From an uncultured Victivallaceae bacterium (GTDB lineage Bacteria > Verrucomicrobiota > Lentisphaeria > Victivallales > GWF2-50-93), in NCBI GenBank assembly GCA_964636325.1, contig CAZWRV010000019.1, forward strand, positions 10,471 through 74,470: a stretch of 64,000 nucleotides of DNA. The letters run 5' to 3'. The notes beneath the pieces were generated by a model, which ran no database searches, was not told the origin of the DNA, and saw only the letters and a program-made list of their open reading frames with translations. This document shows, piece after piece, positions 1 to 64,000 of the stretch. How positions within the stretch are numbered: position 1 is the first letter of the stretch; each line of letters opens with the position of its first letter. The translations under genes and the position numbers were made by a program.

Positions 1-758
1 AATATGCCTCATTCATCGAGATGGCGCAGGACATCGGAGCCTTCTCGGACCAGGAGTCGGAGCTGCTGAAGAACGCTTTTTCGCTGAGGGAGCGCACTGT
101 CGGGAAAATAATGAAGGGCAGGCTGGACCTGACACCCATACACACCGGGATGTCGCCGGACGAGATAGTCCTGACGATACGTCAGAAGTGCCAGCGATAT
201 TATCCGGTCGTGAAAAAGTCGCTCGACGACTCCGAGGGAATCCTTTCCGCGAAGAGCTTCTTCTTCCTGGCGAAGGAGCAAAGGGGCCGGTGGCTGCAGT
301 CGACCTGTGTCATCCCCGCGGTCTACATCCCGGAGAACGCCCCGCTTATCAAGGCGTTCACCACGCTCAGGGCCAAAGAGGTTCCCGCCGCACTCGTCAC
401 GGACGAATACGGCGGGGTGGCAGGCATGATAGACATCACCGACATCTACGACGAGGTGGTCGGTGACGTCGAGGAGGAATACGAGAGCCCCGGCTGGCGC
501 GTCCGCAGGGCGGGCAAGCATTCCTGGAAGGCGGACGGACAAATACCGCTGCTGGATCTCAGTGGAATCATAGGCGTTGGCATCGCCGGGGCCGAGTCAA
601 ACACCCTCAACGGCATATTCCTGGAGAAGCTCGGCCGCATGCCCAGGCCCGGCGACAGGCTGCGGCTCGGCAACCTCGAAATCAGAGCTGTGACCGTCCT
701 CAGGAACCGGGTCGGAGAGGTCGAGCTCAAGCTTATTAACGTCGCAAGGCAGGAATGA
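1..758 (+). CDS. CNNM/CorC (hemolysin TlyC-like) CBS + CorC_HlyC transporter-associated protein, 5'-truncated by window edge
   Basis: CBS-pair motif VTDEYGGVAGMIDITDIYDEVVG and C-terminal NTLNGIFLEKLGRMPRPGD. The frame is open upstream of the Met at 21. Confidence 0.85.
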   Translation, partial: YASFIEMAQDIGAFSDQESELLKNAFSLRERTVGKIMKGRLDLTPIHTGMSPDEIVLTIRQKCQRYYPVVKKSLDDSEGILSAKSFFFLAKEQRGRWLQSTCVIPAVYIPENAPLIKAFTTLRAKEVPAALVTDEYGGVAGMIDITDIYDEVVGDVEEEYESPGWRVRRAGKHSWKADGQIPLLDLSGIIGVGIAGAESNTLNGIFLEKLGRMPRPGDRLRLGNLEIRAVTVLRNRVGEVELKLINVARQE

Positions 759-759
759 A

Positions 760-1758
760 ATGACATACATCCTCCTGACAGTGCTCTTCGTGATGGCCCA
801 GGGCTTCTACAGCGGAATGGAGACCGGCATGGTCTCGCTGCTGAAGCCCAGGGTGCGGCACGGCATCAAGGAGAATGTCCGCGGAGCCAGGATACTCTAC
901 TTCTTCAGCATGCATCCGGGGATAATGATATCCACTACGCTCGTCTTCGTGAACATATGCGTCGTCTGTTCATCCAACACTGCGAAAAGGGCGTTCGAAT
1001 ATTTCGGGCTCTGCGGCCCCGGATGGATGACCGCGCTCACTGTCTTCATGGGGCTCGTCCTCCTTTTCGTTGAGATCATCATGAAGAACTGGTTCCGACA
1101 GCAGCCCTATGAAAGGTGCCTGATGTTCGCATACGTCCTCAACGCCTCATACTACATGCTCTATTTCCCGGTGCGGGCGCTTTCCGCGTTCACCGTGCTG
1201 GTCAACAGGACATTGGGCGGCAGGGGCGGAGGCGATGACGAGAGGGCGCGAGCCATGATGCGGGAGGACTTCTTCATACTTCTGGAGGAGAGCGAACGCA
1301 GCGGCGCGATAGACCCGGAAGCGGCGGACATGCTCAACCGCTCCCTCGACATCCACGGCATCTGCGCCGCAGACGTCATGCTCGGAAGGGACTGCGTCAA
1401 GGATCTGCCGCTCTCGTCCAGCGTTGCCCAGGCCGTGGCATTCTGCAGGGACAACAGGATTTCAAGGGCGCCCGTCCAGGCGGCGGACGCAAAAGTCTCC
1501 CCTGGACAGCCCTGGCAGGGAATATTCAGCGTCTATGACGCCTTCTTCAACATCCCCGAGGAGGAATGGGAATCTGTCAAGGTCACGGAATGCCTCAGGC
1601 CTACCGAAACAATTTCCGCTGACAGCGGCTTCGAAGAGATGCTGGCCAAGTCAAGGGCCGTAAAAAGCCCGCTGCTGGTAGTCACGGACCCCGAGGATCC
1701 GTCAAAACACCTAGGCATAGCCACTCCAATCGAAATAGTCCGGAAGATATTCGGATAG
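760..1758 (+). CDS. CNNM (DUF21) transmembrane + CBS domain protein
   Basis: N-terminal FYSGMETGMVSL DUF21 motif, several hydrophobic helices, then CBS-like repeats. No CorC C-terminal domain. Confidence 0.8.
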   Translation: MTYILLTVLFVMAQGFYSGMETGMVSLLKPRVRHGIKENVRGARILYFFSMHPGIMISTTLVFVNICVVCSSNTAKRAFEYFGLCGPGWMTALTVFMGLVLLFVEIIMKNWFRQQPYERCLMFAYVLNASYYMLYFPVRALSAFTVLVNRTLGGRGGGDDERARAMMREDFFILLEESERSGAIDPEAADMLNRSLDIHGICAADVMLGRDCVKDLPLSSSVAQAVAFCRDNRISRAPVQAADAKVSPGQPWQGIFSVYDAFFNIPEEEWESVKVTECLRPTETISADSGFEEMLAKSRAVKSPLLVVTDPEDPSKHLGIATPIEIVRKIFG

Positions 1759-1761
1759 GGA

Positions 1762-1811
1762 TGGTCGGGATGGAGAGATTCGAACTCTCGACCTTTAGAC
1801 CCCCAGTCTAA
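1762..1811 (-). pseudogene. 3' half of tRNA-Pro(GGG), att-like remnant (not an intact tRNA)
   Basis: Minus strand reads TTAGA-CTGGGGG-TCTAA (anticodon arm), AGGTC, GAGAG-TTCGAAT-CTCTC (T arm), CATCCCG-A-CCA. The required 5' acceptor strand CGGGATG and the D arm are absent upstream. Confidence 0.85.
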
Positions 1812-1906
1812 AAAACACCCCTCTGAGAAGAGCCTTTGAACTCAATCTCATACCACCTTTAACACCCTAAAACTTGCGTCTGTGGTAGCAAATCTGGTAG
1901 CAGATT

Positions 1907-2137
1907 TTAGCACCTGAAGAAGACCGGCCATGACGTCCCGTGCTCGTCGCGCCCCGTCTCTGCCATGCACCAGGCGTTGTATCCGACGGAGCATTCGTCA
2001 ATGAAGAGCCCGTCGGGGATCGAGGAAAGCCTGTAGAAGTGCAGAAGGCACGACAATCCCAGCAGGAGCGCCGCGGCCGCCGCAAATGAAATGCGGGGCC
2101 GCCATTTCCGCGCCAGAATGCCGTTGGATTCCATCAT
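1907..2137 (-). pseudogene. N-terminal fragment of GT-C (ArnT/PMT-like) glycosyltransferase
   Basis: TM helix followed by RLSSIPDGLFIDECSVGYNAWCMAETGRDEHG (GT-C first-loop DE motif), then a stop after 77 codons. Confidence 0.65.
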
Positions 2138-2159
2138 AATGCGAAAGACCTGAGCGGGA

Positions 2160-2200
2160 GTAAACATTCAGTGAAAGGGCGTAGTTCACTGAATATTTAC
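2160..2200. repeat. 41-bp palindromic element (family A), flanked by 8-bp direct repeat GAGCGGGA
   Basis: GTAAACATTCAGTGAA-AGGGCGTAG-TTCACTGAATATTTAC. GAGCGGGA at 2152-2159 and 2201-2208. Confidence 0.85.
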
Positions 2201-2229
2201 GAGCGGGAATTGATGCTGCCTGCCGGACA

Positions 2230-2745
2230 TCACCCCGGTTTCCTCCCCACCGTTATTATGAACGACCTGCGCTTGCGCATGAAGTCCGCGCCGAAGATGG
2301 CCGCGTCAAGGAAATTATACAGCGGCAGCAGAGGACGCAGGAACGAGCTGGCGATGCTCTTGTAGTGCAGGCCGGACAAATATCCTATCTCGACTTCGAA
2401 CCCGCATCCGGAGAACGCCTCCCTGATTTCCTCGGCGCTGACAGGCCGTTCGTTCTTCGTCACCCCCTTCTGGCTGTGCAGCGGCGAGCTGATGTCACGG
2501 TAGAGCCACATGAACGGGTTCCGCCTGTTGGGGTCGAAGGCCACGAATGCCCCGCCAGGACGCAGCACCCTGAACGCCTCTGACGCGCAAAGCCGCTTGT
2601 CGGGGAGATGATGGAGCATGCCGCTGAAAAGGATGTAGTCTACGCTTGAGCCGGCCAGGGGCAGCGCCTCGACATCTCCGTTGACCATGAAGAACTCTAT
2701 CTCGGCCTTTTTGTCCTGATACTGATTATTCAGCTTTGCTTTCAT
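2230..2745 (-). CDS. Class I SAM-dependent methyltransferase (Methyltransf_11-like), apparently lacking its N-terminal motif I
   Basis: GDVEALPLAGSSVDYILFSGMLHHLPD...RVLRPGG motifs. No GxGxG motif, and no room for it before the upstream stop at 2763. Confidence 0.7.
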   Translation of the reverse strand: MKAKLNNQYQDKKAEIEFFMVNGDVEALPLAGSSVDYILFSGMLHHLPDKRLCASEAFRVLRPGGAFVAFDPNRRNPFMWLYRDISSPLHSQKGVTKNERPVSAEEIREAFSGCGFEVEIGYLSGLHYKSIASSFLRPLLPLYNFLDAAIFGADFMRKRRSFIITVGRKPG

Positions 2746-2762
2746 CTGTTTCTGAATGTTTT

Positions 2763-4121
2763 TCAGCCGTGGTCAAAACGGAATATCGATTCGGAAATCA
2801 ACGAAACACCGGTCCTTGCATTTAGCCTAAGCCTATTCCAGGACTTGAGCCTGATGATCTCCTTGAAAATTTTTGACGGCCTCAGGTAGAATCGGCGGTA
2901 TGCCTGCCTCTGGAGATCAAGAAGATCGTCCCTCGACAAGGTTTCAAGCCTGTGCACCGGACCTGTGTGTATGCCATAGTGGGCGTAGTCATGGTCGATT
3001 ATGAGCCCCTTGCTGTCAAGCTGCTCAAAGACGGCGCTTTTGGGGAACGGCTTGAGCACGTGGAACTTGGCGATATCCGGATCAAGCCTTATGGAAAAGT
3101 CGATCGTATCGTTGATCGTCCCCCTGTCCTCGCCCGGAATTCCTATCAGGAAGAAGCCCCATGTCTCGATGCCCAGTTCCTTGGCGATTGCAAACGCCTC
3201 CTCTATCTGCTGAAGCCTAGTCCCCTTCTGGACTATGTCGAGGATCCTCTGGTTTCCCGACTCCACGCCTATGGCGACGCTGTATGTGCCGGAGTCCTTG
3301 AGAGCCTTGAGTATTTCCTTGTTTATGAAGTCCGCCCGGATTCCGTTGGGGAAGGCGAACCTGCACTTGATTTTCCTTGCCAGTATCCCGTCCCTGATCG
3401 CGAAGACCCTGTTCCTGTTCGTGATGAAATTGTCGTCCCGGAAATGTATCTCCCTGGCGCCGTATTCCCTGATTACCAGCTCTATCTCGTCAAGGACGTT
3501 TTCCGCGCTTCTGCAGCGGAACCTTCTTCCGTGCAGGAATTTAGCGGTGCAGAAGCTGCAGTTGCCGGGGCAGCCCCTGCTTGTTATCATCGGCACCGCA
3601 ACAGATTCGATGGCGTCGGGATACGAATATCTGTGTCCCTTGAAAAGATGCCTTGCAGGAAACGGAAGGGAGTCCAAGTCCTCTATCGGAGTGCGCTCCT
3701 GGTTCCGGACTATCCGCCCCCCCTGCCTGGACACAAGCCCCCTTATTTCGGAGAAGTCACCGCCATGCTCGAGGCATTTCGCCAGCTCGCAAATCGTCCA
3801 CTCTCCCTCCCCGACCACCGTGAAGTCTATCGGCCCGCAGGAGGCGCATTCCTCGGGCATGATGCTCGCATGTATGCCTCCGATCACAGTGGCGGCCGAG
3901 CAGCATTCCTTCGCTATCCTGGCTATTCCGACAGCTCCGGGAAAGACCGGCGTCGTTGCTGTCACTCCGACAAGCGCGGGATTCTCGGACTTGAATATCT
4001 CACGAAGGCGCACTTCTCCTATCTGTTCGGCGTCGATATCGATGATCCTCACCGAATGCCCGTCCGTGAGCAAAACATGGGGGGGCTTGTCAAACCCAAG
4101 CTCGGCTCCGAGGAGCGTCAT
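2763..4121 (-). CDS. B12-binding radical SAM protein (class B methylase/BchE-like)
   Basis: ITSRGCPGNCSFC CxxxCxxC motif, N-terminal B12-binding Rossmann segment (VIGGIHAS), GVESGNQ and GFFLIGIPGE motifs. Confidence 0.9.
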   Translation of the reverse strand: MTLLGAELGFDKPPHVLLTDGHSVRIIDIDAEQIGEVRLREIFKSENPALVGVTATTPVFPGAVGIARIAKECCSAATVIGGIHASIMPEECASCGPIDFTVVGEGEWTICELAKCLEHGGDFSEIRGLVSRQGGRIVRNQERTPIEDLDSLPFPARHLFKGHRYSYPDAIESVAVPMITSRGCPGNCSFCTAKFLHGRRFRCRSAENVLDEIELVIREYGAREIHFRDDNFITNRNRVFAIRDGILARKIKCRFAFPNGIRADFINKEILKALKDSGTYSVAIGVESGNQRILDIVQKGTRLQQIEEAFAIAKELGIETWGFFLIGIPGEDRGTINDTIDFSIRLDPDIAKFHVLKPFPKSAVFEQLDSKGLIIDHDYAHYGIHTGPVHRLETLSRDDLLDLQRQAYRRFYLRPSKIFKEIIRLKSWNRLRLNARTGVSLISESIFRFDHG

Positions 4122-4186
4122 CCTCGATGGCCGTTTTGGTGTAAAACGCAGAAACGACCTAAAATAGTCATATATGGAAGGATGGT

Positions 4187-4600
4187 TCAGAACGGCAGCT
4201 TAGAGAGGAAGACCATGATCTTGTGCTCCCAGTGTTCGGGGGCCTTCTGCATCTTGTCTATTTCCGCGTTGATGGCGTCCAGTTCCCCCCTGTCCAGCCA
4301 TAGGCCCTGGCATTTTCTGCAGTGCTCCAGGACTATGTCCGAGAACGAGATGAAATTGACCTTCACCATCTTCGTTCCCTTGCATTTCGGGCAGCATGCG
4401 TCGGAGATGCTGTCTATGTCGGCGGCATCCGTGGAACAGTATTCGATGTCGCCGTCGTGCGGATGGGTTATGGCGTCGAGCTCGCCCTTGTGGAGCCAGA
4501 CCCCGCCGCACTTTCCGCATGTGTCGATCCTGATGCCGTTTATCTCCTGGCATTCAAGCTTCAACCCTTCGCAGCGCGGACATGTCAGTTCGTCAGGCAT
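4187..4600 (-). CDS. Double zf-TFIIB-like zinc-ribbon protein
   Basis: Two repeats: CPRC...CGKCGGVWLHKGELD and CPKC...CRKCQGLWLDRGELD. Confidence 0.85.
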   Translation of the reverse strand: MPDELTCPRCEGLKLECQEINGIRIDTCGKCGGVWLHKGELDAITHPHDGDIEYCSTDAADIDSISDACCPKCKGTKMVKVNFISFSDIVLEHCRKCQGLWLDRGELDAINAEIDKMQKAPEHWEHKIMVFLSKLPF

Positions 4601-4747
4601 CCTCAATTCCCCTTTTCCCAATTCTTCTCAAAAGTTCAGATTTTCGGCGCAGAATTCCGGCGTTGAAACGGCGTCAATCACTCACTTCCGCCCTTTGCCG
4701 GCCCTCACAACGGCAAATCTGAAAGAGAAACCCATGTCGCATGAATT

Positions 4748-6085
4748 TCACGGGTTGATCTTATCATCAAAATAACGCCTGAGGCCGTCTATTGCAACTC
4801 TTTCCTGGGACATAGAATCCCTGTCTCGGACGGTGACGGCCTGGTCGTCCTGCGACTGGAAGTCGTAGGTGACGCAGTATGGCGTGCCGATCTCGTCCTG
4901 GCGGCGATAGCGCTTGCCGATGCTGCCGGTGACGTCGAATTCGGCCCTGAACCGCTTCCGCATGTCCTTATATATGTTCTCTGCAGGCTCGGCAATCTTC
5001 TTCGCCAGCGGCAATATTGCGATCTGCACCGGCGCGACCTTTGCAGGAAACCTGAGGACAATCCTTAGATCCTCGTCCATCCCCTCCTTCTTGGTCTCCG
5101 CCCTGTCCTCGTCGTAGGAGTGGCAGATCAGCGCGAGGACGGTGCGGTCGACTCCGACCGAGGTCTCGACGACGACCGGCACGAGTTTTGAGTTGGTGGC
5201 CTGGTCGAAATATTCGAGGTTCTGCGCGGAGAACTCCTGGTGCCTGGACATGTCCCATGTGCCGCGGTGGTGGATGCCCTCCAGCTCGCCCCATCCGAAC
5301 GGGAAGCGGAACTCTATGTCGAGCGCGGCCTTCGCGTAGTGCGCCAGCGTCTCGTGCTCGTGTATCTTGAGCTCGTCATCCTTGAACTGGAGCAGTTCCC
5401 TGTAGTATTTTATCCGCTCCTCCCTCCAGAACTCGTACCAGCTCATGGACTCCTCGTCCTTGCAGAAGAACTCCATCTCCATCTGGCTGAACTCCCTGGA
5501 GCGGAAGGTGAAGTTGCGCGGGTTGATTTCGTTCCTGAACGCCTTCCCTATCTGGGCTATCCCGAAAGGGAGCGTGCGCCTGGCGGCGATGCGGACGAGA
5601 TGGAAGTCCACGAAGATCGGCTGGCAGGTCTCCGCCCTGAGGTAGGCGACGTGCTCCTCGTCGAAGACCGGGCCGACGAAGGTCTTCATCATCAGGTTGA
5701 ATTCGCGCGGCGGCGTCAGGTTCTTCGAGCCGCAGTTGGAGCACTTAGTCTGATCCTCCATCTGGTCCACGCGGAAGCGCGCCTTGCAGTCGCGGCAGTC
5801 CGTCATCATGTCGCCGAACTTGTCAAGATGCCCCGACGCCTTCCACACCATCGGATGGCATATTATCGTCGAGTCGAGGCCTTCGACGTTGTCCCTCGCC
5901 TCGACCATGTTGTGCCACCAGAGCTGTTCGACCGCCCGCTTGAGCGCCGTGCCGTAGGGGCCGTAGTCCCAGAAGCCGTTGATGCCGCCGTATATCTCCG
6001 AGCTCTGGAATATGAAGCCGCGCCGCTTGCACAGCGACACTATCTTGTCCATAAGTTCCGGATTCTTGCCGTCTTCTGTAGCCAT
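4748..6085 (-). CDS. glyQS: Glycine--tRNA ligase (alpha2 type)
   Basis: LCKRRGFIFQSSEIYGG, YLRAETCQ, GKAFRNEI, FRSREFSQMEMEFF, GSIGKRYRRQDEIGTP. Confidence 0.97.
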   Translation of the reverse strand: MATEDGKNPELMDKIVSLCKRRGFIFQSSEIYGGINGFWDYGPYGTALKRAVEQLWWHNMVEARDNVEGLDSTIICHPMVWKASGHLDKFGDMMTDCRDCKARFRVDQMEDQTKCSNCGSKNLTPPREFNLMMKTFVGPVFDEEHVAYLRAETCQPIFVDFHLVRIAARRTLPFGIAQIGKAFRNEINPRNFTFRSREFSQMEMEFFCKDEESMSWYEFWREERIKYYRELLQFKDDELKIHEHETLAHYAKAALDIEFRFPFGWGELEGIHHRGTWDMSRHQEFSAQNLEYFDQATNSKLVPVVVETSVGVDRTVLALICHSYDEDRAETKKEGMDEDLRIVLRFPAKVAPVQIAILPLAKKIAEPAENIYKDMRKRFRAEFDVTGSIGKRYRRQDEIGTPYCVTYDFQSQDDQAVTVRDRDSMSQERVAIDGLRRYFDDKINP

Positions 6086-6534
6086 GCCGTCAGTTCCTCC
6101 GCGTGATCATGCAAATTCAAACTTCCTGAATAAGCCTTGCCGTGAAATACCGACTCCCAGAAGGTATTTCAGATTCAGATTTCCGGCTCACCTCGCTAAA
6201 AAGCAGCAAGGGCATTATCCATGGACTGCAAACATTTCATAGGAGTGGTCCGGAAAATCTGAAATTCAAGCTGCGGAACTTACAAGCGCCCAATGCGTTT
6301 TGCAAGATATGCTCCTTTAGTCGGAACGAAAAAATCCAATCCCAAATCTTGCTCGTCAAAATGTAAATTTTCACGCTAAAGGAGTATAAATATGCGCGGG
6401 CAACGTCATGCCGGCAGTCTCGGCAAATATTAATTTAACCCATCAAATCACCGCTTTTTCAGCGGCCGCTTGTAAAAAGGCCTGTTTGCAGTATTCTATA
6501 TAGCACGATAGAAAATATTATAGTGGGAATGATT

Positions 6535-6792
6535 ATGAATGTACTTTCCGCAAATGAAATCAAAACACGCGGGGTTTCCGCGCTCCAATCCATCGAAGAC
6601 GATGGCGGAGAAGCCATGATAACTGTCAGAGGCAGGGAAAAATACGTCATCATGACCGTCGAGCAATACAACCATCTGCGCGAATGCGAGATTGAGGCCG
6701 CACTGATGGAAGCGAAAAAGGACATCGAAGACGGGAATGTGATCATTGAAAGTGTGTCGAAGCATCTGAAGAGAATCAGGAATGGCTTATAA
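6535..6792 (+). CDS. Type II antitoxin, Phd/YefM-like
   Basis: 86 aa with ANEIKTRGV...MITVRGREKYVIM pattern. Overlaps the downstream toxin start. Confidence 0.75.
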   Translation: MNVLSANEIKTRGVSALQSIEDDGGEAMITVRGREKYVIMTVEQYNHLRECEIEAALMEAKKDIEDGNVIIESVSKHLKRIRNGL

Positions 6793-7057
6793 GATCATCT
6801 ATACGGCAAGCTATCTGAGAAGAGCTGCGAAATTCGCGCATAAACACCCTGAACTGCTCATGCAGTATCAGAAGACGCTCGAGCTGCTCGAAGCTGATCC
6901 GCAGCATCCATCCTTGAGGCTTCACAAGCTAAAGGGCAAACTTGACGGCCTTTATTCCGTTTCTATAAACATCAGTTCCCGCATAACTCTAATAATGATA
7001 ATACAAGAATCTTCCATTATCCCAGTCGACATAGGCAAACATGAAGAGGTTTATTAA
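6782..7057 (+). CDS. Type II toxin, RelE/YafQ-like mRNA interferase
   Basis: 91 aa with DPQHPSLRLHKLKGKLDGLYSVSIN...IGKHEEVY, a typical RelE/ParE superfamily pattern. Confidence 0.8.
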   Translation: MAYKIIYTASYLRRAAKFAHKHPELLMQYQKTLELLEADPQHPSLRLHKLKGKLDGLYSVSINISSRITLIMIIQESSIIPVDIGKHEEVY

Positions 7058-7065
7058 TCCAAAAA

Positions 7066-7539
7066 GTGCAAAATAAAGACAAAAATATTTCCGAGCTGGC
7101 GAAGAACAAGAAGGCGTTCCACGACTTCAGCATACTTGACACGCTGGAGGCGGGCATCGAGCTGAAGGGCACCGAGGTCAAGAGCTGCCGGGCGAAGAAC
7201 ATCACCATGAGCGACTCGCACGTGAAGATCCACGGCAGCGAGGCCTTCCTATACAACGTCCATATCGCTCCCTACGAATGCGGCAACATACACAACCATC
7301 CGCCGCTGCGGACGCGCCGGCTCCTGCTGCACAGGCGCGAGATACGCAAGCTCACGCAGGCCCTGCGGGAGAAGGGCTGCACCATCATCCCGCTCAAGTT
7401 CTACCTGAAGGACGGCCGTGTCAAGGTGGAGATCGCGGTCGCAAAAGGGAAGACTCACGGCGACAAGCGCGAGACCCTCAGGCGACGCCAGCACGACCTA
7501 GAAACTAGGAAAGCCGTGTCGTCCGCAAGGAGAAGATAG
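7066..7539 (+). CDS. smpB: SsrA-binding protein SmpB
   Basis: NKKAFHDFSILDTLEAGIELKGTEVKS, RRLLLHRREI, GKTHGDKRE. Confidence 0.97.
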   Translation: MQNKDKNISELAKNKKAFHDFSILDTLEAGIELKGTEVKSCRAKNITMSDSHVKIHGSEAFLYNVHIAPYECGNIHNHPPLRTRRLLLHRREIRKLTQALREKGCTIIPLKFYLKDGRVKVEIAVAKGKTHGDKRETLRRRQHDLETRKAVSSARRR

Positions 7540-7592
7540 CCACAAGAAGCACAAAATATTTCATCGCCAGGCGCAAAGATGAGACTTCGTTT

Positions 7593-9290
7593 TCATAAGC
7601 CACTTTGCCGTGAAAGCCTTTTTTCGACCTTTGCGATGTCGTCGAGAAGTTTTTTGAGGATTTGACGGTCTTCGTCCTTGTCTTCCATCATTATTTCCGC
7701 GGCTTTGGCGTGCATTACAGAGAGCCCCCAGAGATTGAGGCGGGTCTGTTCGTCGGCGCCGGAAGCCTTGGCCTCGGCGGCCGCCAGCGAATAGCATGCG
7801 GCAAGGTTCTTGTGCGCGGGCCAGTTTTCCGGTTCGACTTCGAGCGTCTTGAGCAATACGGGGCGTGCGTCCCTGTGCCTGCCCGCATCAATATAGACGG
7901 CGCCGAGGGTGTTTAGAACCCTCGGCTTGCGTGGGCTTTTCGCGGCGCAGTCCTCCCACAAGGAGATTTCATCCTTCCAAACCATGTTCCGTGAAAATGT
8001 GGCGGACACTAGCGTGGCGACATACGCGGCGAAGACGCATGCGGCGGAGCGACCGGCTCCGGCTCCGCGAAATCCGCATCTTCGCCATGCCAGCAGGACC
8101 ACGGCGGCGACAGCCATTATTATGCCGGGCGACGGGAGGTAAACTCTGTGCTCGAAGACCAGATCGGCGATAGGGACAAGACCCGACTCCGCCGATATTG
8201 TCGCGAAAAACCATAGGATGCCGAAAGCCGCAAGCCTGAGCTTCGGATCCCACCGCCCCCGAGATGTCCTTTGCCATGCGAAAAGGGCCGCGAGGATCAA
8301 GAAGGCCACAACAATCAGCGAGAAGATTACCGCCGGGTCGAGCAGTTCGTTCCTTGCCGGAAAATCATGTTCAAGGTTCTGGCCGTAAGGTAGAATCAGC
8401 AGCCTGAAGTAGAAAATTATTGCGGTCAGCCCGGTCAGGAAGTAGTCAGTCCTGGACATGTCAGTCAGGACTTTACCCCCGGCGAAGTCTCCGGGCACCC
8501 CGCTGCCGATCATGCCGATGCTCAGCGGAAGGAGGACGAGAAGGAGGTAGAACGGCACCAGAAGGAGCAGACGCCTGCCAAGCTTCCCCTCAAAGAAGAA
8601 CAGCTCCACAAGTGTGACCGCGAGCGGGATCGTATATGTGTTCTCCTTTGTCTTGACCGCAAGGAGCGCGCAGAGAAGCGAGCCCGCATACAGTCCTGCG
8701 GTTCTCAGTGAAATACCTTGTCCGCCCGGATCGGCCGCCATTCTTGCTTTGATATAAAGCATGCACGCCGACAGATAGAACATCGCCGCCAGCGATGCGA
8801 ATCGCTGGACTATGTATGTGACCGCCTGCGTCTGGACGGGATGGATCATGAATATGAGCGACGCGGCGAAAGCGATGATTCCTGCATCAGAGTCCTGACG
8901 CGGCGCACCGTTTTCCGCGGAATCCGCAGCGCCGGGAGGCATCCTGAGCATGGCCGGACACCTGAATAGTCCCATGACGAGGAAGTAGACTAGGATGGAA
9001 TTCACAAGATGGACGGCGAAGTTGAAGGCATGGAAGCCGGTTGTTGCTAAGCCGCCCAGCCACACATTGAATGCGAAGGAAAGGAAGCCGACAGGCCTGA
9101 GTCTCAGCTCCTGGGCAATATCCGGCGCAGGAGCCGAGTCGGGGAACAATATCATCCATGGATCAAGCATCGCCGGATTGCAGACGATATTGCGGAAGTC
9201 GTCGAAATGAAACGAGGCGAAGAACGAGTTGGAATATGCAAGCGCTCCCGCGACGGATATCACCGCAATGTGCGCGTATGAATTCAGCAA
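7593..9290 (-). CDS. TMTC-like multi-TM GT-C glycosyltransferase with C-terminal TPRs
   Basis: FHFDD, RPV, HPVQTQAVTYIVQR, KENT, FEHRVYLPS and RNMVWKDEISLWED motifs, plus a TPR-like tail. Confidence 0.8.
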   Translation of the reverse strand: MLNSYAHIAVISVAGALAYSNSFFASFHFDDFRNIVCNPAMLDPWMILFPDSAPAPDIAQELRLRPVGFLSFAFNVWLGGLATTGFHAFNFAVHLVNSILVYFLVMGLFRCPAMLRMPPGAADSAENGAPRQDSDAGIIAFAASLIFMIHPVQTQAVTYIVQRFASLAAMFYLSACMLYIKARMAADPGGQGISLRTAGLYAGSLLCALLAVKTKENTYTIPLAVTLVELFFFEGKLGRRLLLLVPFYLLLVLLPLSIGMIGSGVPGDFAGGKVLTDMSRTDYFLTGLTAIIFYFRLLILPYGQNLEHDFPARNELLDPAVIFSLIVVAFLILAALFAWQRTSRGRWDPKLRLAAFGILWFFATISAESGLVPIADLVFEHRVYLPSPGIIMAVAAVVLLAWRRCGFRGAGAGRSAACVFAAYVATLVSATFSRNMVWKDEISLWEDCAAKSPRKPRVLNTLGAVYIDAGRHRDARPVLLKTLEVEPENWPAHKNLAACYSLAAAEAKASGADEQTRLNLWGLSVMHAKAAEIMMEDKDEDRQILKKLLDDIAKVEKRLSRQSGL

Positions 9291-9364
9291 ACTTCCAAAC
9301 CTTGTAGCTCGATTCGGTTATACTCGCATGAATTCAGCAAACTATGCCCTTTTGCTGGTTCATG
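9276..9364. repeat. Family A hairpin variant: half arm (9276-9293) plus near-complete copy (9326-9364)
   Basis: GTATGAATTCAGCAAACT, then 32 bp, then GCATGAATTCAGCAAA-CTATGCCCT-TTTGCTGGTTCATG. Confidence 0.75.
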
Positions 9365-9402
9365 ATGTCCCGGCCAAATCTGGAATTCCAACAAATAGCC
9401 TG

Positions 9403-10800
9403 TCATTCTGAGGCAGGCGGCGCGCTACTGGACGGAGTGAATATGCCAACCCGTTTCAACGTACCATCGGAGCCATATTGCGCAGTGGCAAAGCCGTTGC
9501 CTGAACGCCCGGTGAGATAAATATATCCGTTGGGGCTGACTGCGATGTCAACGGGGAAACCGGGGATTGGATCGCTTCCCTGTCCAAGAGGGATATAGTT
9601 TCCATCGGGGGTATATTTGAGAGTGGTGAACTCGTTGCCGGACGATCCTGTGACATAGATGTTTCCGGAGCTATCCACGGCAATAGCGGAAGCCTGGGAA
9701 TAAGCACCGCCTGATTCAGGATATCTTCTTGTCCACTGCTGCCCCCCTTGGGAACCATATTTTGTCAAGATGTAATTGCTGCCGTTTTCCGTCCCTGCCA
9801 CATAAAGGTTGCCGGAAGCGTCCACGACGACCCCGACAGCATTTCCGGAAGACCCGATATCCAGTTTTTGAACCCACGCCTGCTTGCCGTCCTCTTTTTT
9901 CACGGAGGAGTAAGCGTACATGATGGTCTGGAGTGTTGTGTTGCCCCCGCCTTCCGGATAATAGTTACCTGTGACATAGGCATTCCCTGAGATGTCAACC
10001 GCTATTCCGGCTGGAATGTTGAAGCCGCTGTATTGATCCGTCGAGCCGTTGTAGCGCCTAGCCCAGTGCTGCTTTCCCTTGGTGTCGTATTTCACAGTGG
10101 CGAAGTCATAGCCTTGGACGCTAGAGCCTTTCGGAGGAACTGACTGCGAATCACCCGCCACATAAATGAATCCTGCGCTATCACATATGATACATGTCGG
10201 CCTGTTGCTCTTCTGCTTGCTCTTCGAGGGGCCGGCATATCTCTTCTTCCACTTCTGTTTTCCAGAGGAGTCATATTTGAGTGTGGTGAAGTCGTATTCA
10301 TAAGTTCCCTTCTTCTCGTTTTCCTTGACGCATGTGTCCCCGGTCACGTAAACATTTCCACTTTCACCCACTACTATTCCCGTGGGCCAGTCGGAACTTT
10401 TCGCAGGTCCGTTGTATTGCTTTTTCCACTTCTCGATGCCTACGGAATCATACTTGACGATCTGGAAGTCGGTGTCGTAGTCCTTCTTGGGATTATTCCC
10501 CTTCACGGGCGCCGTGACATACACATCCCCGGTCGTGGTATCTACGGCCATCGAAGCGTTGCCGTATGAAAGCCCGCTGTTCATATAGTTGACCCACGCC
10601 TGTTGGCCGCTGGTATCATATTTCAACGTGGCATAATCAACAGTTCCTCCGCTATTTGTGTAACTTGCCGTCACATAGGCGTTCCCCGACGAATCATAGG
10701 AGATAAGGGCAGGCTTGTCTTCCGCAAGAACTGCGAAGTTCGCGGCAAACCCGATTGAAGCGGCGGCACCGACTAAGAACTTGAATCCATGCATCTTCAT
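9403..10800 (-). CDS. Secreted SBBP-repeat beta-propeller protein
   Basis: Signal peptide and about 7 repeats of (I/V)AVD-S-GN(A/V/I)YVTG...(F)xTxKYDxxG. Confidence 0.85.
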   Translation of the reverse strand: MKMHGFKFLVGAAASIGFAANFAVLAEDKPALISYDSSGNAYVTASYTNSGGTVDYATLKYDTSGQQAWVNYMNSGLSYGNASMAVDTTTGDVYVTAPVKGNNPKKDYDTDFQIVKYDSVGIEKWKKQYNGPAKSSDWPTGIVVGESGNVYVTGDTCVKENEKKGTYEYDFTTLKYDSSGKQKWKKRYAGPSKSKQKSNRPTCIICDSAGFIYVAGDSQSVPPKGSSVQGYDFATVKYDTKGKQHWARRYNGSTDQYSGFNIPAGIAVDISGNAYVTGNYYPEGGGNTTLQTIMYAYSSVKKEDGKQAWVQKLDIGSSGNAVGVVVDASGNLYVAGTENGSNYILTKYGSQGGQQWTRRYPESGGAYSQASAIAVDSSGNIYVTGSSGNEFTTLKYTPDGNYIPLGQGSDPIPGFPVDIAVSPNGYIYLTGRSGNGFATAQYGSDGTLKRVGIFTPSSSAPPASE

Positions 10801-10962
10801 CAAGCTATCCTTTCTAATATTTTGTTTCTTATTTTAACACGGATTTACGGTTTTCACATTAAAAAAGGGCTTTCAGGATAATAAAAACGCGTGATAATCG
10901 TTATTATTACCGTTGAAAATGCTTTTTTCAAGCTTATGATGCGGGAAAGATTGTCATTTTAA

Positions 10963-13900
10963 ATGGGGAGAGTCATCGTGTTGAGGGCGAAATTTTCAGC
11001 TGTGATGGTGCTGTTCCTGCTGTTTTTCGGGCTCATGTGCGGGCTTAAGGCATATGACATACCACTTGATGCGGGCTGGAACCTGATTTCTCTGCCTGTC
11101 CAGCCCTTGGAATGCGATATTTCGGGCCAGACAGCATCCATCGCCGGGAAATTCACCAAGTTACTGGCCCGAGAGGGCGGTTCCTGGAAGATATACGATC
11201 CTGCGAATGCCTCTCTTAGCGATAAGCTGGCGCTTGAGCCGGGCAAAGGCTACTGGATCAGCATGAGCTCCGCAGGCACTCTTTCGCTGACGGATTCGGG
11301 GCTTGCGCCGTCGAAGCTGGTTAAGCTGGGAGCGGGCTGGAACCTGGTCGGCTGCACGCTTTCGGAGGCTGCGGCGGTTTCGCAGGCGCTGCAGTCCATA
11401 TCGGGCAAATATGAGAAGGTTGCGGAATATTCCGGCGGAACCTGGAAATATTATCCCGGCACTTTGTCGCAGCTCACTCCGGGCAGGGGTTACTGGATAA
11501 AGGCCGTCGAGCCCTGCCTTCTGAACTTCGGCGCCGGGCAGACGAACGCGGCCTCATCCTCGGACGGCGGCACGGTGGAATTTCCTGATCTCGGCTCGCT
11601 TTCCGGGCTGGGGGCGTCATTCTCCAAGATCAGCGATGCGGACGGGCAGCTCTCGGACATCGTGCGAGACCTTTCAGGCCGCTACAGGCTGCAGCTCGAC
11701 ACCTCCTCGCTTGAAAGCCTCGATGAGGATCTGATTTTTTCGATACCCTTGGACGAATCGTTCTTCGACCCCTCCATCCCGCCTGAAAGCATCGCGTCCT
11801 ACCTTCTGCCGATGTTCTACGACGAGTCTGCCGGGGAGTGGAAAGCTTTCGGAGACATGGTGACATATGATCCAGCAAGCAAGACGGCGCTGGTCCAGGC
11901 CAACCTTTCCAAGCTCGCCGCGGCCACTGCCGCATCGGATAACGTGAAAGGCGGCCGCGGCGATACTCCGGGCACCGTGAACACCATCATCAAGATAGGC
12001 GGATTCACAATCCAGTCCATAACCACCAACCACGAATATACTGCGACCAAGGACGGCTCCGTCTTCACCATCCACTACTATATCGGCTCGGACAAGTATG
12101 AAATTCCCACCAATCCTGAGTGGGAGGATCTTGGTTCAGGGATATACGATCAGACTTCAGGAGTCCCATACTATGTCCAAGACCTCTTCAAGGCTCTCGA
12201 CGCGGCCTACGAGAACCTCATGCTGGACGAGGGTCTTAACGGCAAGGTCTTCAGCAAGCTCACGAACAAGAAGGTCTGCATATCGAACTACGGAGACGGT
12301 GTCGATGGCTGCACGAACTTCGCCGGCGGCGACATAAAGATTTCCAACACGCTCGAAAACTGGGCCTCCATGAAGTCCACTGCATGCCACGAGCTGGTTC
12401 ACTGCCTACAGAGCCAGAAATACGGCGCGTGGGGCATCGGCACCGGGCAATACAACAAATGGTTCATCGAGGCGGTCGCCAACTACTACTGCGCCAGATA
12501 CTGCAGCTTGACCGACGAGGATAGGAAAAACTACATTTATGCGGGCAACACCAGGAGCTACGTCGACGGGAAATGGTCCAACGACGCCCCGCTCTTCGAA
12601 TACATGCTCTGGCCCGTCAACTCCAACAAGATGCGGAGCTACTATTCGGCGTCGCACTTCCTCGTATGGCTCTCCGAAACATACAGCCCCAAGCTCATAG
12701 GCACGGCGCTCGAAAGGAAATGGTTCGACGACACCACCAACCTCGGCGAGGCCATCAGGCAGTGGAACGAGGAGCATTCGCTGCTCTCCGCCTACTGGGC
12801 ATACTGCGGGGACATCGTGAAGAAGCCCGACTACTGCGCCCAGACGAACAACTACATAAAGGACAGAATGTATGACCAGGCCTCGAACAGCGAGCTAAGG
12901 AAAATAGCCCAGTTCGTGTTCCCCGCAAAGCCGGATCTCGCGTGGAACCGCTTCGCCGACGGCAAGGATCCCATAACGTACGCCAAGCTAACTAAATCCA
13001 TGGAGAACTATTCCTCGGCCTATGTCTATTTCAGGGCCGGCAACGCAAGCAACGCCCTCCTTGTCTTCGACTCCTCCGCCACAACGAACCCAGGGTTCTA
13101 CAAGACATACACCTACGATTTCATAGGCAAGACCGACGCAAGCTACTCCGGGAAGAGCCCCCTCGAAGACGCGGGCGCGCTCTTCTTCGGCGGGCAGAAA
13201 CCATACACCATAAAGAATTTCGGCAAGAGCGGCGACGTCAAGGAAGTCGAGCAGTGGATTTCCGTCGGAAACAGTTCGTCCTCGCTCAACATGGCCTACT
13301 ACATCCTCCTTCCGCCAGTCGTAACCAAGACCGAGGCGGGAAAGGTCACGTGGAGCACCAAGGAGGTCGGTCAGATCCCAGCTTCGCTGATAGACGGCTA
13401 CCAGATATACCGCAATGGCGTCAAGCTCAATTCCTACTCCGTCCCCTACGCCGCGGGCGAGCAGAGCTTCTCCGACAGCAGGATACTGGCCAACGACCCC
13501 GACGTCACCGTCCACATTAAGGACGTCTACGGCAATGTATGGCCGGTGCCCGACATCCTCTTGAACCTCCAGAAGACTAAGATTGTCCTGCTCGAACTCT
13601 GGAACGGCGTGACGCCCATGACGGTCAACGCAGAACAGTACGGCTCCAGCGAAACCCTCACGTTCACCGGCTATTTCGTGGACTACTGCAACTTCGACGT
13701 CTGGGGGGAACATCCGCAGTACGGCGACGTCACATGGAGCGGGAACCAGTTCAGCTATTCTTTCAAAGGCGATTCAGCAACGGACGGCGACACTCCCATA
13801 ATCAGGACCACCACCTATAGCGGCGGCTACTATCACCGCTACGACATGAACATCTCAGGCACGGTCGACGACTCGGGCAACATTGTCTCCGCCACGTTCA

Positions 13901-14190
13901 ATCTGAACGCCGACAGGTATTATCCCGATTTCTCCGCCACACCGAACATCTACCATGTCGAGTTCAATCTGAGCAACATATACCTTGACAGCATAAGCGA
14001 GGACAACTACTCGGTGACGCATTATTACTACATCACAAAGGCCGAGGCGCCTTACAAGGTCACGGGACTCAAGGCGCAATGGGGGGATCCGTATCCCTTC
14101 GGCAACGCCGCATACACGCTCATATCCTCGGACTGGGCGAACGCGACAAACAATATTGTCGGCATCATCTGGCTGAAACAAAGGAAGTAG
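10963..14190 (+). CDS. Large secreted protein with putative zinc-metallopeptidase domain (HExxH...E)
   Basis: Signal peptide, two GWNL(I/V)(S/G) repeats, CHELVH (12388-12402) followed by WFIEAVANY, and an Fn3-like IDGYQIYRNGVKL segment. Confidence 0.65.
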   Translation: MGRVIVLRAKFSAVMVLFLLFFGLMCGLKAYDIPLDAGWNLISLPVQPLECDISGQTASIAGKFTKLLAREGGSWKIYDPANASLSDKLALEPGKGYWISMSSAGTLSLTDSGLAPSKLVKLGAGWNLVGCTLSEAAAVSQALQSISGKYEKVAEYSGGTWKYYPGTLSQLTPGRGYWIKAVEPCLLNFGAGQTNAASSSDGGTVEFPDLGSLSGLGASFSKISDADGQLSDIVRDLSGRYRLQLDTSSLESLDEDLIFSIPLDESFFDPSIPPESIASYLLPMFYDESAGEWKAFGDMVTYDPASKTALVQANLSKLAAATAASDNVKGGRGDTPGTVNTIIKIGGFTIQSITTNHEYTATKDGSVFTIHYYIGSDKYEIPTNPEWEDLGSGIYDQTSGVPYYVQDLFKALDAAYENLMLDEGLNGKVFSKLTNKKVCISNYGDGVDGCTNFAGGDIKISNTLENWASMKSTACHELVHCLQSQKYGAWGIGTGQYNKWFIEAVANYYCARYCSLTDEDRKNYIYAGNTRSYVDGKWSNDAPLFEYMLWPVNSNKMRSYYSASHFLVWLSETYSPKLIGTALERKWFDDTTNLGEAIRQWNEEHSLLSAYWAYCGDIVKKPDYCAQTNNYIKDRMYDQASNSELRKIAQFVFPAKPDLAWNRFADGKDPITYAKLTKSMENYSSAYVYFRAGNASNALLVFDSSATTNPGFYKTYTYDFIGKTDASYSGKSPLEDAGALFFGGQKPYTIKNFGKSGDVKEVEQWISVGNSSSSLNMAYYILLPPVVTKTEAGKVTWSTKEVGQIPASLIDGYQIYRNGVKLNSYSVPYAAGEQSFSDSRILANDPDVTVHIKDVYGNVWPVPDILLNLQKTKIVLLELWNGVTPMTVNAEQYGSSETLTFTGYFVDYCNFDVWGEHPQYGDVTWSGNQFSYSFKGDSATDGDTPIIRTTTYSGGYYHRYDMNISGTVDDSGNIVSATFNLNADRYYPDFSATPNIYHVEFNLSNIYLDSISEDNYSVTHYYYITKAEAPYKVTGLKAQWGDPYPFGNAAYTLISSDWANATNNIVGIIWLKQRK

Positions 14191-14199
14191 GGGGCAGCA

Positions 14200-16491
14200 A
14201 TGAAATCATCCTGCAATGCAGCTAATAAAGTTTCGAAGAATATTCTGATCCTGCTGTGCCTGCAGGCTCTCGCGCTTCAGACGCCGCTTCTCGCCGTCCC
14301 GCCGCCTCCCATGAGGATCGGCGGAACCGTCACGGCCGACGGTACGCAGCTCGCCGGCATCGAGGGCAAGACGCTGGAAATCCGCGTCAAAGGCCCTTCC
14401 GGGACAGCATACTACGATGCGGCCGGCCTGAAGGCGGAAGACACCAACGGGCTCAACCAGTCCGGACTCTACATGATTGACATTCCGATGTTCGAGACTG
14501 CGGATCAGCCCGGCGGCGCAAATGAGGGCGACCAAGCTGAGATCTCCGTCATATACGGCGGCATACAGCTCGACATCAGTTCGCCGGCCGGCGGCGCTCT
14601 CTCGATCGGAGCCGGGGGCGAAGTGCGGACAGTCAACATCACCGCCTCGTCGCCGGCATCCTCCGGATCGCTGAGAGTTGAGATAACACCCGCCGACGCG
14701 ATCCAGGCGGGGGCGATGTGGCGCGCAGACGCCGGAGAATGGCTCCGCAGCGGCCAGGTCGCATCGGGTCTTTCGGCGGGAACGCACACCGTCGAGTTCA
14801 AGGATATCGCGCTTTTGACTACGCCCGCCTCCCAGTCGGTCAATGTAGTCGCCAACCAGATCGCCTCCGCAACCGGCGCCTACACTAACAACTCCAGCTA
14901 TTTCGTCACTGTCGGAGTCTCCCCCCTGTTCTCCGGGAGGACTGTTCCCGCCGCTGGAACGGCCAAGCTTGTCGCATCCGGCGCGACACTCCCAATCTCC
15001 GCTGAACCCGAGGGAGGCTACGTCTTCATCAGGTGGGGGGCTTCTCCGGAGTCTGCTGCTTCATTCACCGACGCGTTCAAGGCGTCCACTGGCGCGAAGA
15101 TCACGGGCGCCGCCGCAGTCACCGCCTACTTCAGCCTTACCGAAACAATCTATCTGGCGCCGGGCTCGGCGATGAAAGTCGAAGCGTCAAGGCTTGGCCT
15201 GGAGGAATTTGCAAAGATGCCCAAGGTCGCAGCCGGCTACAAGGAGCCAGTCAAGGGCAAGGCCGTAAAGGCAACGTTCAAAAACTACGGCAAGGCTCCC
15301 ATAGGCGCATTCATCGCCGAATGGACCAAGGCCGCGGCGATCTACGATAAGGCCGAATACAAGGGCGTCCAGCTGGGCCCGGCGCTTGAAGGCGACCCGA
15401 TTAAAAGTCGCAAGCTCGACTCGGTAAATGCCGAAGGCAAGGCTTTCAAGGACGGGAAGCAGAGCCTCAACATGAACGCCTATCTTGTCGCACCGCAGAT
15501 CGAAAGCGCAGTCCTCACGGAAAATATCCTCCGCATCGAGGGAATGTATTTCGGCTCGAAACTGCCGAAGATCCTCGTGGAAGTCGAAAAGGACGGCAAA
15601 TACAAGTATCTGGCGTGCAAGATCGACAAGGGCGAGTCGCTCAAGTTCCAGAACGCCCAGGGCAAGGAGCTTGCAAGCTGCATGAAGGTTCTGGAAACCG
15701 ACACAGAGGACGGCGAGATAGGATTCAGCCGGATCGTGGCCGCATACCCCGCGATCCCGAAAGGCGCGGCGGCCACAGGCTACCTCATACTAGACAACAA
15801 GGCGGCCATGGCGGCGAAACAGATTCAGGAAGGTGCGGCCGAGGGCTCAGGCTCTTCCTCTGCGTCCACCGCCATGCAGCCCGCTTCTAAGAAGCCTATC
15901 TTGAAAAGTGCCGTTCCGCCCTCATGCGCCAGCGGCACCCAGGGGCTTGTCAGAAATGCCCGCCTTGTCTCAAACCGCATTTTCATTGCGGGACAGGGAG
16001 AACCGCGGACAAAGCTCTATGAAGTCCTCGAAATCGCCCTCGCCCTGCCAAAGGGTTTCAACCCCGCCTCCAAGGAAGGCTCCGATATCCGGCTCAAGCT
16101 CGGAACCGGCTACGAGATCGGACTCAACTTCGCAGACGCCTCAAAGCTTGAATTCGACGTCCCCGGAATGCCCGAAAAAGGCGGTTCTGCGAAGTTCGCA
16201 GCCCCGGGGACTTCAGCCGAATTCAAGTGGAATGGAAAAGGCCGCGCGTCCCTGAGAATCTGCCTGGACAAGGAATCGCCCGGGGAAGACGTCAATCTTC
16301 AAGGATTCCTCGGGGAAAATGACTTCTACGACAACCTTGAAGTTCCCGCCAGAATATCCGTCGGAAACACCTGTGAAATGTTCGGCCTCGCATGCAGGGG
16401 GGCCGAACAAGCCCCGGCAACTGAAGGCGCAAGAACCGTCCGCCGGATCTTCACCGGCGAACAGTTCGACGGGAAACAGCTCCAACCCTGA
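14200..16491 (+). CDS. Secreted multi-domain beta-rich surface protein (PEGA-like and InlB B-repeat-like segments)
   Basis: Signal peptide, GAMWRADAGEW...GLSAGTHTVEFK segment and AEPEGGYVFIRW repeat-like segment. Confidence 0.55.
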   Translation: MKSSCNAANKVSKNILILLCLQALALQTPLLAVPPPPMRIGGTVTADGTQLAGIEGKTLEIRVKGPSGTAYYDAAGLKAEDTNGLNQSGLYMIDIPMFETADQPGGANEGDQAEISVIYGGIQLDISSPAGGALSIGAGGEVRTVNITASSPASSGSLRVEITPADAIQAGAMWRADAGEWLRSGQVASGLSAGTHTVEFKDIALLTTPASQSVNVVANQIASATGAYTNNSSYFVTVGVSPLFSGRTVPAAGTAKLVASGATLPISAEPEGGYVFIRWGASPESAASFTDAFKASTGAKITGAAAVTAYFSLTETIYLAPGSAMKVEASRLGLEEFAKMPKVAAGYKEPVKGKAVKATFKNYGKAPIGAFIAEWTKAAAIYDKAEYKGVQLGPALEGDPIKSRKLDSVNAEGKAFKDGKQSLNMNAYLVAPQIESAVLTENILRIEGMYFGSKLPKILVEVEKDGKYKYLACKIDKGESLKFQNAQGKELASCMKVLETDTEDGEIGFSRIVAAYPAIPKGAAATGYLILDNKAAMAAKQIQEGAAEGSGSSSASTAMQPASKKPILKSAVPPSCASGTQGLVRNARLVSNRIFIAGQGEPRTKLYEVLEIALALPKGFNPASKEGSDIRLKLGTGYEIGLNFADASKLEFDVPGMPEKGGSAKFAAPGTSAEFKWNGKGRASLRICLDKESPGEDVNLQGFLGENDFYDNLEVPARISVGNTCEMFGLACRGAEQAPATEGARTVRRIFTGEQFDGKQLQP

Positions 16492-16533
16492 TCCGTGGAA
16501 AATAAAGATTCGTTCATTAAGCGGGAATTAGCA

Positions 16534-16574
16534 GTATGAATTCAGCAAACGACGCCCTTTTGCTGAATTCATAC
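16534..16574. repeat. Family A hairpin (perfect 16-bp stem) between convergent genes
   Basis: GTATGAATTCAGCAAA-CGACGCCCT-TTTGCTGAATTCATAC. Confidence 0.85.
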
Positions 16575-16635
16575 GACGACAAGGCTCGCGGCAAAGCTAC
16601 CGACAAAGATTACGGGCAACGGGAAACGGATTCAT

Positions 16636-17343
16636 TCACGGCAGATACGCGCCGTTCTTCTTCAGGCGTGAACGTAGATCGTCGGTGTCGACCTTGTGGA
16701 CGGGACTTTCCGGATCGAAGAAGTGTATGCTCGGCGGGCTTCCGGCGGGACGCTTCGGGTTGAACCAGCAGTCGTACGGCTCAACATTGGCGAGGATGAA
16801 GCACTGCGTGGCGGGCTGCATATTGCCGTCGGCGTCGCCTTTTTCAAAAGACGCCCCGGCCCATGCTGCGAGGTCGCCGTCGCCGGTGCAGTCGACATAG
16901 ACCTTGGCCCTATAGGCCGCAAGGCCCGACTTGTTCGACACGATTATCGAATTCACTTTGTTTTTACCCGAGACTTCGACCGAGCATAGCTGGCTGAGAA
17001 ACAAAACTTCGGCCCCAGATCCTACGACAATGTCGTCATATATGCGTTTCAAATGTTCGGGATCAATGGCGGTCGAACCGAGTTCCAGGCGGACGCGCTC
17101 GGCTATGCCGCGGGCGATGTACTTCTCTCCGTCGTCATAACCGCAGAACCACGGAACTAGCCCCAGCGTCCCCATGCCGCCGAGCGCGCCGCATCTTTCT
17201 ATGAGCAAGGTCTTTGCGCCTTCCCTGGCAGAAGCGGCAGCGGCGGCGCATCCCGCGGGCCCGCCGCCGGCAACAATGACGTCGTAGCCGTCGTTCAAAG
17301 GGATCTTCTGTTCCTTCAGGACATGTTTTTTCCGTCTGATCAT
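16636..17343 (-). pseudogene. FAD-dependent oxidoreductase (FAD_oxidored/HI0933-like), C-terminally truncated
   Basis: DVIVAGGGPAG, LIER...LGGMGT and YVDCTGDGDLA motifs. It ends at ~236 aa, lacking the C-terminal half expected in this family (about 400+ aa). Confidence 0.7.
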
Positions 17344-17391
17344 CTCACATCTCATTGAATATTTTTTGAATATCCAATATCCAATCATCCA

Positions 17392-18450
17392 TCATGCCCC
17401 GGCCCCGCAAGAGGCTCTGACGACAAGCCTCGGCTTCACGAAGCGGATCTTCGGCCTGGGGTCTCCGGCAAGAAGCACTTCTACCGCCTGCCGGGCAATC
17501 TCATTCTCCTCGAAGCTGACGCTTGTCAGCGGAACCGGGCTTTCGTCGCACCAAGGGGTGTTATACATTCCGACCACCGCAAGATCCTCCGGCACCCTGA
17601 GCCCCATCTTCTGGGCGGCGTCTATCACGGAGACCGCGATCCTGTCCGCGGCGCAAACGACCGCCGTCGGACGATCTCTGCGCGACAATATTCCGCGCAC
17701 CAGGTCATCGCCCGAGACCTTCGCCCCCGCATATTCGTAGTAGGCGATTTCGGAACGGGCGGATCCGGAGCATTCGGCCATCCCACGCCGGAAGCCTAGC
17801 TCTGACTTGTACAAAGGGTGGTTCCTGTGGTGCGTCTCCTCCTGTCCAGGATATTCCTTAGGCATGATGGCCAGGAAAAGCACGTTCCGGTGGCCGAGCT
17901 CCCTAAGGTGCGACGCGGCCATGCGGGCCCCCTCCTCGTAGTCGATGAAAACCCCGCGGCCGGGAACCTCGCCGGGCGCGTCGTAGCAGTTCACAAACAC
18001 AGCCCTGTGTCCCGAATCACCGTCGAGGAAAGGATATTTCCAGTAGGAGTTGCCGTCGACAATTATTCCCTTGAGCGGGGAACACAGAAGTCTGTTGACG
18101 CTTTCATGGGGCCGGATTCCTTCCAGCTCCTCCAGGTTCAGGTCGATGCATACCGAAAACAGCCCCTCCCTCTGAAGATAGTTGACAAGCGAAATGTAGA
18201 TCGAATTGAAGAAGCGGCCTCCCTGCCTCATGATAATCCCCACCTGCTGGGAAAGCGTCATGCCTTTCCCCCCGTCCAATATCACCGTCCCCTTCCTCTT
18301 GATGCGCCGGATCAGCCCCTCGTCCGACAGGCATTTCAGCGCACGGTTTATAGTGATCAGGCTTGTCCGGTATTGCCTGCTAAGCTCCTCTCCGTCCGCG
18401 CGATTTTCCCGGATTTTTGCGCGCCTAGCCTTGAAAGGCCGGAAGCATGG
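17392..18450 (-). CDS. GntR-type HTH + LacI-like sugar-binding domain regulator, N-terminus damaged/start uncertain
   Basis: EELSRQYRTSLITINRALKCLSDEGLIRRIKRKGT and C-terminal PTAVVCAADRIA...LRVPEDLAVVG...LTSV. No in-frame ATG before the HTH. Confidence 0.7.
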   Translation of the reverse strand, partial: PCFRPFKARRAKIRENRADGEELSRQYRTSLITINRALKCLSDEGLIRRIKRKGTVILDGGKGMTLSQQVGIIMRQGGRFFNSIYISLVNYLQREGLFSVCIDLNLEELEGIRPHESVNRLLCSPLKGIIVDGNSYWKYPFLDGDSGHRAVFVNCYDAPGEVPGRGVFIDYEEGARMAASHLRELGHRNVLFLAIMPKEYPGQEETHHRNHPLYKSELGFRRGMAECSGSARSEIAYYEYAGAKVSGDDLVRGILSRRDRPTAVVCAADRIAVSVIDAAQKMGLRVPEDLAVVGMYNTPWCDESPVPLTSVSFEENEIARQAVEVLLAGDPRPKIRFVKPRLVVRASCGAGA

Positions 18451-18481
18451 CGTAGTGGTATGTAGTGATTTATGGAGATCT

Positions 18482-19534
18482 ATGGCTGAAGGCAATAAAA
18501 GGATAGAGGCGGAGGAGCACAGGTCGCACTCGTTCGCCCGGCTCCTGCGGGACAAGATCCTTTCCGGAGAGATAACCCCCGGTTCGCGGATGCTCTCGGA
18601 GCGGGAACTTGTCAGGAAGTTCGATCTGACGGCAGGAATAGTCAAGAACTCTCTGGCAATTCTGGAGAAAGAGGGGTTGATCGATCGCCGCCATGGCAGC
18701 GGAACTTTCGTGTCGGCGCCGGCGAAAGCCGCGGCCAAGGACTGCGGCCTGCTCGGTCTGCTGACCACCTTCAGCGAAGAAAGCATCGAGGACTATTTCC
18801 CGACGCTTGCGAATATCGCAGGCGAGCAGCATCTCCTAATGGTGCCGTTAGATATTGACGGCTGCCGGAATCCGGGCTGGCTGGAAAGTCTGAACGCGCT
18901 GCTGCGCAGGTCTCCGTCGGGCATTCTGATAGATTCCGACGAAACATGCGTCACCGGCAGGAAAATTCCTGCCCTTGCCGGAAAGATTCCGTTATGCTAT
19001 GTGCACATCTGGAACAGCGCCGAGCCGCCTCCCGGGCCCGCGGTCCTCTTCAATCTTATGGCGGCCTACCAGATGGCCTTTTCGTACTTGCTCGGCAAGG
19101 GGCACCGCCGCATCGTCTACCTGGGACATCGGCAGCAGCCCGCGCCGGAGGAGAGGAGGAGGCTTGACCATTTGAAGCGCGTGCTTCCTATCTCAGAAGA
19201 AGACATCCCATATGCTTGCTTCGAGGACTTCGAGAAGAATCCGGATCGTGTCAGAAAAGTCTTCGGCCCATCGAAGCGCCCTACGGCGCTCGTAGCCCGG
19301 GGCGACTATTTCGCGTTCACGTTCCGGGAGAAACTGAGGGCTAAGTTTCCGGCCGTAAAAGTGGAGATGGTAGGCATGCATAACACGAAATGGTCGCGCC
19401 AGCCCGGGAAGGAATTCCATACGATACAGGTGGACTACGAGACCATGTGGCGAAGGGCGCTGCACGCCGTCGCGCAGGGCGAGGCGCAGCGCCGCCAGGT
19501 CGAATGGATTTCCCCGGTCTTCGTCGAAAGATAA
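18482..19534 (+). CDS. GntR-type HTH + periplasmic-binding-fold regulator
   Basis: LRDKILSGEITPGSRMLSERELVRKF...LEKEGLIDRRHGSGTFV. Confidence 0.85.
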   Translation: MAEGNKRIEAEEHRSHSFARLLRDKILSGEITPGSRMLSERELVRKFDLTAGIVKNSLAILEKEGLIDRRHGSGTFVSAPAKAAAKDCGLLGLLTTFSEESIEDYFPTLANIAGEQHLLMVPLDIDGCRNPGWLESLNALLRRSPSGILIDSDETCVTGRKIPALAGKIPLCYVHIWNSAEPPPGPAVLFNLMAAYQMAFSYLLGKGHRRIVYLGHRQQPAPEERRRLDHLKRVLPISEEDIPYACFEDFEKNPDRVRKVFGPSKRPTALVARGDYFAFTFREKLRAKFPAVKVEMVGMHNTKWSRQPGKEFHTIQVDYETMWRRALHAVAQGEAQRRQVEWISPVFVER

Positions 19535-19568
19535 ATTGGGTTGTTGCTGTGCCGGGCCATTATTGGTC

Positions 19569-19600
19569 CGGCCGCGGTCGACCGCAATCGACTGCAGTCG
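19569..19600. repeat. 10-bp-period array (family B, CG-RYYGCRRY-CG), 3 units
   Basis: cg gccgcggtcg accgcaatcg actgcagtcg. Confidence 0.75.
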
Positions 19601-19615
19601 TTTCGGCCGGCAGGT

Positions 19616-19656
19616 GTAAATATTCAGTGAACTACGACCTTTCACTGAATATTTAC
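19616..19656. repeat. Family A hairpin (perfect 16-bp stem)
   Basis: GTAAATATTCAGTGAA-CTACGACCT-TTCACTGAATATTTAC. Its reverse complement differs from the 2160 copy at 2 positions. Confidence 0.9.
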
Positions 19657-19725
19657 CTTGGTTTCGCTAGGTTTCGACAGGAATCGGCAGGTATCGGTAA
19701 TTCTTTAAATTAAGGAGGCAAAATA

Positions 19726-22700
19726 ATGAAAACCCGCATGGCAGTCCGCTGTGCCGCCGCCGTCTTCGCAGCCGTGGCATGGATCTTCCCGGGAACCGCA
19801 GAGGACAAGCCCCCCGCGCCCTCGGGCCCGGCAGCGCAGGCCGAGGCGAAGCTGAAGGATCTCACATTGCAGGTCGAGAACGCGAAGAAGGAGCTGATCG
19901 CCGCTCGTAAGGCCGAGCTTGAGGCGAAGGCGAAGCAGCCGCCCCCGGTAACGGAGATGCAGATCGCCGTTCCGCGGGCCGTGAAGCCTCCTGTTATCGA
20001 CGGCAAGATCGGCGACGAGGAATGGGCGATGGCGACCGTCCTCGAACCAGGTGTCGGCGCAGCCAACATAGGCCAGAGGCTGAAGGCCAGGCAGGGCGCG
20101 CTCTTCTATCTGGCGTGGGATCCGGAGAACATCTATTATGCCGTGAGGATTCCGATGCGCGAAGGCGAAAAGCCGTCGAGACTGAACCGCCAGAAGAAAT
20201 GGGACGTCATGGACGTATGGGAGACCTGCGCCGAGTTCTACATAGATACGCTGGGCAACGGCTCGCACAAGCTGCCTGCACGCTACCAGTTCATCGGCAC
20301 CGCCACAGGAAACCAGTGGGACAGGGAGGATCAGTATTCGATCGGCCAGAACATGATAGACTGGAACGGCGAGTGGCAGTTCAAGCAGGATCTTTCCGCG
20401 GACGGCAAGTTCTGGGAGGGCGAGTTCGCATTTCCGCGGAAGACGGTCTATGCCGCCGACCCTCTCAAGGACGGCACGCGCTGGAAGCTGGGGTTCGCCG
20501 CGAGCATGATGTTCCCGTGGCAGTGGTGCGGCCTCTACGGCTGGCCGGTAACTGCGATATTCACGGACAGCGCGCCCTCAATCCGCCTGACCGGCATAGC
20601 GAAGGGTCTGACCGAGAAGAAGGCGACAGGCGATCTTGAGATTGTCAACACTACTGCGGCCAAGCTGGACATGAAAGCGGTTTTGCGCCTATGGTCAGAG
20701 AAAAACAAGGTTCAGGAAATTCTGCTGGAAAAGGAACTGCCCGTTTCGCTGGAGCCGGGCGCGATATTCAAACACTCCTTCGGCGAGGACGCCTCCAAAG
20801 CCGTGGACAACCAGAGCTACACCTATACAGTCATGGTCCTTTCGGGCGACCGCTCCCTCTTTACGTTCAACCGCGTCCTCGCCTACAATGATCCGGAGAA
20901 CGTCGTCGGCCTCAAGGTCGAGACAAGCAAGGAGGCGTTCCCGCAGAGTATTATGTTCTATCCGCTGAGCGGAAAACTTTCCGTCAGCGTCGACGTATGG
21001 GACATGCCGCAGAAGGACCAGGTCAAGAGCGCTTCAATCTCGGTCCTGGATCCATCCGGCAAGGCCGTGGCCAAGGGCGAAGTGACAGCCTTCGACTACG
21101 GCAAGGGCACGGCATACATAACGCTTCCGAAGGACATGGCTCCAGGAAAATACACCGCGAAGGCGGAAGTCCTGGACGCCTCCGGAAAGGTGCTCGCCTC
21201 CAACGAGAAGACTTTTGAAAGGAAGGATCACGCGAAGGAATTCCCCTGGCTCGGCAACCAGATCGGAATGGACGACGTGGTTCCGCGCATATTCTCGCCG
21301 GTCGAGGTGAAGGACGACGGAGCCATCTGCGGCTGGCGCAAGGAGATCAGGCTGGACGGCAGCGCGCTTCCCGCTTCGATAAAGGCCGTGGACATCGAGC
21401 TGCTCAAGGGGCCGGTCCAGGTCAGGGGCAGGGCGGCCGGCCAGGATTTCACCATGAAGCCGGACGGCGCCGCCGTCCGCGGCAAGGTCTCACAGACAAA
21501 TGCGAATTTCGCAGGTGGCGCGTCCGGCGGCGGCGTGAGGGCCGACGTCTCATGGCGCTTCGACTACGACTCGACCGCCAGGGTCGAGATGAAGTTGTCG
21601 CCCGCAGGGGATTCTCCGGCAAAGCTTGACTCGCTCCAGCTCGTGATTCCTTTCCATGGCGCGGCGGCGACGCACTACATGGCAAACGGCATAAACATGC
21701 GCCAGTCCAACCAGGCGGGGCTTATCCCCGGCCAGGACAAGACCGGCCGCGTCTGGGACTCCACAACCATGAAGGCGCAGAAGATGACGCTCGGTTCGTT
21801 CATTCCGATCGTACATGTCGGCAATCTTTCTTCCGGGCTGACTTGGTTCGCCGACAACGACAAGGGCTGGTGGCCGTCTGACAAGGCGCCCGCCATCGAA
21901 ATCACGCGCCCCGACAAGGACAGCGTCGAGCTTGTCTTCAACATCGCCTCGGAGCCTGTCGAGCTTAAGGAGCCGCGGACTATAGTCTTCGGCCTCTGCG
22001 TCGCGCCCGTCCGCAAGATGTCCTACTACAGAACGACCGCCCACACAATCGGCTTCGGCCATGAGAAGGAGAGCGGCCGCTGGGAGCCCGAGAAGAATCC
22101 GAACAGAGCCTATGCGAGAGTATATCCAGACAACCTCGAAAAGTTCAAGAAGTGGGTCGACGACCTGCATGCGGGCCATATCCTGGAAAAATGCTATGTC
22201 GAAAACTCACCGGCCGACTTCTGGGAGCACGAGTTCCAGTATTTCGCCGCCGAGTGGCAGAGTCCGTTCTGCAGGACCGCCGCCGACAACAAGCTATACT
22301 GGACGGACAAGTTCGTGAAGGAAACGAACCTCGACGGATATTATTTCGACAACCTCTTCTGCAGGCTCTACTCTGATCCGGAGGTTACGAGCGCCTACGT
22401 CCTGCCGGACGGACGCATCCAGCCAGGCTACGACCTCTGGGACTGCCGCGAATACCTCCGCCGCATACGCGTCGTCTTCGAGAAATACCGGAATCCCACT
22501 GCGATCGTCTTCCACAACACCGACTTCCAGTTCGCGCCCTGCATGGGCTACGGCGACCTGGTGATGGGCGGCGAAAATCCGCTGCCGGCCATGGGGACCC
22601 CCGATTTCATGGACATGTGGAAGCGCGACTGGATGGACGTGATGTACAACCAGTATCTCTGGGGCTATGCTCTGAGCCACCTCTTCCATTTCCCGGCCGA

Positions 22701-23235
22701 CACCTTCAAGGACGAGATGGGCGAATACGACAGGGCGGCCGCCTGGAAGGCATTCCGTACCATGCAGGCTTCCATGCTCGTGCACGGCGTCGAATTCTGG
22801 CACGGCCTAGAATACCGAAGCAACCTCATGGGCCGCTACAGGATGTTCAAGTCGCTGCCCGGCGAGATGCAGTTCATACCTTCATGGCAGGCCAACGGTC
22901 TTTTCAAGGTCGCCAACAACGATCCCAACCTGGACGTAGCCGTCTACAAGAAGGACAAGGCCCTGCTCGTGACCGTCGCGAACTACGCGAAGGAGGGACG
23001 CCGGACCGACGTTTGGTTCGACTTTCCCAGGCTCCTGCCCGCGCCCGACAAGCTCGAGGTCCGCAGCATCTACGACCTGGAGACCATGGAAGGCCCCGGT
23101 TATGTAGTCAAGGAAGGCGGCACGCCGAACTTCACCATAAGCCAGCCGGCCCACGTGAACTTCAACGTCGGCCCGCGCGACTTCAAGGCCTACCTGATCG
23201 TCAACGAGCCGGTCGCGCAGGGCGCGGGGTTCTGA
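19726..23235 (+). CDS. Secreted putative glycoside hydrolase (CBM9-like N-domain + DUF6067/GH123-like core), paralog 1
   Basis: Signal peptide; PPVIDGKIGDEEW/AWDPENIYYAV CBM9-like motifs; LTWFADNDKGW, GYYFDN, GRIQPGYDLWDCREYLRRI. Confidence 0.6.
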   Translation: MKTRMAVRCAAAVFAAVAWIFPGTAEDKPPAPSGPAAQAEAKLKDLTLQVENAKKELIAARKAELEAKAKQPPPVTEMQIAVPRAVKPPVIDGKIGDEEWAMATVLEPGVGAANIGQRLKARQGALFYLAWDPENIYYAVRIPMREGEKPSRLNRQKKWDVMDVWETCAEFYIDTLGNGSHKLPARYQFIGTATGNQWDREDQYSIGQNMIDWNGEWQFKQDLSADGKFWEGEFAFPRKTVYAADPLKDGTRWKLGFAASMMFPWQWCGLYGWPVTAIFTDSAPSIRLTGIAKGLTEKKATGDLEIVNTTAAKLDMKAVLRLWSEKNKVQEILLEKELPVSLEPGAIFKHSFGEDASKAVDNQSYTYTVMVLSGDRSLFTFNRVLAYNDPENVVGLKVETSKEAFPQSIMFYPLSGKLSVSVDVWDMPQKDQVKSASISVLDPSGKAVAKGEVTAFDYGKGTAYITLPKDMAPGKYTAKAEVLDASGKVLASNEKTFERKDHAKEFPWLGNQIGMDDVVPRIFSPVEVKDDGAICGWRKEIRLDGSALPASIKAVDIELLKGPVQVRGRAAGQDFTMKPDGAAVRGKVSQTNANFAGGASGGGVRADVSWRFDYDSTARVEMKLSPAGDSPAKLDSLQLVIPFHGAAATHYMANGINMRQSNQAGLIPGQDKTGRVWDSTTMKAQKMTLGSFIPIVHVGNLSSGLTWFADNDKGWWPSDKAPAIEITRPDKDSVELVFNIASEPVELKEPRTIVFGLCVAPVRKMSYYRTTAHTIGFGHEKESGRWEPEKNPNRAYARVYPDNLEKFKKWVDDLHAGHILEKCYVENSPADFWEHEFQYFAAEWQSPFCRTAADNKLYWTDKFVKETNLDGYYFDNLFCRLYSDPEVTSAYVLPDGRIQPGYDLWDCREYLRRIRVVFEKYRNPTAIVFHNTDFQFAPCMGYGDLVMGGENPLPAMGTPDFMDMWKRDWMDVMYNQYLWGYALSHLFHFPADTFKDEMGEYDRAAAWKAFRTMQASMLVHGVEFWHGLEYRSNLMGRYRMFKSLPGEMQFIPSWQANGLFKVANNDPNLDVAVYKKDKALLVTVANYAKEGRRTDVWFDFPRLLPAPDKLEVRSIYDLETMEGPGYVVKEGGTPNFTISQPAHVNFNVGPRDFKAYLIVNEPVAQGAGF

Positions 23236-23464
23236 GAAGAAGTCAGGAGTCAGAAGTCAGAAGGCAGTCGACGGCGGAGGATGAACGCAACGCAGCATTA
23301 GTTCTTCTCCTCCGTCCGTCCAATCTTCATTCCGCAGTAATCCCTCAGTCTTTCCCTGGAAAAAATCGGGGTCGGAATCGCTATCGGGGTCGAATATAAA
23401 ATGGAAATCGATCCCGATTCCGATACCGATAGCTACCCCTAAAGCAAAGACTGATGTATTGCAT

Positions 23465-23500
23465 TCCGCAGCCGTCCTCGAGACGGCTGCGGATTTTATT
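23465..23500 (+). terminator. Rho-independent terminator
   Basis: 12-bp perfect stem TCCGCAGCCGTC/GACGGCTGCGGA, 5-nt loop, then TTTTATT. Confidence 0.75.
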
Positions 23501-23523
23501 GTCAGTATTTTCACGGGGGAACC

Positions 23524-23552
23524 TTGACTGACATTAACGTTAATGCTATAAT
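23524..23552 (+). promoter_or_regulatory. Sigma70 promoter with embedded 14-bp palindromic LacI-type operator
   Basis: TTGACT-17 nt-TATAAT. The spacer contains the perfect palindrome CATTAACGTTAATG (23532-23545). Confidence 0.8.
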
Positions 23553-23576
23553 GATCCTCATAAACTGGAGGTAAGA

Positions 23577-24137
23577 ATGATCAAGCGCGCAGACGTTTTG
23601 CATATTCCTTTCCTGGATGGTAAAAATATTTCGCCCCGAAATATTTTTACACTCATCGAGCTGCTGGTCGTCATCGCTATAATCGCGATCCTCGCGGCCA
23701 TGCTTCTGCCTTCGCTTCAGAAGGCCAAGATCATAGCCAAGCAGGGGGCGTGCGCGAGCAACCAGAAGCAGATTTACTACATCAAGGGCTTTCCATATTA
23801 TTGCGATGCCGAGGGCCGCTTCGGCATACGCGGGACGCAATGTCCGGGAGAGAATCCGGATCTTCTCGAATACGGGACGACACCCAGGAAGAAAATGTCA
23901 AGCCTGATACAGTGCAACATCCCTGGAGGAGCCTACCTGATAAGGAACAATTCGTCAAGCACGCACCATGCGATGGGGATCAATTCCGCCTACTACGACG
24001 GGCATGTCAAATGGGTGCCGTTGTCGACCCGGCTGGTGGCGGCCTGGCAGTCCGTGAACGCATATCCATGGATATACGGGACTGCATGGATAGATCATGG
24101 AAAGGGCTTGTGGCCCTATGCCACATACATGGAGTAA
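23577..24137 (+). CDS. Prepilin-type N-terminal cleavage/methylation + H-X9-DG domain protein (short)
   Basis: [28 protein letters not shown]...ACASNQKQI and [17 protein letters not shown]. Confidence 0.85.
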
Positions 24138-24157
24138 TCAGGGTCAGCGAGTCTCTG

Positions 24158-25384
24158 ATGCAGTCCGAAAAGGAATTTCCCGTGAAATCCTCATATCATA
24201 AAGCTAAAGGATGCAGAAGCGTGACGCTCAAGGATGTGGCGGCGAAATGCGGCGTCAGCATGGTCACGGTGTCCGCGGCGCTGCGCGGCGACCGGCGGCA
24301 GGTCTGCGAGAAGACCGAACTCAAGATCAGGAAGATTGCCGCAAGGATGGGCTACGATCCGTCCGCCACGGCGTTTGCCCGGCGCCTGCGCTACTGCACT
24401 TCGTCAAAACGGATACTGAATCATGTGGTGGGGCTCGGCTTCGCCTGGGACTACATTAACAGCCCGTATTTCGCCAGGCTTTTCGAGGCGCTCGGCAAGG
24501 AGCTTACCAAGCACGGCTATTCGATACTGACCAACTGGGCGATGAACGCGGAAGATTCCAGGCTTCCGGCCTCCTTCGCCAGGGGCGAGGTGGACGGAGT
24601 CTTCCATGTGAGCGGGTCCAAGTCGGACAGGCTTCTGGACAGCCTGAGGAGGGAGGCTGGTTTCGGTATGCGACCGGTGGTTTCGATTTTTGAGAAGTTG
24701 CCGGGCTGCTCGAACGTCCTCGTGGACGACTATTCCGGCGGGCGCCAGATCGCCGAGCACCTGCTGCGGATGGGGCACCGTTCATGGCTCTATCTTGAAT
24801 CCGGCAACTACCAGAACGACCAGAGGATGAGGGGGATGAGGGACGCGCTTGAGGCGGCAGGACTGGACGGCGGCGCTCTTCATCCGGTCTTCTACAACAT
24901 TCTTTCGCAGGGACGGTCACTGGCGTCGCTTAAGGAGCAGATCGAGGCGTTTCCCGAATCAACGGCGATCTACTGTGCTAACGATGCGAATGCGGTCAGG
25001 ATACACAACTGGCTGGGCGAGATCGGCCTCCGCGTTCCACAAGACATCTCGATAATCGGATATGACAACACTCATGAAATCCACGACAGGCATGGAGTCA
25101 ATATGCTGACTACGGTCGAGATTCCGCTCGAGGAGGCGGGCCGGGCGGCCGCGGAACTGATGGTCTCCCGCATCGAGGGCCGGGAGCAGGAGGACAGGGA
25201 TGTGACGCTTCCAGTAAAGCTTGTCGCCCGCTCTTCGGTGGCCGGATCCGCAGCCGGATTGCAGGACGACGACGGCTGCAATCGGTCGCAAGCGGCTCAA
25301 ACCTCCATCCAAGCGAATCGAGTTTCAGGAAGTGACCATCTGTGTGCCGCGGCGGACAGTTTTGTCGGTCGGAAACTTAAGTAG
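24158..25384 (+). CDS. LacI family transcriptional regulator (tail reads into intergenic repeats)
   Basis: VTLKDVAAKCGVSMVTVSAALRG HTH; TAIYCANDANA, LRVPQDISIIGYD, LTTV...LVARSS. Confidence 0.9.
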   Translation: MQSEKEFPVKSSYHKAKGCRSVTLKDVAAKCGVSMVTVSAALRGDRRQVCEKTELKIRKIAARMGYDPSATAFARRLRYCTSSKRILNHVVGLGFAWDYINSPYFARLFEALGKELTKHGYSILTNWAMNAEDSRLPASFARGEVDGVFHVSGSKSDRLLDSLRREAGFGMRPVVSIFEKLPGCSNVLVDDYSGGRQIAEHLLRMGHRSWLYLESGNYQNDQRMRGMRDALEAAGLDGGALHPVFYNILSQGRSLASLKEQIEAFPESTAIYCANDANAVRIHNWLGEIGLRVPQDISIIGYDNTHEIHDRHGVNMLTTVEIPLEEAGRAAAELMVSRIEGREQEDRDVTLPVKLVARSSVAGSAAGLQDDDGCNRSQAAQTSIQANRVSGSDHLCAAADSFVGRKLK

Positions 25385-25453
25385 CGCAGGTATTCCTACC
25401 TGCGATGCCGCAGACAGGAAGGTCTGCGTTACTTCAGGCGAGTTTCAGAGGAG
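25316..25453. repeat. Composite element (family C): conserved framework with internal hairpins
   Basis: AATCGAGTTTCAG..AGTG..[hairpin]..TTTGTCGGTCG-GAAACTTAAGTA-GCGCAGGTATTCCTACCTGCG..CAGACAGGAAGGTCTGCG-TTACTTCAGGCGAGTTTCAG-AGGAG. Homologous to 50114-50387. Confidence 0.8.
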
Positions 25454-25458
25454 TTTCA

Positions 25459-27279
25459 ATGACGTACAGGGCTCTAATTCTAATCGGAGCGATTTTTGCG
25501 GCTTTTCCATTGGGTGCGCAGGAGGCGGTCAAGCAGGAAAAAGCCGCTGCGGAAACGCCCGCCGACATCCGCCGCCAGATCGAGGCGCTGCATTCGGAGT
25601 CGCCCGAGGCGAGGATGCTGGCGGCCTATGCGCTGGGGGAGCTTGGAGCGGCCGAGGCGGTTCCGGAGCTGATCGCGCTCCTCGGCGACCACGGCCCCAC
25701 GCATCAGAAAAAGATGCATGTCTGGCAGCCGCCGGACGTATACTGGGGTCTCTCGTTGTCGTCGCCCGGTCGAGAGGCGGCGAGGGCGCTGGTCAAGATT
25801 GGTGCGCCGTCGGCCGAGCCTCTCCTGGCGGTTTTGAAGGATCCGAAGAATTCCGGCCTTCCCAACGCGATCTGGGCGCTGGGTGAAATGCGTGAGCCGC
25901 GGGCCGTGGATTTCCTGCTGACCCGCCTGTGGGATGTCGGAGCGATTGTGGCCATAGGCAAGCTCCGCGAGCCCCGGGCAGCGCAAGGTCTCGTAAACCA
26001 GCTCGACAACGACTGGATCCGCTACGAAACGAGGTCGGCTCTTGTGCAAATCGGAAGGCCGTCGGTAGAACCTCTGATCGACGCTCTCAAGAACAAGGAC
26101 TTGAAGGATCAGAAGTCGAAGATTCGATCCTCCGCGGCCGAGCTTCTCGGCAGGATGGAAGTAAAGGAGGCACTTGAACCACTGATGGCCGCGGCTTTGG
26201 AGGACAATGCCGAACTGCGCTACCGCGCGGTCGAGGCGGTCGGAGTCATGGCGGGCAAGGATGACGCGAAGGCCGCAGAACTGCTGCGTGGCATGCTCAA
26301 GGACAAGGACTGGCGCGTGCGGGAACTTGCTGCGGTCGCGCTCGGACGCCTCGGCTGCGCCGCGGCCGCACCGGAAATCCGCGCGCTGCTGGCGGATCAG
26401 GACCTGACCGTGCGGGGCCGGGCGGCACAGGCTCTGGCAGCGATTGGCGACAAGACGTCCAGTCCGGATCTGCTCAAGTTGCTCGACGACAGAAAGCCGT
26501 TCCCGAAGAAATGCGCGGTCGAAGCGTTGGGCGCATTGAAGGAGCCCAAGGCCGTGAAACAGCTTTCGGCCCTTCTCAAAAAGGGCGACCCCGACTTGCG
26601 CCGTGCCGCGGCCGGCGCTCTCGGCCAGATCGGCGACCCCGCAGGAATAGCACCTCTTCTTGCCGTCATGGCGGACGATGACCAAGTTCTGAGGAAGATT
26701 TCAGCCGAATCGCTCGGCAAGATCGGAGCGCCGGCCGCCGCCCCGCTGGCCGACGCGATGAAGAGCATCAAGGACGGGCCGGACTCGGACAAGTCGTATG
26801 CGACGGCAAAACTTGCGGCGGTCGCCCTCGGAGAGCCCGCGGTTCCCTCGATGACGGGGCTTCTAGCATGCGGGAACTGGCGTGCGGAGGTCACCGCCGG
26901 GGACGCTCTGCGAGAAATGGGCGAGCCCGGAATCCAGGCGCTCTTCGCCGCGGCAAAGGCCGGCAAATGGCGCGCCATCCACCCCATCAGCCTGCTCGAC
27001 AAGGACAAACGGGCGCCGGATGTCCTGGTCGAGGCATTGAAATCCGGACCTGACGCCGTCAGAAAGGCGGCGGCGGAAGGGCTCGGCCGGCTGAAGCCGC
27101 GCCAGGCCGCAGTCTTCAACGCACTCGTCGCCGCTTTGGACGACAAGAGCGCGGAAGTCAAGGACAAGGCGGAATGGGCGCTCGGCGAGATCACTCGGCA
27201 GTATCTGGGCAAGGCCCCCGCAAAGTGGCGCGAATGGTGGAAGGCGAACGGAGCCAGATTCCTGGAGGGCAAGCTATGA
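25459..27279 (+). CDS. Exported HEAT-repeat (PBS lyase-like) protein
   Basis: Signal peptide MTYRALILIGAIFAAFPLGA and more than 12 repeats of the type VRxxAAxALGxLG. Confidence 0.85.
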   Translation: MTYRALILIGAIFAAFPLGAQEAVKQEKAAAETPADIRRQIEALHSESPEARMLAAYALGELGAAEAVPELIALLGDHGPTHQKKMHVWQPPDVYWGLSLSSPGREAARALVKIGAPSAEPLLAVLKDPKNSGLPNAIWALGEMREPRAVDFLLTRLWDVGAIVAIGKLREPRAAQGLVNQLDNDWIRYETRSALVQIGRPSVEPLIDALKNKDLKDQKSKIRSSAAELLGRMEVKEALEPLMAAALEDNAELRYRAVEAVGVMAGKDDAKAAELLRGMLKDKDWRVRELAAVALGRLGCAAAAPEIRALLADQDLTVRGRAAQALAAIGDKTSSPDLLKLLDDRKPFPKKCAVEALGALKEPKAVKQLSALLKKGDPDLRRAAAGALGQIGDPAGIAPLLAVMADDDQVLRKISAESLGKIGAPAAAPLADAMKSIKDGPDSDKSYATAKLAAVALGEPAVPSMTGLLACGNWRAEVTAGDALREMGEPGIQALFAAAKAGKWRAIHPISLLDKDKRAPDVLVEALKSGPDAVRKAAAEGLGRLKPRQAAVFNALVAALDDKSAEVKDKAEWALGEITRQYLGKAPAKWREWWKANGARFLEGKL

Positions 27280-28964
27280 TATTCCGACGGCATATGATCG
27301 CTTTCGCGGCCGCAGTTATTCAGGCGGCGGGAGCCTCCGTCTTTCCGGCGGAGCCGGAAGAATCATTCACATACAAGTCGAAGGAAGGTGTCGAATATGT
27401 CCTGACGGCGGACGGGATATCCTCAATCAAAGTCAAAGGCAAGGAAGTTGCGAAGGGCGGATTCTTCCTGCGCCACGACTTCGGGCAGCTTTTTCAGAGC
27501 GCTGCGACGAAGGTGAAGATTGAGCCTGTCGGCAGGAAGGAGCTGAAGCGGCTGAGCGACACCGAGGCGGAGGTGCGGAATTCGCAGGGCGAAGCGTCGG
27601 TGACCTACCGCTTCGCTTTCTCTGGAGAGGATGTGCAGATCCGGGCCAGGGTTGACAACGCAAATCCTTCCGAAGAAATCTGCATGGTCGGCTTCCAGGG
27701 GCCGCGGTTCGAATTCGCACAGGAGCCCAAGGGAAGGCTTTTTTCGCATGACCGCAGCTACATCAACCATCCGCCCCACGGGGGGCTCAAGGCCTTCTCG
27801 CATCCCGGCTACTGGAACCGGATGGGGGGCGCCTGGCTGGCCGGTGCGGACTACGGATTCGGCCTGAGTCCGCTGGATACGGGTCTTTCACGCACACTGT
27901 TTATCGGTGACAACTACAGTCCGGAGCTCCGCAAGGACGGAGACGTCTGGCGGCAGGGCTTCGTCTACATCGTGCCGACACCGGTTCCCGCGAACGGCGC
28001 CCGCGGCTATGCCATGACCCTGCGGGTCAGTCCGAACACTGACCGCTGGCATCTTCTCGATCCATACAAGATACATTTCACGAAGTCGTTCGGCGAGTGC
28101 CATTACAAGGCCGACCAGCGCATATTCGTCCAGTTCGGCGGCGGGGACGACTACCACTCCATGCCGGACAACCCCTACGGCTTCAACGGACCGGGCCGCC
28201 GCGTAGACCTCCCGGACGGGGCGAAATATTTCTGCGACTGGCTCATCCCCGGCCTCAAGGCGGCCGACGCGCAGGGGTTCATGGCCTGGGCGATCCAGGG
28301 GTGGGAGGCGCGCGGAGCCATGTACCGCACCGACTTCCATATCTTTCCGCCTGCGATCGCGGCGAATCTTCCTTATATCAAGGAGCGTTTCGAAGCCGCG
28401 GGCCTTCGCATGGGGCTTTGCACCAGGCCCGGAGAATTCACCGTCCGCTACGATCAGAGGTCGGACACGACGATCCGCATCAACGCGGACGACGAATGGC
28501 AGCTGGAGCTGCTCTGGCGCCAGTACCAGAAGGCCATAGAGATGGGATTCACCGCGTTCTACCTGGACACGTTCGGCAACACGCCGGAGGACGTCAGGAT
28601 CATGCGCTACCTCCGCGAACGCATGGGGCCGGACATCCAGACGTTCGTCGAGCACCAGTGCGACGTCATGATGCTCTACTCCGGCGCCTACAAGGAGATC
28701 GGCTACGACAAGAAGTCCGGGAAATATAGCGCGGACGAGGAGAACTGGGAATATTTCCGCTGGCTCGTCCCGGGCGTCCAGTGCATCGTCGCGAACCGAG
28801 TGGACGATAAAGACCTTCCGCCCGGCACCGAAAAGCCGTTCGAATATATGTTCCGGAACCATATGTCGCCGATGCCGATGGAATATCTGATAGGCGGACT
28901 GGCGCCGGAGTTAAAGGCGCTGACGGAGAAATATATAAACGACGACGGCCAGTGGAGGAAGTGA
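27276..28964 (+). CDS. Secreted hypothetical protein, possible (beta/alpha)8 glycoside-hydrolase-like C-domain
   Basis: ATGA overlap with the HEAT gene, signal peptide, beta-rich N-half, and a C-half with [11 protein letters not shown]. No family recognised. Confidence 0.6.
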
Positions 28965-28991
28965 GAAGGATTTGCTGATTTGGGAAAAATT

Positions 28992-29033
28992 CGATTGCAT
29001 TCGAATGCGGTCGGCCGCAATCGATTGCAGTCG
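28992..29033. repeat. Family B 10-bp array, 4 units
   Basis: cg attgcattcg aatgcggtcg gccgcaatcg attgcagtcg. Confidence 0.75.
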
Positions 29034-29061
29034 TAAAATCAATAATGCGACTGGAGGTAAA

Positions 29062-29856
29062 ATGCATACGAAAACATGTCGGCGCCTGGCAGGTCATCCA
29101 AAGGGCTTTACCCTTATAGAGTTACTCGTCGTCATCGCGATAATCGCGATACTCTGCGCGATGCTGCTGCCCGGACTGAGGAAGGCAAGGGACGCCGCAA
29201 AGCAGAAGGACTGCTCATCGAAGCAGAGGCAGATACTGATTGCAGGAGTCGCCTACGGCAACGACTTCGACGGCTACCTTATGCCGAATGCAGGAGGTTC
29301 AGGCGATTACTGGGGGCAGATCATTGTCACTGACGCTTGGGGCGTTCCGACTCCGAAGGGCATGGGTATTCTGATGGGCAACAACTACCTGCCAATGTCC
29401 TGCGGAGCTGTCCTCTGGTGCACCGGATTCGAGGTGGACAATGCCGCCGCCGACGCCAGCAGGTATACCGGCTTCATAGAAAGGCAGAACAAAGGTTTTT
29501 TTGGCCCATCCGGCCTGAACGACTACACATGGTCGCCGTATTCGTTCAGTGTGAGCGCTCGTTATGGAGGGCCTGCATGCGCCAGGCTTGGCGACAAGTA
29601 TCTGAATAATTATCCATGCCTGATTTCGTGCACGGGTTTCGCATACATGGCATATGCCTACCGAAATGCATATCCAGGTTATTGCGGTGGAAAACCGCAC
29701 GGGTTAAGCGGCTGTAACTTCGGCTTCGTGGACGGACGTGTCCAATTTTATACGATGAAGTGGATTCTGTACAATTCCGGCGGGAGGTTCTGGGGGAATC
29801 TCACCCGTGAAACAGAGCCATGGTATTGGAGAAGCGGCAAGTTCAACGAGATGTGA
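29062..29856 (+). CDS. Prepilin-type N-terminal cleavage/methylation + H-X9-DG domain protein
   Basis: RBS GGAGG; [30 protein letters not shown]; [15 protein letters not shown]. Confidence 0.88.
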
Positions 29857-29863
29857 TTTCAGA

Positions 29864-29885
29864 CGACTGCGGCCGAGCGCAGGCG
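29864..29885. repeat. Family B array, 2 units
   Basis: cg actgcggccg agcgcaggcg. Confidence 0.55.
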
Positions 29886-29917
29886 AATGTTTCAGTAAAT
29901 TATTTTGGAGGTAAAAG

Positions 29918-32900
29918 ATGTTCAAAGGCGTCCTTAAGGCGATGTCGGCGGCGGGATTTGTTTCGGCGGTCTATCTGGCGCTGGCCGGAGGGACGGCGCT
30001 GGGGCTTCAGTATCCGGCCGAGAAAATCCCGGTTCTGAACGTTCCGAAGATGAAGGCGCCGCCTAAGATTGACGGAGTGATTGATCCGGCGGAATGGAAG
30101 GATTCGGCGCGGGTCATGGGCGTTGTCTCAACTTCGAGCCTGGCCTACAAGGATCGTCCGGTGTCTTTCAATGTCGCATGGGACGACGAGCATCTCTACA
30201 TCGCCGCGGTCAGCGACATTCTCCCCGGGCACCGGCTGTATAAAAGCCGCCGCGACCGCTTCACCACGGGCGTGGTCTTCGACGACAGCTACGAGTTCGG
30301 CATCTTCATGCACGACCGCAACAAGCTGCCGGAGGAGGTGAGCAGCTTCCAGAAGATCATCATCAATGCGCTTGGCGCCGGCGAATACATGAAGATATAC
30401 CCCTCGATCGGGCAGAACATGTACAACTGGCAGCCGGATCCGCAGATCGCCAACCGCATCTACGAGGAGAACGGCAAGCAGTGGTGGGCGCTGGAGGTGG
30501 CATTCAGCCTCTCCGACCTGCAGATGCCGGTCAAGAACAAGGCGGGAGACAAGGTGGACATGCTGCTTGCGGCGGACCTCAAGAACCCGGGATGGCAGTG
30601 GCTCGACTTCCCCAGCGCCTCCGGTCATCTCGAACACTACGGATTCACCAAGATGGTCCTGACCGAGAAGGAGCCCTATGTGCAGATCGAGCAGTTCAGC
30701 GGCCTGCACGACGAGAAGATCGATCTCAGGAGCGTCGTCCACAACCCCGGCTCCAAGCCGGTGACGGTCGAGGCGTCGGTCCAGGCGAACTACAATCCGC
30801 CGCCCAAGAGCGAGGAGAAGGCGCGGCAGTTCCTGGACGTCAAGAAGACGCTTGAGATTCCCGCGGGCGGCTCGGCCCGTTTCGACGTGGCCGAGGCGTT
30901 TCCGGGATTGAAATACGATAGGACGGAATGGGGCGGGGTTGTCAACGTCAGCAACCTCAAGCTATCTTTCTGCCGTGCGAATGCCGAAGACGCTCCGACG
31001 GTCTACAGCTACCATTGCGATTTCTCCGGAACCGACAAGAGCTATCTGACGGCGACTCCGCGGACAACTCCATTCGACTGCGGCGTCACGTTCAACCCGG
31101 CGAGCAACCAGATGAGCATCTTCGGCGACACGCTGGACGCCCGGATTCCGCAGGGCAGCCAGCCCGCCAAGCTCAAATACGTTGTCAGCCGCGACGGAAA
31201 GCCCATCCAGGATGGATTCATAGACCTCTTCGTCAATTTGAAGTATGAGGGTCTGGTGCCGCTCACGGATCCGCAGCCTGGAAAGTACCAAGTCACGCTC
31301 TCCCTGGTGGACAAGGACGGCAAGGTTCTTGTCAGCCGCGACGACATTTCTTTCGAGAAGAAGGACGAGGCCAAAGTCTTCGCCCACTGGTGGAACAACA
31401 AGATCGGCGATCCCGAGAAGGTGCTCAAGCCGTTCGAGCCGATCAGGGTGGACGGGGACAAGGCTGCGGTCACCCGCCGCATTTACACTCTCGACGGGCT
31501 CGGCCTGCCGCGCCAGATCGAATCCAATGGCGGCAACGTCCTCTCCGCGCCGGCACGGATCGTGGTGAAGGTCGCCGGAAAGGAACACGTGGTGCCGACC
31601 GACGGCACGGTGACATACAAAGACAAGAAAGACTGGCGCACGGAATTCACGGGCAAGGCCTCGGTGGCCGGCATCGCCTTCACCGTCAATGGCTGGATGG
31701 AGCAGGACGGCCTCGTGAACCTAGACCTCACCTACGCGCCCGCTGCTGCGGCAGCCCCCGGTTCGGTTGCGACGGCAGCCCCTGCCGTCGCATTGGAAGA
31801 CCTCCGCGTCGAATGGCCTGTGGACGGTTCCGAAGGCAGTTGGATGCAGTGCATCGGGGGCGTCGGCGGCAACTACGCGCCGCGGACGATCGGCATGGTG
31901 CCGGAAGGCGAAGGCCAGGTGTGGGACTCGCTCAAGGACATCGGCAAGGCCGGTTCCAAGATGCTCCTCGGCAACTGGGAGAACAACCTCTGGGTCGGCA
32001 ACGACCGGCGCGGACTGTGCTGGTTCGGCGACAGCGACCAGGGATGGGTTCCGGACGACAAGACTCCGGCCCACAGCCTTTTCCGCGACGGGAAGGCGGT
32101 GGTCATCCGCAACCACATCGTCAATCTTCCGGCCGGCGCGCCCGCCTTCAAGCTTGATGCGCCGCGCACCATCAACCTCCAGTACAACGCCACCCCGTTC
32201 CGCCATCTCGCAAAGGGCTGGCGCCTCACACAGGTCTCTGCGTGCAACGGATTCTCGTCAAAGGACTGGAAATTCGACGAGGACGACAAGAAGGACTATT
32301 TCACCATTTTGAGCATGCCTTCGAAGGATCCGGCCAAGTGGCCTTATTATCTGGAGAAATACAAGAAGATCGCCGATTCCAAGGCGCGCCCCGGCGGCTT
32401 CTTCAGCATCGGGCCCCGCCTCGGAATGCACCTCAACAACCAGATCGCTCTGCGCGGCTACGACAGAAAGACCCGCGAGCCCGGGCTCTACGAATACTTC
32501 GCCGCCGACTGGGACACCGAATTCGACGGCGAATCTCTCAACAAGACCTACCGCGACTACATGCTCTACCTCATGAACATGCACGTGCGCGACGGCGGCT
32601 TGGCGCACTACTACTTCGACATCAGCTTCACCCGTTCGACGTCGGCGCTAGCGGCAGGCTTCGGCTACCGTCTCCCCGACGGGCGCGTCCAGCCCGCCAG
32701 CATGGACGGCCCGCTTCGCGAGTGGTACAAGCGCGTCTGGGCGCTGATGCAGGAATACGATTTCTATCCCGGCGGAGTCTCCGGCCACGCGACTCATTCA
32801 ATACCGTTGCGCGCGATGCCCTGGACGGACAGCATGCTCGACGCGGAATATCCGATCAAGGATGCGGTTACGGTCTACACCAAGGACAGCATGATCGCCA

Positions 32901-33850
32901 TGTCCGTGCCTCACAACTTCGGAGTCAAAATTGACCACCACGGCCACATGGATCCGCGCTGGCCCACGATGTTCGACGCAGGCATGGGCGGCGGCGGCGG
33001 ACAGTTCAACACCCCGGCCTTCCGCCATTTCGGAATCGCCGCGGACGACGTGGAGTTCCTCGGCTTCTGGCGAAACGGTGAAATCATAAAGCCCGCCGAC
33101 AAGGGGGTGCTGGTCTCCGCCTGGAAGCGCCCCGGCAAGCTGATGCTGCAAGTTTTCAACTACGGGCTCGATCCAGAAGGGCAGGAGAAGACCCGCTCCG
33201 GGAAGATGAAGCTCGATCTGAAGGCTCTTGGCGTTCCTCCGGGAATCCAGCCCGGCCAGGTCCGTGTCCGCGAGGCCGTGGTCGATCAGGAAAACCGCGT
33301 CTCGGAGCGGAGCGCAATATTCGCCTGGTACCAGCATCTTCTTGAACAGCCGCGCTGGCCGAAGGATCAGGCGCCGCGGATCAGGCCGGCGCTCAATCCC
33401 AGCATCAACACCGACGGCTGGATCGATGACGTGCATGTCTATTACCATGACTGCCGCTTCCTTGAAATCACCTGGGACGACGCTCCGCTCAAACGGGATG
33501 CCGTAGCCGATGCCGTCGGCTTTGACAATGTCGAGAGCGCCCTCAACTGGGGCTTCAGCCGTGCCGCGTCCGCGGACGCCGACGTGAAGAGCGCCTCGGA
33601 GGGGGTCGCCGTCAAGGCCTGGAAGCAGCCGGGCACTGCGATGCTCCTTGTCAAAAACACGTCGGCAGATGGCAAGCCGCTTGACGCCGCGCTCGCTGCC
33701 GACCTCGACAAACTTGGCGTAAAGGTGCAAAAGCTCTGGAATTCATATACCCAGTGCCTGGGCGGAGAACTCGACCCGGTCACAGGAGCTATAACCGTAA
33801 AAGGACTTAAGCCCGGCGAGCAGCGCCTGGTTTTCATAGACACGTTCTGA
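29918..33850 (+). CDS. Secreted putative glycoside hydrolase (CBM9-like + DUF6067/GH123-like), paralog 2
   Basis: Signal peptide; PPKIDGVIDPAEW, AWDDEHLYIA; GLCWFGDSDQGW, HYYFDIS, GRVQPAS...LREWYKRVW. Confidence 0.6.
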   Translation: MFKGVLKAMSAAGFVSAVYLALAGGTALGLQYPAEKIPVLNVPKMKAPPKIDGVIDPAEWKDSARVMGVVSTSSLAYKDRPVSFNVAWDDEHLYIAAVSDILPGHRLYKSRRDRFTTGVVFDDSYEFGIFMHDRNKLPEEVSSFQKIIINALGAGEYMKIYPSIGQNMYNWQPDPQIANRIYEENGKQWWALEVAFSLSDLQMPVKNKAGDKVDMLLAADLKNPGWQWLDFPSASGHLEHYGFTKMVLTEKEPYVQIEQFSGLHDEKIDLRSVVHNPGSKPVTVEASVQANYNPPPKSEEKARQFLDVKKTLEIPAGGSARFDVAEAFPGLKYDRTEWGGVVNVSNLKLSFCRANAEDAPTVYSYHCDFSGTDKSYLTATPRTTPFDCGVTFNPASNQMSIFGDTLDARIPQGSQPAKLKYVVSRDGKPIQDGFIDLFVNLKYEGLVPLTDPQPGKYQVTLSLVDKDGKVLVSRDDISFEKKDEAKVFAHWWNNKIGDPEKVLKPFEPIRVDGDKAAVTRRIYTLDGLGLPRQIESNGGNVLSAPARIVVKVAGKEHVVPTDGTVTYKDKKDWRTEFTGKASVAGIAFTVNGWMEQDGLVNLDLTYAPAAAAAPGSVATAAPAVALEDLRVEWPVDGSEGSWMQCIGGVGGNYAPRTIGMVPEGEGQVWDSLKDIGKAGSKMLLGNWENNLWVGNDRRGLCWFGDSDQGWVPDDKTPAHSLFRDGKAVVIRNHIVNLPAGAPAFKLDAPRTINLQYNATPFRHLAKGWRLTQVSACNGFSSKDWKFDEDDKKDYFTILSMPSKDPAKWPYYLEKYKKIADSKARPGGFFSIGPRLGMHLNNQIALRGYDRKTREPGLYEYFAADWDTEFDGESLNKTYRDYMLYLMNMHVRDGGLAHYYFDISFTRSTSALAAGFGYRLPDGRVQPASMDGPLREWYKRVWALMQEYDFYPGGVSGHATHSIPLRAMPWTDSMLDAEYPIKDAVTVYTKDSMIAMSVPHNFGVKIDHHGHMDPRWPTMFDAGMGGGGGQFNTPAFRHFGIAADDVEFLGFWRNGEIIKPADKGVLVSAWKRPGKLMLQVFNYGLDPEGQEKTRSGKMKLDLKALGVPPGIQPGQVRVREAVVDQENRVSERSAIFAWYQHLLEQPRWPKDQAPRIRPALNPSINTDGWIDDVHVYYHDCRFLEITWDDAPLKRDAVADAVGFDNVESALNWGFSRAASADADVKSASEGVAVKAWKQPGTAMLLVKNTSADGKPLDAALAADLDKLGVKVQKLWNSYTQCLGGELDPVTGAITVKGLKPGEQRLVFIDTF

Positions 33851-33861
33851 AAACCAAAAAT

Positions 33862-33885
33862 GCGACTGCGGCCGGCCGCAGTCGC
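33862..33885. repeat. Family B array, perfect 24-bp palindrome
   Basis: GCGACTGCGGCCGGCCGCAGTCGC. Confidence 0.75.
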
Positions 33886-33913
33886 GTGCTATCAAAACAG
33901 ATATAGGAGGAGT

Positions 33914-34978
33914 ATGATTCGCAACGGGAAAATCACGGCATCCGACATCAAGCGTCACGCGCTGGAGATCGGAGCGGATATTGTCGGCATCGGCAACATA
34001 GAACGTTGGAAGGGCAGCCCCCGCCAGATGGACCCCCTGCAGATCATGCCCGAGTGCAGGTCAGTTATCGTCTGCGGCTTCCGCGTGATGCGCGGCAGCC
34101 TCCGCGGAGTCGAGGAAGGGACGATGTTCAGCAACTACGCCGCGATGGGCTACGGCGGCGTCACATACATACGCATGCCTCCGGTGATGTGGGGCCTTGC
34201 GGGATTCATCGAGGATGCCGGCTACGAGGCGATGCCGCTGGGTCAGATCGACTGCTGGCGCTCCTACGACGATGCCGGAAAAGTCTGGGACGGCTTCAGC
34301 CGTCCGGTGGCCGAGGGCAGGGCGGCCCCCGACGTTTCGCCCCACACCCGCGTCGCGGCATATCTCGCCGGGCTCGGCGAATTCGGCTGGAGCAAGGTCT
34401 TCCTCAATCCGAAATACGGACCGCGCGTCCGCTACGGCCTCGTGCTGACCGAGCTAGAGCTCGAACCCGATCCGATCTACAGCGGGCCGAAACTATGCAA
34501 CAAGTGCATGGCCTGCGCCAGGGAATGCCCCGCCAGGGCCATAACAAGCGATCCGAACAATTCTGAAGGTATAACTTTCGCCGACGGCTCCAGGATCGAG
34601 TGGGGAAAGTTCGACGCCGTCCGATGCTGCAACTGCTTCAGCGGCGGCGAGATACCTGAAGACCAGGAGAGCATCAAGCCGGAAGACGCCTATTCGAACT
34701 GGCTCGGAATGAAGTCGGTGCGAGGTTCGCACGGCCCCTTCTACAGGAAGCCGGCGCCCGTCTACTACACAGGCCAGGCCGTCTGCGGAGGGAAGGGATG
34801 CGTCCGCGCATGCATGATGAGCCTTGAGGCGCGCGGAGCGGTCGAAAACACTTTCCACCAGAAGTTCCGCCGCCGCAAGCCCTGGGCGATAGACTGGTCC
34901 AAGCCGGCACCTGCGATAGAGCATCCCGTCAAGTCATTCGCCGCCCAGGCTGAAAAGCCGAAAGACGACGTCTCATGA
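33914..34978 (+). CDS. QueG/reductive-dehalogenase-superfamily protein (cobalamin + 2x[4Fe-4S], putative)
   Basis: GADIVGIG, AYLAGLGEFG...NPKYGPRVRYGLVLTELELEPD, CNKCMACARECP and a second Cys cluster CCNC...CGGKGCVRAC. Confidence 0.75.
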   Translation: MIRNGKITASDIKRHALEIGADIVGIGNIERWKGSPRQMDPLQIMPECRSVIVCGFRVMRGSLRGVEEGTMFSNYAAMGYGGVTYIRMPPVMWGLAGFIEDAGYEAMPLGQIDCWRSYDDAGKVWDGFSRPVAEGRAAPDVSPHTRVAAYLAGLGEFGWSKVFLNPKYGPRVRYGLVLTELELEPDPIYSGPKLCNKCMACARECPARAITSDPNNSEGITFADGSRIEWGKFDAVRCCNCFSGGEIPEDQESIKPEDAYSNWLGMKSVRGSHGPFYRKPAPVYYTGQAVCGGKGCVRACMMSLEARGAVENTFHQKFRRRKPWAIDWSKPAPAIEHPVKSFAAQAEKPKDDVS

Positions 34979-36030
34979 AGTTCTCCATCGGCTACCAGCT
35001 TCCCGGAGAAGGCGGAGAACGTTTTTCGGATGTGGTCCGGGAATATTCTCCACAGATCGCCGAAGTCTATTTCCCCTGGGCGGACCAGCCGAGCGGCCGC
35101 GCGGCTTTGAATGTCCGGCGCGGTTATGTCGACTGGAAGGCGCAGGAGGAAATGGAGGCCGAGCTCCGCGAAATCTGCGGGATGGGTGTCCGGCTGAACC
35201 TGCTTTTCAACGCCAGCTGCTACGGAGGACGCGCCATCAGCGAGCATCTCGAGCACCAGGTGGCGTCGGTGATCGAACATCTCTCTGAGATACTGGGGCG
35301 TCTGGACGGAGTGACCACGGCTTCGCTGGCCGTGGCCAACACTATGAAACGGCATTTCCCGGACGTGAAGGTCCGGGCATCCGTCAACATGCGGATCGGG
35401 ACTGTGCATGCCATGGAATATGTAGGGCACCTCTTCGACGAATACTGCGTGCAGCGCGAGATGAACCGCGACATCGAGAAAATCCGCGAACTTCGCAGAT
35501 GGGCCGACGCAAACGGAAAGGGAATCAGCATCCTGGCGAACAGCGGCTGCCTGAGGCATTGCAGCGGCCAGACATTCCACGACAACCTGGTGGCGCACGA
35601 ACAGGAGGTGGACGAGACGCGCAACACCTCGGGCTGGTCGCCGATACTGTGCCGGCATGTCGTCGGCGCAGCGGGCGGAAGACACCATGTCCTGCGGGCG
35701 ACCTGGATCCGGCCGGAGGACATCGGCCGTTATGAAGGTGTAATTGATCTGGTGAAACTCGCGACAAGGATGCACGAGCGGCCGCGGATGGTCGTCGCAG
35801 CATACGCCAACCGACGGTTCCACGGCAATCTGCTCAACCTCTTTGAGCCAAGCCATACTGCCGCATTCGACGGTTGCTGGATTGACAACGACGCGTTTCC
35901 CACCGACTGGTTCGAGCATACCTCGGAGTGTGTCCGTCGAGACGGTGAATGCGCCCGTTGCAATGAAATACTGAAAACGGTGCTGAAGGAGTCTGGCCCG
36001 GAGGAGTATATCTTCATCGAAAAGTTCTGA
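34975..36030 (+). CDS. Peptidase U32-like Fe-S protein
   Basis: VYF, LNLLFNASC, ASVNMRI, REMNRD, ILANSGCLRHC...H...H...C, WIRPEDI, KLATR. ATGA overlap with the upstream gene. Confidence 0.7.
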   Translation: MKFSIGYQLPGEGGERFSDVVREYSPQIAEVYFPWADQPSGRAALNVRRGYVDWKAQEEMEAELREICGMGVRLNLLFNASCYGGRAISEHLEHQVASVIEHLSEILGRLDGVTTASLAVANTMKRHFPDVKVRASVNMRIGTVHAMEYVGHLFDEYCVQREMNRDIEKIRELRRWADANGKGISILANSGCLRHCSGQTFHDNLVAHEQEVDETRNTSGWSPILCRHVVGAAGGRHHVLRATWIRPEDIGRYEGVIDLVKLATRMHERPRMVVAAYANRRFHGNLLNLFEPSHTAAFDGCWIDNDAFPTDWFEHTSECVRRDGECARCNEILKTVLKESGPEEYIFIEKF

Positions 36031-36039
36031 ATAAAAATG

Positions 36040-36079
36040 ACTGCGGTCGATTGCGGCCGTTCGCGGTCGGCTGCGACCG
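36040..36079. repeat. Family B array, 4 units
   Basis: actgcggtcg attgcggccg ttcgcggtcg gctgcgaccg. Confidence 0.75.
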
Positions 36080-36088
36080 GGAGTGTAA

Positions 36089-39000
36089 ATGAAAAAAATC
36101 TTTAAAACCGCCGTTCTGTCGGGGGCGGCGCTAGCCGCATGCTTCGTAGTTCAAGCTGAAGAGAAGCTTTCTGACGACGACATCCGCTGGCGCGAAAAGA
36201 TCGGATTCAACCCGCAGGTGCACGCCTCGGTTGAGAATTCCTCCGACGCGGAAGTTTTCGCCCGGGCTCCGTATGCGTATTATCCTTACTCAAACGAGCT
36301 TGAAGTGGTGTTTGATCTTGCCGCGGCCGTCAAACTCCTGCCGGCGGACTCGCCGAAGCCTTCGGGAGGTCTGAACTCCGTGGAAGTTATGGTCTTTCCC
36401 GTCGTAATTACCCAGGAAGAATTCGCGGAGTTTGCGCACTTTTACGCGCCGAATCCCAAGGTACCGCCCGATCTGGACAAGCCAGTTGCTTGCGGCAAGA
36501 TCCCGCTCGATGGCAAGGGCCGCGGCCATGGCATCTTCAAAATACCGGATATGCCGGACGGCAACTACCGGGTCGTGTATGAATATGGCGGCGCAAGGCT
36601 CACGGCATCAAGAACTTTCAGAAGGTCTCATTTCGAATGGGAGCGCTGCAGATATGGAACCGAGCACAAGGTTTACGCCCCGTTCACGCCGGTCGCGGTG
36701 GACGGAAACAAAGTGTCCGTCGCCGACCGGACATACGCGATCAACTCCTTCGGGCTTTTCGACAGCGTGATCAGCAAGGGCCGGGAACTGCTCGCAGAGC
36801 CAATGAAGCTTGTCGCCGAAAAGACGGACGGTTCGCGCATCGCTTGGAAGGCCGGGAAGATAAGCGGCAAGGCGGTTTATGCGGATCTCGCGGAATTCAA
36901 ATGTTCCACGGAATCGGAGATAGGTACGCTGCAATCTGAAGTTTCGATCGAGGAGGACGGCTGTGCGAAAATCGCAATGACGCTGACACCTGTCACCCGA
37001 CACCAGACACCTATCCGCCGAGCCTGGCTCGAGATCGCTCTCAAGGAAACGGAAGCGCCTCTCTGCCACATGGTCGGCATGAACTCGATGCGGCACAACT
37101 ATGCGGGGAATGTCCCTCGCGGCGGGAAGATAACCTGGCTCAACCAGCCTTGGCGCCCGGCGCGCTTCGAGGTTCAGCCATTCGAAGGCGAGACACCCGC
37201 CTCATATCAGGTATGGGAGGCGAACAACCAGATGCACTGGGGGGGCGAGAGATGGAATTTCGCGCCTTATGTCTGGCTGGGCGCGGAGGAGCGCGGGCTG
37301 GCCTGGTTCGGCGATGACATCGGCGGATACAGCACCGACGGCAAAACTTCGCTGCAGCGGCTCTTTATCGAGCCGGGCAAAGTGGTTCTGCGGGTCGAAT
37401 TTATCCAGCAGCCTGTCACGCTGGAATCTCCACGCCGCTTTGTTTTCGGCCTGCAGGCGAGCCCGACGAAACCGATGCGTCCTGACTGGCGCGGCTACAG
37501 CGTCCCCGGCGGCGGCGGAATGTCGGTCGTGGTCTGGGGCGGCTTCAACTGCGCGGACAAGGTTCCGGCCAACAAGGACTGGACGATCGTGGATAAAGTG
37601 ATGGAAGGCCGCAAGACGGGCAAGCCCGACTTTGCGTGGTTCGCGGAATACGCGAAGACGCACAAGACGATTTCCGGCAGCGGCGGCGCGAAGGCCGGGC
37701 GCCTGCATGAGATAACGCTCGAAGAGGCGAAGGCCAACGGCCAGCCATGGCTCACCGCCCTGAACCATTTCGTCGCCAGGGAGGCGGGCGCACAGGCCGG
37801 CGTCGGCACCACCGTCTATTACGAGGAGCATCAGACAAGCGGAAACTATCCGGACGTTGCGGAGTTCATGGACGAATGGAGCGACTCCAGTTTCGCCCGT
37901 TACCGTTACTTCGACTATCCGAAGACGTGGGGGCCGGAATGCCGCAGCGCCAATCCGGAGAGCTACCGCGACTTCGCAGTCTTCTACGCCAACGAATGGA
38001 TGAAACGCGGAGTCGGCATCTATTACGACAACACTTATCCGATGGTGGACAGGAATCCGGAGCATTTCCGTGGACGTGGAATAACATGGTCAAGCAGCAT
38101 CTGGGGGCACCGCGACTATTACAAGCGCGTCTGGAAGCGGAGCCGGGAACTGATGGAGTCGGGTGCATCCCCGCTACCGCTGCACACAGTCGGCCATGTC
38201 ACAAACTGCCAGGTTCTGCCTTACACCACGTGGTGGGATGCGACGCTCGGGGTAGAATCTCCCGGCCAGTGGCAGCCGGACAAGATGCCGTCAGCCGAGG
38301 AGATGAGGAAATGCATTGAGGAATGGTCCTTCGTAATTCTTCCGGGTCCTAACAAGGATACGCCCGGCCAGGCACTGCCGTATCCTCCCGACTACCTGCG
38401 CGCGATGGAGATGGGCCGGATGGCGGGGCTGATCCCGCACTACAGGCACCTTCTGCGGAGCGAGGATGCGGTAGGCGGCCTCGGGATAAGCTTTGGAGCG
38501 ACCGACCAGGGCAGGGAGCCGGAACTGCGCGAGCACCGCCTCCTCTCCGACGCCGCGATGGGCATCGTCCATGAGATCCGCGGCGGTGCAAGCGGCTACG
38601 AGCATCCTAAGATAGGAGGGCTTCGTCGCTCAATCAATGACTTCGGATATGGAAAGCCCGGAGTCAAAGTATACAACTACTGGGATGAGGATCCTTTTGC
38701 GGCCAAAATAATAGGGCTCGGCAATCCAAAAGTGAAATGGCTTGCAATGACCCGCGACGGCGCGCCGTTCGGCATGATACTACTTCAAAGCTACAGTCCC
38801 GAGGCGTCAAGCACTTCGCTGATCTTCCCCGAGGGGAAAATATTCATCGACGCGGAAACCCGTGAAACGTTCCAGGCCGGAGCGGACGGGAGTGTGGAGA
38901 TAAAGCTGCCCGCCGACTACGGGACAAGGCTCTTCTATGTGCTCAGGAACGAAGGGGCGCCGAAGCTCCTGTCTAAAAGCGCAGATACGCTTCTTCTTGA

Positions 39001-39598
39001 CGACTTTGAACTCGGCCTCGGTTTCAACCTTGCTGTCCACGGCAAGGGCTTTGACGTCGTAAAGGACACAGATGTCCAGGAGAACCATGTTTTGAGGATA
39101 GTATCAGGCCATCCCTCGCAGAACGTCCTTGTCACGCAGGGGCTTGAGGATATGGCCGATTACGAGCTTTCGTTCAAGTTCCGGATTCCTGCAGTCCCCG
39201 CCGAGGCGGGCAAAGGCGGCCTCCTCCATCTCGGCTACCGCGATTCCGGCAGCCAGCGTTTCTATTTCGGACTGGGATATGAGGCTTGCAAGGACGGCAA
39301 GTCTTCATGGACTGTCTCGAGTCCGGTGATGGTCCTCGACGGCGGCAAGAACGAAGGCTACGGGAAGACCGTAGCGGCCAGCCCGGTCGAAGCTTCTGTG
39401 GACACCGAGTGGCATACGCTCGCCATCAAAGTCCAGGGGCCAAGGCACACGATCGCAATCGACGGGAAAACAGTCTTCGAAGGCGAGGACGAACGCAATC
39501 TCAAAGGCCCGTTCACGATCGCTCCCGGCTGGGGATGGAACAAGACCGAATATGTGGAGATCGACGAGATTTCAGTAAAATCCCTGAAACAGGAGTAG
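36089..39598 (+). CDS. Secreted putative glycoside hydrolase (DUF6067/GH123-like) with C-terminal ConA/LamG-like domain, paralog 3
   Basis: Signal peptide; VWLGAEERGLAWFGD, FVFGLQASPTKP, GIYYDNT, RDYYKRVW; C-terminal DYELSFKFR...WHTLAIKVQG...IDGK. Confidence 0.6.
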   Translation: MKKIFKTAVLSGAALAACFVVQAEEKLSDDDIRWREKIGFNPQVHASVENSSDAEVFARAPYAYYPYSNELEVVFDLAAAVKLLPADSPKPSGGLNSVEVMVFPVVITQEEFAEFAHFYAPNPKVPPDLDKPVACGKIPLDGKGRGHGIFKIPDMPDGNYRVVYEYGGARLTASRTFRRSHFEWERCRYGTEHKVYAPFTPVAVDGNKVSVADRTYAINSFGLFDSVISKGRELLAEPMKLVAEKTDGSRIAWKAGKISGKAVYADLAEFKCSTESEIGTLQSEVSIEEDGCAKIAMTLTPVTRHQTPIRRAWLEIALKETEAPLCHMVGMNSMRHNYAGNVPRGGKITWLNQPWRPARFEVQPFEGETPASYQVWEANNQMHWGGERWNFAPYVWLGAEERGLAWFGDDIGGYSTDGKTSLQRLFIEPGKVVLRVEFIQQPVTLESPRRFVFGLQASPTKPMRPDWRGYSVPGGGGMSVVVWGGFNCADKVPANKDWTIVDKVMEGRKTGKPDFAWFAEYAKTHKTISGSGGAKAGRLHEITLEEAKANGQPWLTALNHFVAREAGAQAGVGTTVYYEEHQTSGNYPDVAEFMDEWSDSSFARYRYFDYPKTWGPECRSANPESYRDFAVFYANEWMKRGVGIYYDNTYPMVDRNPEHFRGRGITWSSSIWGHRDYYKRVWKRSRELMESGASPLPLHTVGHVTNCQVLPYTTWWDATLGVESPGQWQPDKMPSAEEMRKCIEEWSFVILPGPNKDTPGQALPYPPDYLRAMEMGRMAGLIPHYRHLLRSEDAVGGLGISFGATDQGREPELREHRLLSDAAMGIVHEIRGGASGYEHPKIGGLRRSINDFGYGKPGVKVYNYWDEDPFAAKIIGLGNPKVKWLAMTRDGAPFGMILLQSYSPEASSTSLIFPEGKIFIDAETRETFQAGADGSVEIKLPADYGTRLFYVLRNEGAPKLLSKSADTLLLDDFELGLGFNLAVHGKGFDVVKDTDVQENHVLRIVSGHPSQNVLVTQGLEDMADYELSFKFRIPAVPAEAGKGGLLHLGYRDSGSQRFYFGLGYEACKDGKSSWTVSSPVMVLDGGKNEGYGKTVAASPVEASVDTEWHTLAIKVQGPRHTIAIDGKTVFEGEDERNLKGPFTIAPGWGWNKTEYVEIDEISVKSLKQE

Positions 39599-39661
39599 CT
39601 TGCGACTTCCAGGCGCAAGGGGGAATCTCATACCATTTCGCAACCAAACTGATATAAAATT

Positions 39662-39965
39662 AGCCCAACTTCCGCGCATAAAAAATAGACATGTTGATAA
39701 TCAAGGACTTAGGTGCGGTATTGGCACTACGGTCCTTTCACATCTTCCGGCGAAAGACGTTTGAGCGGACGGGAAGCGTCTTCACGTCTATCCCCATGAT
39801 ATCATGGATCAATCGTTGTTTTTCGTCGGGCCGTCCCGGCTTCCGGATCCGCCTCACCGTTCCGTCGGAGCAGGGGATGATCAGCGTGCTGTAGCAGTGG
39901 GTCGCCTGCGCGCTGGTTATATCCGGCGCGGCGATCTGCAACTTCTCGATCAGGAAAAGAGCATA
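39662..39965 (-). mobile_element. IS1634-like transposase C-terminal remnant with probable right end
   Basis: THCYSTLIIPCSDGTVRRIRKPGRPDEKQRLIHDIMGID resembles the IS1634-family C-terminus. It is followed on the minus strand by an AT-rich tail ending ...GGAAGTTGGGCT. Confidence 0.55.
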
Positions 39966-39984
39966 GGGCCGGGGCGTCAGCCGA

Positions 39985-41007
39985 TTATTTGTTGAATCCG
40001 GGCTGGCCTTTGGCGGCGTCGACGAACGCCAGGATGTTATCGAGCGGGACGTCTCCTTCGACCGCATGTGCAGGCGCGAAGATATATCCGCCCCTGAGTC
40101 CCTTTTTCAAGAGCTTGTCGCTCTCGTTTCTCACTTCTTCCACGGAGCCCTTCGGGAGGGTCTGCTGGGTTGAAAGGCCCCCGTGGAACGCCAGCCTGCC
40201 GTGATACTTGTCCATCAACGCGAAGACGTCCATGACTTCCGGCTGGAAGGGATTGAAGCAGTTGAGGCCGATTTCTATGAGTTCGTCGAAGAGCTCGTCG
40301 ACGTCGCCGCAGGAATGGATGAAGACTTTCTTGCCTGCGGAGCGGACCTCTCCGTAGGCCCGTGCCAGGTGCGGTTTGATGAAGGTCCGCCAGATCTCCG
40401 GGCCCATCTGGAGTCCGATCTGCTGGCCCCAGTCGTCGCCGAAATAGACGGCGTCGACGTCCAGCTTGACGGCCCTCCTCACAAGTTCGACGTTGAAGTC
40501 GGTGATGCGGCGCAAAAGTTCCTCGACGAAGTCGGGGTGCTCGATGAAGTCCATCATGAGGTTTTCCATTCCTCGGAGAGTCCAGGCGCGTTCGTAGAGC
40601 GAGAATCCGATGGAGTAGACGCGGTATCTTTCCTGCGCGTTTTTTGATTTCAGGCCGTCGACTCCGCCCCAGAAGACCTGATCGTCTGGATCCGGAAATG
40701 AATAGCCGCGCAGTGACGGCTCGGGCAGGACGCAGCCCCTTACGATTCCGATGTCCTTGTCGACGCTCTTGTCCCAGACTACGCCGAAGACGTCCCTGAC
40801 GCAGCCGCCGCCGATGTCCTTGAAGAATCCTACGCCTCCCCCGATCCCGTGGATATGCGGCTGCAGGAAAGGATCAATATCCCTGGTTCCGAAATGTTCC
40901 TGCAGCATTTCCGCCGGCTCCTTGGTGAAAGCGAAGCTCCACGGCGTATAGGGGACGTCCTTCGATTCGACGGCAAGCTTTACTACATCCCTCTTTGGCA
41001 TCTTCAT
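39985..41007 (-). CDS. URO-D/MtaA-CmuA-fold protein (paralog 1, HSCG motif)
   Basis: FGDDWGQQ, KVFIHSCGDV, GGLSTQQTL, GGYIFAPAHAV; RBS GGAGGA. Confidence 0.85.
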   Translation of the reverse strand: MKMPKRDVVKLAVESKDVPYTPWSFAFTKEPAEMLQEHFGTRDIDPFLQPHIHGIGGGVGFFKDIGGGCVRDVFGVVWDKSVDKDIGIVRGCVLPEPSLRGYSFPDPDDQVFWGGVDGLKSKNAQERYRVYSIGFSLYERAWTLRGMENLMMDFIEHPDFVEELLRRITDFNVELVRRAVKLDVDAVYFGDDWGQQIGLQMGPEIWRTFIKPHLARAYGEVRSAGKKVFIHSCGDVDELFDELIEIGLNCFNPFQPEVMDVFALMDKYHGRLAFHGGLSTQQTLPKGSVEEVRNESDKLLKKGLRGGYIFAPAHAVEGDVPLDNILAFVDAAKGQPGFNK

Positions 41008-41149
41008 TGAGTCCTCCTTTTGCATATCTTTCTTATGGCCATTATATCCTTATTGCATCGGAGCCAAGATACTGCTGGAAACGCCGTTCCGGAATGGACA
41101 TAGGGGCTTTAAGCATGGACATTTGTGCAGAATGAGCAATATTATGTCC

Positions 41150-42010
41150 ATGCCGCAGAGTAAAAATGGGAATCTGAAAGTCCTCCTCAACGAGAGCGTG
41201 CAGTCCGCCTTGGACAACTTTTCCGGGTGCTTCGGGGCGAGGATCGCGTATTTCGCCACCGACATGCGCGAGCTCAAGGTCGGTCAGAAGAAGCGGATGT
41301 GCCGCTACTGCTCGCTGATCCGGTCAAGGCTTTACGGCGACGGACGCTGCCTGGAGCAGGACAGGGCCAAGCTGCAAGAGGCCTCGGAGAGGGGGTCGCT
41401 GCTGTCCTACACGTGCCACGGGGGCCTGGTCGAGGCGATAATTCCGGTCTATGCCGACGGCGTACTGATCGGCTTTGTAATGACCGGCCAGTTCCGTACG
41501 GTGTCCGCTCCGCCGAAGGGCGTATTGGATGACTGGACGCGCAGGTTCGGGAAGGCCGCCGAAATAAAATCCGCATTCATGGAAGTCCCCGAAATATCTT
41601 CCGTAAAACTGCCCAGCATGCTCGGGCTCTTCTCGATGCTGGTCCGCTCGATCGCGAAAGAGGGGATTGCCGGGATACAGGGAGACATGCTTGTCGAAAA
41701 GGTGCTGGACAGGATAAGGCGCGATCCTGCGAATCCGCCGACTCTGGCCGAAGCGGCCCGGCTGGCGGGACGCAGCCGCTCGTCGGTGTCCCACGCGTTC
41801 AAGGCCAGGCTTGGAAGATCGTTCAAGTCGTACGTCATAGACATGCGGCTGGCGCGCGCCGAAGAAATACTCTGCAACAGCCCTGGGTCGACAGTCAAGG
41901 AGGCGGCGTCAAGGATCGGATTCCAGGACGAGTTCTATTTCTCCAGGATATTCAGGAAATATCGGGGCTTCCCCCCGTCGGAGCTGGCAAGGCGCGGCCG
42001 GCGTCCTTGA
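41150..42010 (+). CDS. PocR ligand-binding domain + AraC HTH regulator
   Basis: CRYCSLIRS...YTCHGGLVEAIIPV...GFVMTGQF and C-terminal TVKEAASRIGFQDEFYFSRIFRKYRGFPPS. Confidence 0.88.
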   Translation: MPQSKNGNLKVLLNESVQSALDNFSGCFGARIAYFATDMRELKVGQKKRMCRYCSLIRSRLYGDGRCLEQDRAKLQEASERGSLLSYTCHGGLVEAIIPVYADGVLIGFVMTGQFRTVSAPPKGVLDDWTRRFGKAAEIKSAFMEVPEISSVKLPSMLGLFSMLVRSIAKEGIAGIQGDMLVEKVLDRIRRDPANPPTLAEAARLAGRSRSSVSHAFKARLGRSFKSYVIDMRLARAEEILCNSPGSTVKEAASRIGFQDEFYFSRIFRKYRGFPPSELARRGRRP

Positions 42011-42045
42011 GATGCGTTTCAGATATGACACGGACCGCGCGGAAA

Positions 42046-42807
42046 TCAGCGCGCGAAGGACAGGATGAGGATAAACACCGCCAATGCGACCCCAGCAATT
42101 TTCCAGCAGTTCAAGCATTCGCGGTAGATGATGAACAACAGCAGGAGGCCGAATCCCATTCCGATGCCTTGAACCAGAGGGAACACTACTACGGCGGGCA
42201 GACGCATAGATCCTATGAGACTCAGATTGGCGGCCGCGGCGGCGGTGCCGACCGAGAGCCCCCATTTCCATTCAACAGGCTTGATGTCAAGGACAATGCC
42301 GCGCCGGAAGCCTATGAGCAGTTCCACGTAGAATCCGATGCTGAATATCAGCAGCGCGAACTGGGCCGTTCCGACATCAGGCCAGAAAACACCTTTGAGC
42401 TTATAGCCCAGCATCAAAAGTCCGTTGCCCAGGAAAACTGACACAAGTGCGGGCGCCCCACCAATGCCTGCGGCATTAGCCTTCAAGATGCTCTTGTCCG
42501 CCCCCATCCCCTTCCAGGAAGTCCATAGGAGCACGGCGAATGCCGCGATGATCAGCCAATCCGTGGCATGATGCCAGCGCTCCCGGAGCAGCATGGGGGC
42601 AAGGGCGACTGGAACGACAAGGGCCACATTCGCAAGCATCCATACCAGTGAGGGCGGGTAATGCCGATTTGCCGTGATCATGCTGCGCATGACCAGTATG
42701 TAGAGGAATCCCATGGCAGCCGTCAAAAGCCAAAGCGGAGATGTCCCGCTGAACACGTATTCCTTCAAAATGCCGTCATATATTAGCATCAATTGATAAA
42801 GCCACAT
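42046..42807 (-). CDS. DMT/EamA-like membrane protein (N-terminus possibly incomplete)
   Basis: About 8 hydrophobic segments; LPAVVVFPLVQG...IIYRECLNCWKIAGVALAV C-terminus typical of DMT. Confidence 0.6.
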   Translation of the reverse strand: MWLYQLMLIYDGILKEYVFSGTSPLWLLTAAMGFLYILVMRSMITANRHYPPSLVWMLANVALVVPVALAPMLLRERWHHATDWLIIAAFAVLLWTSWKGMGADKSILKANAAGIGGAPALVSVFLGNGLLMLGYKLKGVFWPDVGTAQFALLIFSIGFYVELLIGFRRGIVLDIKPVEWKWGLSVGTAAAAANLSLIGSMRLPAVVVFPLVQGIGMGFGLLLLFIIYRECLNCWKIAGVALAVFILILSFAR

Positions 42808-42820
42808 ACGGATATAATTC

Positions 42821-42845
42821 TTATAAAGCAGTATTATATTATCAT
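42821..42845. promoter_or_regulatory. 25-bp motif shared with 49979-50003 (candidate AraC-type site)
   Basis: TTATAAAGCAGTATTATATTATCAT vs TTATGAAGCAGTGTTATATTATCAT (23/25 identical). Confidence 0.55.
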
Positions 42846-42875
42846 CATTGCAATATAACTAATGGGGCTTCGTCC

Positions 42876-43667
42876 ATGCTTTCATACAGGAATCTGATCA
42901 GGCCGGGGATGTCGGCCAGCGGCGCCATGGGCGACTGGATGCTGGGGATGACCCTCAGGGGGCGCAACCACGAGTTCCATTCCGGCGGCGACTTCTCCCA
43001 GGGCCTGCATGATCTCATCGTCATCAAGGCGAACACGGACCATCGCTGGAAGGTGACGGAGGATGGCGGGCCGTGGGAGGTGATATATTTCATATTCCAT
43101 CCCGGTCCGGCGATGATGCAGCTCTTGAAGCTTCCGGAGATACGGCCTGGGATAATGAGGCTTTCCCTGGCGGGATCCCCGGTCCGGGGTAAAGTGCGTG
43201 CGGCATTGCTTGAGGGGCACAGGGTTCTGAACAGCCACTTGCCTAACCGCGAAAATCTGGCCATGAACTGCCTGGAGAACGCGCTGCTTTGGTGCCAGGC
43301 GGAGATGAACCAGGCGAGGACGCCTGTTGATCCTCGCATCCAGAAGGCCATTGAATATCTGGCGAACAATCTGGGCAGGGCGGTGTATCTTGCCGACGTG
43401 GCCCGTGCGGCGTCATTGTCCACGCCCAGGCTTATGACTCTGTTCAGAAAGCATGCCGGAACCACACCGATGGAATATTTGGAGAGGGAGCGCATGGAAC
43501 GGGCAAGCGAGATGCTCTCGCTCAGTTATCATGCCGTCAAGGAGATCGCGGGACTGGTCGGCTACGGGGACACCGTCCATTTTTCAAAACGCTTCGCCCG
43601 GCGTTTCAAGCTTTCCCCTAAGGCCTATCGCCTGGCGCAGAAACGCAAGATGAAGAAGCCGTCCTGA
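42876..43667 (+). CDS. AraC family transcriptional regulator
   Basis: Cupin-like N-domain (WEVIYFIFHP); LADVARAASLSTPRLMTLFRKHAGTTP...VKEIAGLVGYGDTVHFSKRF. Confidence 0.9.
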   Translation: MLSYRNLIRPGMSASGAMGDWMLGMTLRGRNHEFHSGGDFSQGLHDLIVIKANTDHRWKVTEDGGPWEVIYFIFHPGPAMMQLLKLPEIRPGIMRLSLAGSPVRGKVRAALLEGHRVLNSHLPNRENLAMNCLENALLWCQAEMNQARTPVDPRIQKAIEYLANNLGRAVYLADVARAASLSTPRLMTLFRKHAGTTPMEYLERERMERASEMLSLSYHAVKEIAGLVGYGDTVHFSKRFARRFKLSPKAYRLAQKRKMKKPS

Positions 43668-43705
43668 GCCGCGAGAATATGTTTCCGCTAATTGCCCTCC
43701 GCCTG

Positions 43706-46507
43706 CTATGCGGTTGCCTGGATCATGTGCGATACGGCTGCGTCGGAGAGTGCAAGTCCGGGCTTGAACTGGCCGCCCATCGCATACGCGCACATTTTGG
43801 AGAGCAGATATCGCGCCTCCGGAAATCTCGGAGACAGGTCCAGGCTTGTAAGAATCACGCCCCCTTTTCCAAAGGATCTCTCCAGCAGGTAACCGAGCGG
43901 ATGGCAGACGGGATATCGATGTATGACTCGGATTGCCGGTTCGCCGTTCGCCAGTCCGAACGGCTCCAGTTCGATAGGCGGCGCGTCGTTCATCAACCGG
44001 TAGAACTGCAGATCCGCAAATCCCTCATGCGGAAAATCGCCGAGCATCGGATGCTTGCGGATTACCGTTCCATTCTGGCCATCCTCGTAAGGTGCGTAAT
44101 TCGCGCCGGGCGTGAAGAAATAGCCTTGGCCGCCGCAGCCGTTTCCGCCGTGGGGCCGGACCATCCCTTCGCCTGCGGCCAGGATGACGCGGCCTCCGCC
44201 GCGCATAAATTCCGTCAAGTGATCATCCAGCTTGTCGCTCAATACGACGGAAGTCTTGCAGGGAGGCAGCCCGGCGGCCGTGATAAGCGGGACATCTTTC
44301 CAGTCATGGAGCCAGCCCTGCTCCGGCCTGCCGTAGCGCATGACATTGCGTGGAAGGGTGGCCTCCGGGAAAATCCAAAGATTCCACGAGTTGGTGACGA
44401 TGCGGTGAGCTTCCAAGAGGGACACTTCTAGCCTCGCCGCCTTCGGATAAGCAACTGGAGGAAGCTCAATTCGGATTTCCCCGATCGGATGCGTGCGATA
44501 GGGCTTGTGGGCAAAGGCGGATTCACCTCTGGAAATAATCTTGCCTGCGCAGTTCAGCCGCCATCCGAGGGAGGGCTTCTTCATGGGGGGATGGGAGAAG
44601 TCGGAGACGAAGAACTTGCATTTGAAGTGTGCGCCTCCTGTCAGTACACGGTCTTCGAATGCCAGGCTTGACAGGACAACGGTGTCGCCGTTTGTCTCGA
44701 GCCATGTCTTTGCGTCGGCGATTTTCCGGCAATAAAACTCATCGATGATTCCTTGCGGCGACGGATTGGCGTCCATGGCGTTGAAATGGCTTATTCCGGC
44801 CAGGGTCGGATTGTCGCGGCGGCAGTTCTCCATCTTCGCCTTCGCCTCCAGAAGCTGAAGGCGCTGGCTCCGGTCGGCAAAGTCTGGGAGGCGATGTGCC
44901 AGCCCATGGCGGCCGGCCGCATCCAGGGCGATGTCGATGCAGTATGGACGTATCGCGCCCGAATATTTCTTCCGGATTCGGACGTCTGGGAACGAGCTCC
45001 ACCAGCGGAACTCGTGCTGGATGAGAGGCTTGGGTCGGGAGAGCTTCGTATTGGCTTCCGCATTGACGAAGTCCTCCGGCAGTTCGCCGTTGTGGCCGCC
45101 GTCAGTCCAGATTACCATGGCGGTCGGCTTGATCTCCTTTGTCTCGCGGTAGCACTGCCATGCTGTTCTGGGATAAAATGTTCTGCCTCCGAGCTCGTTG
45201 CTCATGCAGTATATGTTTGCGGAGGGATGGTTGACGTCGCGAAGTACGATTTTGTTCCACTGGCCGCGCAGCGTTTCACGGTTCGACGCCATGGGCTGCG
45301 GCCATGGGTAGACATGCCACGGCGACATTCCGGCCCATGCCCCCAGCATGCCCATCTCGCTCTGGATCAAGAGGCCCATCTCGTCGGCCACGTCAAAATA
45401 TTCCGGGGCGTAGACGTACGACTGGCATCTGACCTGGTTGTAGCCGTATTCGCGCAAGGCCCTGAGCTTGCGCCTCCAGCGTTCGCGGCTGGTGTCCGGG
45501 CATCCTGTTTCAGGGCAGCTGAGGAAATCGCCTGTGCCGCGTATGTAGTAAGGTTCACCGTTGACGAGAAAGTTATTTCCCCGAGCCGCCAGAGTTACAA
45601 AGCCTGTCCTCTCGATCTGGGCGTCAAGGGCTCCTTCCTGCCCGCAAAGTTCGGCCTCGACACGGTAGAGGTTCGGCGTGTCCGGACTCCAGAGGAGCGG
45701 GGAAGAAACTGGCAGGCGGAAATTTATGTCGGCGCCGATGACCGGCCGCTCCACGGCGATTGGATTCACAGCCTTTCCTGTCCCGGGATGGACAGCGAGC
45801 CTTAGCATAAGCTTATTTCTTGCGGAGCCGCCTATTCTTGCGGAGATGCGCAGCTCCTGCCTGTCCACGTCGGGATAGAGGGAGAGCCGTTCCAGGAAGC
45901 ATTCCCCGACGGATGTGATTTCAACTCCGCGATATAGACCTGACCAGCTGCCCTGCCAGTTGTAGGCGAAGCCGAATTCCCGGTTGCGCTCGTGGATGCG
46001 TACGACAAGGTCGTTGCCGCTGCCGGACCTGACGATGCCGGAGATCTCGAAGGCGAAGGGGACAAACGGCAAATCATTGCAGCCAAGATACTTGCCGTTC
46101 AGCCATGCTTCAGCGCTCGGATGCGCACCTCCGAAGTTGAGCCAGAGGCGTCTTCCAGACCAGGTTTCCGGAATCGCGAAAGATTTGGCATACCAGCCCG
46201 TCCCCTTGTATGTGGCGCGGAAAGTCCGTGCCTTCAGCCGGAAGTCCCAGACTTCGTCGTCTGCATCTCCGCCGAATCCCTGTCCCTGCCAGCAACCCGG
46301 CACCTTGATTGACCGCTTGATCGTGTCCGGCCTCCTGAACCACGATTTCTTTATGCCTTCGTCCGCCGGATCCAGCCTGAAGCGCCAGCCGTCCGAAAGG
46401 TTCATCCGCTTTTCCGAAGGATGGAGGAAGAGCGGATTTACACGAACCGGGGATAGCTTCGCGGCCCGGGGAGATTCTTTACTATGCTGTGATTTTCCGG
46501 CCGGCAT
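43706..46507 (-). CDS. Glycoside hydrolase family 2 (cytoplasmic, no signal peptide)
   Basis: LSDGWRFRLDP, IKVPGCWQ, GTGWYAKSF, LWSPDTPNLY, NGEPYYIRG, RDVNHPSANIYCMSNE (acid/base NE). Confidence 0.85.
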   Translation of the reverse strand: MPAGKSQHSKESPRAAKLSPVRVNPLFLHPSEKRMNLSDGWRFRLDPADEGIKKSWFRRPDTIKRSIKVPGCWQGQGFGGDADDEVWDFRLKARTFRATYKGTGWYAKSFAIPETWSGRRLWLNFGGAHPSAEAWLNGKYLGCNDLPFVPFAFEISGIVRSGSGNDLVVRIHERNREFGFAYNWQGSWSGLYRGVEITSVGECFLERLSLYPDVDRQELRISARIGGSARNKLMLRLAVHPGTGKAVNPIAVERPVIGADINFRLPVSSPLLWSPDTPNLYRVEAELCGQEGALDAQIERTGFVTLAARGNNFLVNGEPYYIRGTGDFLSCPETGCPDTSRERWRRKLRALREYGYNQVRCQSYVYAPEYFDVADEMGLLIQSEMGMLGAWAGMSPWHVYPWPQPMASNRETLRGQWNKIVLRDVNHPSANIYCMSNELGGRTFYPRTAWQCYRETKEIKPTAMVIWTDGGHNGELPEDFVNAEANTKLSRPKPLIQHEFRWWSSFPDVRIRKKYSGAIRPYCIDIALDAAGRHGLAHRLPDFADRSQRLQLLEAKAKMENCRRDNPTLAGISHFNAMDANPSPQGIIDEFYCRKIADAKTWLETNGDTVVLSSLAFEDRVLTGGAHFKCKFFVSDFSHPPMKKPSLGWRLNCAGKIISRGESAFAHKPYRTHPIGEIRIELPPVAYPKAARLEVSLLEAHRIVTNSWNLWIFPEATLPRNVMRYGRPEQGWLHDWKDVPLITAAGLPPCKTSVVLSDKLDDHLTEFMRGGGRVILAAGEGMVRPHGGNGCGGQGYFFTPGANYAPYEDGQNGTVIRKHPMLGDFPHEGFADLQFYRLMNDAPPIELEPFGLANGEPAIRVIHRYPVCHPLGYLLERSFGKGGVILTSLDLSPRFPEARYLLSKMCAYAMGGQFKPGLALSDAAVSHMIQATA

Positions 46508-46508
46508 T

Positions 46509-47618
46509 TTATCCTCCTAGAACTTGGCGTTTGATATTCATATAATATTGGAAATCCGCAAATGAGATGTCCGGCGGTATAGCGTGGTCGATCCATGGAA
46601 TGTATCCTCCTCCGCGGATGACTGGTGCGAGCCTGGCGAGTTCCTTGTCAATCGCCTTCGGTCCTTTGGCAATCACTCGCTTGTCGACTCCGCCGACCAT
46701 GCAGAACTTCCTTCCATATTTCTTCCGCATTGCCACGGGATCCATCCCTGCCGCGACCTCCATCGGGTTGAATCCGTCCACGCCCGCCTCGAGGAACAGC
46801 GGGATCAACGCCTCGAAATCCCCGTCAGTGTCTACGATGGCGATCCTTATGCCGCAGTCTTTGAGAAACTTGATGTATCTACGGTAATGGTGGAGAAAAA
46901 ATTCCCCGAAGATGTTCGGGCCGATGAGCGGTCCCCCCTTGCCTGCGAGATCCTCATGTATGATGATGTAGTCGAACCGGACGTCGTTCAGCGCCCTCTC
47001 ATACAGCCTGATGATGTAGTCGCAGAGGAACTCAAGGCAGTCCTTGACGAGGACAGGATCGTCGTAGAACATATATGAGAGACGTTCCGTTCCGATCCAG
47101 GTGCGCAGCATGCTGTAGAATCCGAAGTCGCCCCATATCTGGTTGATGCAGACAGGATTCTCCGAGACGCGCGCTCTTTCCACGAATGAATCCCAGTCAT
47201 TGGGATAACGGGCTTCCAACCCGCCTTCGTAGCGCCTGCGCATCTCCCCGAAGCTTGCACGGTTCTTGACGGCGAAGTCGATGTAGTGGTCCATGCAGAT
47301 GCTCGTATATTTGCCGTCGACCTTCAACCCTTGGCGCGTGCGGCCGAAAGAGTCGATGAAGTAAAGATATTCCGGCGTCTCGCTCAGAATCCTGTGTTCA
47401 AATTGCGGAAGGGGGCCGGACGGATTAATTCCGGTTGCCAGGCATCCGTCCAGGTTGAAATATTTGTTTCCGGCCAGGAAGCATCCGTCGAGATCGGCTG
47501 GAGCGCCTTCGCGGATCCAGCGTTCCCGGGTCTGGCCCCAGAGGCCGATTTCCAGGTTCGGAACCCGGTCCACGGCCTTGAACTGAAGCGTGTTGACAAA
47601 ACGTTCCTTAGGTGTCAT
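46509..47618 (-). CDS. URO-D/MtaA-CmuA-fold protein (paralog 2, DTDG motif)
   Basis: MTPKERF...VDRVP, HEDLAGKGGPLIGP, IVDTDGD, GGVDKR, GGYIPWIDHAIPPDIS. Confidence 0.85.
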   Translation of the reverse strand: MTPKERFVNTLQFKAVDRVPNLEIGLWGQTRERWIREGAPADLDGCFLAGNKYFNLDGCLATGINPSGPLPQFEHRILSETPEYLYFIDSFGRTRQGLKVDGKYTSICMDHYIDFAVKNRASFGEMRRRYEGGLEARYPNDWDSFVERARVSENPVCINQIWGDFGFYSMLRTWIGTERLSYMFYDDPVLVKDCLEFLCDYIIRLYERALNDVRFDYIIIHEDLAGKGGPLIGPNIFGEFFLHHYRRYIKFLKDCGIRIAIVDTDGDFEALIPLFLEAGVDGFNPMEVAAGMDPVAMRKKYGRKFCMVGGVDKRVIAKGPKAIDKELARLAPVIRGGGYIPWIDHAIPPDISFADFQYYMNIKRQVLGG

Positions 47619-47650
47619 AGCAGAACTCCATGCGGTTTATTGTTTTTATG

Positions 47651-47731
47651 GACTGCGCAAGCTTGCTTGCGACCTGTTTTTCGGAGCTTGCGCCGTTGGT
47701 AGCAATTGCGACAAGCAAGCTTGCGCGCTCC
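47651..47731. repeat. REP-like doublet (family D)
   Basis: 15-bp inverted arms GCGCAAGCTTGCTTG (47655-47669) and CAAGCAAGCTTGCGC (47712-47726), with GGACTGCG...CGCGCTCCA ends. Confidence 0.7.
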
Positions 47732-47755
47732 AAGACGAAATTCTATTTCATGTTT

Positions 47756-49870
47756 TCATGTTGCATGGCGCTTGTTGAGTTGTCCGATCTTTCGTCGTGA
47801 AATCAAGACAGACAAGCGTTCTGAATTATCCTTTATCCTGTCCAGGACCGACGGCTTGAACATCCTGATCCATTCCGTGGGCACGTTGCCGGAGCCGGAG
47901 ATTGCGCCTGCGAGCATCGCGGCGCGCCCCGCGTTTGTGTCCGCGTCACGGCCGATGTTGGTGCCGCCTAATGCGGATTTGCTGACGTCGCCCTTGGCTA
48001 TTTTAAGGATGGCGAGCGGCAGACCTACTATCTCCAGATGCGCGGACTGCCACCAGTTGAACATCAGGCATTTTTCATAAAGCTCCTTCCGTGCCTCGAA
48101 GACGTCGTCGTATTTCTCCGCCACATCGATGCATGTCGAAAGATATTCGCGGCAGCTTTTGAAGATCCTTCCGCCGATTGCCCTGAGCTGGTCGGAGCGC
48201 GAAAGCTTCCAGTCTAGCGAGGCGGCAACTAGGGCCGCCTCGCAGACGCTGTCGGCGGTCGCGCCGGGCCTCATGGCCTCAGCGACCGCCGCCGCCAGGA
48301 TGGAAGTCGCAGCGATCTCCACTCCGCGGACGTGCATGTAGGCTATGGCCGGGGCGTCGATCACCGCGTATTCCGGATCGGCGATGTGGTAAAGCCCCAC
48401 GGGCTCTATGCACATCACAGACGTGCCCATCGGATTCCAGTGGCCGCTTATCCGCGGATCCCAGCCATCGGAAATCAGGTCGAAGGAATGTCTGTCGTTG
48501 AACGGCCAGAGGTTCGCCTTGGACCAGTTATTAAGCCAGGTCTCGGCCAGATGCCGGGCCATCACCGGGCGTCCTCCGCGCGAGAGATACGCCTCCAGAA
48601 GCAGCTGCATCTGCTGGTTGTCGTCCTCGCTTTCGAGCCGCTCCGGCTGGAGAATTGTCCGGACTCCGCCCGGATGCTTTGCATCTATCTCCTCATATGT
48701 CCAGCCTTCGACAGGCGAGCCCATGGCGTTGCCGATGGAACTGGCGAGCAGGCAGCCGTAGATCTTGTCCTGGAGGAGGCTGTGCCCGGACTGTCTTTTA
48801 TCGACCAGCGTCTCATGGACGCTTATGATCGCCTTCTCCTTTTTGCGGCGCTTCCCCACGACATGAATTATCGGATGCCATTTGTTCGCGATCGGTTCCG
48901 CCCATGAGAGCCATTCCTCCGGAAATATTTTCCGTCCGGCCATGGCGCCGAGGACGGCTCCGCCAAGGATCGGGGCGCCCATGGGCTCGCGCTCGGGGAG
49001 AGGGCAGAGAAGCAGGGACATGAAGAGCTTCGGATCGCCGAGCATTACATCCTTCAAGAGCGGCAGGACAAAGCGGATCGGGTTCGGCGCCAGCGGGCTT
49101 TTCTCTCGCTGGCTGCACGGGAAACCTTTCAGCCATCGATTGATATGCTCCTCTCTCCTCGGTGTGTCGCTGAAATATCCCCTCGTGGATGCGACGCAGT
49201 ATTCGAGTTCCTGGAAGACGGCCTTGCAGTTCTCCTTGGCGAGATCAAGGACGGCGGAGGCGACCGCTTCAGGAGAATTGTCCGGATCGAAAGCGGATGC
49301 GACCGCGGCGGCGGCAAGACCCGCCCAGTCTGCGCCGAGGCGTGGCTGGCACACGGAGGCGAGTTCCACGCCGTCGAGATATGCGTACTCCGGATCGCAA
49401 TAGTGGTATATCCCGACGGCCGGCATCGCGTCGGCGACGAGGCCGGACGGCACCGTGCCGATTCCGCTGATGCGCGGGTTGCAGCCCTCGCCAAGCAGCT
49501 CCTGGGTCGTGTAGAACAGCATCCAGGCCGTGAAGTTGGAATCCGAGATCTCCTTGCTCCCCCTGAGCGCGCAGGCGAAATCCTCCGGAGTCGCACGTCC
49601 CTGCTTGCCAACATATGCCGCCACGCCGACATCCACAAGCGGCGTCAGCTTCGGGAAGGCGGAACAAGTCGCATATGGACGGCTCTTAAGATATTTTTTC
49701 TCCTCTTGGGCGCTCACCGGCTCAAGCTTCAAGTCCAGCAGGTCTCGCGCGCAGGAGACGGCGCGATACTGCTGAGTCCGCACGTGCCATGTCCAGCCGA
49801 GCTCCGCGCCGATTGCAGCGCCGAGAAGGCATCCTTCGATCCGATCTTTCAAGGTCAAACGTTGTTTCAC
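47756..49870 (-). CDS. Tandem two-domain ADP-ribosylglycohydrolase (DraG/ARH-fold) protein
   Basis: Domain 1 DRIEGCLLGAAIGAELG; domain 2 DKIYGCLLASSIGNAMG, SEDDN, GRDADTNA. Confidence 0.85.
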   Translation of the reverse strand: MKQRLTLKDRIEGCLLGAAIGAELGWTWHVRTQQYRAVSCARDLLDLKLEPVSAQEEKKYLKSRPYATCSAFPKLTPLVDVGVAAYVGKQGRATPEDFACALRGSKEISDSNFTAWMLFYTTQELLGEGCNPRISGIGTVPSGLVADAMPAVGIYHYCDPEYAYLDGVELASVCQPRLGADWAGLAAAAVASAFDPDNSPEAVASAVLDLAKENCKAVFQELEYCVASTRGYFSDTPRREEHINRWLKGFPCSQREKSPLAPNPIRFVLPLLKDVMLGDPKLFMSLLLCPLPEREPMGAPILGGAVLGAMAGRKIFPEEWLSWAEPIANKWHPIIHVVGKRRKKEKAIISVHETLVDKRQSGHSLLQDKIYGCLLASSIGNAMGSPVEGWTYEEIDAKHPGGVRTILQPERLESEDDNQQMQLLLEAYLSRGGRPVMARHLAETWLNNWSKANLWPFNDRHSFDLISDGWDPRISGHWNPMGTSVMCIEPVGLYHIADPEYAVIDAPAIAYMHVRGVEIAATSILAAAVAEAMRPGATADSVCEAALVAASLDWKLSRSDQLRAIGGRIFKSCREYLSTCIDVAEKYDDVFEARKELYEKCLMFNWWQSAHLEIVGLPLAILKIAKGDVSKSALGGTNIGRDADTNAGRAAMLAGAISGSGNVPTEWIRMFKPSVLDRIKDNSERLSVLISRRKIGQLNKRHAT

Positions 49871-50113
49871 CGCATCACCTTCATGTGTTTTATTATCATT
49901 TATATTATTCGGGCGGAGGAATATCCGCGCATGTATAAAACGTATAAGAAGCTTCCTTGATGTCCATGTGTAATCTTATTATGAAGCAGTGTTATATTAT
50001 CATATTTCAGATTTCCTGAGCGTAAGTCTCTACGCGGCGGAAGTTCCCGCCGCCGAGAAGACGGTTGAATAGAATTCAACTCTCCATCCGCCGGTCGGCG
50101 GATATAATAAAAC

Positions 50114-50387
50114 AATCGAATTTCAGAGTAGTGGCTATCTGCGGAGCTCGCAGTATTGTCGATGTGAAACTCGAAGTACGCGCTCGATCCGAGAGCGGCC
50201 TGACATAAAGAATGTCGCACTCGGATCGTGCGACGTACTTGAGGCAAGTTTCAGGAGAGTGCCTCTCCCCGAGCGCGAAACGCCTCGGGGTTCTGTCGGT
50301 CAGAAACTCGAAGTAGCGCAGGTATTCCTACCTGCGGATTGCGCAGACAGGAATGTCTACGCCACTTCGAGGCGAGTTTCAGAGGAG
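50114..50387. repeat. Family C composite element, two tandem units with different internal hairpins
   Basis: GAAACTCGAAGTA at 50166 and 50303; TACTTGAGGCAAGTTTCAG at 50236 and CACTTCGAGGCGAGTTTCAG at 50363; distinct hairpins between the constant blocks. Confidence 0.8.
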
Positions 50388-50413
50388 GTGGCGCCAATAG
50401 GGGAAGAGGCGTT

Positions 50414-51433
50414 TCAGCGACGGCGCAGTTCCTGGAAGCATTCGTCGTAGAAGAGCGCGGCTTCGACGGGGGTGTTGTGCGGTATCATGTTTGTGACGCC
50501 CATGAAGAATCCCGGGCATTGCTTCCCGATCGTCATGCATCTTTCGACCTCCGCGCGGATTTCAGCGCGGTTGCCGCGCAGTAGGATGCGTGTGTCGGCG
50601 TTCCCGATGAAGAAGTGAGTCCTTCCGTAGCGTTCAGCCACCCGGCTCATGTCCGTGAGGGGCTCCATGAAGAATCCGTGAGCGCCGGTGCCGGCGACGT
50701 CGTCGATGAACTCGGTGTAGTCGCCGTCGCTTAGGAACAGCACCTTCTTGCCTGCGTCGATCAGCGGCGCATAGAGCTTCTTCAGGTTCGGGAAGATATA
50801 TTTCCGGTAGAATCCAGGCGCGAATATCGCACCCTCGGTCCAGACTATGTCGTCGTGGCTCGCGATGAGAGGCGCGTCGCATTCGGCCATGGCGTTGTAG
50901 TATTGCTGCATCCAGGAGCCGTAGCGATTGAGGATTTCGCCGAATCCGTCAGGATCCTGTCCGGCCATGGCGAGCAGCATCTCCCACCCGAAGACGTATA
51001 TGCATCCTGTGAGCAAGGTGATGTATGTGCCGGTCGAGCAGGCCGTGTTGGGATTGTCCTCGCAGACTTGGCGGTAATGGTTGTCGAAACGCTCCACCAG
51101 TGAGCGGTGATCCTTTTTCCCGAAAGTCTCCCACGGATCGAAGCGGAGAGCCGTTTCAATATCGACGAATGCCTCGCTTAGCAGAGGCTGGAAATCTACG
51201 GATCCCGCCTCGTATTCGGCGTGGCCCATCTGGGTGCGGCAGGCGGCAAGCTCGTCGGCATGCAGCATGGTCGAAGGAGTAAGATCATAATCCCATGCCT
51301 TGCGGAATGCACGGGAGGCCCGGCCGCGCTCTTCAGGAGGGCTCTCGGGCGTCACATGGATTCCGGTCACAGCCCCGACTAGTTCCCAGTGGCGGTCAGC
51401 ATCGAATTCGACGCGTGCGACTTGGTCCGTCAT
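50414..51433 (-). CDS. URO-D/MtaA-CmuA-fold protein (paralog 3, LSDG motif)
   Basis: HDDIVWTEGAIFAPGFYRKYIFP, KKVLFLSDGDY, GNADTRIL, GFFMGVTNMIPHNTP. Confidence 0.85.
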   Translation of the reverse strand: MTDQVARVEFDADRHWELVGAVTGIHVTPESPPEERGRASRAFRKAWDYDLTPSTMLHADELAACRTQMGHAEYEAGSVDFQPLLSEAFVDIETALRFDPWETFGKKDHRSLVERFDNHYRQVCEDNPNTACSTGTYITLLTGCIYVFGWEMLLAMAGQDPDGFGEILNRYGSWMQQYYNAMAECDAPLIASHDDIVWTEGAIFAPGFYRKYIFPNLKKLYAPLIDAGKKVLFLSDGDYTEFIDDVAGTGAHGFFMEPLTDMSRVAERYGRTHFFIGNADTRILLRGNRAEIRAEVERCMTIGKQCPGFFMGVTNMIPHNTPVEAALFYDECFQELRRR

Positions 51434-51606
51434 CTCAAGGTTTATCGTCGCCCATTGGACATATGCCCCTTACCTTATATTCGATAATTGGTTTTGAATG
51501 TCAGTGAAAAGCTATCTTGCAATATCTGTCTGGCAAGTACGGGGGACGTTTATTCGGTAGGGAATTGCCAAGGGCAGGCTATTCTTAAGAAATGATTTAT
51601 GCAGCA

Positions 51607-53403
51607 TCAGGATTCTAACAGTTCCGGCAGAGGTGACCGGGGTGTTCTCTGTTCGAGCCGAAGGAAGACGCCCCAGGCCTGGCCGGCCAACGATGCGAGC
51701 GCAACCACAAGCTCATGCTCGCCGGCAGATGCCGCGAATTCCACTTTGGCGTCGTCGAACGCTGCAGGCGGGCCGGCTTCGGGATCGCAGAATATTTCGT
51801 GGCCGTCCACCCAGACCTTGACAGGGCCGTCGTAACCGAGCCAGGCGCGGAGCCGGGAGGAACGTGCGCAATTGAACCTGCAGGCATAGTAGACAAGTGC
51901 GTCCTTCGGTTTCTGCGCGCCGCTGCCGGGAGTAGCACCGAACGGGCCTGTGGCATATGCGCCCGAGGGCAGGCCAAACTGCTTGAGCTCCTCATGGCGG
52001 TCGGCGAAAGCGCCGCCGAATTTCCGGTGCGTAAAATCGTGAATCATTTTTTTGCCGGGCGCGGCAAGCGAGCTGATTTCCGCGTATGGTTCGATTTCGC
52101 TTACTCTGAAGACGCGGATGAAATCAGTGAAATGTCCTGCGTTCCTGCGCGAGCTTCTCAGCCAAGGCTGCTTCGGCGGCTTCATTTCGATCTGCCTTAG
52201 CAACCAATAGTTTCGCAGCCACTGGATCTCCTGGACGCCTGTGCTTCTCGCATAGAGATGCACAGTCTCGGGAAGATGATCGTAGTCTTCATATAGGTAA
52301 TGCGTGAAATCCTCCGGCACCCGCTTGAAAAGCGAGAGAATTTCAAATGCCATCTCGAACGCGCCAGGATAACCGAGCGCGGCAAGCCCGCAGATAGGGT
52401 TGTGTTCGAAGTGAGGTCTCTGGCGTCCGCGGTGCCGCGTGGCGAAGAAGGCGAAGCCGAATCCGCGTTCGCGGTCAAATTCCGGATCCACGCCGACCTG
52501 ATCGGGAGTCACGCCGGGCTGATCTCGCTTAATCATTTCCGGTTTAGGATATGTCGATAGCGCAATCTGCGCCTCGGCGAAGGCGCGGTCGAAAAACTCC
52601 ATAGGCAAGTGGCGGGCGAAATCCTTTCCGAGCAATTCGGCCAGGACCGGAAGGTCGCTTCCCCAGTTGAAAGCCCGGAGGATGTGGAACTTCGGATCGC
52701 GGAAACGGGCAAGCTGTCCGTCCAGTTTCTTCCGCCAGAAGGCGCTTCGCGTGCGCCGTGCCGTCCAGGCCGCGGCCGGTAGGAAAAAGCTCATCCCATG
52801 CTGGAAGTCCTGGTTCCACTCGGTCAACATCGTCTTGTAGTAGAAATAAGTGAATCCCTGGTCGGCATACCATTTCAGAGTCTGTTCTACCAAGGTGTCG
52901 ATCTCGGTCTGGGTCGCCTTGTCCGCATGTGGACGAAACAGATATAATCCGGATAGCATCGGGCTCGCCTGGTCGGTACCGAGCGGTTCGAGGAACTGGT
53001 GCATCAGCGTCTCCAGTCCGCCTTTCCAGCCGCCGTAGGGACGCAGGAACGAGCCGATGCCGTGGATCTGCGAGGCCGAATATATGCGGCGCAGAGTCTG
53101 CCAGAGTGACCGGCAGCGCTCGACGCAGCGCGCATCTCCTATGACCGCATGCTGGCGCATGAGCGCGTCCATGTAGAGCCCCATGGCCATGACGCTGTCC
53201 TCGTATGTCCAGAAGGCCCAGGGGTCTATGTCGGCGCGGCGCGGGACTTTTATCGGCGTTATGAAGTCGGGCTCGAACGGACGGCCGGTGCTCGAGTCGA
53301 TCGCCGACATCATGAACCCTTCCGGATCGAACAGATGCTCTTCGACGTAGCGGCCAGCGGACTGCGCGGTGGCCCCGCAGCGTGATTCGACGCAGTTCTT
53401 CAT
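51607..53403 (-). CDS. Hypothetical cytoplasmic protein, helical N-domain + C-terminal PA14/CBM-like beta-sandwich
   Basis: Long ORF with RBS GGA. The C-terminus YYACRF...LRAWLGYDGPVKVWVDGHEIF...VEFAASAGEHELVV is PA14-like. Confidence 0.6.
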   Translation of the reverse strand: MKNCVESRCGATAQSAGRYVEEHLFDPEGFMMSAIDSSTGRPFEPDFITPIKVPRRADIDPWAFWTYEDSVMAMGLYMDALMRQHAVIGDARCVERCRSLWQTLRRIYSASQIHGIGSFLRPYGGWKGGLETLMHQFLEPLGTDQASPMLSGLYLFRPHADKATQTEIDTLVEQTLKWYADQGFTYFYYKTMLTEWNQDFQHGMSFFLPAAAWTARRTRSAFWRKKLDGQLARFRDPKFHILRAFNWGSDLPVLAELLGKDFARHLPMEFFDRAFAEAQIALSTYPKPEMIKRDQPGVTPDQVGVDPEFDRERGFGFAFFATRHRGRQRPHFEHNPICGLAALGYPGAFEMAFEILSLFKRVPEDFTHYLYEDYDHLPETVHLYARSTGVQEIQWLRNYWLLRQIEMKPPKQPWLRSSRRNAGHFTDFIRVFRVSEIEPYAEISSLAAPGKKMIHDFTHRKFGGAFADRHEELKQFGLPSGAYATGPFGATPGSGAQKPKDALVYYACRFNCARSSRLRAWLGYDGPVKVWVDGHEIFCDPEAGPPAAFDDAKVEFAASAGEHELVVALASLAGQAWGVFLRLEQRTPRSPLPELLES

Positions 53404-53440
53404 CCTTTACTCCGCTAGTAAAAACCATGTTTAACTTTTC

Positions 53441-54153
53441 CTATTTCAATCGGGCCAGCTCAGCCCTGATTTTCATTGAGAGTCCTGCGATGTCATCCTT
53501 TCTGAGGTAGTCGCCTAGAGAATTCCCTATGTCCTTGTCAGAAATAACTTGAACTTTTGCCCTGAGAAAATCGAAGAATTGTTCGACGCCTGAGCCCTTG
53601 AAATAGTCTTCCTTGCGCACGAGTTTTGAGTAGCTGGGCTTTTTCAAGCGGCCCATCAGCGTTTTTATGTCCGGCCTAATTCCCATCCTAAGATAAAACC
53701 AGATGTCATAAATATCCCTAATCAGACGGCGTTCGTTCCACGCGGCCATCTTGTTGGATAGCGAAACTGACAAGTCTACGACCGGTATCAGGCGCGGAGG
53801 AAGATCATATTTTGCCGCCAGTTCCTTGTTAGAAACTATCTGGACCGGCACATCCATGGCGACCTTCGCCTCGATTTGTATTTTGGAGCCGCCAGCCTCC
53901 AAGGCGATCCGGAGGCATTTCGAGTTTAGCGAGTAATCAAGCTTGGCCCCTCCGATTTCTTCAAGCGCAGAAAGGATGTCCTTGACTATATCCTTCTTGG
54001 AATTGAATGGCACGAAGACATAGTCAAGATCATTCGTCATGCGCTCGCAGCCGAGGAACTGAGCGACATCCCGCCGCGCAGAACCGCCTTTCTGGCAAAC
54101 TTCCGTGCAAAGATGTCCATCACCTTGGCAAGCAAAGCCTCTTCCTTGATCAT
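53441..54153 (-). pseudogene. AbiEii/nucleotidyltransferase type IV toxin with 1-bp frameshift near 54059
   Basis: ATG at 54153 overlaps the antitoxin stop (ATGA). It reads MIKEEALLAKVMDIFARKFARKAVLRGGMSL, then continues in a shifted frame as FLGCERMTNDLDY...NKMAAWNERRLIRDIYD. Confidence 0.85.
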
Positions 54154-54740
54154 AAGCTCCAGACCTTCCTGAAGAATGAGACAAATCGCCGGTCATATTT
54201 TTTAAGATAATCCGATATCTTGCCGGGCTTGAGCATGGAGATACTGACATCGCTCTCCGGATCGAAAGAGAAACTCCTGCCCTTGAAATAAAAGTAGCAG
54301 ACATCAAGGAAGGCCTTCTCTGGTGTGGCATATTTGATCCCTTTGACGGTTTCAAAACCGAAAAAAAGGCGGGGGGTTATGCTGAGATGCTCGATGATCC
54401 CCATCTCGCAATTATAAGTTCTGGGCCGCCCGACTTTAACCGCCTGGATCCTGCGGGCTGGGATCGAACCAATGACAGCCTTTGCCGCCAGCACCGTTCC
54501 AGTGGAAACATATGAGTCGGGATTGATACGCGAACTTATTGCCTCAAGCGAAGTTCCCGGCAAAGCATAAATTCCCCGCTTGACCCTGACCAGCACCTTT
54601 TCCTTGACCGCCGATTCAAGCTTCTTGAAGAGTGCAGCCTCGCTCTGGCCGCCAAAGATGACCTTCAGGTCAGGCATGGCCAGCACTCCGCCGAGTTCCG
54701 AAGCCCACTTTTCGATATCTTTTGTATCAGATGCTTTCAT
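54150..54740 (-). CDS. AbiEi-type type IV antitoxin (wHTH)
   Basis: LVRVKRGIYAL...INPDSYVS...ATPEKAFLDVCY. Confidence 0.85.
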   Translation of the reverse strand: MKASDTKDIEKWASELGGVLAMPDLKVIFGGQSEAALFKKLESAVKEKVLVRVKRGIYALPGTSLEAISSRINPDSYVSTGTVLAAKAVIGSIPARRIQAVKVGRPRTYNCEMGIIEHLSITPRLFFGFETVKGIKYATPEKAFLDVCYFYFKGRSFSFDPESDVSISMLKPGKISDYLKKYDRRFVSFFRKVWSL

Positions 54741-54776
54741 TGACAGATACTATAATATTGTTATAGTTATTGTCAA
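54740..54776 (-). promoter_or_regulatory. abiE promoter with imperfect inverted repeat; probably leaderless
   Basis: Minus strand TTGACA-16 nt-TATAGT-8 nt-ATG; IR arms TTGACAGATACTATAA / TTATAGTTATTGTCAA. Confidence 0.6.
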
Positions 54777-54812
54777 TATATCAACGCGATAAAGCGTGAA
54801 TCTCTTGCCGGG

Positions 54813-55211
54813 CTACTTCCAAAACGATCTTACGTGCGGATAGCCGAGGATATTCTTGTCGCAGGTTATGATTGTCAGGTTGAAAATCCTTGCTGTCGCC
54901 ACTATTATCTGGTCTGCAGGATCGCTGTGGAATTTGCCGGGGAGGGAATTTGATTCGACGGCGACGTCCGGCGTCAAAGGGCAGATTCTTATCCCTGGAT
55001 TTGCGGTTGCGCTTGCGATCCATTCTCTTAACGGCATAGAAATATGGATTTTCCCGAGCGAAGATTTTTTGGCCAGCTCCCAGGGGCTGATGGCGGACAG
55101 CCCGAGCGGTGCGTTTGAGGATTCTTTGAGGAGGTTCGCCGTTTTTGCCGGGAGTTCAGAGGAAGCTTCGAAAAGCCAGATCCACGCGTGGGTGTCCAGG
55201 AGGTATTTCAA
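54813..55211 (-). CDS. PIN-domain (VapC-like) toxin
   Basis: YLLDTHAWIW, SAISPWELA, HSDPADQIIVATA, ITCD; TTG start overlapping the antitoxin TGA. Confidence 0.9.
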   Translation of the reverse strand: MKYLLDTHAWIWLFEASSELPAKTANLLKESSNAPLGLSAISPWELAKKSSLGKIHISMPLREWIASATANPGIRICPLTPDVAVESNSLPGKFHSDPADQIIVATARIFNLTIITCDKNILGYPHVRSFWK

Positions 55212-55444
55212 CGTGAGGCCTCCCATTCCTCGTCCCCAAGAGGCTCATCGAAGTTCTTGGCTACGTATGTTACTTTGCCTTTCAGGGAGCCCCAGGCGGG
55301 ATTTAATTTGGTAGCTGGCTTGGGAGGTTCAATGACAGCGATGATCTTGCCGCGTTTTGTTACTTCGACAGTCTTGTATTCGGTAGAAACTTCCCTGAGC
55401 ACGTTGGTGCATTTTGCCTTGAACTCGCTAACGGACATCTTCAT
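55208..55444 (-). CDS. Phd/YefM antitoxin
   Basis: MSVSEFKAKCTNVLREV...VEVTKRGKIIAVIEP...FDEPL. Confidence 0.9.
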   Translation of the reverse strand: MKMSVSEFKAKCTNVLREVSTEYKTVEVTKRGKIIAVIEPPKPATKLNPAWGSLKGKVTYVAKNFDEPLGDEEWEASR

Positions 55445-55463
55445 GATCTTGCCTCCAGGCTAG

Positions 55464-55484
55464 TTGACCATAATATATGGTCAA
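55464..55484. promoter_or_regulatory. Operator palindrome overlapping the -10 of the phd-vapC promoter
   Basis: TTGACCATA-ATA-TATGGTCAA perfect 9-bp IR; TTGACA -35 on the minus strand at 55494-55499. Confidence 0.7.
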
Positions 55485-55506
55485 TTCAATATTTGTCAAG
55501 GGTGGA

Positions 55507-57567
55507 TCACCCCTTCTTGAACAGCTCGTAGGTTCTGAGCTGGCTTCTGGAGCTTGCGAACTTCGCGTTTCCGGCGGGGGTGTATCTGCCTGAGGGGAGG
55601 AGCCTTCTGGCCTTGAACCGGTCTGCGAGCTGGATTTCGAGGATGGAGTCTATCGTCCTTCTGATGGAGGTGCTTTCGACGGGGAACATGATTTCGATCC
55701 GCTTGTAGAGGTTTCTCGGCATCCAGTCGGCGCTGGCGAGATAGTATTCGGGGTTGCCGCCGTTGCGGAAGTAGTAGATGCGGGAGTGCTCGAGGAACCT
55801 GTCGACGATGCTTGTGACGCGGATGTTGCCGGTCCTGATGCCTGGCTTGAGGCAGCATATTCCTCGGACGATGAGGTCGATTTCGACGCCGGCCTCGGCG
55901 GCCTTGTATATGTGTTCGATCATGTCCCGGTCGACGAGGGAGTTCATCTTGGCGATGATGCGGCCGGGCATGTGCTTGGAGGACAGGCGTATCTCCCTGT
56001 CGATGAGGGAGATGAACTTCTCCTTGAGGTCGAAGGGTGCGGCGGCGATCTTGAGCCACTGGTCGGGCTTGGCGGAGTAGCCGGTCATGACGTTGAAGAG
56101 GGAAGCGATGTCGGAGCAGAGGTCCGGGTCGTCGGTGATGAGGCCGGCGTCGGTATATATCCTGGCGGTCTTGTCGTTGTAGTTTCCGGTGGAGAGGTGG
56201 AGGTATCTTCGGATCATGCCTTCCTCCCTGCGGATTATGAGGAGGGCCTTGCCGTGTATCTTCAGGCCGGGGATTCCGTAGATGACGTGCGCGCCGGACT
56301 CCTCCAGGCGGTGAGCCCATAGGATGTTGTGCTCCTCGTCGAAGCGGGCCTTGACCTCGACGATGACGGTGACCTGCTTCTTGTTTTCGGCGGCGCTCTG
56401 GAGGGCCTTGACGACGGGGGAGTCGCCGCTGACGCGGTAGAGGGTCTGCTTGATGGCGAGGACGCTGGGGTCTGCGGACGCCTCTTCGAGCAGCTTCACG
56501 ACGGGATCGAAGCTTTGGAAGGGGAGGAAGACCGGGATTGCGCCTTCGCGTTTTACGGCCGAGAAGACGGATTCGCCGTCTCGGATTTGCGGGTTTCTGA
56601 GGGGGGGCCACGGCGCCTCTGTGAGCTCGGGCCTGCCTTCCTTGGCGGCAAGCTGGAAGAAGTTGGCTAGATGGAGCATGCCGTCGACGTTGTATATCTT
56701 GTTGTTCTCCAGTCGGATCTGGCGGCAGAGCCAGTTTTCGAGCTTTGTCCTGGCACCGCCCTTCTTGAGGACTTCCATCCGTATTATCTGCTGGCGGCGC
56801 TGCTGGAGGAGCTCCTTGCGTATCTCGGAGATGAGGTCGGCGGCGTCCTCCTCGTCGAGGGTGAACTCCATGTCCCTGTTTATTCTGAACTGGAGGACCT
56901 CGGTGATCTCGCACTTGGAGAAGAGGGCGCCGATATTGCAGGTTATCATGTCCTCCAGTAGGACGTAGACGCTGGAGGTCTTAGGGTGGGCGCTTCTAAT
57001 CTTTATGAATCTGGGCAGCACTTCGGGGACTTCGACGAAAGCCTGGACGATCTTTCCCGAGTCGTGGCGGCGGACGCTCACCGCCAGCTGTATGGCCTTG
57101 TTGTTGAGGACGGGGAAGGGGTGGCTCGGGTCTACGGCGAGGGGTGTGAGCGCGGGGAAAATCTGGTGGTCGAAGATCGCCTTTATCTCCTTGGCCTCGG
57201 CCTGTCCCCATTCGCCGGGCCTGAGGATGACGACGCCTTTTTCGCGGAGCTCCGGAAGGATTTCGTCTTGGAGTATCCTCTGCTGCCTTTCGCACAGATG
57301 GATGACCTTCCTTCTGATCTCGTGGAGCTGTTCCTCGGCGGTGAGGCCGCAGTCGTCTGCGGACCTGTCGCCGGACTCCACCCTCTGGCGCAGGGATGCT
57401 ACGCGGACCATGAAGAATTCGTCGAGGTTGTTGCTGAAGATCGCGACGAACTTGAGGCGTTCGGCGACCGGATTGGACTTGTCGGCGGCCTCTTCGAGGA
57501 CGCGTGCGTTGAAGTCGAGCCAGCTCAGGTCGCGGCTGATGAAATGGTCTTTTGAGAGGTGTTCCAT
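55507..57567 (-). CDS. ppk1: Polyphosphate kinase 1
   Basis: SRDLSWLDFNARVL, NNLDEFFMVRVA, AIKQTLYR, ARFDEEHNI, HLSTGNYN, DRFLEHSRI, SADWMPRNL. Confidence 0.97.
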   Translation of the reverse strand: MEHLSKDHFISRDLSWLDFNARVLEEAADKSNPVAERLKFVAIFSNNLDEFFMVRVASLRQRVESGDRSADDCGLTAEEQLHEIRRKVIHLCERQQRILQDEILPELREKGVVILRPGEWGQAEAKEIKAIFDHQIFPALTPLAVDPSHPFPVLNNKAIQLAVSVRRHDSGKIVQAFVEVPEVLPRFIKIRSAHPKTSSVYVLLEDMITCNIGALFSKCEITEVLQFRINRDMEFTLDEEDAADLISEIRKELLQQRRQQIIRMEVLKKGGARTKLENWLCRQIRLENNKIYNVDGMLHLANFFQLAAKEGRPELTEAPWPPLRNPQIRDGESVFSAVKREGAIPVFLPFQSFDPVVKLLEEASADPSVLAIKQTLYRVSGDSPVVKALQSAAENKKQVTVIVEVKARFDEEHNILWAHRLEESGAHVIYGIPGLKIHGKALLIIRREEGMIRRYLHLSTGNYNDKTARIYTDAGLITDDPDLCSDIASLFNVMTGYSAKPDQWLKIAAAPFDLKEKFISLIDREIRLSSKHMPGRIIAKMNSLVDRDMIEHIYKAAEAGVEIDLIVRGICCLKPGIRTGNIRVTSIVDRFLEHSRIYYFRNGGNPEYYLASADWMPRNLYKRIEIMFPVESTSIRRTIDSILEIQLADRFKARRLLPSGRYTPAGNAKFASSRSQLRTYELFKKG

Positions 57568-57571
57568 TGTT

Positions 57572-59110
57572 TCATTCCACCACCACCTTGAGTCCGAAGA
57601 CCCCTGTGAAGATGTCCTTCTTCTTCTTGACCTCGAGCTTTTCGATTGCGAGGTCGTATGAGGCGTTGGTTTTGACATACAAGTTTTCGTCGTCGTATGA
57701 GACGGAGATGTTCCTTATCTGGTGGAGGCGCGACCTGTCGAGGGCGTCGGCGATTCTGAGGATGCCTGCGAGCTTCATTACAAGGACTCTCTGCTCGGGC
57801 AGCAGGCATGTGAACTCGGGATGCGAGAGCTTGGGGCCGCCGCGGCGGTGGTATCTTGCAACTGCGGCGATGATGTTGAGTTCGTCGGGGCTGATGCCGG
57901 GGAGCTGGCTGTTCCTGATGAGGTAGCAGGAGTGCTTGTGGTGCTGGCGGCTGTTGACGAACTGGCCGATGTCGTGGAGGATTGCGGCGACCTCGAGGAG
58001 GAGGCGTGCCCTGCCGTCCATGCCGTGGACAGTCTTGAGCGAGTCGAAGATCGCCATCGAGTTGAGGGCGGCGCAGAGGGCGTGCTCCGAGTCGTATTTG
58101 AACTTCTGGCCCAGGAACTTAGCGGCGGAGACAATTTCCTCGGGGAATCCGTCCTTCTCGCCAGTGAATCCGCGGATCATGTCGTCGATTATGGCGTCGC
58201 GCGTGCTGAGCATGGGGACGATGATCCTGTCGGCGCTTGTGATTTCGAAGAAGCGCTCGAGTATGTCGCAGCAGGGCTCCAGGCTTTGTGCTACAAGGTC
58301 GGAGATGCCGTATTCTCCGGCGAGCTTGTCCGGGGGGGCGCCGCTGATTTTGGAGGCGACTGCCATGAGCTTACGCTTGGAGAGGAGGGCTATTTTCTGC
58401 CTTGTCTCGGTCTTGCCAAGGTTGACGATTGAGCGCAGCGGGGCGCCGACGGCAATGAAGAGTTCGGGGCGCTGGCCTTCGGGGTAGCCCTTCTCGATCT
58501 GTTCGACGGTGGATGCGACGAATATTTCGATGATGCTTCCGGACTTTGTGGAGCTGACGGTGCCTCCGATCTCCTCGTAGAGGCGCAGGGTGCCCATGCG
58601 GTAGGATTCGGCGCTGATGAGCCTGCCGTCCTGGATGAACGCGGTGTGGGTGGAGCCGGTGCCGATGGTGCACATGACGGCGTTCTTGCCGGCGAGGGAG
58701 AACTTTCCTGCGAGGAGCTTCTTGACGGACAGGAAGATGAGGCGTATTTCCTCGGGCCCTTCGAGGACTTCCAGCTCGATGCCGCTCAGGTTTCTGACGC
58801 GGTCGAGGAAGATGTCCCTGTTGGACGCCTCGCGGACGGCGCTAGTGGCGATGGCCTTGTGGAACTGGACGCCGTATTCGGACATCTCCTTGCGGAAGTC
58901 GTTGAGTATCTTGCCGATGGTGTTGATGTTCTCGGGCTGTATGGCGCCCTTCATGAAGACGTCGCGGCCGAGCGGGACGGGTAGCGAGAGCTCCTCGAGC
59001 ATCTGGAACGAGGCGTCATCCCTGAACTGGACGATTTCAAGCCTCGCCGAATGGGAGCCGACGTCGATAACGGCGACAGGGCTGGGGAACTTTGTCTCCC
59101 GATGGTTCAT
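57572..59110 (-). CDS. ppx: Ppx/GppA exopolyphosphatase with HD domain
   Basis: AVIDVGSHSARL, ATSAVREA, IGTGST, AAILHDIG, HHKHS, ARYHRR, ILRIADALD. Confidence 0.92.
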   Translation of the reverse strand: MNHRETKFPSPVAVIDVGSHSARLEIVQFRDDASFQMLEELSLPVPLGRDVFMKGAIQPENINTIGKILNDFRKEMSEYGVQFHKAIATSAVREASNRDIFLDRVRNLSGIELEVLEGPEEIRLIFLSVKKLLAGKFSLAGKNAVMCTIGTGSTHTAFIQDGRLISAESYRMGTLRLYEEIGGTVSSTKSGSIIEIFVASTVEQIEKGYPEGQRPELFIAVGAPLRSIVNLGKTETRQKIALLSKRKLMAVASKISGAPPDKLAGEYGISDLVAQSLEPCCDILERFFEITSADRIIVPMLSTRDAIIDDMIRGFTGEKDGFPEEIVSAAKFLGQKFKYDSEHALCAALNSMAIFDSLKTVHGMDGRARLLLEVAAILHDIGQFVNSRQHHKHSCYLIRNSQLPGISPDELNIIAAVARYHRRGGPKLSHPEFTCLLPEQRVLVMKLAGILRIADALDRSRLHQIRNISVSYDDENLYVKTNASYDLAIEKLEVKKKKDIFTGVFGLKVVVE

Positions 59111-59186
59111 AAGGATGTTGAGGTTATTGGTTATCTGTCAATAGTTATTAGTATGCTCTAACCAATAACTTGAATCGTTGGATTTG

Positions 59187-60710
59187 TCAGGGCTTCTTGC
59201 AGTCGTCCTTGCCGGAATCGGGCTTGAACTCGTTGACCTTGCCGAGGTATCCCGGCAGGTCTATGCCGGCCATGCTTGCTACGTCGTGCAGGGGCGGGAG
59301 GCTCTGGACCATTCCGCTGAGGAAGTTGGCGGTGGAGGTCTTGCCGCCGGCGGTGCCGCTGCCGCCCTCCCAGACGACGATCTTGTCGAACTTGATGTTC
59401 TTGATGGCCTCGGTCTGGAGGTGGACGATCTGTTCGAGCTTTTCTATGAGAAGCATCTTCGCGGCGGCGTCGGAGTCGTTGTTGCAGGACTTGATTATCT
59501 GGCTGAATCCTTCGCCCTTGGCCTTTAGTATCTGGAAGTTGCCTCGGGCCTCGGCGTCCAGCTTGACGAAGATGGCGTCGGCTTCGCCCTTGGCCTCACG
59601 GCGGGTCTTTTCGGCCTGGGCTTCGGCGCTTATTTCGACTTGATTCTTTGCGATCTCGGCGGGGACGATGACTTCGGCGCGCTGCTTTTCTTTCTCCATG
59701 GCGGCGCGGGCGGCCTGCGCCTCCTGTTCGGCCATGTAATGGGCCTTTTCGATCTGGGCCTCGGCGATGCGCTTGGCTGCCTCGGCCTTCCTGAAGGCCT
59801 CGGCCTCCTGCTCGGAACGGATGGCGTTGGACTTGGCTATCTCTATCGCAGATGAATTTTCACCGTTGATGGCCTCTGATTCCGCCTGCTTTATCGCGAT
59901 GCGGCGGTCCCTGTCGGCGTTGGCCTCGCCGGTGAGGGCCTCGGCCTCGGCCTTCTTGACGGCGATGCGGCGGTCCCTGTCGGCGTTGGCCTCGCCGGCG
60001 ACGGCGTCTGCCTCTGCCTTTGAGACTGCGACCCTCTGCTGGCGCTTTGCCTCGGCCTCTCCGATGCGCCCCTTCTTCTCCTCTTCCGCGACGTCGATAC
60101 GGGCCTTGTTGATGGCCTCTGCGGCGGCCTGCTTTCCTATCGCGTCGAGGTAGCCGCTCTCGTCCATGATGTCGGTGATGTTGACGTTGAGGAGGACGAG
60201 GCCGACCTTGTTGAGCTCGGCGGTGACGTTGAGCTCGACGTTCTTGAGGAATGTTTCGCGGTCGGCGTTGATCTCCTCGATGGTCATCGAGGCCACGACC
60301 ATACGGAGCTGTCCGAAGATTATGTCGCGCGCAAGGTCCCTGATTCCGTCGGGGGCGAGGCCGAATAGGCGTTCGGCCGCGTTGAGCATGATCACCGGGT
60401 CTGTGCTTACGCCGACGGTGAAGACGGACGGGACGCTGAGACGGATGTTCTGCTTGGAGAGCGCGTTCTTGAGGTCAATGTCGATCGGGATGGGACGCAA
60501 TGCGATGTAGCCGTAGTCCTGCACGACCGGCCACACGAAGGCCGCGCCGCCGTGGATGCATCGGGCCGCTCCCTTGCCGGAGGTTTTTCCGTAGATCACC
60601 ATGATCCTGTCGGACGGGCATTTCTTCCATCTCGACACGAACCAGAGCAGGAAGCTGAAGCCGAAGATTATCAGCGTGAGAATCAATCCGACCATTGGAC
60701 CAGTGTTCAT
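59187..60710 (-). CDS. Flotillin/SPFH (band 7) family protein
   Basis: N-terminal TM, GGAAFVWPV, GQLRMVVASMTIEEINADR, and Ala/Glu-rich coiled-coil repeats. Confidence 0.9.
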   Translation of the reverse strand: MNTGPMVGLILTLIIFGFSFLLWFVSRWKKCPSDRIMVIYGKTSGKGAARCIHGGAAFVWPVVQDYGYIALRPIPIDIDLKNALSKQNIRLSVPSVFTVGVSTDPVIMLNAAERLFGLAPDGIRDLARDIIFGQLRMVVASMTIEEINADRETFLKNVELNVTAELNKVGLVLLNVNITDIMDESGYLDAIGKQAAAEAINKARIDVAEEEKKGRIGEAEAKRQQRVAVSKAEADAVAGEANADRDRRIAVKKAEAEALTGEANADRDRRIAIKQAESEAINGENSSAIEIAKSNAIRSEQEAEAFRKAEAAKRIAEAQIEKAHYMAEQEAQAARAAMEKEKQRAEVIVPAEIAKNQVEISAEAQAEKTRREAKGEADAIFVKLDAEARGNFQILKAKGEGFSQIIKSCNNDSDAAAKMLLIEKLEQIVHLQTEAIKNIKFDKIVVWEGGSGTAGGKTSTANFLSGMVQSLPPLHDVASMAGIDLPGYLGKVNEFKPDSGKDDCKKP

Positions 60711-60825
60711 TTAAACCTCCTTAACGTTGATTAAAATAAATATTCTTGGCGATAACTCTATAATTGTAAGGCTATAATGCAAGCGGAGGAATCCAATATC
60801 CGATATCCGGCAAGGATTTCCGGGC

Positions 60826-62028
60826 TCAGTCATTCTGCCGGATGTTGGCAGTTGGAGCTTGGATATCCATCATGGTCTTCATGACGGATTCGGCGGCCTT
60901 CCTGCTGGCGTTGACGCTGCCGGAGGAGAGCATCTGTGCGACGAGGGCCATTCCCTCCTCGACCTCGGCCCTGCGCTCGCCGCCGGGGAGGATTTTCTCC
61001 AGCTCGTCGCAGAGTATCTCCGGATCGACGGCCTCCTGTATGTATTCCTTGAATACTGTCTTGTTGGCGATGATGTTGACCATGGTGAAGAAGTCCCTGT
61101 AGAACCTTTTGATGACGAGCTTGCCGAGGGTGAAGGTGATCGGGTTGACCCTGTAGATGACGACGAGGGGGAGCCCGGCGATGGCGCATTCGACGGTGAC
61201 GGTCCCGGAGGCGGCGAGGCCGGTGCCGCCCTCCTGGAGCCATTTGGAGGTTTCGCCGCAGGTCACGGTGAACTGGGGGAGCTTCTCGTCCCTGCGCGAA
61301 TCGCAGAATTCGCCCACCATCTTCGCGCACTGGTCGTAGATGCGGTTCCTCGGCGTGGAGATCACATACTTCAGGTCGGGGCGCCTCTTGTGGAGGAGGA
61401 CGGCGGTCCCGAGCATGTCCGGAAGGAGCCTGCGGACCTCGTCGCCCCTGCTGCCGGGAAGGAGGACGACCTTGGAGGGATCCCTTATGAATGAGACGTC
61501 GGTGCGGTCGCTTATGATTTGTATCAGCGGATGACCGACGAACTCGACGTCGAGGCCCGTGCCCTTGTAGACTTCGGTCTCGAACGGGAAGATGACCATC
61601 ATCTTCGTGCAGTATTCGGCGAGCTTAGGAATGCGGCCCTTGCCCCAGACCCAGACCTGCGGGCTGACATACCATATGACCGGAATGCCGTTCTTGTGCA
61701 TCTGCCTGGCGAAGCGCAGGTTGAAGCCCGGATAGTCTATCAGGATGACGGCGTCTGGGCGCTCCTTGATGGCGCGGCTCCTGAGGCGGAGGAATATCCT
61801 GATAAAGGTGAATATGTGCTTGAAGACCTCGATGAGCCCGACGATGCCGAGCTCGGAGGAGTCCACCATGAGTTCCACGCCGGCCTTGCGCATTTCGCGC
61901 GAGCCCATGCCGGCGATGCGCAGCGGCTTGTCGAAAGGGAGTTGCCTCAGCTCGGACGCGAGACGTGCGCCGTAGAGGTCTCCGGAGGCCTCGCCGGCGA
62001 ATATCCATACGAGGTAGTAATCTCTCAC
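60826..62028 (-). CDS. lpxB: Lipid-A-disaccharide synthase
   Basis: FAGEASGDLYG, LIDYPGFN, WYVSPQVWVW, FVGHPL, LLPGSR, ASGTVTVE; GTG start overlapping the ADH stop. Confidence 0.93.
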   Translation of the reverse strand: MRDYYLVWIFAGEASGDLYGARLASELRQLPFDKPLRIAGMGSREMRKAGVELMVDSSELGIVGLIEVFKHIFTFIRIFLRLRSRAIKERPDAVILIDYPGFNLRFARQMHKNGIPVIWYVSPQVWVWGKGRIPKLAEYCTKMMVIFPFETEVYKGTGLDVEFVGHPLIQIISDRTDVSFIRDPSKVVLLPGSRGDEVRRLLPDMLGTAVLLHKRRPDLKYVISTPRNRIYDQCAKMVGEFCDSRRDEKLPQFTVTCGETSKWLQEGGTGLAASGTVTVECAIAGLPLVVIYRVNPITFTLGKLVIKRFYRDFFTMVNIIANKTVFKEYIQEAVDPEILCDELEKILPGGERRAEVEEGMALVAQMLSSGSVNASRKAAESVMKTMMDIQAPTANIRQND

Positions 62029-63191
62029 ATCGCGGCCTTGTAGATGTCGATGACGTCCTGGAGCTTGGGAACTCTCGGGTTGGTCGCGCCGCATGCATCC
62101 TTCATGGCGTTTTCTGCCATGGTCTTGAAGTCCTCCTCCCTGACCTTGAGCTCCTTGAGGCCTGATGGAATGCCCACATCCTTGGAGAGCACCGTGATCG
62201 CGTCGATGGCGACATCGGCCGCGGCCCTGGCCGAGAGGCCGGAGACGTTTTCGCCGAGGGCTTCGGCGACGTCGGCGAACCTTTCGAGCCTGGAGATGAG
62301 GTTGAACCTGCTGACGTGGGGCAGGAGTATGGCGTTGCACATCCCGTGCGCGAGGTTGTAGAGGCCGCCGAGCTGGTGCGCCATGGCGTGGACGTAGCCG
62401 AGGCTGGCGTTGTTGAAGGCCATGCCCGCGAGGTATTCGGCGTATGCCATCCTGTCGCGGGCCTCCATGTCCGCACCGTTCGCGACGGCCGGCCGCAGGA
62501 ACTGCGAGATCAGCTCGATGGCCTTCAATGCACAGGCGTCTGTGACCGGCGTGGCGATCGTGGAGACGTAGGCCTCGACGGCGTGCGTGAGGGCGTCCAT
62601 CCCTGTGCAGGCGGTGAGGAAGGGCGGCATGCCGGCCATGAGAAGCGGATCGTTGAGCGCGATCGTCGGGGTGGTCCGCCAGTCGACGATGGCCATCTTT
62701 ATGTGCCGCTTCGTGTCGGTGATGATGCAGAAGCGGGTCATTTCGCTGGCGGTGCCGGCCGTCGTGTTCACGGCGATGAACGGAGGCATTGCCTTCGTGG
62801 ACTTGTCAACCCCCTCGTAGTCGTTGATCTTCCCCCCGTTGCTGGCGACGATGCCGACGCCCTTGCCGCAGTCGTGGGCGCTGCCTCCGCCGAGAGTGAT
62901 GATCATGTCGCATCCGTTCTTCTGATAGGCGTCCAGGCCTTCCGCCACGTTCACGTCCGTCGGGTTCGGAACAGTCTTGTCGTAGACCGCCGCAGCGATT
63001 CCGGTGTCCTTCTTGATCAGATCGACGATCTTCTGCGTCATGCCGACTTTTGTCATGCCTTCGTCCGTGACCAGCAGCGGCTTCCTGCCGCCGAGGCTCT
63101 TCATTCTTGCGCCGAGCTCCTTGTGGCAGCCGACGCCCATGAGTGTCACGCACGGGATGAAGAATCCGTAGGTCTGTTCGTTGATCGCCAT
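62025..63191 (-). CDS. Iron-containing alcohol dehydrogenase (DhaT/Adh-type)
   Basis: LGGGSAHDCGK, NTTAGTASE, GMDALTHAVEAY, GYVHAMAHQLGG, HGMCNAILLPHV. Confidence 0.95.
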   Translation of the reverse strand: MAINEQTYGFFIPCVTLMGVGCHKELGARMKSLGGRKPLLVTDEGMTKVGMTQKIVDLIKKDTGIAAAVYDKTVPNPTDVNVAEGLDAYQKNGCDMIITLGGGSAHDCGKGVGIVASNGGKINDYEGVDKSTKAMPPFIAVNTTAGTASEMTRFCIITDTKRHIKMAIVDWRTTPTIALNDPLLMAGMPPFLTACTGMDALTHAVEAYVSTIATPVTDACALKAIELISQFLRPAVANGADMEARDRMAYAEYLAGMAFNNASLGYVHAMAHQLGGLYNLAHGMCNAILLPHVSRFNLISRLERFADVAEALGENVSGLSARAAADVAIDAITVLSKDVGIPSGLKELKVREEDFKTMAENAMKDACGATNPRVPKLQDVIDIYKAAM

Positions 63192-63322
63192 GGCTTTTGC
63201 TCCTTTCGGAAAAATGTCCTATATCCTTAATAATTAGAACATATAGCCAGTGAAATATCAAATTCAAGAAGAATCAACTGGAGCCAATCTGATTTAAAGG
63301 ATTTTGGCGTGGATGGCCAGGA

Positions 63323-64000
63323 TCACTGCGTCTTCCCGTGCAGGAATTCCTGCGTGATGCGGTTGTATTCGAGGAGCCTGGAGAATGGGAAAGCCAGATT
63401 GAGCTCGAAGAGGATGCCCTTGAAGTCTGCGCCGGGGCCTTGGCTTTCCTCGGCCTTGTAGAGGCCCTTGCCGATGTCGAATCCGAAGGGGAGGAGGCTT
63501 GACGGGCGGCCGTTCATCTTCATCCGGAAGAAGAGGTTCTCTTCGACGTTGTTGAGGCTGATGGAGACCCAGTCGTAGTTGAACTCCTTGAGCGCCTGCT
63601 GGGCGATTGCCAATCCCAGGGCCTGGCCGGTCACCGATTCGTCGATCGGCAGGAAGTCGGAGCTTTTGAAAATAATGGTGCCGCCCACGCCCGGGGACGA
63701 GAACAGGAATCCGTCGGTGAAGACGAAGGCGTCCTTGGAGATACTGACAGGTATGCGGCCGCTGACGGTTCCGTCGCCCTTGACCTGGGCGATCTTGAAC
63801 TGCCTGAGGAACTCGGAGAGGTTCATCCTGTCGCAGTAGACGATGGATTCGAAGGGCTGGCCCGCATGAACCCTCATGGCGTGGGTGTAGGCGTGGCCGT
63901 GGCACCATGAGAAGTCCGCCTTTTCGAGGAAGAAGGTGGTGGGCGACTCGAGCTGGAATTCGACGTTGCCGTTGTCGATGGCGAAGTTGCCGAGAGACAG
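63323..64000 (-). CDS. YdbH/DctA-like intermembrane transport domain protein, C-terminal part (5'-truncated by window edge)
   Basis: GDGTVSGRIPVSI...DGFLFSSPGVGGTI...ALKEFNYD; the frame is open to position 64000. Confidence 0.7.
   Translation of the reverse strand: MSLGNFAIDNGNVEFQLESPTTFFLEKADFSWCHGHAYTHAMRVHAGQPFESIVYCDRMNLSEFLRQFKIAQVKGDGTVSGRIPVSISKDAFVFTDGFLFSSPGVGGTIIFKSSDFLPIDESVTGQALGLAIAQQALKEFNYDWVSISLNNVEENLFFRMKMNGRPSSLLPFGFDIGKGLYKAEESQGPGADFKGILFELNLAFPFSRLLEYNRITQEFLHGKTQ

Follow-up and report, generated by a model that had tools for sequence, protein, structure and literature searches.

Between the genes of an uncultured Victivallaceae bacterium stands a 41-bp palindrome, and the question that it raises is what kind of element it is: a repeat that is copied as DNA, a hairpin that acts in RNA, or the remnant of a transposon. 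The stretch of DNA that was analysed has a length of 64,000 nucleotides and is referred to below as the window. A first-pass annotation of the window had described four such palindromes and had offered three options for them, namely a substrate of the REP/RAYT type, a protein-bound RNA hairpin and an ultra-short MITE.

The window was found to contain four hairpins of 41 bp, each with a 16-bp stem and a 9-nt loop, together with one solo arm, every one of them intergenic; the four hairpins were re-found in the sequence at the positions that had been claimed for them. Copy 1 (2160-2200, minus strand) has a stem of type 1 (GTAAATATTCAGTGAA / TTCACTGAATGTTTAC) and the loop CTACGCCCT, the plus strand reading GTAAACATTCAGTGAA-AGGGCGTAG-TTCACTGAATATTTAC. 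Its stem carries one mismatch, at pair 6, which is T.G on the minus strand and C.A on the plus strand. Copy 2 (9326-9366, plus strand) is a degenerate type 2 hairpin with a decayed 3' arm (GCATGAATTCAGCAAA-CTATGCCCT-TTTGCTGGTTCATGAT) and scored 39.2 bits with the covariance model. Copy 3 (16534-16574, plus strand) is a perfect type 2 hairpin (GTATGAATTCAGCAAA-CGACGCCCT-TTTGCTGAATTCATAC, with CGACGCCCT as the loop), and copy 4 (19616-19656, plus strand) is a perfect type 1 hairpin (GTAAATATTCAGTGAA-CTACGACCT-TTCACTGAATATTTAC, with CTACGACCT as the loop). The covariance-model score was 59.9 bits on the minus strand versus 38.5 bits on the plus strand for copy 1, and 60.5 versus 45.5 bits between the strands for copy 3. 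Stem types 1 and 2 differ at 5 of 16 positions and are both self-complementary with their own partner arms, which confirms the earlier description. The solo arm, a type 2 5' arm (GTATGAATTCAGCAAA; 9276-9291, plus strand), stands without a partner arm 50 nt upstream of copy 2 and looks like a remnant of decay or of a partial duplication; it had been overlooked in the first-pass annotation.

The core 10-mer ATTCAGYRAA occurs 8 times in the window versus 0.55 times expected, and 8 or more occurrences were reached in 0 of 100 shuffles. Folding as single-stranded DNA gave -11.3, -8.7, -15.6 and -13.4 kcal/mol for copies 1, 2, 3 and 4, respectively (z-scores of -7.5, -3.2, -7.9 and -6.8, in the same order). 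The G+C fraction of the hairpins is 0.32-0.41, and the GC content of the window is 54-62%. No further copy was found when the whole 64 kb was searched with a fuzzy arm search and with covariance model R1, so all window copies lie in the first 20 kb. The hairpins had no match in Rfam 15 at the gathering threshold or at E<=1.

The extent and abundance of the repeated unit in the source metagenome were determined as follows: Logan contigs of two hot-spring metagenome runs, in which proteins of the window are encoded, were aligned to the window, and the contig word depth was read. Unique sequence showed a word depth of 10.8-15.9 across both runs. Copy 1 (2160-2200) showed a depth of 3,615 versus 11.3, with edges at exactly 2160 and 2200 (5,390 in the other run), and copy 3 a depth of 4,566 versus 10.8, with edges at 16534 and 16574; the depth was back at baseline about 2-6 nt beyond the palindrome ends. 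For each stem type, 44-48 contigs extended into unrelated flanks (flank consensus agreement 0.39-0.5). Because the depth edges coincide with the palindrome ends and the flanks are unrelated, the 41-bp palindrome by itself constitutes the repeated unit. The ratio of repeat to unique depth for type 1 was 320 and 339, equal in the two samples. The copy number in the source genome is roughly 10^2 or more per stem type, an estimate that is taken from assembler word depth in a metagenome and may include close relatives in the same samples. In the first-pass annotation, a finding of these few copies alone genome-wide had been named as a refutation of its proposal; this is clearly not the case. A 41-bp unit with depths of 3,600-4,600 versus about 11 and with four copies in 64 kb is the high-copy short unit of a REP in the broad sense. 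Long contigs at the genome's own depth contained one hairpin copy each, Logan contigs broke inside copy 4, and approximately 14 kb of further sequence from this genome, obtained from paralogue look-ups, contained no hairpin copy.

The distribution of the hairpins was surveyed with the pattern GTA-N3-ATTCAG-N2-AA-N9-TT-N2-CTGAAT-N3-TAC in 185,579 species, each represented by one genome. The scan returned 33 loci in 8 MAGs, all from Victivallales/Lentisphaerota (labelled Victivallales, Victivallis, Victivallaceae, Lentisphaera or Lentisphaerales), with about 0.07 loci expected by chance according to our own arithmetic. Many of the MAG matches lie at contig ends, which is what a repeat that breaks assemblies would be expected to give. 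Viral contigs and plasmids yielded 0 pattern matches, which leaves a phage or plasmid origin unsupported, and a scan of JGI metagenomes with the window-type stem pattern yielded 1 locus (L036). The radical-SAM protein encoded near copy 1 has best homologues that are 63-67% identical and are named Victivallales or Lentisphaeria. At the orthologue loci synteny is gone beyond that gene, and no hairpin was found in 61 kb of them; the family is therefore patchy within the phylum. A DUF1559/pseudopilin-type gene of the window fits the same phylum as the radical-SAM relatives.

Copies were more similar within genomes (0.93) than between genomes (0.84), and loop and stem carry a signature that is specific to each genome, the loop ending in ...CCCT in the window and in ...TCG elsewhere. 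Judged from these comparisons of sequence, the higher similarity within genomes and the genome-specific signatures are indicative of copying rather than convergence. No description of REP-type repeats in Lentisphaerota was found in the full-text literature. The hairpins make up a family that has not been described before and that belongs to a familiar kind of miniature repeat, the repetitive extragenic palindromes.

Scan hits were oriented by the loop before they were compared. The hairpin that was found in the relatives (A) reads GTACGTATTCAGTAAA-CTACGTTCG-TTTACTGAATCCGTAC. In 5 MAGs it is followed after 30-45 nt by a second hairpin (B), the opposite strand of which reads GTAAATATTCACTGAA-CTAYGTTCG-TTCAGTGAATCTTTAC; B scores best on the strand opposite to A, and A and B therefore form inverted doublets. 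Type 2 of the window resembles A. Type 1 of the window resembles B in its outer stem and has the position-12 pair in reverse order. Joints in contigs of the source genome place type 2 before an inverted type 1 with spacers of about 1-28 nt, and one such type 2/type 1 doublet was also found in a related strain that came from another study and sample. Recurrent inverted units with a short spacer, the arrangement that characterises REPINs and BIMEs, are thus present in the 5 MAGs and in the source contigs; the window copies are singlets in 4 of 4 cases. An unstructured 70-nt high-copy repeat (6320-6389, plus strand; depth about 4800 versus 11) stands alone in the window; in further contigs of the source genome it lies immediately beside a type 2 hairpin (joints of 6388-6390 to 16533-16538). 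A second module (6139-6216) is also joined directly to hairpins in contigs. The hairpins and these repeat modules form a mosaic like that of the BIMEs of E. coli.

Covariation within the stem was evaluated with 43 distinct sequences, which comprised A-type hairpins, B-type hairpins found with the model, and the window copies. Stem cells were paired in 93.8% of cases versus 84.3% in column shuffles (the observed value being reached in 0 of 500), a comparison in which the A-type set is pattern-selected, with pairing forced at its constant positions, and in which the unbiased part consists of the free positions 4-6 and 13-14 and of the B-type hairpins. Registers slid by 1-3 columns gave 23-42% paired cells. 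At six pairs both partners vary (4:38, 5:37, 6:36, 12:30, 13:29 and 14:28), and complementary substitutions thus define subfamilies as in REPs, the constant positions of the A-type being fixed by the pattern. With these six covarying stem pairs among 43 distinct sequences, the proposal that the structure is under constraint and that its arms are kept complementary holds good.

The unit consists of an A/T-rich 16-bp stem that starts with GTA and ends with TAC, and of a 9-nt asymmetric loop, CTAYGnnC(G/T). Across genomes the loop is conserved as C-T-A-C/T-G-n-T/C-C-G/T, as had been anticipated for the window, and it also defines the orientation: the covariance model favoured one strand by 14-22 bits, from which it follows that loop and asymmetry set the direction of the unit. 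Of the 43 distinct sequences, 20 have a T.C mismatch at stem pair 6. The initial GTA is invariant but paired with TAC; at the fourth base all 43 sequences have C, A or T, and none has G. The unpaired 5' GT[AG]G tag that marks RAYT-associated REPs was absent from the 43 distinct sequences, and no conserved flank was found beyond the palindrome.

From these properties we consider it reasonably probable that the hairpins are lineage-specific REP-like repeats, non-autonomous and copied at the DNA level by a trans-acting HUH/Y1 enzyme. The copying enzyme, the identity of which is purely inferred, is probably a RAYT-like HUH/Y1 protein that acts on the single-stranded hairpin. According to this proposal, the element would be non-autonomous and its copying would take place at the DNA level. 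One strand would fold into the hairpin when single-stranded, for example in the lagging-strand template, and a trans-acting structure-specific HUH/Y1 nuclease (RAYT / IS200-IS605 type) would cut and rejoin it. The loop and the irregularity at stem pair 6 would allow the enzyme to distinguish the two strands, and insertion would proceed without a target-site duplication. Mutations in a single arm would be purged or compensated, with only foldable copies still being copied, which would yield the observed covariation and the genome-specific variants. For TnpA(REP)/RAYT, IS608 and ISDra2, strand-specific recognition of folded single-stranded DNA through loop bases and stem mismatches has been described (PMC8266576). 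This recognition logic of Y1 HUH enzymes agrees with the conservation and asymmetry of the loop and with the recurrence of the T.C pair.

A gene for such an enzyme was sought in the window and in 36 related loci (about 0.27-0.29 Mb), all translated in six frames, with the E. coli RayT protein (from NC_000913) as a phmmer query, and no RAYT/Y1 match at E<10 was obtained. Clustering of the ORFs near hairpins gave no recurrent ORF family beside them, Pfam gave no transposase domain in the small ORFs of the window, and no full-length IS with matching TIRs was present in the loci examined. It is unlikely, at a level that still deserves mention, that the enzyme is a non-RAYT, lineage-specific nuclease or recombinase for single-stranded DNA, and that the hairpins, which have no GTAG foot, form a third REP superfamily beside GTAG and CGTC. 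If this were true, the enzyme would read a fully paired 16-bp stem through the 9-nt loop and the T.C at pair 6, and it would be common to Victivallales and would diversify together with the hairpin variants of the individual genomes.

The hairpins could also be ultra-short MITEs of a DDE-type IS, the arms being the TIRs, the 9 nt a remnant of the interior, and a target-site duplication being made on insertion. This reading starts from copy 1, which is abutted on the left (2152-2159) and on the right (2201-2208) by an exact 8-bp direct repeat, GAGCGGGA; both occurrences lie outside the repeated unit, since the depth there is at baseline. The right GAGCGGGA runs on into the 10-mer AGCGGGAATT (2202-2211), the sole other window occurrence of which (16520-16529) is beside copy 3. 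Both window occurrences of AGCGGGAATT thus adjoin a hairpin and lie outside the repeated unit. When the flanks of 58 hairpin sites were compared, the flanking direct repeat measured 0-3 nt at 57 of them and 8 bp at copy 1 only. In the window, GAGCGGGA was observed 9 times versus 5.1 times expected, which is no over-representation. A target-site duplication as a feature of the family was rejected on these two grounds. The exact repeat that the first-pass annotation had reported at copy 1 is thus present; its interpretation as a target-site duplication has no counterpart at 57 of 58 sites, as would be expected for insertion of the HUH type and not of the DDE type. With the 8-bp repeat a single-site oddity, the classical MITE reading (TIRs plus target-site duplication) therefore fails.

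Two of the relatives seemed to lend this reading further substance. In MAG JBAQUG a doublet lies inside a composite element of about 336 bp with 34-nt TIRs, and in the Lentisphaeria MAG GCA_030672255.1 (L042) the loop holds about 90-100 nt of additional sequence between the arms, which thereby resemble TIRs around a cargo. The intervening DNA in the latter, however, belongs to other palindromic repeat families and is therefore better read as insertions into the loop. Moreover, the 9-nt interior is conserved and asymmetric and the T.C mismatch is kept, which is unexpected for TIRs that are read as double-stranded DNA, and a transposase gene is absent between or beside the arms at all loci examined. 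An origin of the hairpins as MITEs is thus distinctly unlikely.

Empty sites were searched for at several loci. No close homologue of the 763-aa neighbour of copy 3 was found, and a 41-nt skip was absent from the contigs of related strains (runs X3 and X4), which were too short and too shallow to span any site. Neither an empty site nor a presence/absence polymorphism was seen, and mobility itself is therefore inferred from copy number and flank diversity.

The placement of the hairpins relative to genes bears on a third reading, in which they are selected RNA elements (terminators independent of a U-tract, or 3' stabilisers of mRNA) that are kept locus by locus through selection on the transcript. 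A small minus-strand methyltransferase gene (2230-2745) has its stop about 30 nt 5' of copy 1. An 86-codon ORF beside it was tried as a truncated GT39/PMT-type gene, which was confirmed neither by Pfam nor by BLASTP against the PMT_2-type proteins of the neighbours. Copy 2 is situated 36 nt 3' of the stop of a gene for a beta-propeller protein (9403-10803, minus strand), its other neighbour being 7593-9290 (minus strand). Copy 3 is located between the convergent genes 14200-16491 (plus strand) and 16636-17388 (minus strand), at 42 and 61 nt from their stops. Copy 4 is located 81 nt 3' of the stop of a gene for a GntR-family regulator (18482-19534) and 69 nt 5' of the start of a GH123-like gene (19726-23235). 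All four window copies thus stand 30-81 nt 3' of a stop codon, and a position 30-80 nt behind stop codons makes their co-transcription probable. The four window copies and essentially all of the 58 sites examined lie between long ORFs, which makes the hairpins extragenic in the sense of a REP. At the 25 sites where both neighbours could be called, the intergenic region was tandem in 17 cases, convergent in 4 and divergent in 4, these counts resting on rough ORF calls.

An RNA role is favoured by these positions, including the 21 of 25 sites in tandem or convergent regions in the relatives, by the stability of the hairpins, and by the fact that such effects are known for REPs in other bacteria (PMC3733652). 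Against it stands the occurrence of near-identical, sharp-edged 41-mers at about 10^2 or more loci, which implies common descent by copying and not convergent selection. Features of an intrinsic terminator were lacking: the stem is not GC-rich, the loop has 9 nt, and a T-run is absent downstream; no U-tract follows any window copy, and the terminator-like calls included 0 copies. A terminator as the primary role was therefore rejected at every copy, in line with the earlier remark that the hairpin is not a plain terminator and that its U-tract is inconsistent. The 4 of 25 sites in divergent (promoter) regions also speak against selection on a transcript. Relative to transcription, which was counted in tandem contexts, the hairpins have the same orientation in 10 cases and the opposite one in 7. 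Mismatches of the G.T type, which would be compatible with G.U pairing in RNA, are enriched on neither strand (10 on the loop-forward strand versus 12 on the other) and thus give no sign of one RNA strand as the selected molecule; the recurrent T.C mismatch is not RNA-compatible. The protein-bound RNA hairpin of the first-pass annotation is disfavoured by the same counts of orientation and wobble pairs. A search for RNA runs that contain the sequence found none. Selection on RNA as the source of the family is thus quite improbable, and an RNA role is best seen as a possible secondary effect: by their position, the copies are putative 3' hairpins that may stabilise mRNA or terminate weakly.

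A double-stranded DNA binding site (a 16-9-16 operator or a nucleoid-structuring site) for a dimeric protein, with the two stem types serving two paralogous proteins, is very improbable: the half-sites are symmetric with a constant 9-bp spacing, two discrete types occur in one genome, and E. coli BIMEs bind IHF and gyrase (PMC3333891), but the identical sites number hundreds, with no tie to particular gene classes, the six covarying pairs with their many intermediates favour intra-strand pairing over a switch between two specificities, the conserved asymmetric centre is not explained by a symmetric dimer, and the assembly-breaking sequence identity indicates copying.

The reading as REP-like repeats is the one to which the combined observations point. 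Sharp-edged 41-mers with unrelated flanks and no insertion duplication are the mark of a REP-type element copied at the DNA level, and so are the lack of coupling to gene orientation, the inverted doublets and mosaics, and the genome-specific variants confined to one order. REP is accordingly the best of the three options that had been put forward (by copy number, unit, doublets and lineage); the RAYT or IS200/605 transposase that had been named along with it was not found. That the family works like REP/REPIN is supported, and the hairpin as a RAYT substrate is retained only as a candidate.

Metagenome assemblies of this lineage are visibly fragmented by the repeats, and knowledge of the family aids assembly, binning and annotation of Lentisphaerota. 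The genome-specific variants are potential markers of strain and lineage. With its perfect long stem, conserved loop, single recurrent mismatch and missing GTAG, the family is useful for studying the recognition and spread of REPs outside Proteobacteria, and for asking whether a RAYT-like or a different enzyme spreads REP-type elements.

Among known systems, the classical MITEs (Correia/NEMIS, ERIC and RUP) resemble the hairpins in being small, non-coding and intergenic, with terminal inverted symmetry and a high copy number. They measure 100-160 bp or more, however, and have TIRs of DDE-type IS and a regular target-site duplication, whereas the Victivallales unit has 41 bp and a duplication at 1 of 58 sites. 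The subterminal hairpins of IS200/IS605 and of their miniature derivatives, the PATEs, share the recognition of folded single-stranded DNA through unpaired or mismatched bases, which is proposed here for the Victivallales family, and the absence of a duplication. They differ from it in that its unit is a single symmetric hairpin, for which neither paired left and right ends nor a guide or cleavage tetranucleotide nor a tnpA or tnpB gene was identified. In comparison with PATEs, the two hairpin types in the doublets are inverted and not direct, and their flanks contain no conserved cleavage tetranucleotide. Class 3 TnpA-Y1 genes with high-copy "CnGA-foot" hairpins occur in Planctomycetes and Acidobacteria (PMC6006769), and high-copy hairpins associated with Y1 enzymes therefore need not carry GTAG.

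The GTAG- and CGTC-tagged REP superfamilies (Di Nocera et al. 2013) include the PVC members Opitutus terrae and Rhodopirellula baltica and are characterised by a terminal tag that is unpaired, by stems of 6-13 bp and by loops of mostly 2-4 nt (PMC3733652). Like the Victivallales hairpins, they are modular stem-loops with subfamilies defined by complementary stem substitutions and form dimers 20-100 bp apart, mostly between unidirectional or convergent ORFs (PMC3733652). The Victivallales unit differs from them by the lack of an unpaired tag, the depth being at baseline right at the palindrome ends, and by a longer stem and loop.

The REP/BIME and RAYT (TnpA-REP) systems of Enterobacteria (PMC3333891, PMC3479197, PMC8266576) have in common with the present family short extragenic palindromes in hundreds of copies, several stem types per genome, inverted pairs with short linkers that are mixed with other motifs, the absence of a target-site duplication, and stem irregularities and loop bases that possibly serve strand-specific recognition. 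Enterobacterial stems are GC-rich and bulged, whereas the Victivallales stem is A/T-rich with 16 bp; an unpaired GTAG tag is missing from the latter, GTA being paired and the fourth base never G. Unlike in enterobacterial REPs, the 9-nt loop is the best-conserved part outside the stem across genomes, no RAYT gene was present in the window or the related loci, and no CT cleavage dinucleotide could be defined. From the REPINs of Pseudomonas fluorescens (PMC3116915, PMC3337134) the hairpins differ in that the window copies are singlets in all four cases and that a single unit is already a long perfect hairpin. In both cases the elements are genome-specific, apparently vertically inherited sequence populations, and the inverted type 2/type 1 and A/B doublets match the REPINs and BIMEs (PMC3116915, PMC3333891).

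All four copies of the REP-like hairpin family (2160-2200 on the minus strand, 9326-9366, 16534-16574 and 19616-19656), together with a solo arm (9276-9291), are located in positions 1-20000 of the window. No hairpin was found in the remaining 44 kb (20001-64000), despite many intergenic gaps of more than 100 nt. The cumulative GC skew of the window also reaches its minimum at ~16-24 kb. Two of the hairpins, those at 2160 and 16534, are accompanied at a distance of 1-4 nt by the 10-mer AGCGGGAATT, which occurs exactly twice in the 64-kb window (2202-2211 and 16520-16529). Its arrangement relative to the loop is opposite at the two copies, and, judged by depth, it lies outside the repeated hairpin unit.

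Composite and nested arrangements were observed in related MAGs. In the Lentisphaeria MAG GCA_030672255.1 (locus L042, 586-839 and 1541-1685), members of other palindromic repeat families (GTCATTCC... and GTCATTGCGA...), ~90-100 nt in all, separate the two arms of the hairpin, and one arm pair is nested within another; this suggests that the hairpin loops serve as insertion targets for other small repeats. In the MAGs JBAQUG and JBAYFV, the doublet of an A-type and an inverted B-type hairpin is contained in a composite element of ~336 bp (L002, L011, L024, L031 and other loci), which has 34-nt terminal inverted repeats (GGGYCCGCTAAAAAATAACTTGGG...) at its boundaries; shortened forms of this element are present at other loci.

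Two further repeats were recorded in the window. The first (70 nt, 6320-6389) occurs there once, has a source-metagenome depth of ~4,800 versus 11, and is unstructured, its DNA folding being no better than that of shuffles (z -0.4 and -1.0). It directly adjoins type 2 hairpins in other contigs, and the AAGGAG-N7-ATG in which it ends resembles a ribosome-binding site with a start codon after it. The other module (6139-6216, ~20x genome depth) shares contig joints with the 70-nt repeat as well as with type 1 hairpins. An antitoxin-toxin gene pair (6535-7057), PhdYeFM-like and YafQ-like respectively by weak Pfam matches, is located immediately upstream of smpB (7066-7539).

The hairpin at 2160-2200 is adjoined by an 86-codon ORF (1907-2167) without a Pfam match, just beyond which lies a 60-nt tRNA/tmRNA-like minihelix (1762-1821, minus strand). 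The minihelix consists of an acceptor stem, a T-arm and ACCA, and was scored by Rfam at 31.6 bits as tRNA and 20.4 bits as tmRNA; ARAGORN gave no call for it. Compared with tmRNA, the entire mRNA-like domain is absent. Logan contigs break within the minihelix (1782-1789). The minihelix may represent an integration scar in the form of a displaced 3' end of ssrA.

A perfect 14-bp palindrome, GTAAAAATATTTCG-CCC-CGAAATATTTTTAC (23620-23650), was located within the 5' coding portion of a pseudopilin-like gene (23577-24137) carrying an N-terminal methylation motif. The covariance model of the hairpin family gave no match to this palindrome; a GTAAA start and a TTTAC end are common to both.

Follow-up and report, generated by a model that had tools for sequence, protein, structure and literature searches.

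Two overlapping genes in the 64-kb stretch of DNA that we analysed (the window) may encode a conserved cytoplasmic redox module, in which protein A would be a class III cobalamin enzyme and protein B its Fe-S partner. We put the probability of this reading at roughly 45%. The best reading of the sequences for the reaction itself would be a cobalamin-dependent step that reductively cleaves an imported breakdown product at a C-O or C-X bond. A full-text literature search found no paper on the pair, and no RNA run containing the sequence was found.

The gene pair and its surroundings

The A/B gene pair is real. An AGGAGG lies 3 nt 5' of the ATG of gene A, and the same 354-aa gene A was called on two independent contigs (L006 and L007). 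The first-pass annotation had described a pair joined by an ATGA overlap; A and B are confirmed as same-strand ORFs in which the start codon of B overlaps the stop codon of A (Table 1), and the overlap suggests translational coupling. Inspection of both N-termini by eye found no hydrophobic or twin-arginine leader, in line with the earlier statement that neither protein has a signal or Tat peptide.

Two large proteins with signal-peptide-like N-termini flank the pair, and both match Pfam GH123_N. They are distant paralogs of each other (24% identity over 389 aa, E 3e-21). A match to the GH123 catalytic domain was not found in either of them with Pfam, nor was a sequence match in the PDB, family profile included. 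Of the two hydrolase paralogs proposed earlier, the paralogy stands and the hydrolase activity is putative. The sequences make the flanking proteins look exported and A and B cytoplasmic, so that a product would have to be imported before the pair could act on it. The window also encodes three URO-D family proteins, and a LacI-type regulator at about 24.2-25.4 kb. Among its scanned large ORFs we found no corrinoid-protein partner (PF02310), and within the 64 kb no cobalamin riboswitch or other RNA element and no other QueG-like gene.

A perfect palindrome, GACTGCGG-CCGG-CCGCAGTC, separates the upstream GH123_N-like gene from the ribosome-binding site of A; its full 12+12 stem spans 33862-33885. 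Five copies of this REP-like palindrome occur in the window (versus 0.54 expected), among them a degenerate copy just past the stop codon of B. Palindromes thus flank the A-B pair, and none lies between A and B.

Table 1. Positions in the window of the gene pair, of its conserved residues and of neighbouring genes and elements.
Feature	Position	Strand	Basis or remark
1310-aa protein, signal-peptide-like N-terminus, GH123_N-like region	29918..33850	+	Pfam, eye inspection
Perfect palindrome	33864..33883	.	intercistronic
Gene A (354 aa, minimal RdhA/QueG-superfamily, predicted cobalamin and two [4Fe-4S], cytoplasmic)	33914..34978	+	ORF, Foldseek, profiles
A Tyr85 codon, aligned with PceA Tyr246	34166..34168	+	alignment; Tyr in 41/46 family members
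A subclade motif Q111-I112-D113, after invariant P108-x-G110	34244..34252	+	PceA Asn272 / QueG Asp130 position
A Arg173 codon, in invariant G-P-R-x-R, aligned with PceA Arg305 / NpRdhA Lys488	34430..34432	+	alignment
A first ferredoxin motif C195-x2-C198-x2-C201-x3-C205-P	34496..34531	+	invariant in 46/46 sequences
A putative second-cluster ligands C238, C291, C296, C300	34625..34813	+	three invariant, C291 in 44/46
ATGA overlap, B start codon / A stop codon	34975..34978	+	sequence
Gene B (351 aa, predicted cytoplasmic TIM barrel, U32-like fold)	34975..36030	+	ORF, Foldseek
B invariant C82, C192-x3-C196 (in N-S-G-C-x3-C-x-G-Q-x-F-H-D-N) and C226, presumed [4Fe-4S] ligands	35218..35652	+	alignment
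B C-terminal motif C319-x3-(C)323-x2-C326-x2-C329	35929..35961	+	alignment
Degenerate palindrome copy, 3 mismatches	36049..36068	.	
1169-aa protein, signal-peptide-like N-terminus, GH123_N-like, C-terminal 3-keto-disaccharide-hydrolase/DUF1080-like domain	36089..39598	+	Pfam, eye inspection
URO-D family gene, best curated match MtaA/CmuA methylcobamide methyltransferase, far below cut-off	39985..41025	-	
Further URO-D genes	46509-47618 and 50414-51433		

Conservation, regulators and the window subclade

We found B within 2.5 kb of A and on the same strand in 64 of the 69 testable A-seeded loci (93%), and A near B in 51 of the 57 testable B-seeded loci (89%); about 10% of the testable loci have one partner alone. 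The distance matrices of A and B are correlated (Mantel r 0.46, 0/999 permutations). The pairing is far beyond chance. Of the outcomes that the first-pass annotation named as refuting its reading, neither of the two that these data address, a true QueG and a pair not conserved together, was observed. The correlation between the identities of A and of B to their window copies was uninformative, and the Mantel test was used in its place.

The pair extends across at least ten phyla and hundreds of anaerobic bacteria, with carriers in the Lentisphaerota, Planctomycetota, Armatimonadota, Kiritimatiellia and gut Clostridia. At 90% identity the A family amounts to more than 1200 protein clusters, and scanning a single genome for each species gave relatives at 583 places; plasmid matches were remote relatives alone. 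Gene orders include IclR-A-B, A-IclR-B, A-B and B-A, and an IclR gene is present in 57 of the 130 main-clade loci, each retrieved locus reaching at most 10 kb from A. The IclR protein was considered as a third subunit and rejected, being a full-length IclR-type regulator. Most copies of the pair are isolated units, accompanied by an IclR or AraC regulator and otherwise by unrelated neighbours. A Pfam census of the 125 nearest neighbours gave no dominant family beyond regulators, and the neighbours in clostridial loci are mostly unannotated proteins. Since the pair often has its own IclR gene and its remaining neighbours vary, A and B are in general, family-wide, a self-contained inducible module.

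The window copy of A falls in a subclade whose pocket motif is altered, reading Q-I-D where the main clade has H-Q-S-D. Large, exported-type GH123_N-like neighbours occur in five of nine subclade loci versus none of 130 others (p 3e-7), and MtaA-like URO-D genes are enriched as well (4/9 versus 5/130), the nine loci coming from related MAGs. The GH123_N-like neighbourhood is kept where A is 69-86% identical to the window copy, and the window locus is a probable sugar-polymer locus. The link to a glycan locus drawn by the first-pass annotation consequently holds for the window subclade but not for the family.

We consider it rather unlikely that the pair is a generic mobile module for detoxification or small-molecule catabolism, acting for example on plant or microbial phenolics or methoxylated aromatics, with a substrate unrelated to the products of the flanking proteins; its location between the GH123_N-like genes would in that case carry no information on sugars. 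The stand-alone IclR-A-B and AraC-A-B units would fit such a module, as would the IclR genes, whose best (weak) matches are the aromatic-acid regulators PcaR/PcaU/PobR. The same holds for the alpha/beta-hydrolase esterases that recur beside the pair (DLH/AXE1-like, BD-FAE, DUF4886) and for the cassette-like bracketing of A-B by REP-like hairpins. However, the GH123_N-like neighbourhood is specific to the subclade and retained within it, and the subclade has a pocket motif of its own, as expected for a recruited and re-specialised paralog.

Protein A

Protein A belongs to the RdhA/QueG/CblC-fold superfamily as a minimal member, and it is closer to reductive dehalogenases than to QueG. Its best Foldseek matches in the PDB were PceA (1e-9), NpRdhA (1e-8) and QueG (7e-8). 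All 46 matches at 1e-3 or below were RdhA (PceA, NpRdhA) or QueG, with CblC next, and no flavin nitroreductase was among the significant fold matches. A profile of A reached 59.6 bits with PceA (E 1.9e-15) versus 26 bits with QueG (E 3e-5); the E-value for NpRdhA was 6e-11. Both NCBIfam models scored far below their cut-offs, the RDH model TIGR02486 with 64.7 bits (cut-off 160.35; residues 148-216 covered) and the QueG model TIGR00276 with 30.3 bits (cut-off 200; residues 147-213 alone covered). Of the earlier label "QueG-like", the cobalamin/Fe-S kinship is upheld whereas the QueG part gives way, and the view that A is not a canonical QueG is supported.

QueG (5d6s, 5d08, 5t8y) shares with A the fold, the layout of the redox chain, the cytoplasmic location and a similar size. 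A differs in that a Pfam scan at E 0.01 matched neither DUF1730 (PF08331) nor a HEAT domain, and the protein stops shortly past its second Cys motif, where QueG has C-terminal tRNA-binding helical repeats. St QueG has a D-Y-H motif (D100-Y101-H102) and the catalytic Asp D130 (PMC4646009). At the D-Y-H position A reads T84-Y85-I/L86, and P108-x-G110 is followed by Q in the subclade and H in the main clade, leaving no QueG-type catalytic Asp. Regulation of the IclR/AraC type is a further difference. CblC/MMACHC (3som, 5uos) resembles A in its B12-binding core fold, a weak match (E ~1e-2), but lacks a ferredoxin module.

The best sequence and fold matches of A are the RdhA enzymes PceA of Sulfurospirillum multivorans and Desulfitobacterium (4uqu, 8q4h) and NpRdhA (4ras, 6zy0). 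A shares their two ferredoxin-type Cys motifs and the A-G-L-G-E...G-P-R-x-R core, and the missing signal peptide recalls cytosolic RdhA. By alignment it also has the proton-donor pair of a Tyr and an Arg or Lys (PceA Y246/R305; NpRdhA Y426/K488) as Y85 and R173, the Y85 alignment coming from low-scoring HMMER segments that are consistent between two different PceA structures. Class III enzymes have this Tyr as their only common active-site residue, and Arg305 is specific to RdhA and missing from QueG (PMC4646009); position 173 is Arg in 46/46 sequences. On the other hand, A has only 354 residues and begins at the start of the RdhA core, the N-terminal unit missing, and it has an insertion of about 30 residues (109-148) and an invariant charged loop (56-89). 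It is also paired with a U32-like protein. Relatives of ~730-836 aa had been candidates for an A-B fusion ("Rosetta stone"); this was rejected, as they are tandem double-A proteins.

The fold matches, together with eight Cys that are invariant or almost invariant, indicate that A consists of a B12-binding core of nitroreductase origin and, after it, a ferredoxin module for two clusters. No sequence motif marks cobalamin binding in class III enzymes (PMC4646009), so that the predicted B12 binding of A is read from its fold alone; Fe-S binding is likewise a prediction. The structure model has a moderate pLDDT of 78, with low confidence in the most conserved loop (residues 62-83).

These features bear on two alternatives, both of which we regard as unlikely. 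A could be a cytosolic catabolic reductive dehalogenase for natural organohalides, with B as an accessory protein. PceA and NpRdhA as nearest solved relatives and the conserved RdhA-type Tyr/Arg pair favour this, "simplified cytosolic" short RdhA-like proteins of ~395 aa have been described (PMC12219181), and the tandem double-A proteins (~770 aa) are reminiscent of the duplicated NpRdhA core. Nevertheless, A stays far below the RDH cut-off and has no Tat leader by eye, and among the clustered, Pfam-scanned neighbours no RdhB-like anchor or dedicated reductase gene recurs beside the pair. The A family is ~55% identical across phyla, whereas RdhAs are highly divergent, and it is frequently found in MAGs from the rumen, the caecum, digesters and hot springs. 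No rdh operon is known to have a U32-like partner.

Alternatively, and with equally low probability, A could have a nitroreductase-derived fold without cobalamin, serving as an Fe-S/flavin reductase or redox partner of a catalytic B. Cobalamin binding being unreadable from sequence (PMC4646009) leaves room for this, as do the more numerous B homologs (at least 4179 versus at least 1244 A homologs among the matches listed) and the occurrence of B without A in 6 of the 57 testable loci. But all significant PDB fold matches of A are B12 enzymes, the counterparts of the RdhA proton-donor residues are conserved, and A survives where B has decayed.

Protein B

The best PDB fold match of B was the U32 protein Mk0906 (5d88; Foldseek E 8e-9, target-normalised TM 0.70), followed by generic TIM barrels at ~1e-5; the structure model has a pLDDT of 88. 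Against Pfam U32 (PF01136), B reached 19.2 bits over residues 98-177, short of the gathering cut-off of 22.4. NCBIfam gave no match, even at E 1, and the PDB no sequence match with the family profile. The U32 signature E-x-F-x2-G-[SA]-[LIVM]-C-x4-G-x-C is absent, its site reading L-x2-L-A-N-S-G-C-x3-C-x-G-Q (L184 to Q199, with C192 and C196). "U32-like" is therefore apt for the fold but not for family membership.

B can also be compared with the U32 proteins UbiU/UbiV, TrhP and RlhA. Region 98-177 of B aligns weakly with UbiU 88-163, and this weak alignment would match just one of the four invariant barrel Cys, C192, with a UbiU ligand (C169). The four Cys would be compatible with one [4Fe-4S] cluster, and B belongs to a gene pair, as do UbiU/UbiV and YrrN/YrrO. 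In contrast to these proteins, B has an additional C-terminal Cys4 motif, and its partner is an RdhA-like protein and no second U32 or SCP2 protein. The Glu and both Cys of the U32 motif are essential in TrhP and RlhA (PMC6599085). The O2-independent hydroxylation suggested earlier depends on B being a U32 enzyme and is weakened, since this Glu and the C-x6-C are missing from B.

The nearest named families of both proteins include RNA-modifying enzymes, and some source annotations call A an "epoxyqueuosine reductase", but we judge an RNA-modifying pair of a QueG-type epoxyqueuosine reductase and a TrhP/RlhA-type pyrimidine C5 hydroxylase highly improbable, given 30 bits for A against the QueG cut-off of 200, the missing DUF1730, D-Y-H motif and C-terminal HEAT-like domain, an RdhA-specific Arg that QueG lacks (PMC4646009), a B without the U32 motif essential in TrhP/RlhA (PMC6599085), and the dedicated IclR/AraC regulators, tandem paralogs and patchy distribution of the pair.

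In the window copy of B, the C-terminal motif has Asp at position 323 (C323D; Cys in 43/45 relatives) and Arg at position 328 (Tyr in 41/45 relatives). This copy deviates at 7 of 132 conserved columns (median 4, maximum 10), which is not decisive for relaxed selection. The locus of the closest ortholog, L091 (86% identity), has an intact A next to which only a deletion remnant of B is left, and no B was seen at L011 in the 1.9 kb of upstream sequence present there. Together with C323D, these loci suggest that A can persist without a local B. At another locus (L013), one B comes after two A genes, one of the main type and one of the subclade. The remnant renders an obligatory two-step pathway of A and B doubtful and weakens the two-step module of the first-pass annotation; loss of B beside an intact A and one B for two A paralogs suggest a role for B as a shared partner, and less so as a fixed second step of catalysis.

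Proposed mechanism

In the reading that we prefer, the two [4Fe-4S] clusters of A would pass electrons to base-off cobalamin, and the Tyr/Arg pair above the corrin would protonate the leaving group, so that a small molecule would be cleaved reductively at a C-O or C-X bond. B, a putative Fe-S TIM-barrel and distant U32 relative, would be made in a 1:1 coupled fashion with A. It would most likely be the dedicated partner of A, either supplying or withdrawing electrons or preparing the substrate in an adjacent step, and probably no independent pathway enzyme. The gene structure, the kinship of the folds, the conserved residues, the co-occurrence and the neighbourhood specific to the subclade are what the sequences show, and from these we infer the binding of cobalamin and Fe-S clusters, a complex of A with B, the way in which electrons flow and the kind of substrate. 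In most organisms the module would be an inducible unit under its own IclR regulator. The derived subclade (Q-I-D for H-Q-S-D) may have become part of an operon that encodes exported GH123_N-like proteins, and A and B of the window would then act on the imported product of these proteins.

A bolder and improbable version is that A and B form an Fe-S-wired complex for anaerobic ether or O-methyl cleavage, for example of O-methylated glycan sugars. Co(I) of A would attack the methyl or alkyl carbon, Tyr/Arg would protonate the leaving alkoxide, and the adjacent MtaA-like URO-D proteins might then accept the cobalt-bound methyl group. In another variant, B could oxidise the carbon without O2 and hand the electrons to A, in an overall redox-neutral reaction. 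In the main clade, other methoxylated or ether compounds sensed by IclR would be the substrates. On sugars, such a cleavage would be one that no known enzyme performs.

Significance

Fe-S class III cobalamin enzymes have only two established reaction types, dehalogenation and epoxyqueuosine reduction. Further class III families were predicted with the structure of QueG and were expected to be hard to find (PMC4646009). Large and tightly conserved, the A family occurs throughout the principal groups of anaerobes that degrade polymers, and its partner B comes from a second poorly understood Fe-S superfamily. As a small module with a dedicated ligand-sensing regulator and two subclades that differ in pocket residues and neighbourhoods, the pair offers a tractable route to a new B12 reaction. 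It may thereby lead to a new step in the anaerobic breakdown of glycans or plant material.

Conservation of the gene pair across genomes

Gene A, a member of the RdhA/QueG superfamily, and its partner gene B, whose product has a U32-like fold, share an ATGA overlap that suggests translational coupling. Inspected by eye, both N-termini lacked a hydrophobic or twin-arginine segment, which bears out the first-pass annotation of a coupled pair without signal or Tat peptides. Read at its longest, the first ORF would begin at 33860. However, since AGGAGG precedes the ATG at 33914 and gene calling on two further contigs from this organism independently gave the same 354-aa product, we adopted the shorter form. 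The organism is present in hot-spring metagenomes and is most closely related to Victivallales MAGs.

When one genome per species was scanned, relatives of A turned up at 583 places. Among them, the 80 best loci belong to Lentisphaerota/Victivallales, Planctomycetota, Armatimonadota, Verrucomicrobiota/Kiritimatiellia, gut and rumen Clostridia, Spirochaetales, Chloroflexota, Fibrobacterota, Omnitrophota and others. B was encoded on the same strand within 2.5 kb of A in 64 of the 69 loci that had flanks long enough to judge, and A adjoined B in 51 of 57 testable metagenome-contig loci found from B. The pairwise distance matrices of both proteins were correlated (95 pairs, Mantel r 0.46, reached by 0 of 999 permutations). 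Thus, the pair is co-inherited, as had been anticipated.

The gene orders A-B, B-A, IclR-A-B and A-IclR-B were found, the recurrent third gene encoding a full-length IclR-type regulator. Within the retrieved sequence, at distances of up to 10 kb from A, it was present in 57/130 loci of the main clade (the A family outside the window's own subclade), while clostridial loci carry a divergent AraC gene in its place. No dominant Pfam family emerged among the 125 other genes lying nearest to the pair. Minor recurrent neighbours were alpha/beta-hydrolase or SGNH-type esterases and PF12831 FAD oxidoreductases, the latter in one case lying between the two genes with overlapping stops. Full-length PF12831 members directly adjoin the pair in several other loci (L094, L060, L101, L102 and L156); a 250-aa ORF in the window matches only the N-terminal half of this model and may be truncated. 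From the pairing, the regulators of its own and the lack of a dominant neighbour family, we conclude that A-B is in general a self-contained, ligand-regulated two-gene module and not a glycan-locus component.

The locus in the window

Features of the window that surround and include the A-B pair
Feature	Position	Strand	Remark
PF12831-type ORF	16636-17388	-	
REP-like palindrome	19570-19589		
Third paralog of the flanking proteins	19726-23235		signal-peptide-like N-terminus
Terminator-like hairpin	23465-23493		strong; upstream of promoter
Sigma-70-like promoter	23524-23552		11/12 match; after hairpin
HEAT-repeat gene	25405-27279		signal-peptide-like N-terminus
REP-like palindrome	29003-29022		
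REP-like palindrome	29865-29884		
GH123_N-like flank	29918-33850		signal-peptide-like N-terminus
REP-like palindrome	33864-33883		perfect 12+12 stem; upstream of A
Gene A	33914-34978	+	354 aa
Gene B	34975-36030	+	351 aa; ATG overlaps TGA of A
REP-like palindrome	36049-36068		
GH123_N-like flank	36089-39598		signal-peptide-like N-terminus
URO-D paralog	39985-41025	-	
PocR-AraC regulator	41123-42010		adjoins URO-D paralogs
URO-D paralog	46509-47618	-	
ADP-ribosylglycohydrolase-domain protein	47756-49870	-	704 aa; unrelated to A-B
URO-D paralog	50414-51433	-	
AbiEii-type nucleotidyltransferase toxin	53441-54355	-	unrelated to A-B

The hairpin and the promoter that follows it likely mark the start of a long + strand operon holding A and B. 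With up to 3 mismatches allowed, the window contains five copies of a REP-like palindrome, GACTGCGG-N4-CCGCAGTC, against 0.54 expected. Each copy appears to fall between + strand genes located at 19.7 to 39.6 kb; for the copy at 29003, this presumes a start of the pilin-like gene near 29060. The copies may serve as operator sites or form intercistronic RNA hairpins.

The proteins either side of A-B both match Pfam GH123_N (1e-13 to 1e-16) and share 24% identity over 389 aa. Since Pfam revealed no GH123 catalytic domain in either, and no solved structure was matched by sequence, even with a nine-member family profile, their earlier description as hydrolase paralogs stands as to distant paralogy, with hydrolysis a plausible but putative activity. 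LacI/GntR-type and AraC/PocR regulators, GH2, DUF1559 and URO-D family genes support a glycan-type locus; the type-IV-pilin-like DUF1559 genes are typical of the Planctomycetota-Verrucomicrobiota-Chlamydiota (PVC) group. The three URO-D paralogs lie within 12 kb, adjoined also by a second AraC gene and the GH2 gene. They scored best against MtaA/CmuA methylcobamide methyltransferases, above HemE, with all scores far below cut-off, and no corrinoid protein was found among the large ORFs scanned in the window. Anaerobic ether or O-methyl cleavage for methylated sugars, tied to these MtaA-like genes, is the boldest role considered for A-B, speculative and rather improbable.

The window's A belongs to a subclade whose members are at least 68% identical to it, versus about 55% for other family members. 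Here Q111-I-D113 replaces the main-clade H-Q-S-D directly after an invariant P108-x-G110, at a position aligned with PceA Asn272 and QueG Asp130. GH123_N-like relatives lie near A in 5/9 distinct subclade versus 0/130 main-clade loci (Fisher p 3e-7) and URO-D genes in 4/9 versus 5/130 (p 9e-4), the nine loci being a small, non-independent sample from related MAGs. Because the main clade contains many Lentisphaerota loci, this neighbourhood is not just a taxon effect. The earlier proposal that A-B acts within a glycan locus gains support from this association in the subclade but not family-wide. A detoxification or catabolic module unrelated to glycans, merely located in this locus, would fit the family-wide picture better than the subclade's neighbours; we consider it a less likely alternative.

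Protein A

Pfam returned only sub-threshold ferredoxin motifs for A. Its NCBIfam scores were 64.7 bits for reductive dehalogenases, where the cut-off is 160, and 30.3 bits for QueG, where it is 200. A profile of 46 homologs, compared with PDB sequences, ranked Desulfitobacterium PceA first (1.9e-15), followed by NpRdhA (6e-11) and Sulfurospirillum PceA (9e-11), and only thereafter QueG (3e-5); 'QueG-like' thus fits A poorly. The 46 significant PDB neighbours of the AlphaFold model (pLDDT 78, pTM 0.81) were exclusively PceA, NpRdhA and QueG chains, followed by CblC, a B12-processing protein.

Conservation is complete or almost complete for eight Cys (C195/198/201/205, with Pro next in line, plus C238/291/296/300), which are predicted to suffice for two [4Fe-4S] clusters. 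The most conserved loop spans residues 56-89, of which 62-83 were modelled at low confidence. In alignments to two different PceA structures, Tyr85 (Tyr in 41/46) lies opposite Tyr246, and the invariant Arg173 of a G-P-R-x-R motif opposite Arg305; in the NpRdhA alignment, Arg173 faces Lys488. According to the work on the QueG structure, the active-site Tyr is the sole such residue common to all class III B12 enzymes, whereas the Arg of the pair is RdhA-specific and absent from QueG (PMC4646009). The DUF1730 domain, D-Y-H motif and C-terminal helical repeats of QueG are absent from A. From scores, fold matches, residues and missing domains it follows that A is neither QueG nor a curated RdhA, but a minimal, cytoplasmic representative of their superfamily that lies nearer to the dehalogenases. 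Cytosolic RdhAs are the known system that its working would most resemble; given its place outside the curated family, a cytosolic organohalide dehalogenase is nevertheless an unlikely identity.

Many relatives (P0253, P0266, P0267, P0259, P0296 and about 40 others, 730-836 aa) are tandem double-A proteins with two A-like modules, two ferredoxin motifs and weak DUF1730 matches mid-protein, recalling the duplicated cobalamin core of NpRdhA. Separate A genes in tandem occur in L013, L030 and L054. The Priestia megaterium plasmid pBMG6 (L177) encodes at 6884-8227 a 448-aa protein whose annotation is SCP2 sterol-binding, i.e. lipid-binding. Its N-terminal region, 26% identical to A residues 17-213, is a remote A-like domain; TetR, SDR, fabF and MaoC genes adjoin the gene.

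Since class III B12 enzymes share no B12 sequence motif (PMC4646009), cobalamin binding by A is predicted from its fold. An Fe-S or flavin protein without cobalamin, working for a catalytic B, would also accord with the missing motif, but sits poorly with those fold neighbours, and we think it improbable.

Protein B

B scored 19.2 bits with Pfam U32 (residues 98-177; cut-off 22.4), and found no match in NCBIfam even at E 1 or, as a family profile, among PDB sequences. The top PDB neighbour of its AlphaFold model (pLDDT 88) was the U32 protein Mk0906 (5d88; E 8e-9, TM 0.70 on target), with generic TIM barrels about three orders of magnitude weaker. A weak hhalign match of residues 109-187 to E. 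coli UbiU 88-163 would make C192 the counterpart of the first U32-signature Cys. This signature, E-x-F-x2-G-[SA]-x-C-x4-G-x-C, contains a Glu and two Cys essential in TrhP and RlhA (PMC6599085). B lacks it and has L-x2-L-A-N-S-G-C192-x3-C196-x-G-Q-x-F-H-D-N instead. Four barrel Cys (C82, C192, C196, C226) are invariant, and a C-x3-C-x2-C-x2-C motif lies at the C-terminus. Thus, B is a U32-fold, Fe-S-type protein with a putative cluster, which score and signature place outside the U32 family as currently defined. The suggested U32 kinship survives at the level of fold; the suggested hydroxylase activity is not justified. RNA modification by A-B is highly improbable, with A outside QueG and B without the signature essential in TrhP and RlhA.

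In the window's B, Asp occupies position 323 (35941-35943), the second Cys of the C-terminal motif (Cys in 43/45 relatives), and Arg position 328 within it (35956-35958; Tyr in 41/45). The closest ortholog locus, L091, has an 86% identical A and the same genes on either side. There, B is reduced to a 340-nt pseudogene: with about 250 central codons deleted, residues 1-21 are joined directly to about 276-340. The remnant, at 11062-11342, is followed by a related palindrome copy. L011 (A 86%) shows no B, with upstream coverage limited to 1.9 kb before A. Together with C323D, these loci suggest that a local B is dispensable for subclade A or supplied from elsewhere. As a main-type and a subclade A precede a single B in L013, one B can serve two A paralogs. 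On the Clostridium felsineum plasmid p330 (L176, 8995-10065), a distant homolog, 23% identical across 95% of B, directly follows two ~1370-aa proteins in a long same-strand row of hypothetical genes, a layout reminiscent of the window.

Proposed function

Our preferred reading, with a probability of roughly 0.45, is a cobalamin/Fe-S reductive enzyme A that acts with partner B on an imported product of the GH123_N-like proteins. A would bind base-off cobalamin, reduced via two [4Fe-4S] clusters, and Co(I) or Co(II) chemistry would take a leaving group off carbon, with Tyr85/Arg173 supplying a proton by analogy with RdhAs. Candidate leaving groups are halide, hydroxyl, ether, epoxide oxygen or methyl. 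As a dedicated partner, B may dock on A to serve in redox transfer or substrate preparation. In the window's operon, the substrate would be a small molecule that the exported GH123_N-like proteins generate and that then enters the cytoplasm by import.

Full-text searches directed at the pair and its context turned up no paper on A-B. A recent survey of RdhA-like diversity describes short 'simplified cytosolic' types (PMC12219181); the passages of it that we searched contain neither 'U32' nor 'Planctomycetota'. In our assessment, A represents a new clade among the class III B12-type enzymes, and B a new type of partner.

Follow-up and report, generated by a model that had tools for sequence, protein, structure and literature searches.

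A putative cytoplasmic glycoside-breakdown locus with ADP-ribosylglycohydrolase-fold and URO-D-fold proteins beside a GH2 enzyme

Gene content and organization of the locus

The locus lies in a window of 64,000 nucleotides (the whole stretch of DNA that was analysed), and its host is a hot-spring bacterium. A sequence-only reading of this DNA had listed three URO-D-fold proteins, a tandem ARH, a GH2, two AraC-family regulators, a membrane protein and a protein of an unknown family. Pfam placed the genes accordingly, at the coordinates given in Table 1. The gap from the URO-D2 stop to the GH2 start was 1 bp, as that reading had it. The enzymes had also been described as devoid of signal peptides, and an N-terminal hydrophobic segment was missing from every one of them, unlike the GH123_N-like giants upstream, in which such a segment was present. 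The gene order from ARH2x to URO-D1 was identical in an independent Logan assembly (L001).

Table 1. Features of the locus (positions are those of the window)
Feature	Position	Strand	Remarks
UNK598	51607-53403	minus	no Pfam match
URO-D3	50414-51433	minus	PF01208, E 4.6e-19
AT-rich intergenic region	49871-50413 (~540 bp)	minus	5' of ARH2x, between URO-D3 and ARH2x
Terminator-like hairpin	50234-50214		inside the AT-rich gap
ARH2x (tandem ARH)	47756-49870	minus	PF03747, two stretches
URO-D2	46509-47618	minus	PF01208, E 1.2e-12
GH2	43706-46507	minus	Pfam
AraC-family regulator	42876-43667	plus	Pfam; divergent from TM253, convergent with GH2
TM253	42046-42807	minus	~7 hydrophobic segments
PocR-sensor AraC-family regulator	41123-42010	plus	Pfam; divergent from URO-D1
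URO-D1	39985-41025	minus	Pfam

Because the AT-rich gap between URO-D3 and ARH2x is accompanied by a terminator-like hairpin, the five minus-strand genes from UNK598 to GH2 probably form two transcription units. The AT-rich region gave zero family matches in Rfam and is probably the promoter of an ARH2x-URO-D2-GH2 operon.

GH2, TM253 and ARH2x

GH2 is an exo-glycosidase in which the NE and HE(F/Y)xWW motifs are invariant. Its nearest solved relative was PDB 8U01 (E 2.4e-52), which belongs to the GH2_20 beta-galactosidases of the BT4151/BT4156 type, and it matched the model NF049890 (E 2e-77) with all GH2 domains present and the catalytic motifs kept. However, it scored 261 against an equivalog cut-off of 1500 bits, and it differs from these enzymes in being cytoplasmic and in forming its own orthogroup tied to URO-D2; its specificity is putative. 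Orthologs of GH2 found near URO-D2 orthologs showed 48-63% identity. TM253, for which the earlier reading's label DMT is putative, is a polytopic membrane protein of an unnamed family for which neither Pfam nor PDB searches gave a match. Its homologs (44-47% identity) adjoin URO-D2, GH2 or ARH2x in three related loci (L014, L017 and L092), and the protein would probably act as an importer. AraC genes were recurrent beside ARH2x and URO-D loci.

ARH2x is a fused double ADP-ribosylglycohydrolase-fold protein of 704 aa, and 45-74% identity is kept in its family across phyla. It has the PF03747 fold in common with DraG, ARH1, ARH3 and Tri1. In the C-terminal domain, E388, D416/D417 and D642/D644/T645 aligned with the motifs that supply metal-binding and catalytic residues in DraG and Tri1; the Glu of GxAxGxPxE, the DD motif and the DxDT motif are kept. 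The N-terminal domain has no DxDT motif and is probably non-catalytic. An invariant Asn in the ARH2x family replaces the first-motif Asp of ARH enzymes. Unlike the known members, ARH2x is a fused tandem of about 690 aa whose N-terminal copy is degenerate; it is far removed from every solved member (E about 1e-6) and is linked to URO-D-fold and glycan genes rather than to nitrogenase, toxins or ADP-ribosyltransferases. To our knowledge, ARH-fold enzymes act solely on ADP-ribose conjugates, and a role on free glycans would be without precedent. PADLOC defence models gave zero matches for ARH2x, URO-D1, URO-D2 and URO-D3.

Comparison of the URO-D proteins with methyltransferases and HemE

URO-D2 is a TIM barrel of the URO-D fold and belongs to a clade that we call DxDG. 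Foldseek searches with its AF2 model (pLDDT 93.5) matched HemE, MtaA and MetE at TM 0.53-0.64. When URO-D2 was aligned to M. mazei MtaA (PDB 4AY7), the zinc His and Cys of the HxCG motif were found to be replaced by Asp263 and Asp265. The DxDG motif was kept in 88 of 90 clade members, and each of 17 polar residues was conserved in 85% or more of 82 clade sequences; R137, R172, K313 and R314 were conserved in the clade alignment. The residues E222/D223, D263/D265, E287, D312/K313/R314 and D344/H345 would make up a carboxylate-rich site that, as the alignment suggests, probably binds metal. Rich in Arg and Lys, this site could equally well accept a phosphate, nucleotide or carboxylate substrate.

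The methylcobamide:thiol methyltransferases MtaA, MtbA and CmuA, which belong to the UroD superfamily, share with these proteins the TIM-barrel fold and an N-terminal motif of the 'R..AL....DRVP' type, and URO-D1 retains His-x-Cys-Gly. However, their zinc His/Cys positions are Asp/Asp in URO-D2 and Leu (Ser in relatives)/Asp in URO-D3, and the URO-D proteins of the locus reached 34-80 bits where the cut-offs are 235-600. The setting is one of glycan catabolism rather than C1 metabolism, with no corrinoid protein or activator nearby. HemE gave the best structural matches of URO-D2 (TM 0.53-0.64), and H345 aligned with the His of the HemE 'GHG', but identity was 12-16% and the 'MRQAGR'-type arginine motif was missing. 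With the HemE model TIGR01464, URO-D1 reached 28 bits (cut-off 303) while neither URO-D2 nor URO-D3 scored at all, and no heme-pathway genes were found in the window. URO-D2 fell below the cut-off of every MtaA and HemE model. The wide miss of these cut-offs and the replaced zinc ligands of URO-D2 bear out the earlier view that these are not ordinary MtaA/CmuA or HemE proteins.

The claim that a corrinoid partner is lacking also stood, as none was found in the window or in ~170 related loci. An MtaC-type corrinoid protein was absent among the window ORFs scanned and among 1672 ORFs of ~167 related loci. None of these 1672 ORFs carried the canonical DxHxxG..SxL..GG motif (8 loose matches were not B12-binding), and the Pfam-annotated related loci contained no corrinoid carrier. 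The window also holds a B12-binding radical SAM gene (2763-4121) and a reductive-dehalogenase/QueG-like gene (33860-34978), neither of which belongs to a methyl-carrier family.

A conserved core within the locus

Linkage was counted over loci that include related lineages and are thus not independent samples: among 45 tandem-ARH loci with readable flanks, a URO-D gene was directly adjacent on the same strand in 17 (38%; gaps of 13-265 bp) and within 10 kb of ARH2x in 24; a GH2 ortholog lay within 10 kb of a URO-D2 ortholog in 12 of 21 genome loci, and of the 11 loci flanked by at least 2.5 kb on both sides, 9 had it within 4.1 kb. ORFs in the related loci were called by a crude greedy method. 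Members of one URO-D subgroup ('L086a'), which is 45% identical to URO-D2, were located at most two genes from ARH2x in 21 of 26 proteins. Gene order varied, being GH2-URO-D2-TM253-ARH2x in L092 and SDR-URO-D2-ARH2x-GH2 in L004. Named matches and genome loci came from Kiritimatiellae/Verrucomicrobiota, Lentisphaerae, Armatimonadota, Planctomycetota, Gemmatimonadota, Latescibacterota, Omnitrophota and Actinomycetota. Around half of all ARH2x loci lacked a URO-D gene within 10 kb, and most were without a GH2, so ARH2x, URO-D2 and GH2 are no obligate trio.

These results demonstrate that the conserved system, which occurs in several phyla, is only a part of the locus, namely ARH2x-URO-D2-GH2 with TM253 probably included. 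The sequence-only reading had treated eight genes as a single system, and this idea did not hold, since only these genes travel together (L004, L092, L014 and L017). It had also stated that the lack of a conserved neighbourhood would count against it, and a conserved neighbourhood was found. Overall, its separation of the locus from MtaA, CmuA and HemE and its sugar context were upheld and its one-system idea was not. In the open literature, no paper named the ARH and URO-D-fold families together.

Two adjacent modules, one made up of URO-D3 and UNK598 and the other of URO-D1 and PocR, are broadly alike in kind and are not obligatory for the core. URO-D1 is a His-x-Cys-Gly-type paralog with its own divergent PocR regulator; its nearest models are MtaA/CmuA-like, yet it scores far under their cut-offs. 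Such HxCG-type paralogs recurred in ~9 related loci. URO-D3 belongs to a separate, smaller URO-D-fold family with the motifs HDD, SDG(D/N), GNAD.R and GNHIP, and in the window copy the N-terminus is 13 residues shorter and NM replaces NH. Its homologs pair with HxCG- or HxDG-type URO-D proteins beside AraC, and in L170 one also lies near GH29 and an ABC sugar transporter. Among 165 URO-D2 and ARH loci, tblastn gave weak matches only for URO-D3 and zero for UNK598, which is an accessory gene of an unnamed family. Both proteins belong to other glycan contexts that recur separately from the core, the neighbourhoods of UNK598 elsewhere being glycan loci. The earlier description of UNK598 as a helical/PA14 protein is right at the level of the fold: the AF2 model (mean pLDDT 82.5) shows an (alpha/alpha)6-type barrel and, at the C-terminus, a beta-sandwich for which PA14 and CBM35 domains were matches. 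The fold resembles (alpha/alpha)6 barrels of the AGE/cellobiose-2-epimerase-like and GH88/GH9 types that carry PA14 or CBM35 modules (3WKF and 8H1L, TMt 0.48-0.53), but Pfam and PDB searches with the UNK598 sequence gave no match.

Proposed function and alternative explanations

The related loci examined had a carbohydrate context throughout, and their neighbours were overwhelmingly glycan-related. They comprised cytoplasmic glycosidases and sugar isomerase, oxidoreductase and kinase families: DUF6259, DUF4838, GH4, GH29, GH36, GH38 and apiosidase-like proteins were present, as were GFO/IDH/MocA oxidoreductases, FGGY kinases and TIM barrels of the xylose-isomerase type. Sulfatases, aminotransferases (DegT and class-III) and AraC regulators occurred as well. 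The conserved neighbourhoods thus indicate cytoplasmic sugar or glycoside processing alongside glycosidases, as had been proposed. The O-methyl, ADP-ribosyl and uronic conjugates named in the sequence-only reading are all still candidate substrates.

We put at somewhat under even (about 0.45) the probability that the locus breaks down an imported glycoside or small oligosaccharide in the cytoplasm by undescribed ARH-fold and URO-D-fold chemistry, with the ARH2x-URO-D2-GH2 operon as its working core. The substrate would be imported by TM253, and GH2 would remove a terminal residue of the beta-galactoside type. The next step may fall to the C-terminal ARH2x domain, which would employ a two-metal site, as is usual in ARH enzymes, to cut another glycosidic bond, ribosyl or furanosyl in type. 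URO-D2 would convert the released sugar or strip a substituent from it, a carboxylate-rich site presumably standing in place of the zinc-thiolate site of corrinoid methyltransferases. Control by an AraC-type regulator is likely. This reading is weakened by the lack of an obligate trio, by the restriction of known ARH-fold enzymes to ADP-ribose conjugates and by a URO-D2 site that might suit phosphate, nucleotide or carboxylate substrates just as well.

It is also conceivable, though doubtful, that the locus performs corrinoid-dependent, ether-cleaving methyl transfer on O-methylated sugars. Here the DxDG/SDG URO-D proteins would serve as MT I and URO-D1 (HxCG) as MT II, the carrier and activator would be encoded elsewhere or free cobamide used, and the glycosidases would release methyl sugars. 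In line with this, acetogen O-demethylase MT I enzymes have carboxylate and His zinc ligands, HxCG-type paralogs recur together with DxDG- or SDG-type ones, and URO-D genes stand beside varied exo-glycosidases (GH2, GH4, GH29, GH36 and GH38), as expected if a common substituent needs removal. The UroD superfamily includes O-, S- and halogen-demethylase methyltransferases (PMC10418091), and methylated sugars block catabolism, their sole described demethylases being oxygen-dependent P450s (PMC6292453). The corrinoid O-demethylases of acetogens and Desulfitobacterium (MT I, corrinoid protein, MT II and activating enzyme), whose known substrates are aryl methyl ethers, likewise have several UroD-superfamily paralogs with different active-site types in one locus. 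However, neither their carrier nor their activating enzyme turned up in this locus or its relatives, a canonical corrinoid protein being missing from ~167 loci and no activating enzyme being seen. HxCG partners occurred in ~9 loci only, the tightly linked ARH2x would be left without a role, and the families are found in aerobe-rich phyla (Gemmatimonadota and Armatimonadota).

We consider it unlikely that the substrate is an anionic ribosyl compound and not a glycan, such as ADP-ribose, a nucleotide-sugar conjugate or another 5-phosphoribosyl derivative, from which ARH2x would remove the ribosyl group; the phosphorylated or carboxylated product would then pass to URO-D2, and the association of the glycosidases would be no more than loose. 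Every metal and catalytic residue aligned with DraG and Tri1 is kept in ARH2x, the basic residues R137, R172, K313 and R314 of URO-D2 are conserved, DegT-type aminotransferases, which are often nucleotide-sugar enzymes, recur nearby, and GH2 is missing from most ARH2x-URO-D pairs. However, an invariant Asn takes the place of the first-motif Asp, glycan-related genes dominate the neighbourhoods, genes for NUDIX proteins, nucleotidases, ADP-ribosyltransferases and nucleoside transporters are not recurrent nearby, and the PADLOC models matched neither ARH2x nor the three URO-D proteins.

It is improbable that the DxDG proteins represent, in their own right, a new type of glycoside hydrolase, phosphorylase or lyase with carboxylates at the C-terminal ends of successive barrel strands, and that they, GH2 and ARH2x attack a heteroglycan fragment one after another. 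Acidic residues do follow five successive strands (HED, DTD, PxE, GGVDKR and IDH), the partners are exo-glycosidases of many families, and Foldseek gave weak matches to GH156, chitinase and sugar isomerases. These glycosidase matches stay at the general TIM-barrel level (E about 1e-3), and we know of no glycosidase with a URO-D fold. Chance neighbours in a glycan-rich genome with abundant URO-D paralogs are unlikely, with only a slight probability: neither UNK598 nor URO-D3 is conserved with the core, neighbourhoods past the pair are heterogeneous and a URO-D gene is missing from half of the ARH2x loci, but same-strand adjacency in 38% of testable loci with gaps down to 13 bp, GH2-URO-D2 adjacency in several phyla with differing gene orders, and linkage far above even a generous URO-D background (an estimated one) argue against it.

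Whichever step each enzyme would take in the proposed glycoside breakdown, the core of ARH2x, an unusual URO-D-fold protein and a beta-galactosidase-like GH2 is recurrent in many phyla, and its function is undescribed.

Results

Gene content and layout of the locus

Pfam and NCBIfam scans bore out the genes and coordinates that the sequence-only reading had listed for the locus. It encodes three URO-D-fold paralogs (URO-D1, URO-D2 and URO-D3), a fused tandem ADP-ribosylglycohydrolase-fold protein (ARH2x), a glycoside hydrolase family 2 protein (GH2), a polytopic membrane protein (TM253), a protein of no known family (UNK598) and two AraC regulators. The URO-D2 stop and the GH2 start are separated by 1 bp, and TM253 lies 68 bp from a divergent AraC gene. 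L001, an independent Logan assembly from this organism, shows the same gene order from ARH2x to URO-D1. The locus enzymes had been described as cytoplasmic and without signal peptides, and we found no N-terminal hydrophobic segment in any of them. Such a segment is present in the three GH123_N-like giants upstream.

Features of the window and of related loci (L handles). Coordinates refer to the window unless a locus is named.
Feature	Coordinates	Strand	Basis or remark
URO-D1	39985-41025	-	PF01208
PocR-sensor AraC regulator	41123-42010	+	Pfam/NCBIfam
TM253, polytopic membrane protein	42046-42807	-	hydrophobic segments
AraC regulator	42876-43667	+	Pfam/NCBIfam
GH2, 933 aa	43706-46507	-	GH2 Pfam domains
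URO-D2	46509-47618	-	PF01208
ARH2x, 704 aa, two ADP-ribosylglycohydrolase stretches	47756-49870	-	PF03747
URO-D3	50414-51433	-	PF01208
URO-D3 start region	51374-51523	-	late start
UNK598	51607-53403	-	no Pfam/NCBIfam family
AbiEii toxin-antitoxin partner	53441-54355	-	PADLOC match as AbiEi/AbiEii pair
AbiEi toxin-antitoxin partner	54150-54740	-	PADLOC match as AbiEi/AbiEii pair
PIN-domain gene	54813-55226	-	beside AbiEi/AbiEii
Radical SAM gene, B12-binding domain	2763-4121	-	far from locus
FAD_oxidored-like ORF, 250 aa	16636-17388	-	partial model match
GH123_N-like giants (three)	19726-39598	+	secreted
Reductive-dehalogenase/QueG-superfamily protein, 372 aa	33860-34978	+	PceA 4UQU, E 6e-12
Peptidase-U32-like ORF	to 36030	+	weak match
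Amidohydro_2 pair beside ARH2x	L004 5833-10004; L082 7208-9941; L089 2385-3955		
TM253 homolog	L092 9106-9960		
YYGCCEP family	L170 9077-10363		also L071, L125, L080, L054, L132, L028

URO-D3 and ARH2x are separated by an AT-rich gap of 540 bp that contains a terminator-like hairpin. Because this gap and hairpin lie upstream of ARH2x, the genes for ARH2x, URO-D2 and GH2 probably form a separate operon. Terminator-like sites did not exceed the shuffled expectation, so the hairpin argues only weakly for a boundary there. The AbiEi/AbiEii pair and the PIN-domain gene (53441-55226), reported directly downstream of UNK598, mark the edge of the sugar locus, and promoter-like sites are clustered at about 54740-54780.

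The window sequence occurs in hot-spring and microbial-mat metagenomes, and its closest relatives are MAGs of Verrucomicrobiota, Kiritimatiellae and Lentisphaerae. The matching runs were DNA runs from hot-spring and mat metagenomes only; no RNA run holding the sequence was found.

The part of the window at 19726-39598 (plus strand) probably forms the extracellular arm of a glycan-degradation region. It encodes three very large secreted GH123_N-like proteins of 1169, 1310 and 1169 aa, the last of which has a 3-keto-disaccharide-hydrolase-like C-terminus. Alongside them lie a LacI-type regulator, a HEAT-repeat protein, a 596-aa protein of unknown family and a prepilin-type N-methyl protein. Elsewhere in the window, a 250-aa ORF, which may be a truncated gene, matched the 416-position FAD_oxidored model only up to position 182.

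URO-D2 has the URO-D fold with substitutions at the zinc-ligand positions

URO-D1, URO-D2 and URO-D3 belong to the Pfam URO-D superfamily by profile score (95.4, 47.9 and 69.1 bits against PF01208; gathering cut-off 23.9). The URO-D2 fold was confirmed by an AF2 model (pLDDT 93.5), for which the best Foldseek matches were HemE, MtaA and MetE (TM 0.53-0.64, 12-16% identity). The sequence-only reading had seen neither a heme-synthesis nor an MtaA/CmuA-type corrinoid context around these paralogs, and all three fall far short of the curated family models for both groups. Against TIGR01463, NF004889 and NF040654, the best MtaA/CmuA scores were 80.3 (URO-D1), 33.9 (URO-D2) and 41.4 bits (URO-D3), compared with cut-offs of 235-400. 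Against the HemE model TIGR01464, URO-D1 scored 28.3 bits (cut-off 302.95), and URO-D2 and URO-D3 did not match. No heme biosynthesis gene was found in the window.

A profile alignment to Methanosarcina mazei MtaA (4AY7) placed D263 and D265 of URO-D2 at the His and Cys positions of the zinc HxCG motif. Thus, in contrast to the His-x-Cys ... Cys zinc site of MtaA/CmuA, URO-D2 has Asp at both positions, whereas URO-D3 has Leu-Ser-Asp there and URO-D1 retains the HxC and is of the HxCG type. H345 of URO-D2 falls on the His of GHG, a HemE motif. The DxDG motif was present in 88 of 90 members of the URO-D2 clade. The conserved polar residues across 82 members (R137, R172, E222, D223, Y245, D263, D265, E287, D293, D312, K313, R314, D344 and H345) follow successive strands of the barrel, and this carboxylate-rich site probably binds a metal.

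The URO-D3 family is smaller (86 representatives at E 1e-30 or better) and has analogous motifs, namely HDD, SDG(D/N), GNAD.R and GNHIP. Homologs of the window copy begin 13 residues earlier, where the window has a stop codon, and near residue 318 of this copy Asn-Met replaces the family Asn-His of GNHIP. The copy may be decaying or altered. URO-D loci also repeatedly contain a further family of 429 aa, with an invariant YYGCCEP motif and no Pfam match. Comparison with the URO-D2 family (hhalign 95%, E 3e-8) makes it a distant relative with the URO-D fold, and no member was found in the window.

ARH2x, GH2, UNK598 and TM253

ARH2x scored 115.3 bits against PF03747, above the cut-off. E388, D416/D417 and D642/D644/T645 of its C-domain show no variation and line up with the metal and catalytic motifs of DraG and Tri1; on this domain score and these residues, ARH2x belongs to the ADP-ribosylglycohydrolase family. 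It differs from ARH enzymes in that the Asp of the first motif is an invariant Asn throughout the ARH2x family, and its N-terminal copy does not contain DxDT. Assignment as a DraG or ADP-ribosylarginine hydrolase equivalog was rejected (31 and 22.6 bits versus 337 and 490). In its closest relatives (65-74% identity), the ARH2x gene adjoins an Amidohydro_2 pair, accompanied in L004 and L082 by a class III or DegT aminotransferase. This module, which was not found in the window, may point to a step on an amino sugar, a keto sugar or a lactone.

The N-terminal, immunoglobulin-like and TIM-barrel Pfam domains of GH2 all scored above cut-off. The NE motif with the acid/base Glu (N437-E438) and E499 do not vary across 12 orthologs, and the HE(F/Y)xWW motif is invariant too; E499 was assigned as the putative nucleophile by motif position. 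The GH2_20 beta-galactosidase 8U01 is the nearest solved relative. It is a nearest relative only, as the GH2_20 exo-beta-1,4-galactosidase equivalog (NF049890) was rejected at 261 versus 1500 bits.

The predicted fold of UNK598 is an (alpha/alpha)6 barrel, similar to the folds of AGE/cellobiose-2-epimerase, GH88 and GH9, followed by a putative PA14/CBM35-like C-terminal domain. For this domain, where the model is partly of low confidence, Foldseek returned PA14 domains of GH31/GH3 enzymes and CBM35 (E 1e-4 to 5e-3); the Pfam PA14 model did not match.

TM253 had been called a DMT transporter, a call that would need an EamA or DMT model match and a duplicated 10-TM topology. This did not hold up: TM253 matched nothing in Pfam, NCBIfam or the PDB even at lax thresholds, and it has about seven hydrophobic segments. 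Its homolog in locus L092 has one more, and TM253 lacks the first transmembrane helix (~35 residues) of that homolog.

ARH2x, URO-D2 and GH2 form a conserved core

The URO-D2 family is large, with 745 word-filtered matches, the best 120 of which share 49-75% identity across phyla. A same-strand GH2 ortholog (48-63% identity) lay within 10 kb of the URO-D2 ortholog in 12 of 21 genome loci. Both flanks reached at least 2.5 kb in 11 loci, and in 9 of these the distance was at most 4.1 kb. The second frequent partner was a DUF6259 protein of ~830 aa (7 loci). TM253 homologs adjoin URO-D2 and GH2 in one Gemmatimonadota and one Latescibacterota MAG.

The ARH2x family is also conserved (~690 aa, 45-74% identity; 300 matches among 8000 candidates scored), and a URO-D-fold gene was its only recurrent neighbour across 85 loci. 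Flanks of 1.3 kb or more on each side were available for 45 loci; 24 of these have a URO-D gene within 10 kb, and in 17 it is the immediate same-strand neighbour of ARH2x, 13-265 bp away. The usual partners come from two subgroups of the URO-D2 clade, L086a and L086b (45% and 36% identical). The order URO-D - ARH2x - URO-D was seen in some related loci as in the window; other arrangements were GH2-URO-D2-TM253-ARH2x (L092) and SDR-URO-D2-ARH2x-GH2 (L004). Sediments, soils, hot springs and digesters are the habitats of the main uncultured glycan-degrading phyla in which both families were found. For the related loci, ORF calling was crude and greedy; where GC content was high it yielded false antisense ORFs (clusters 1 and 32; in another clustering 3 and 4), which were removed by hand. 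The loci are phylogenetically non-independent, and the metagenome contigs among them carry no taxonomy.

In tblastn searches of 165 URO-D2 and ARH loci, UNK598 had no match and URO-D3 had weak matches only. UNK598 relatives occur in other glycan loci, beside sulfatase, GH42, GH20 or DUF4838 genes. For URO-D3 relatives, the partner is an HxCG- or HxDG-type URO-D adjoining an AraC regulator, and one such operon (L170) adds GH29 fucosidases and an ABC sugar transporter. The locus had been proposed as a single system. Because the core recurs and UNK598 and URO-D3 do not recur with it, that proposal stands for ARH2x, URO-D2 and GH2, probably with TM253 and AraC, and gives way to two related but separable modules at the flanks.

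No corrinoid partner was found

The proposed absence of a corrinoid partner was upheld, as neither a B12-binding methyl-carrier protein nor an activator was found among the scanned window ORFs. The only B12-binding Pfam match among them was the distant radical SAM gene. No corrinoid methyl carrier was present in the Pfam-annotated related loci, and a motif search of 1672 ORFs of related loci for the canonical DxHxxG..SxL..GG signature gave 8 loose matches, of which Pfam identified 0 as B12-binding.

A reductive-dehalogenase/QueG-superfamily protein, which also matched NpRdhA and QueG, is encoded between the secreted GH123_N-like giants; enzymes of this superfamily use cobalamin plus Fe-S. Its end is overlapped by 4 bp by the weakly matching U32-like ORF, which likewise lies between the giants, and the pair looks misplaced in a glycan locus. 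Neither this protein nor the radical SAM protein belongs to a methyl-carrier family. Cobamide, queuosine or tetrapyrrole salvage was rejected as a role: QueG genes near ARH2x in two lineages were judged inherited synteny, and no recurrent cobamide gene was found nearby.

The strongest alternative, though an unlikely one, is that methyl sugars are O-demethylated in a corrinoid-dependent way, by means of a carrier whose gene lies elsewhere. O-demethylase methyltransferases are among the members of the UroD superfamily (PMC10418091), and HxCG and DxDG paralogs repeatedly occur together; however, this explanation leaves ARH2x without a role, and no carrier appeared in the scanned window ORFs or related loci. 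The mlp gene clusters are a different, corrinoid-containing system (PMC10418091).

Discussion

We consider that the locus serves the cytoplasmic processing of an imported glycoside, at a probability of roughly 0.45. Around the URO-D2 clade and ARH2x lie genes of cytoplasmic glycoside catabolism. They include GH2, GH4, GH29, GH36, GH38, DUF6259, DUF4838, apiosidase-like proteins and sulfatases, together with xylose-isomerase-type TIM barrels, GFO/IDH/MocA oxidoreductases, FGGY kinases, class-II aldolase, DegT and class-III aminotransferases, Amidohydro_2 pairs and AraC regulators. An Rfam scan for a riboswitch, a possible clue to the ligand, matched no family except one tRNA. A role in defence was rejected, since no PADLOC model matches ARH2x or any URO-D and the adjacent AbiEi/AbiEii pair alone does.

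In the proposed pathway, TM253 would import the substrate and GH2 would take off a beta-galactoside-type cap. A ribosyl- or furanosyl-type glycosidic bond would then be cut at the two-metal site of the ARH2x C-domain, and the released sugar would be converted or de-decorated by URO-D2 at its carboxylate-rich, probably metal-binding site. What the analysis shows is the linkage, the fold, the substituted residues, the location in the cytoplasm and the carbohydrate setting; the choice of substrate, the sequence of steps and the chemistry are inferred from these. That the substrate is instead an anionic ribosyl or nucleotide compound seems rather improbable, and that the URO-D-fold proteins are themselves new glycosidases seems more improbable still. 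Chance adjacency of the genes is unlikely because their linkage is conserved.

The ARH fold is known for the reversal of ADP-ribosylation, and the known roles of the URO-D fold are heme synthesis and alkyl transfer that involves corrinoid or zinc. Neither fold is new, in contrast to the ARH2x/URO-D pairing, the variant active site and the context. In the open literature we found no paper containing both "ADP-ribosylglycohydrolase" and "uroporphyrinogen decarboxylase", none mentioning DUF6259, and nothing relevant on URO-D-like or ARH-like sugar enzymes, with neither subfamily assigned a function. We tentatively propose, as less likely than not but with a real chance of being true, that the tandem ARH and DxDG URO-D-fold proteins are two new carbohydrate-active enzyme classes that act as a cytoplasmic pair in many environmental phyla. 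One possibility is that the ARH-fold partner acts as a glycosidase on a linkage of the furanosyl or ribosyl type, and that the URO-D partner, with no need of a corrinoid carrier protein, removes a sugar substituent such as O-methyl or rearranges the sugar. If this is true, both folds leave ADP-ribose and tetrapyrrole/C1 chemistry, and the pair might supply a route, so far missing, by which methylated or otherwise blocked sugars are processed independently of oxygen.

The conserved pairing joins two well-studied folds in a context that fits no known role of either. Solving the reaction would fix thousands of misleading "uroporphyrinogen decarboxylase" and "ADP-ribosylglycohydrolase" annotations and could bring new enzyme classes into carbohydrate catabolism. 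The reaction might also explain how anaerobes handle decorated sugars.
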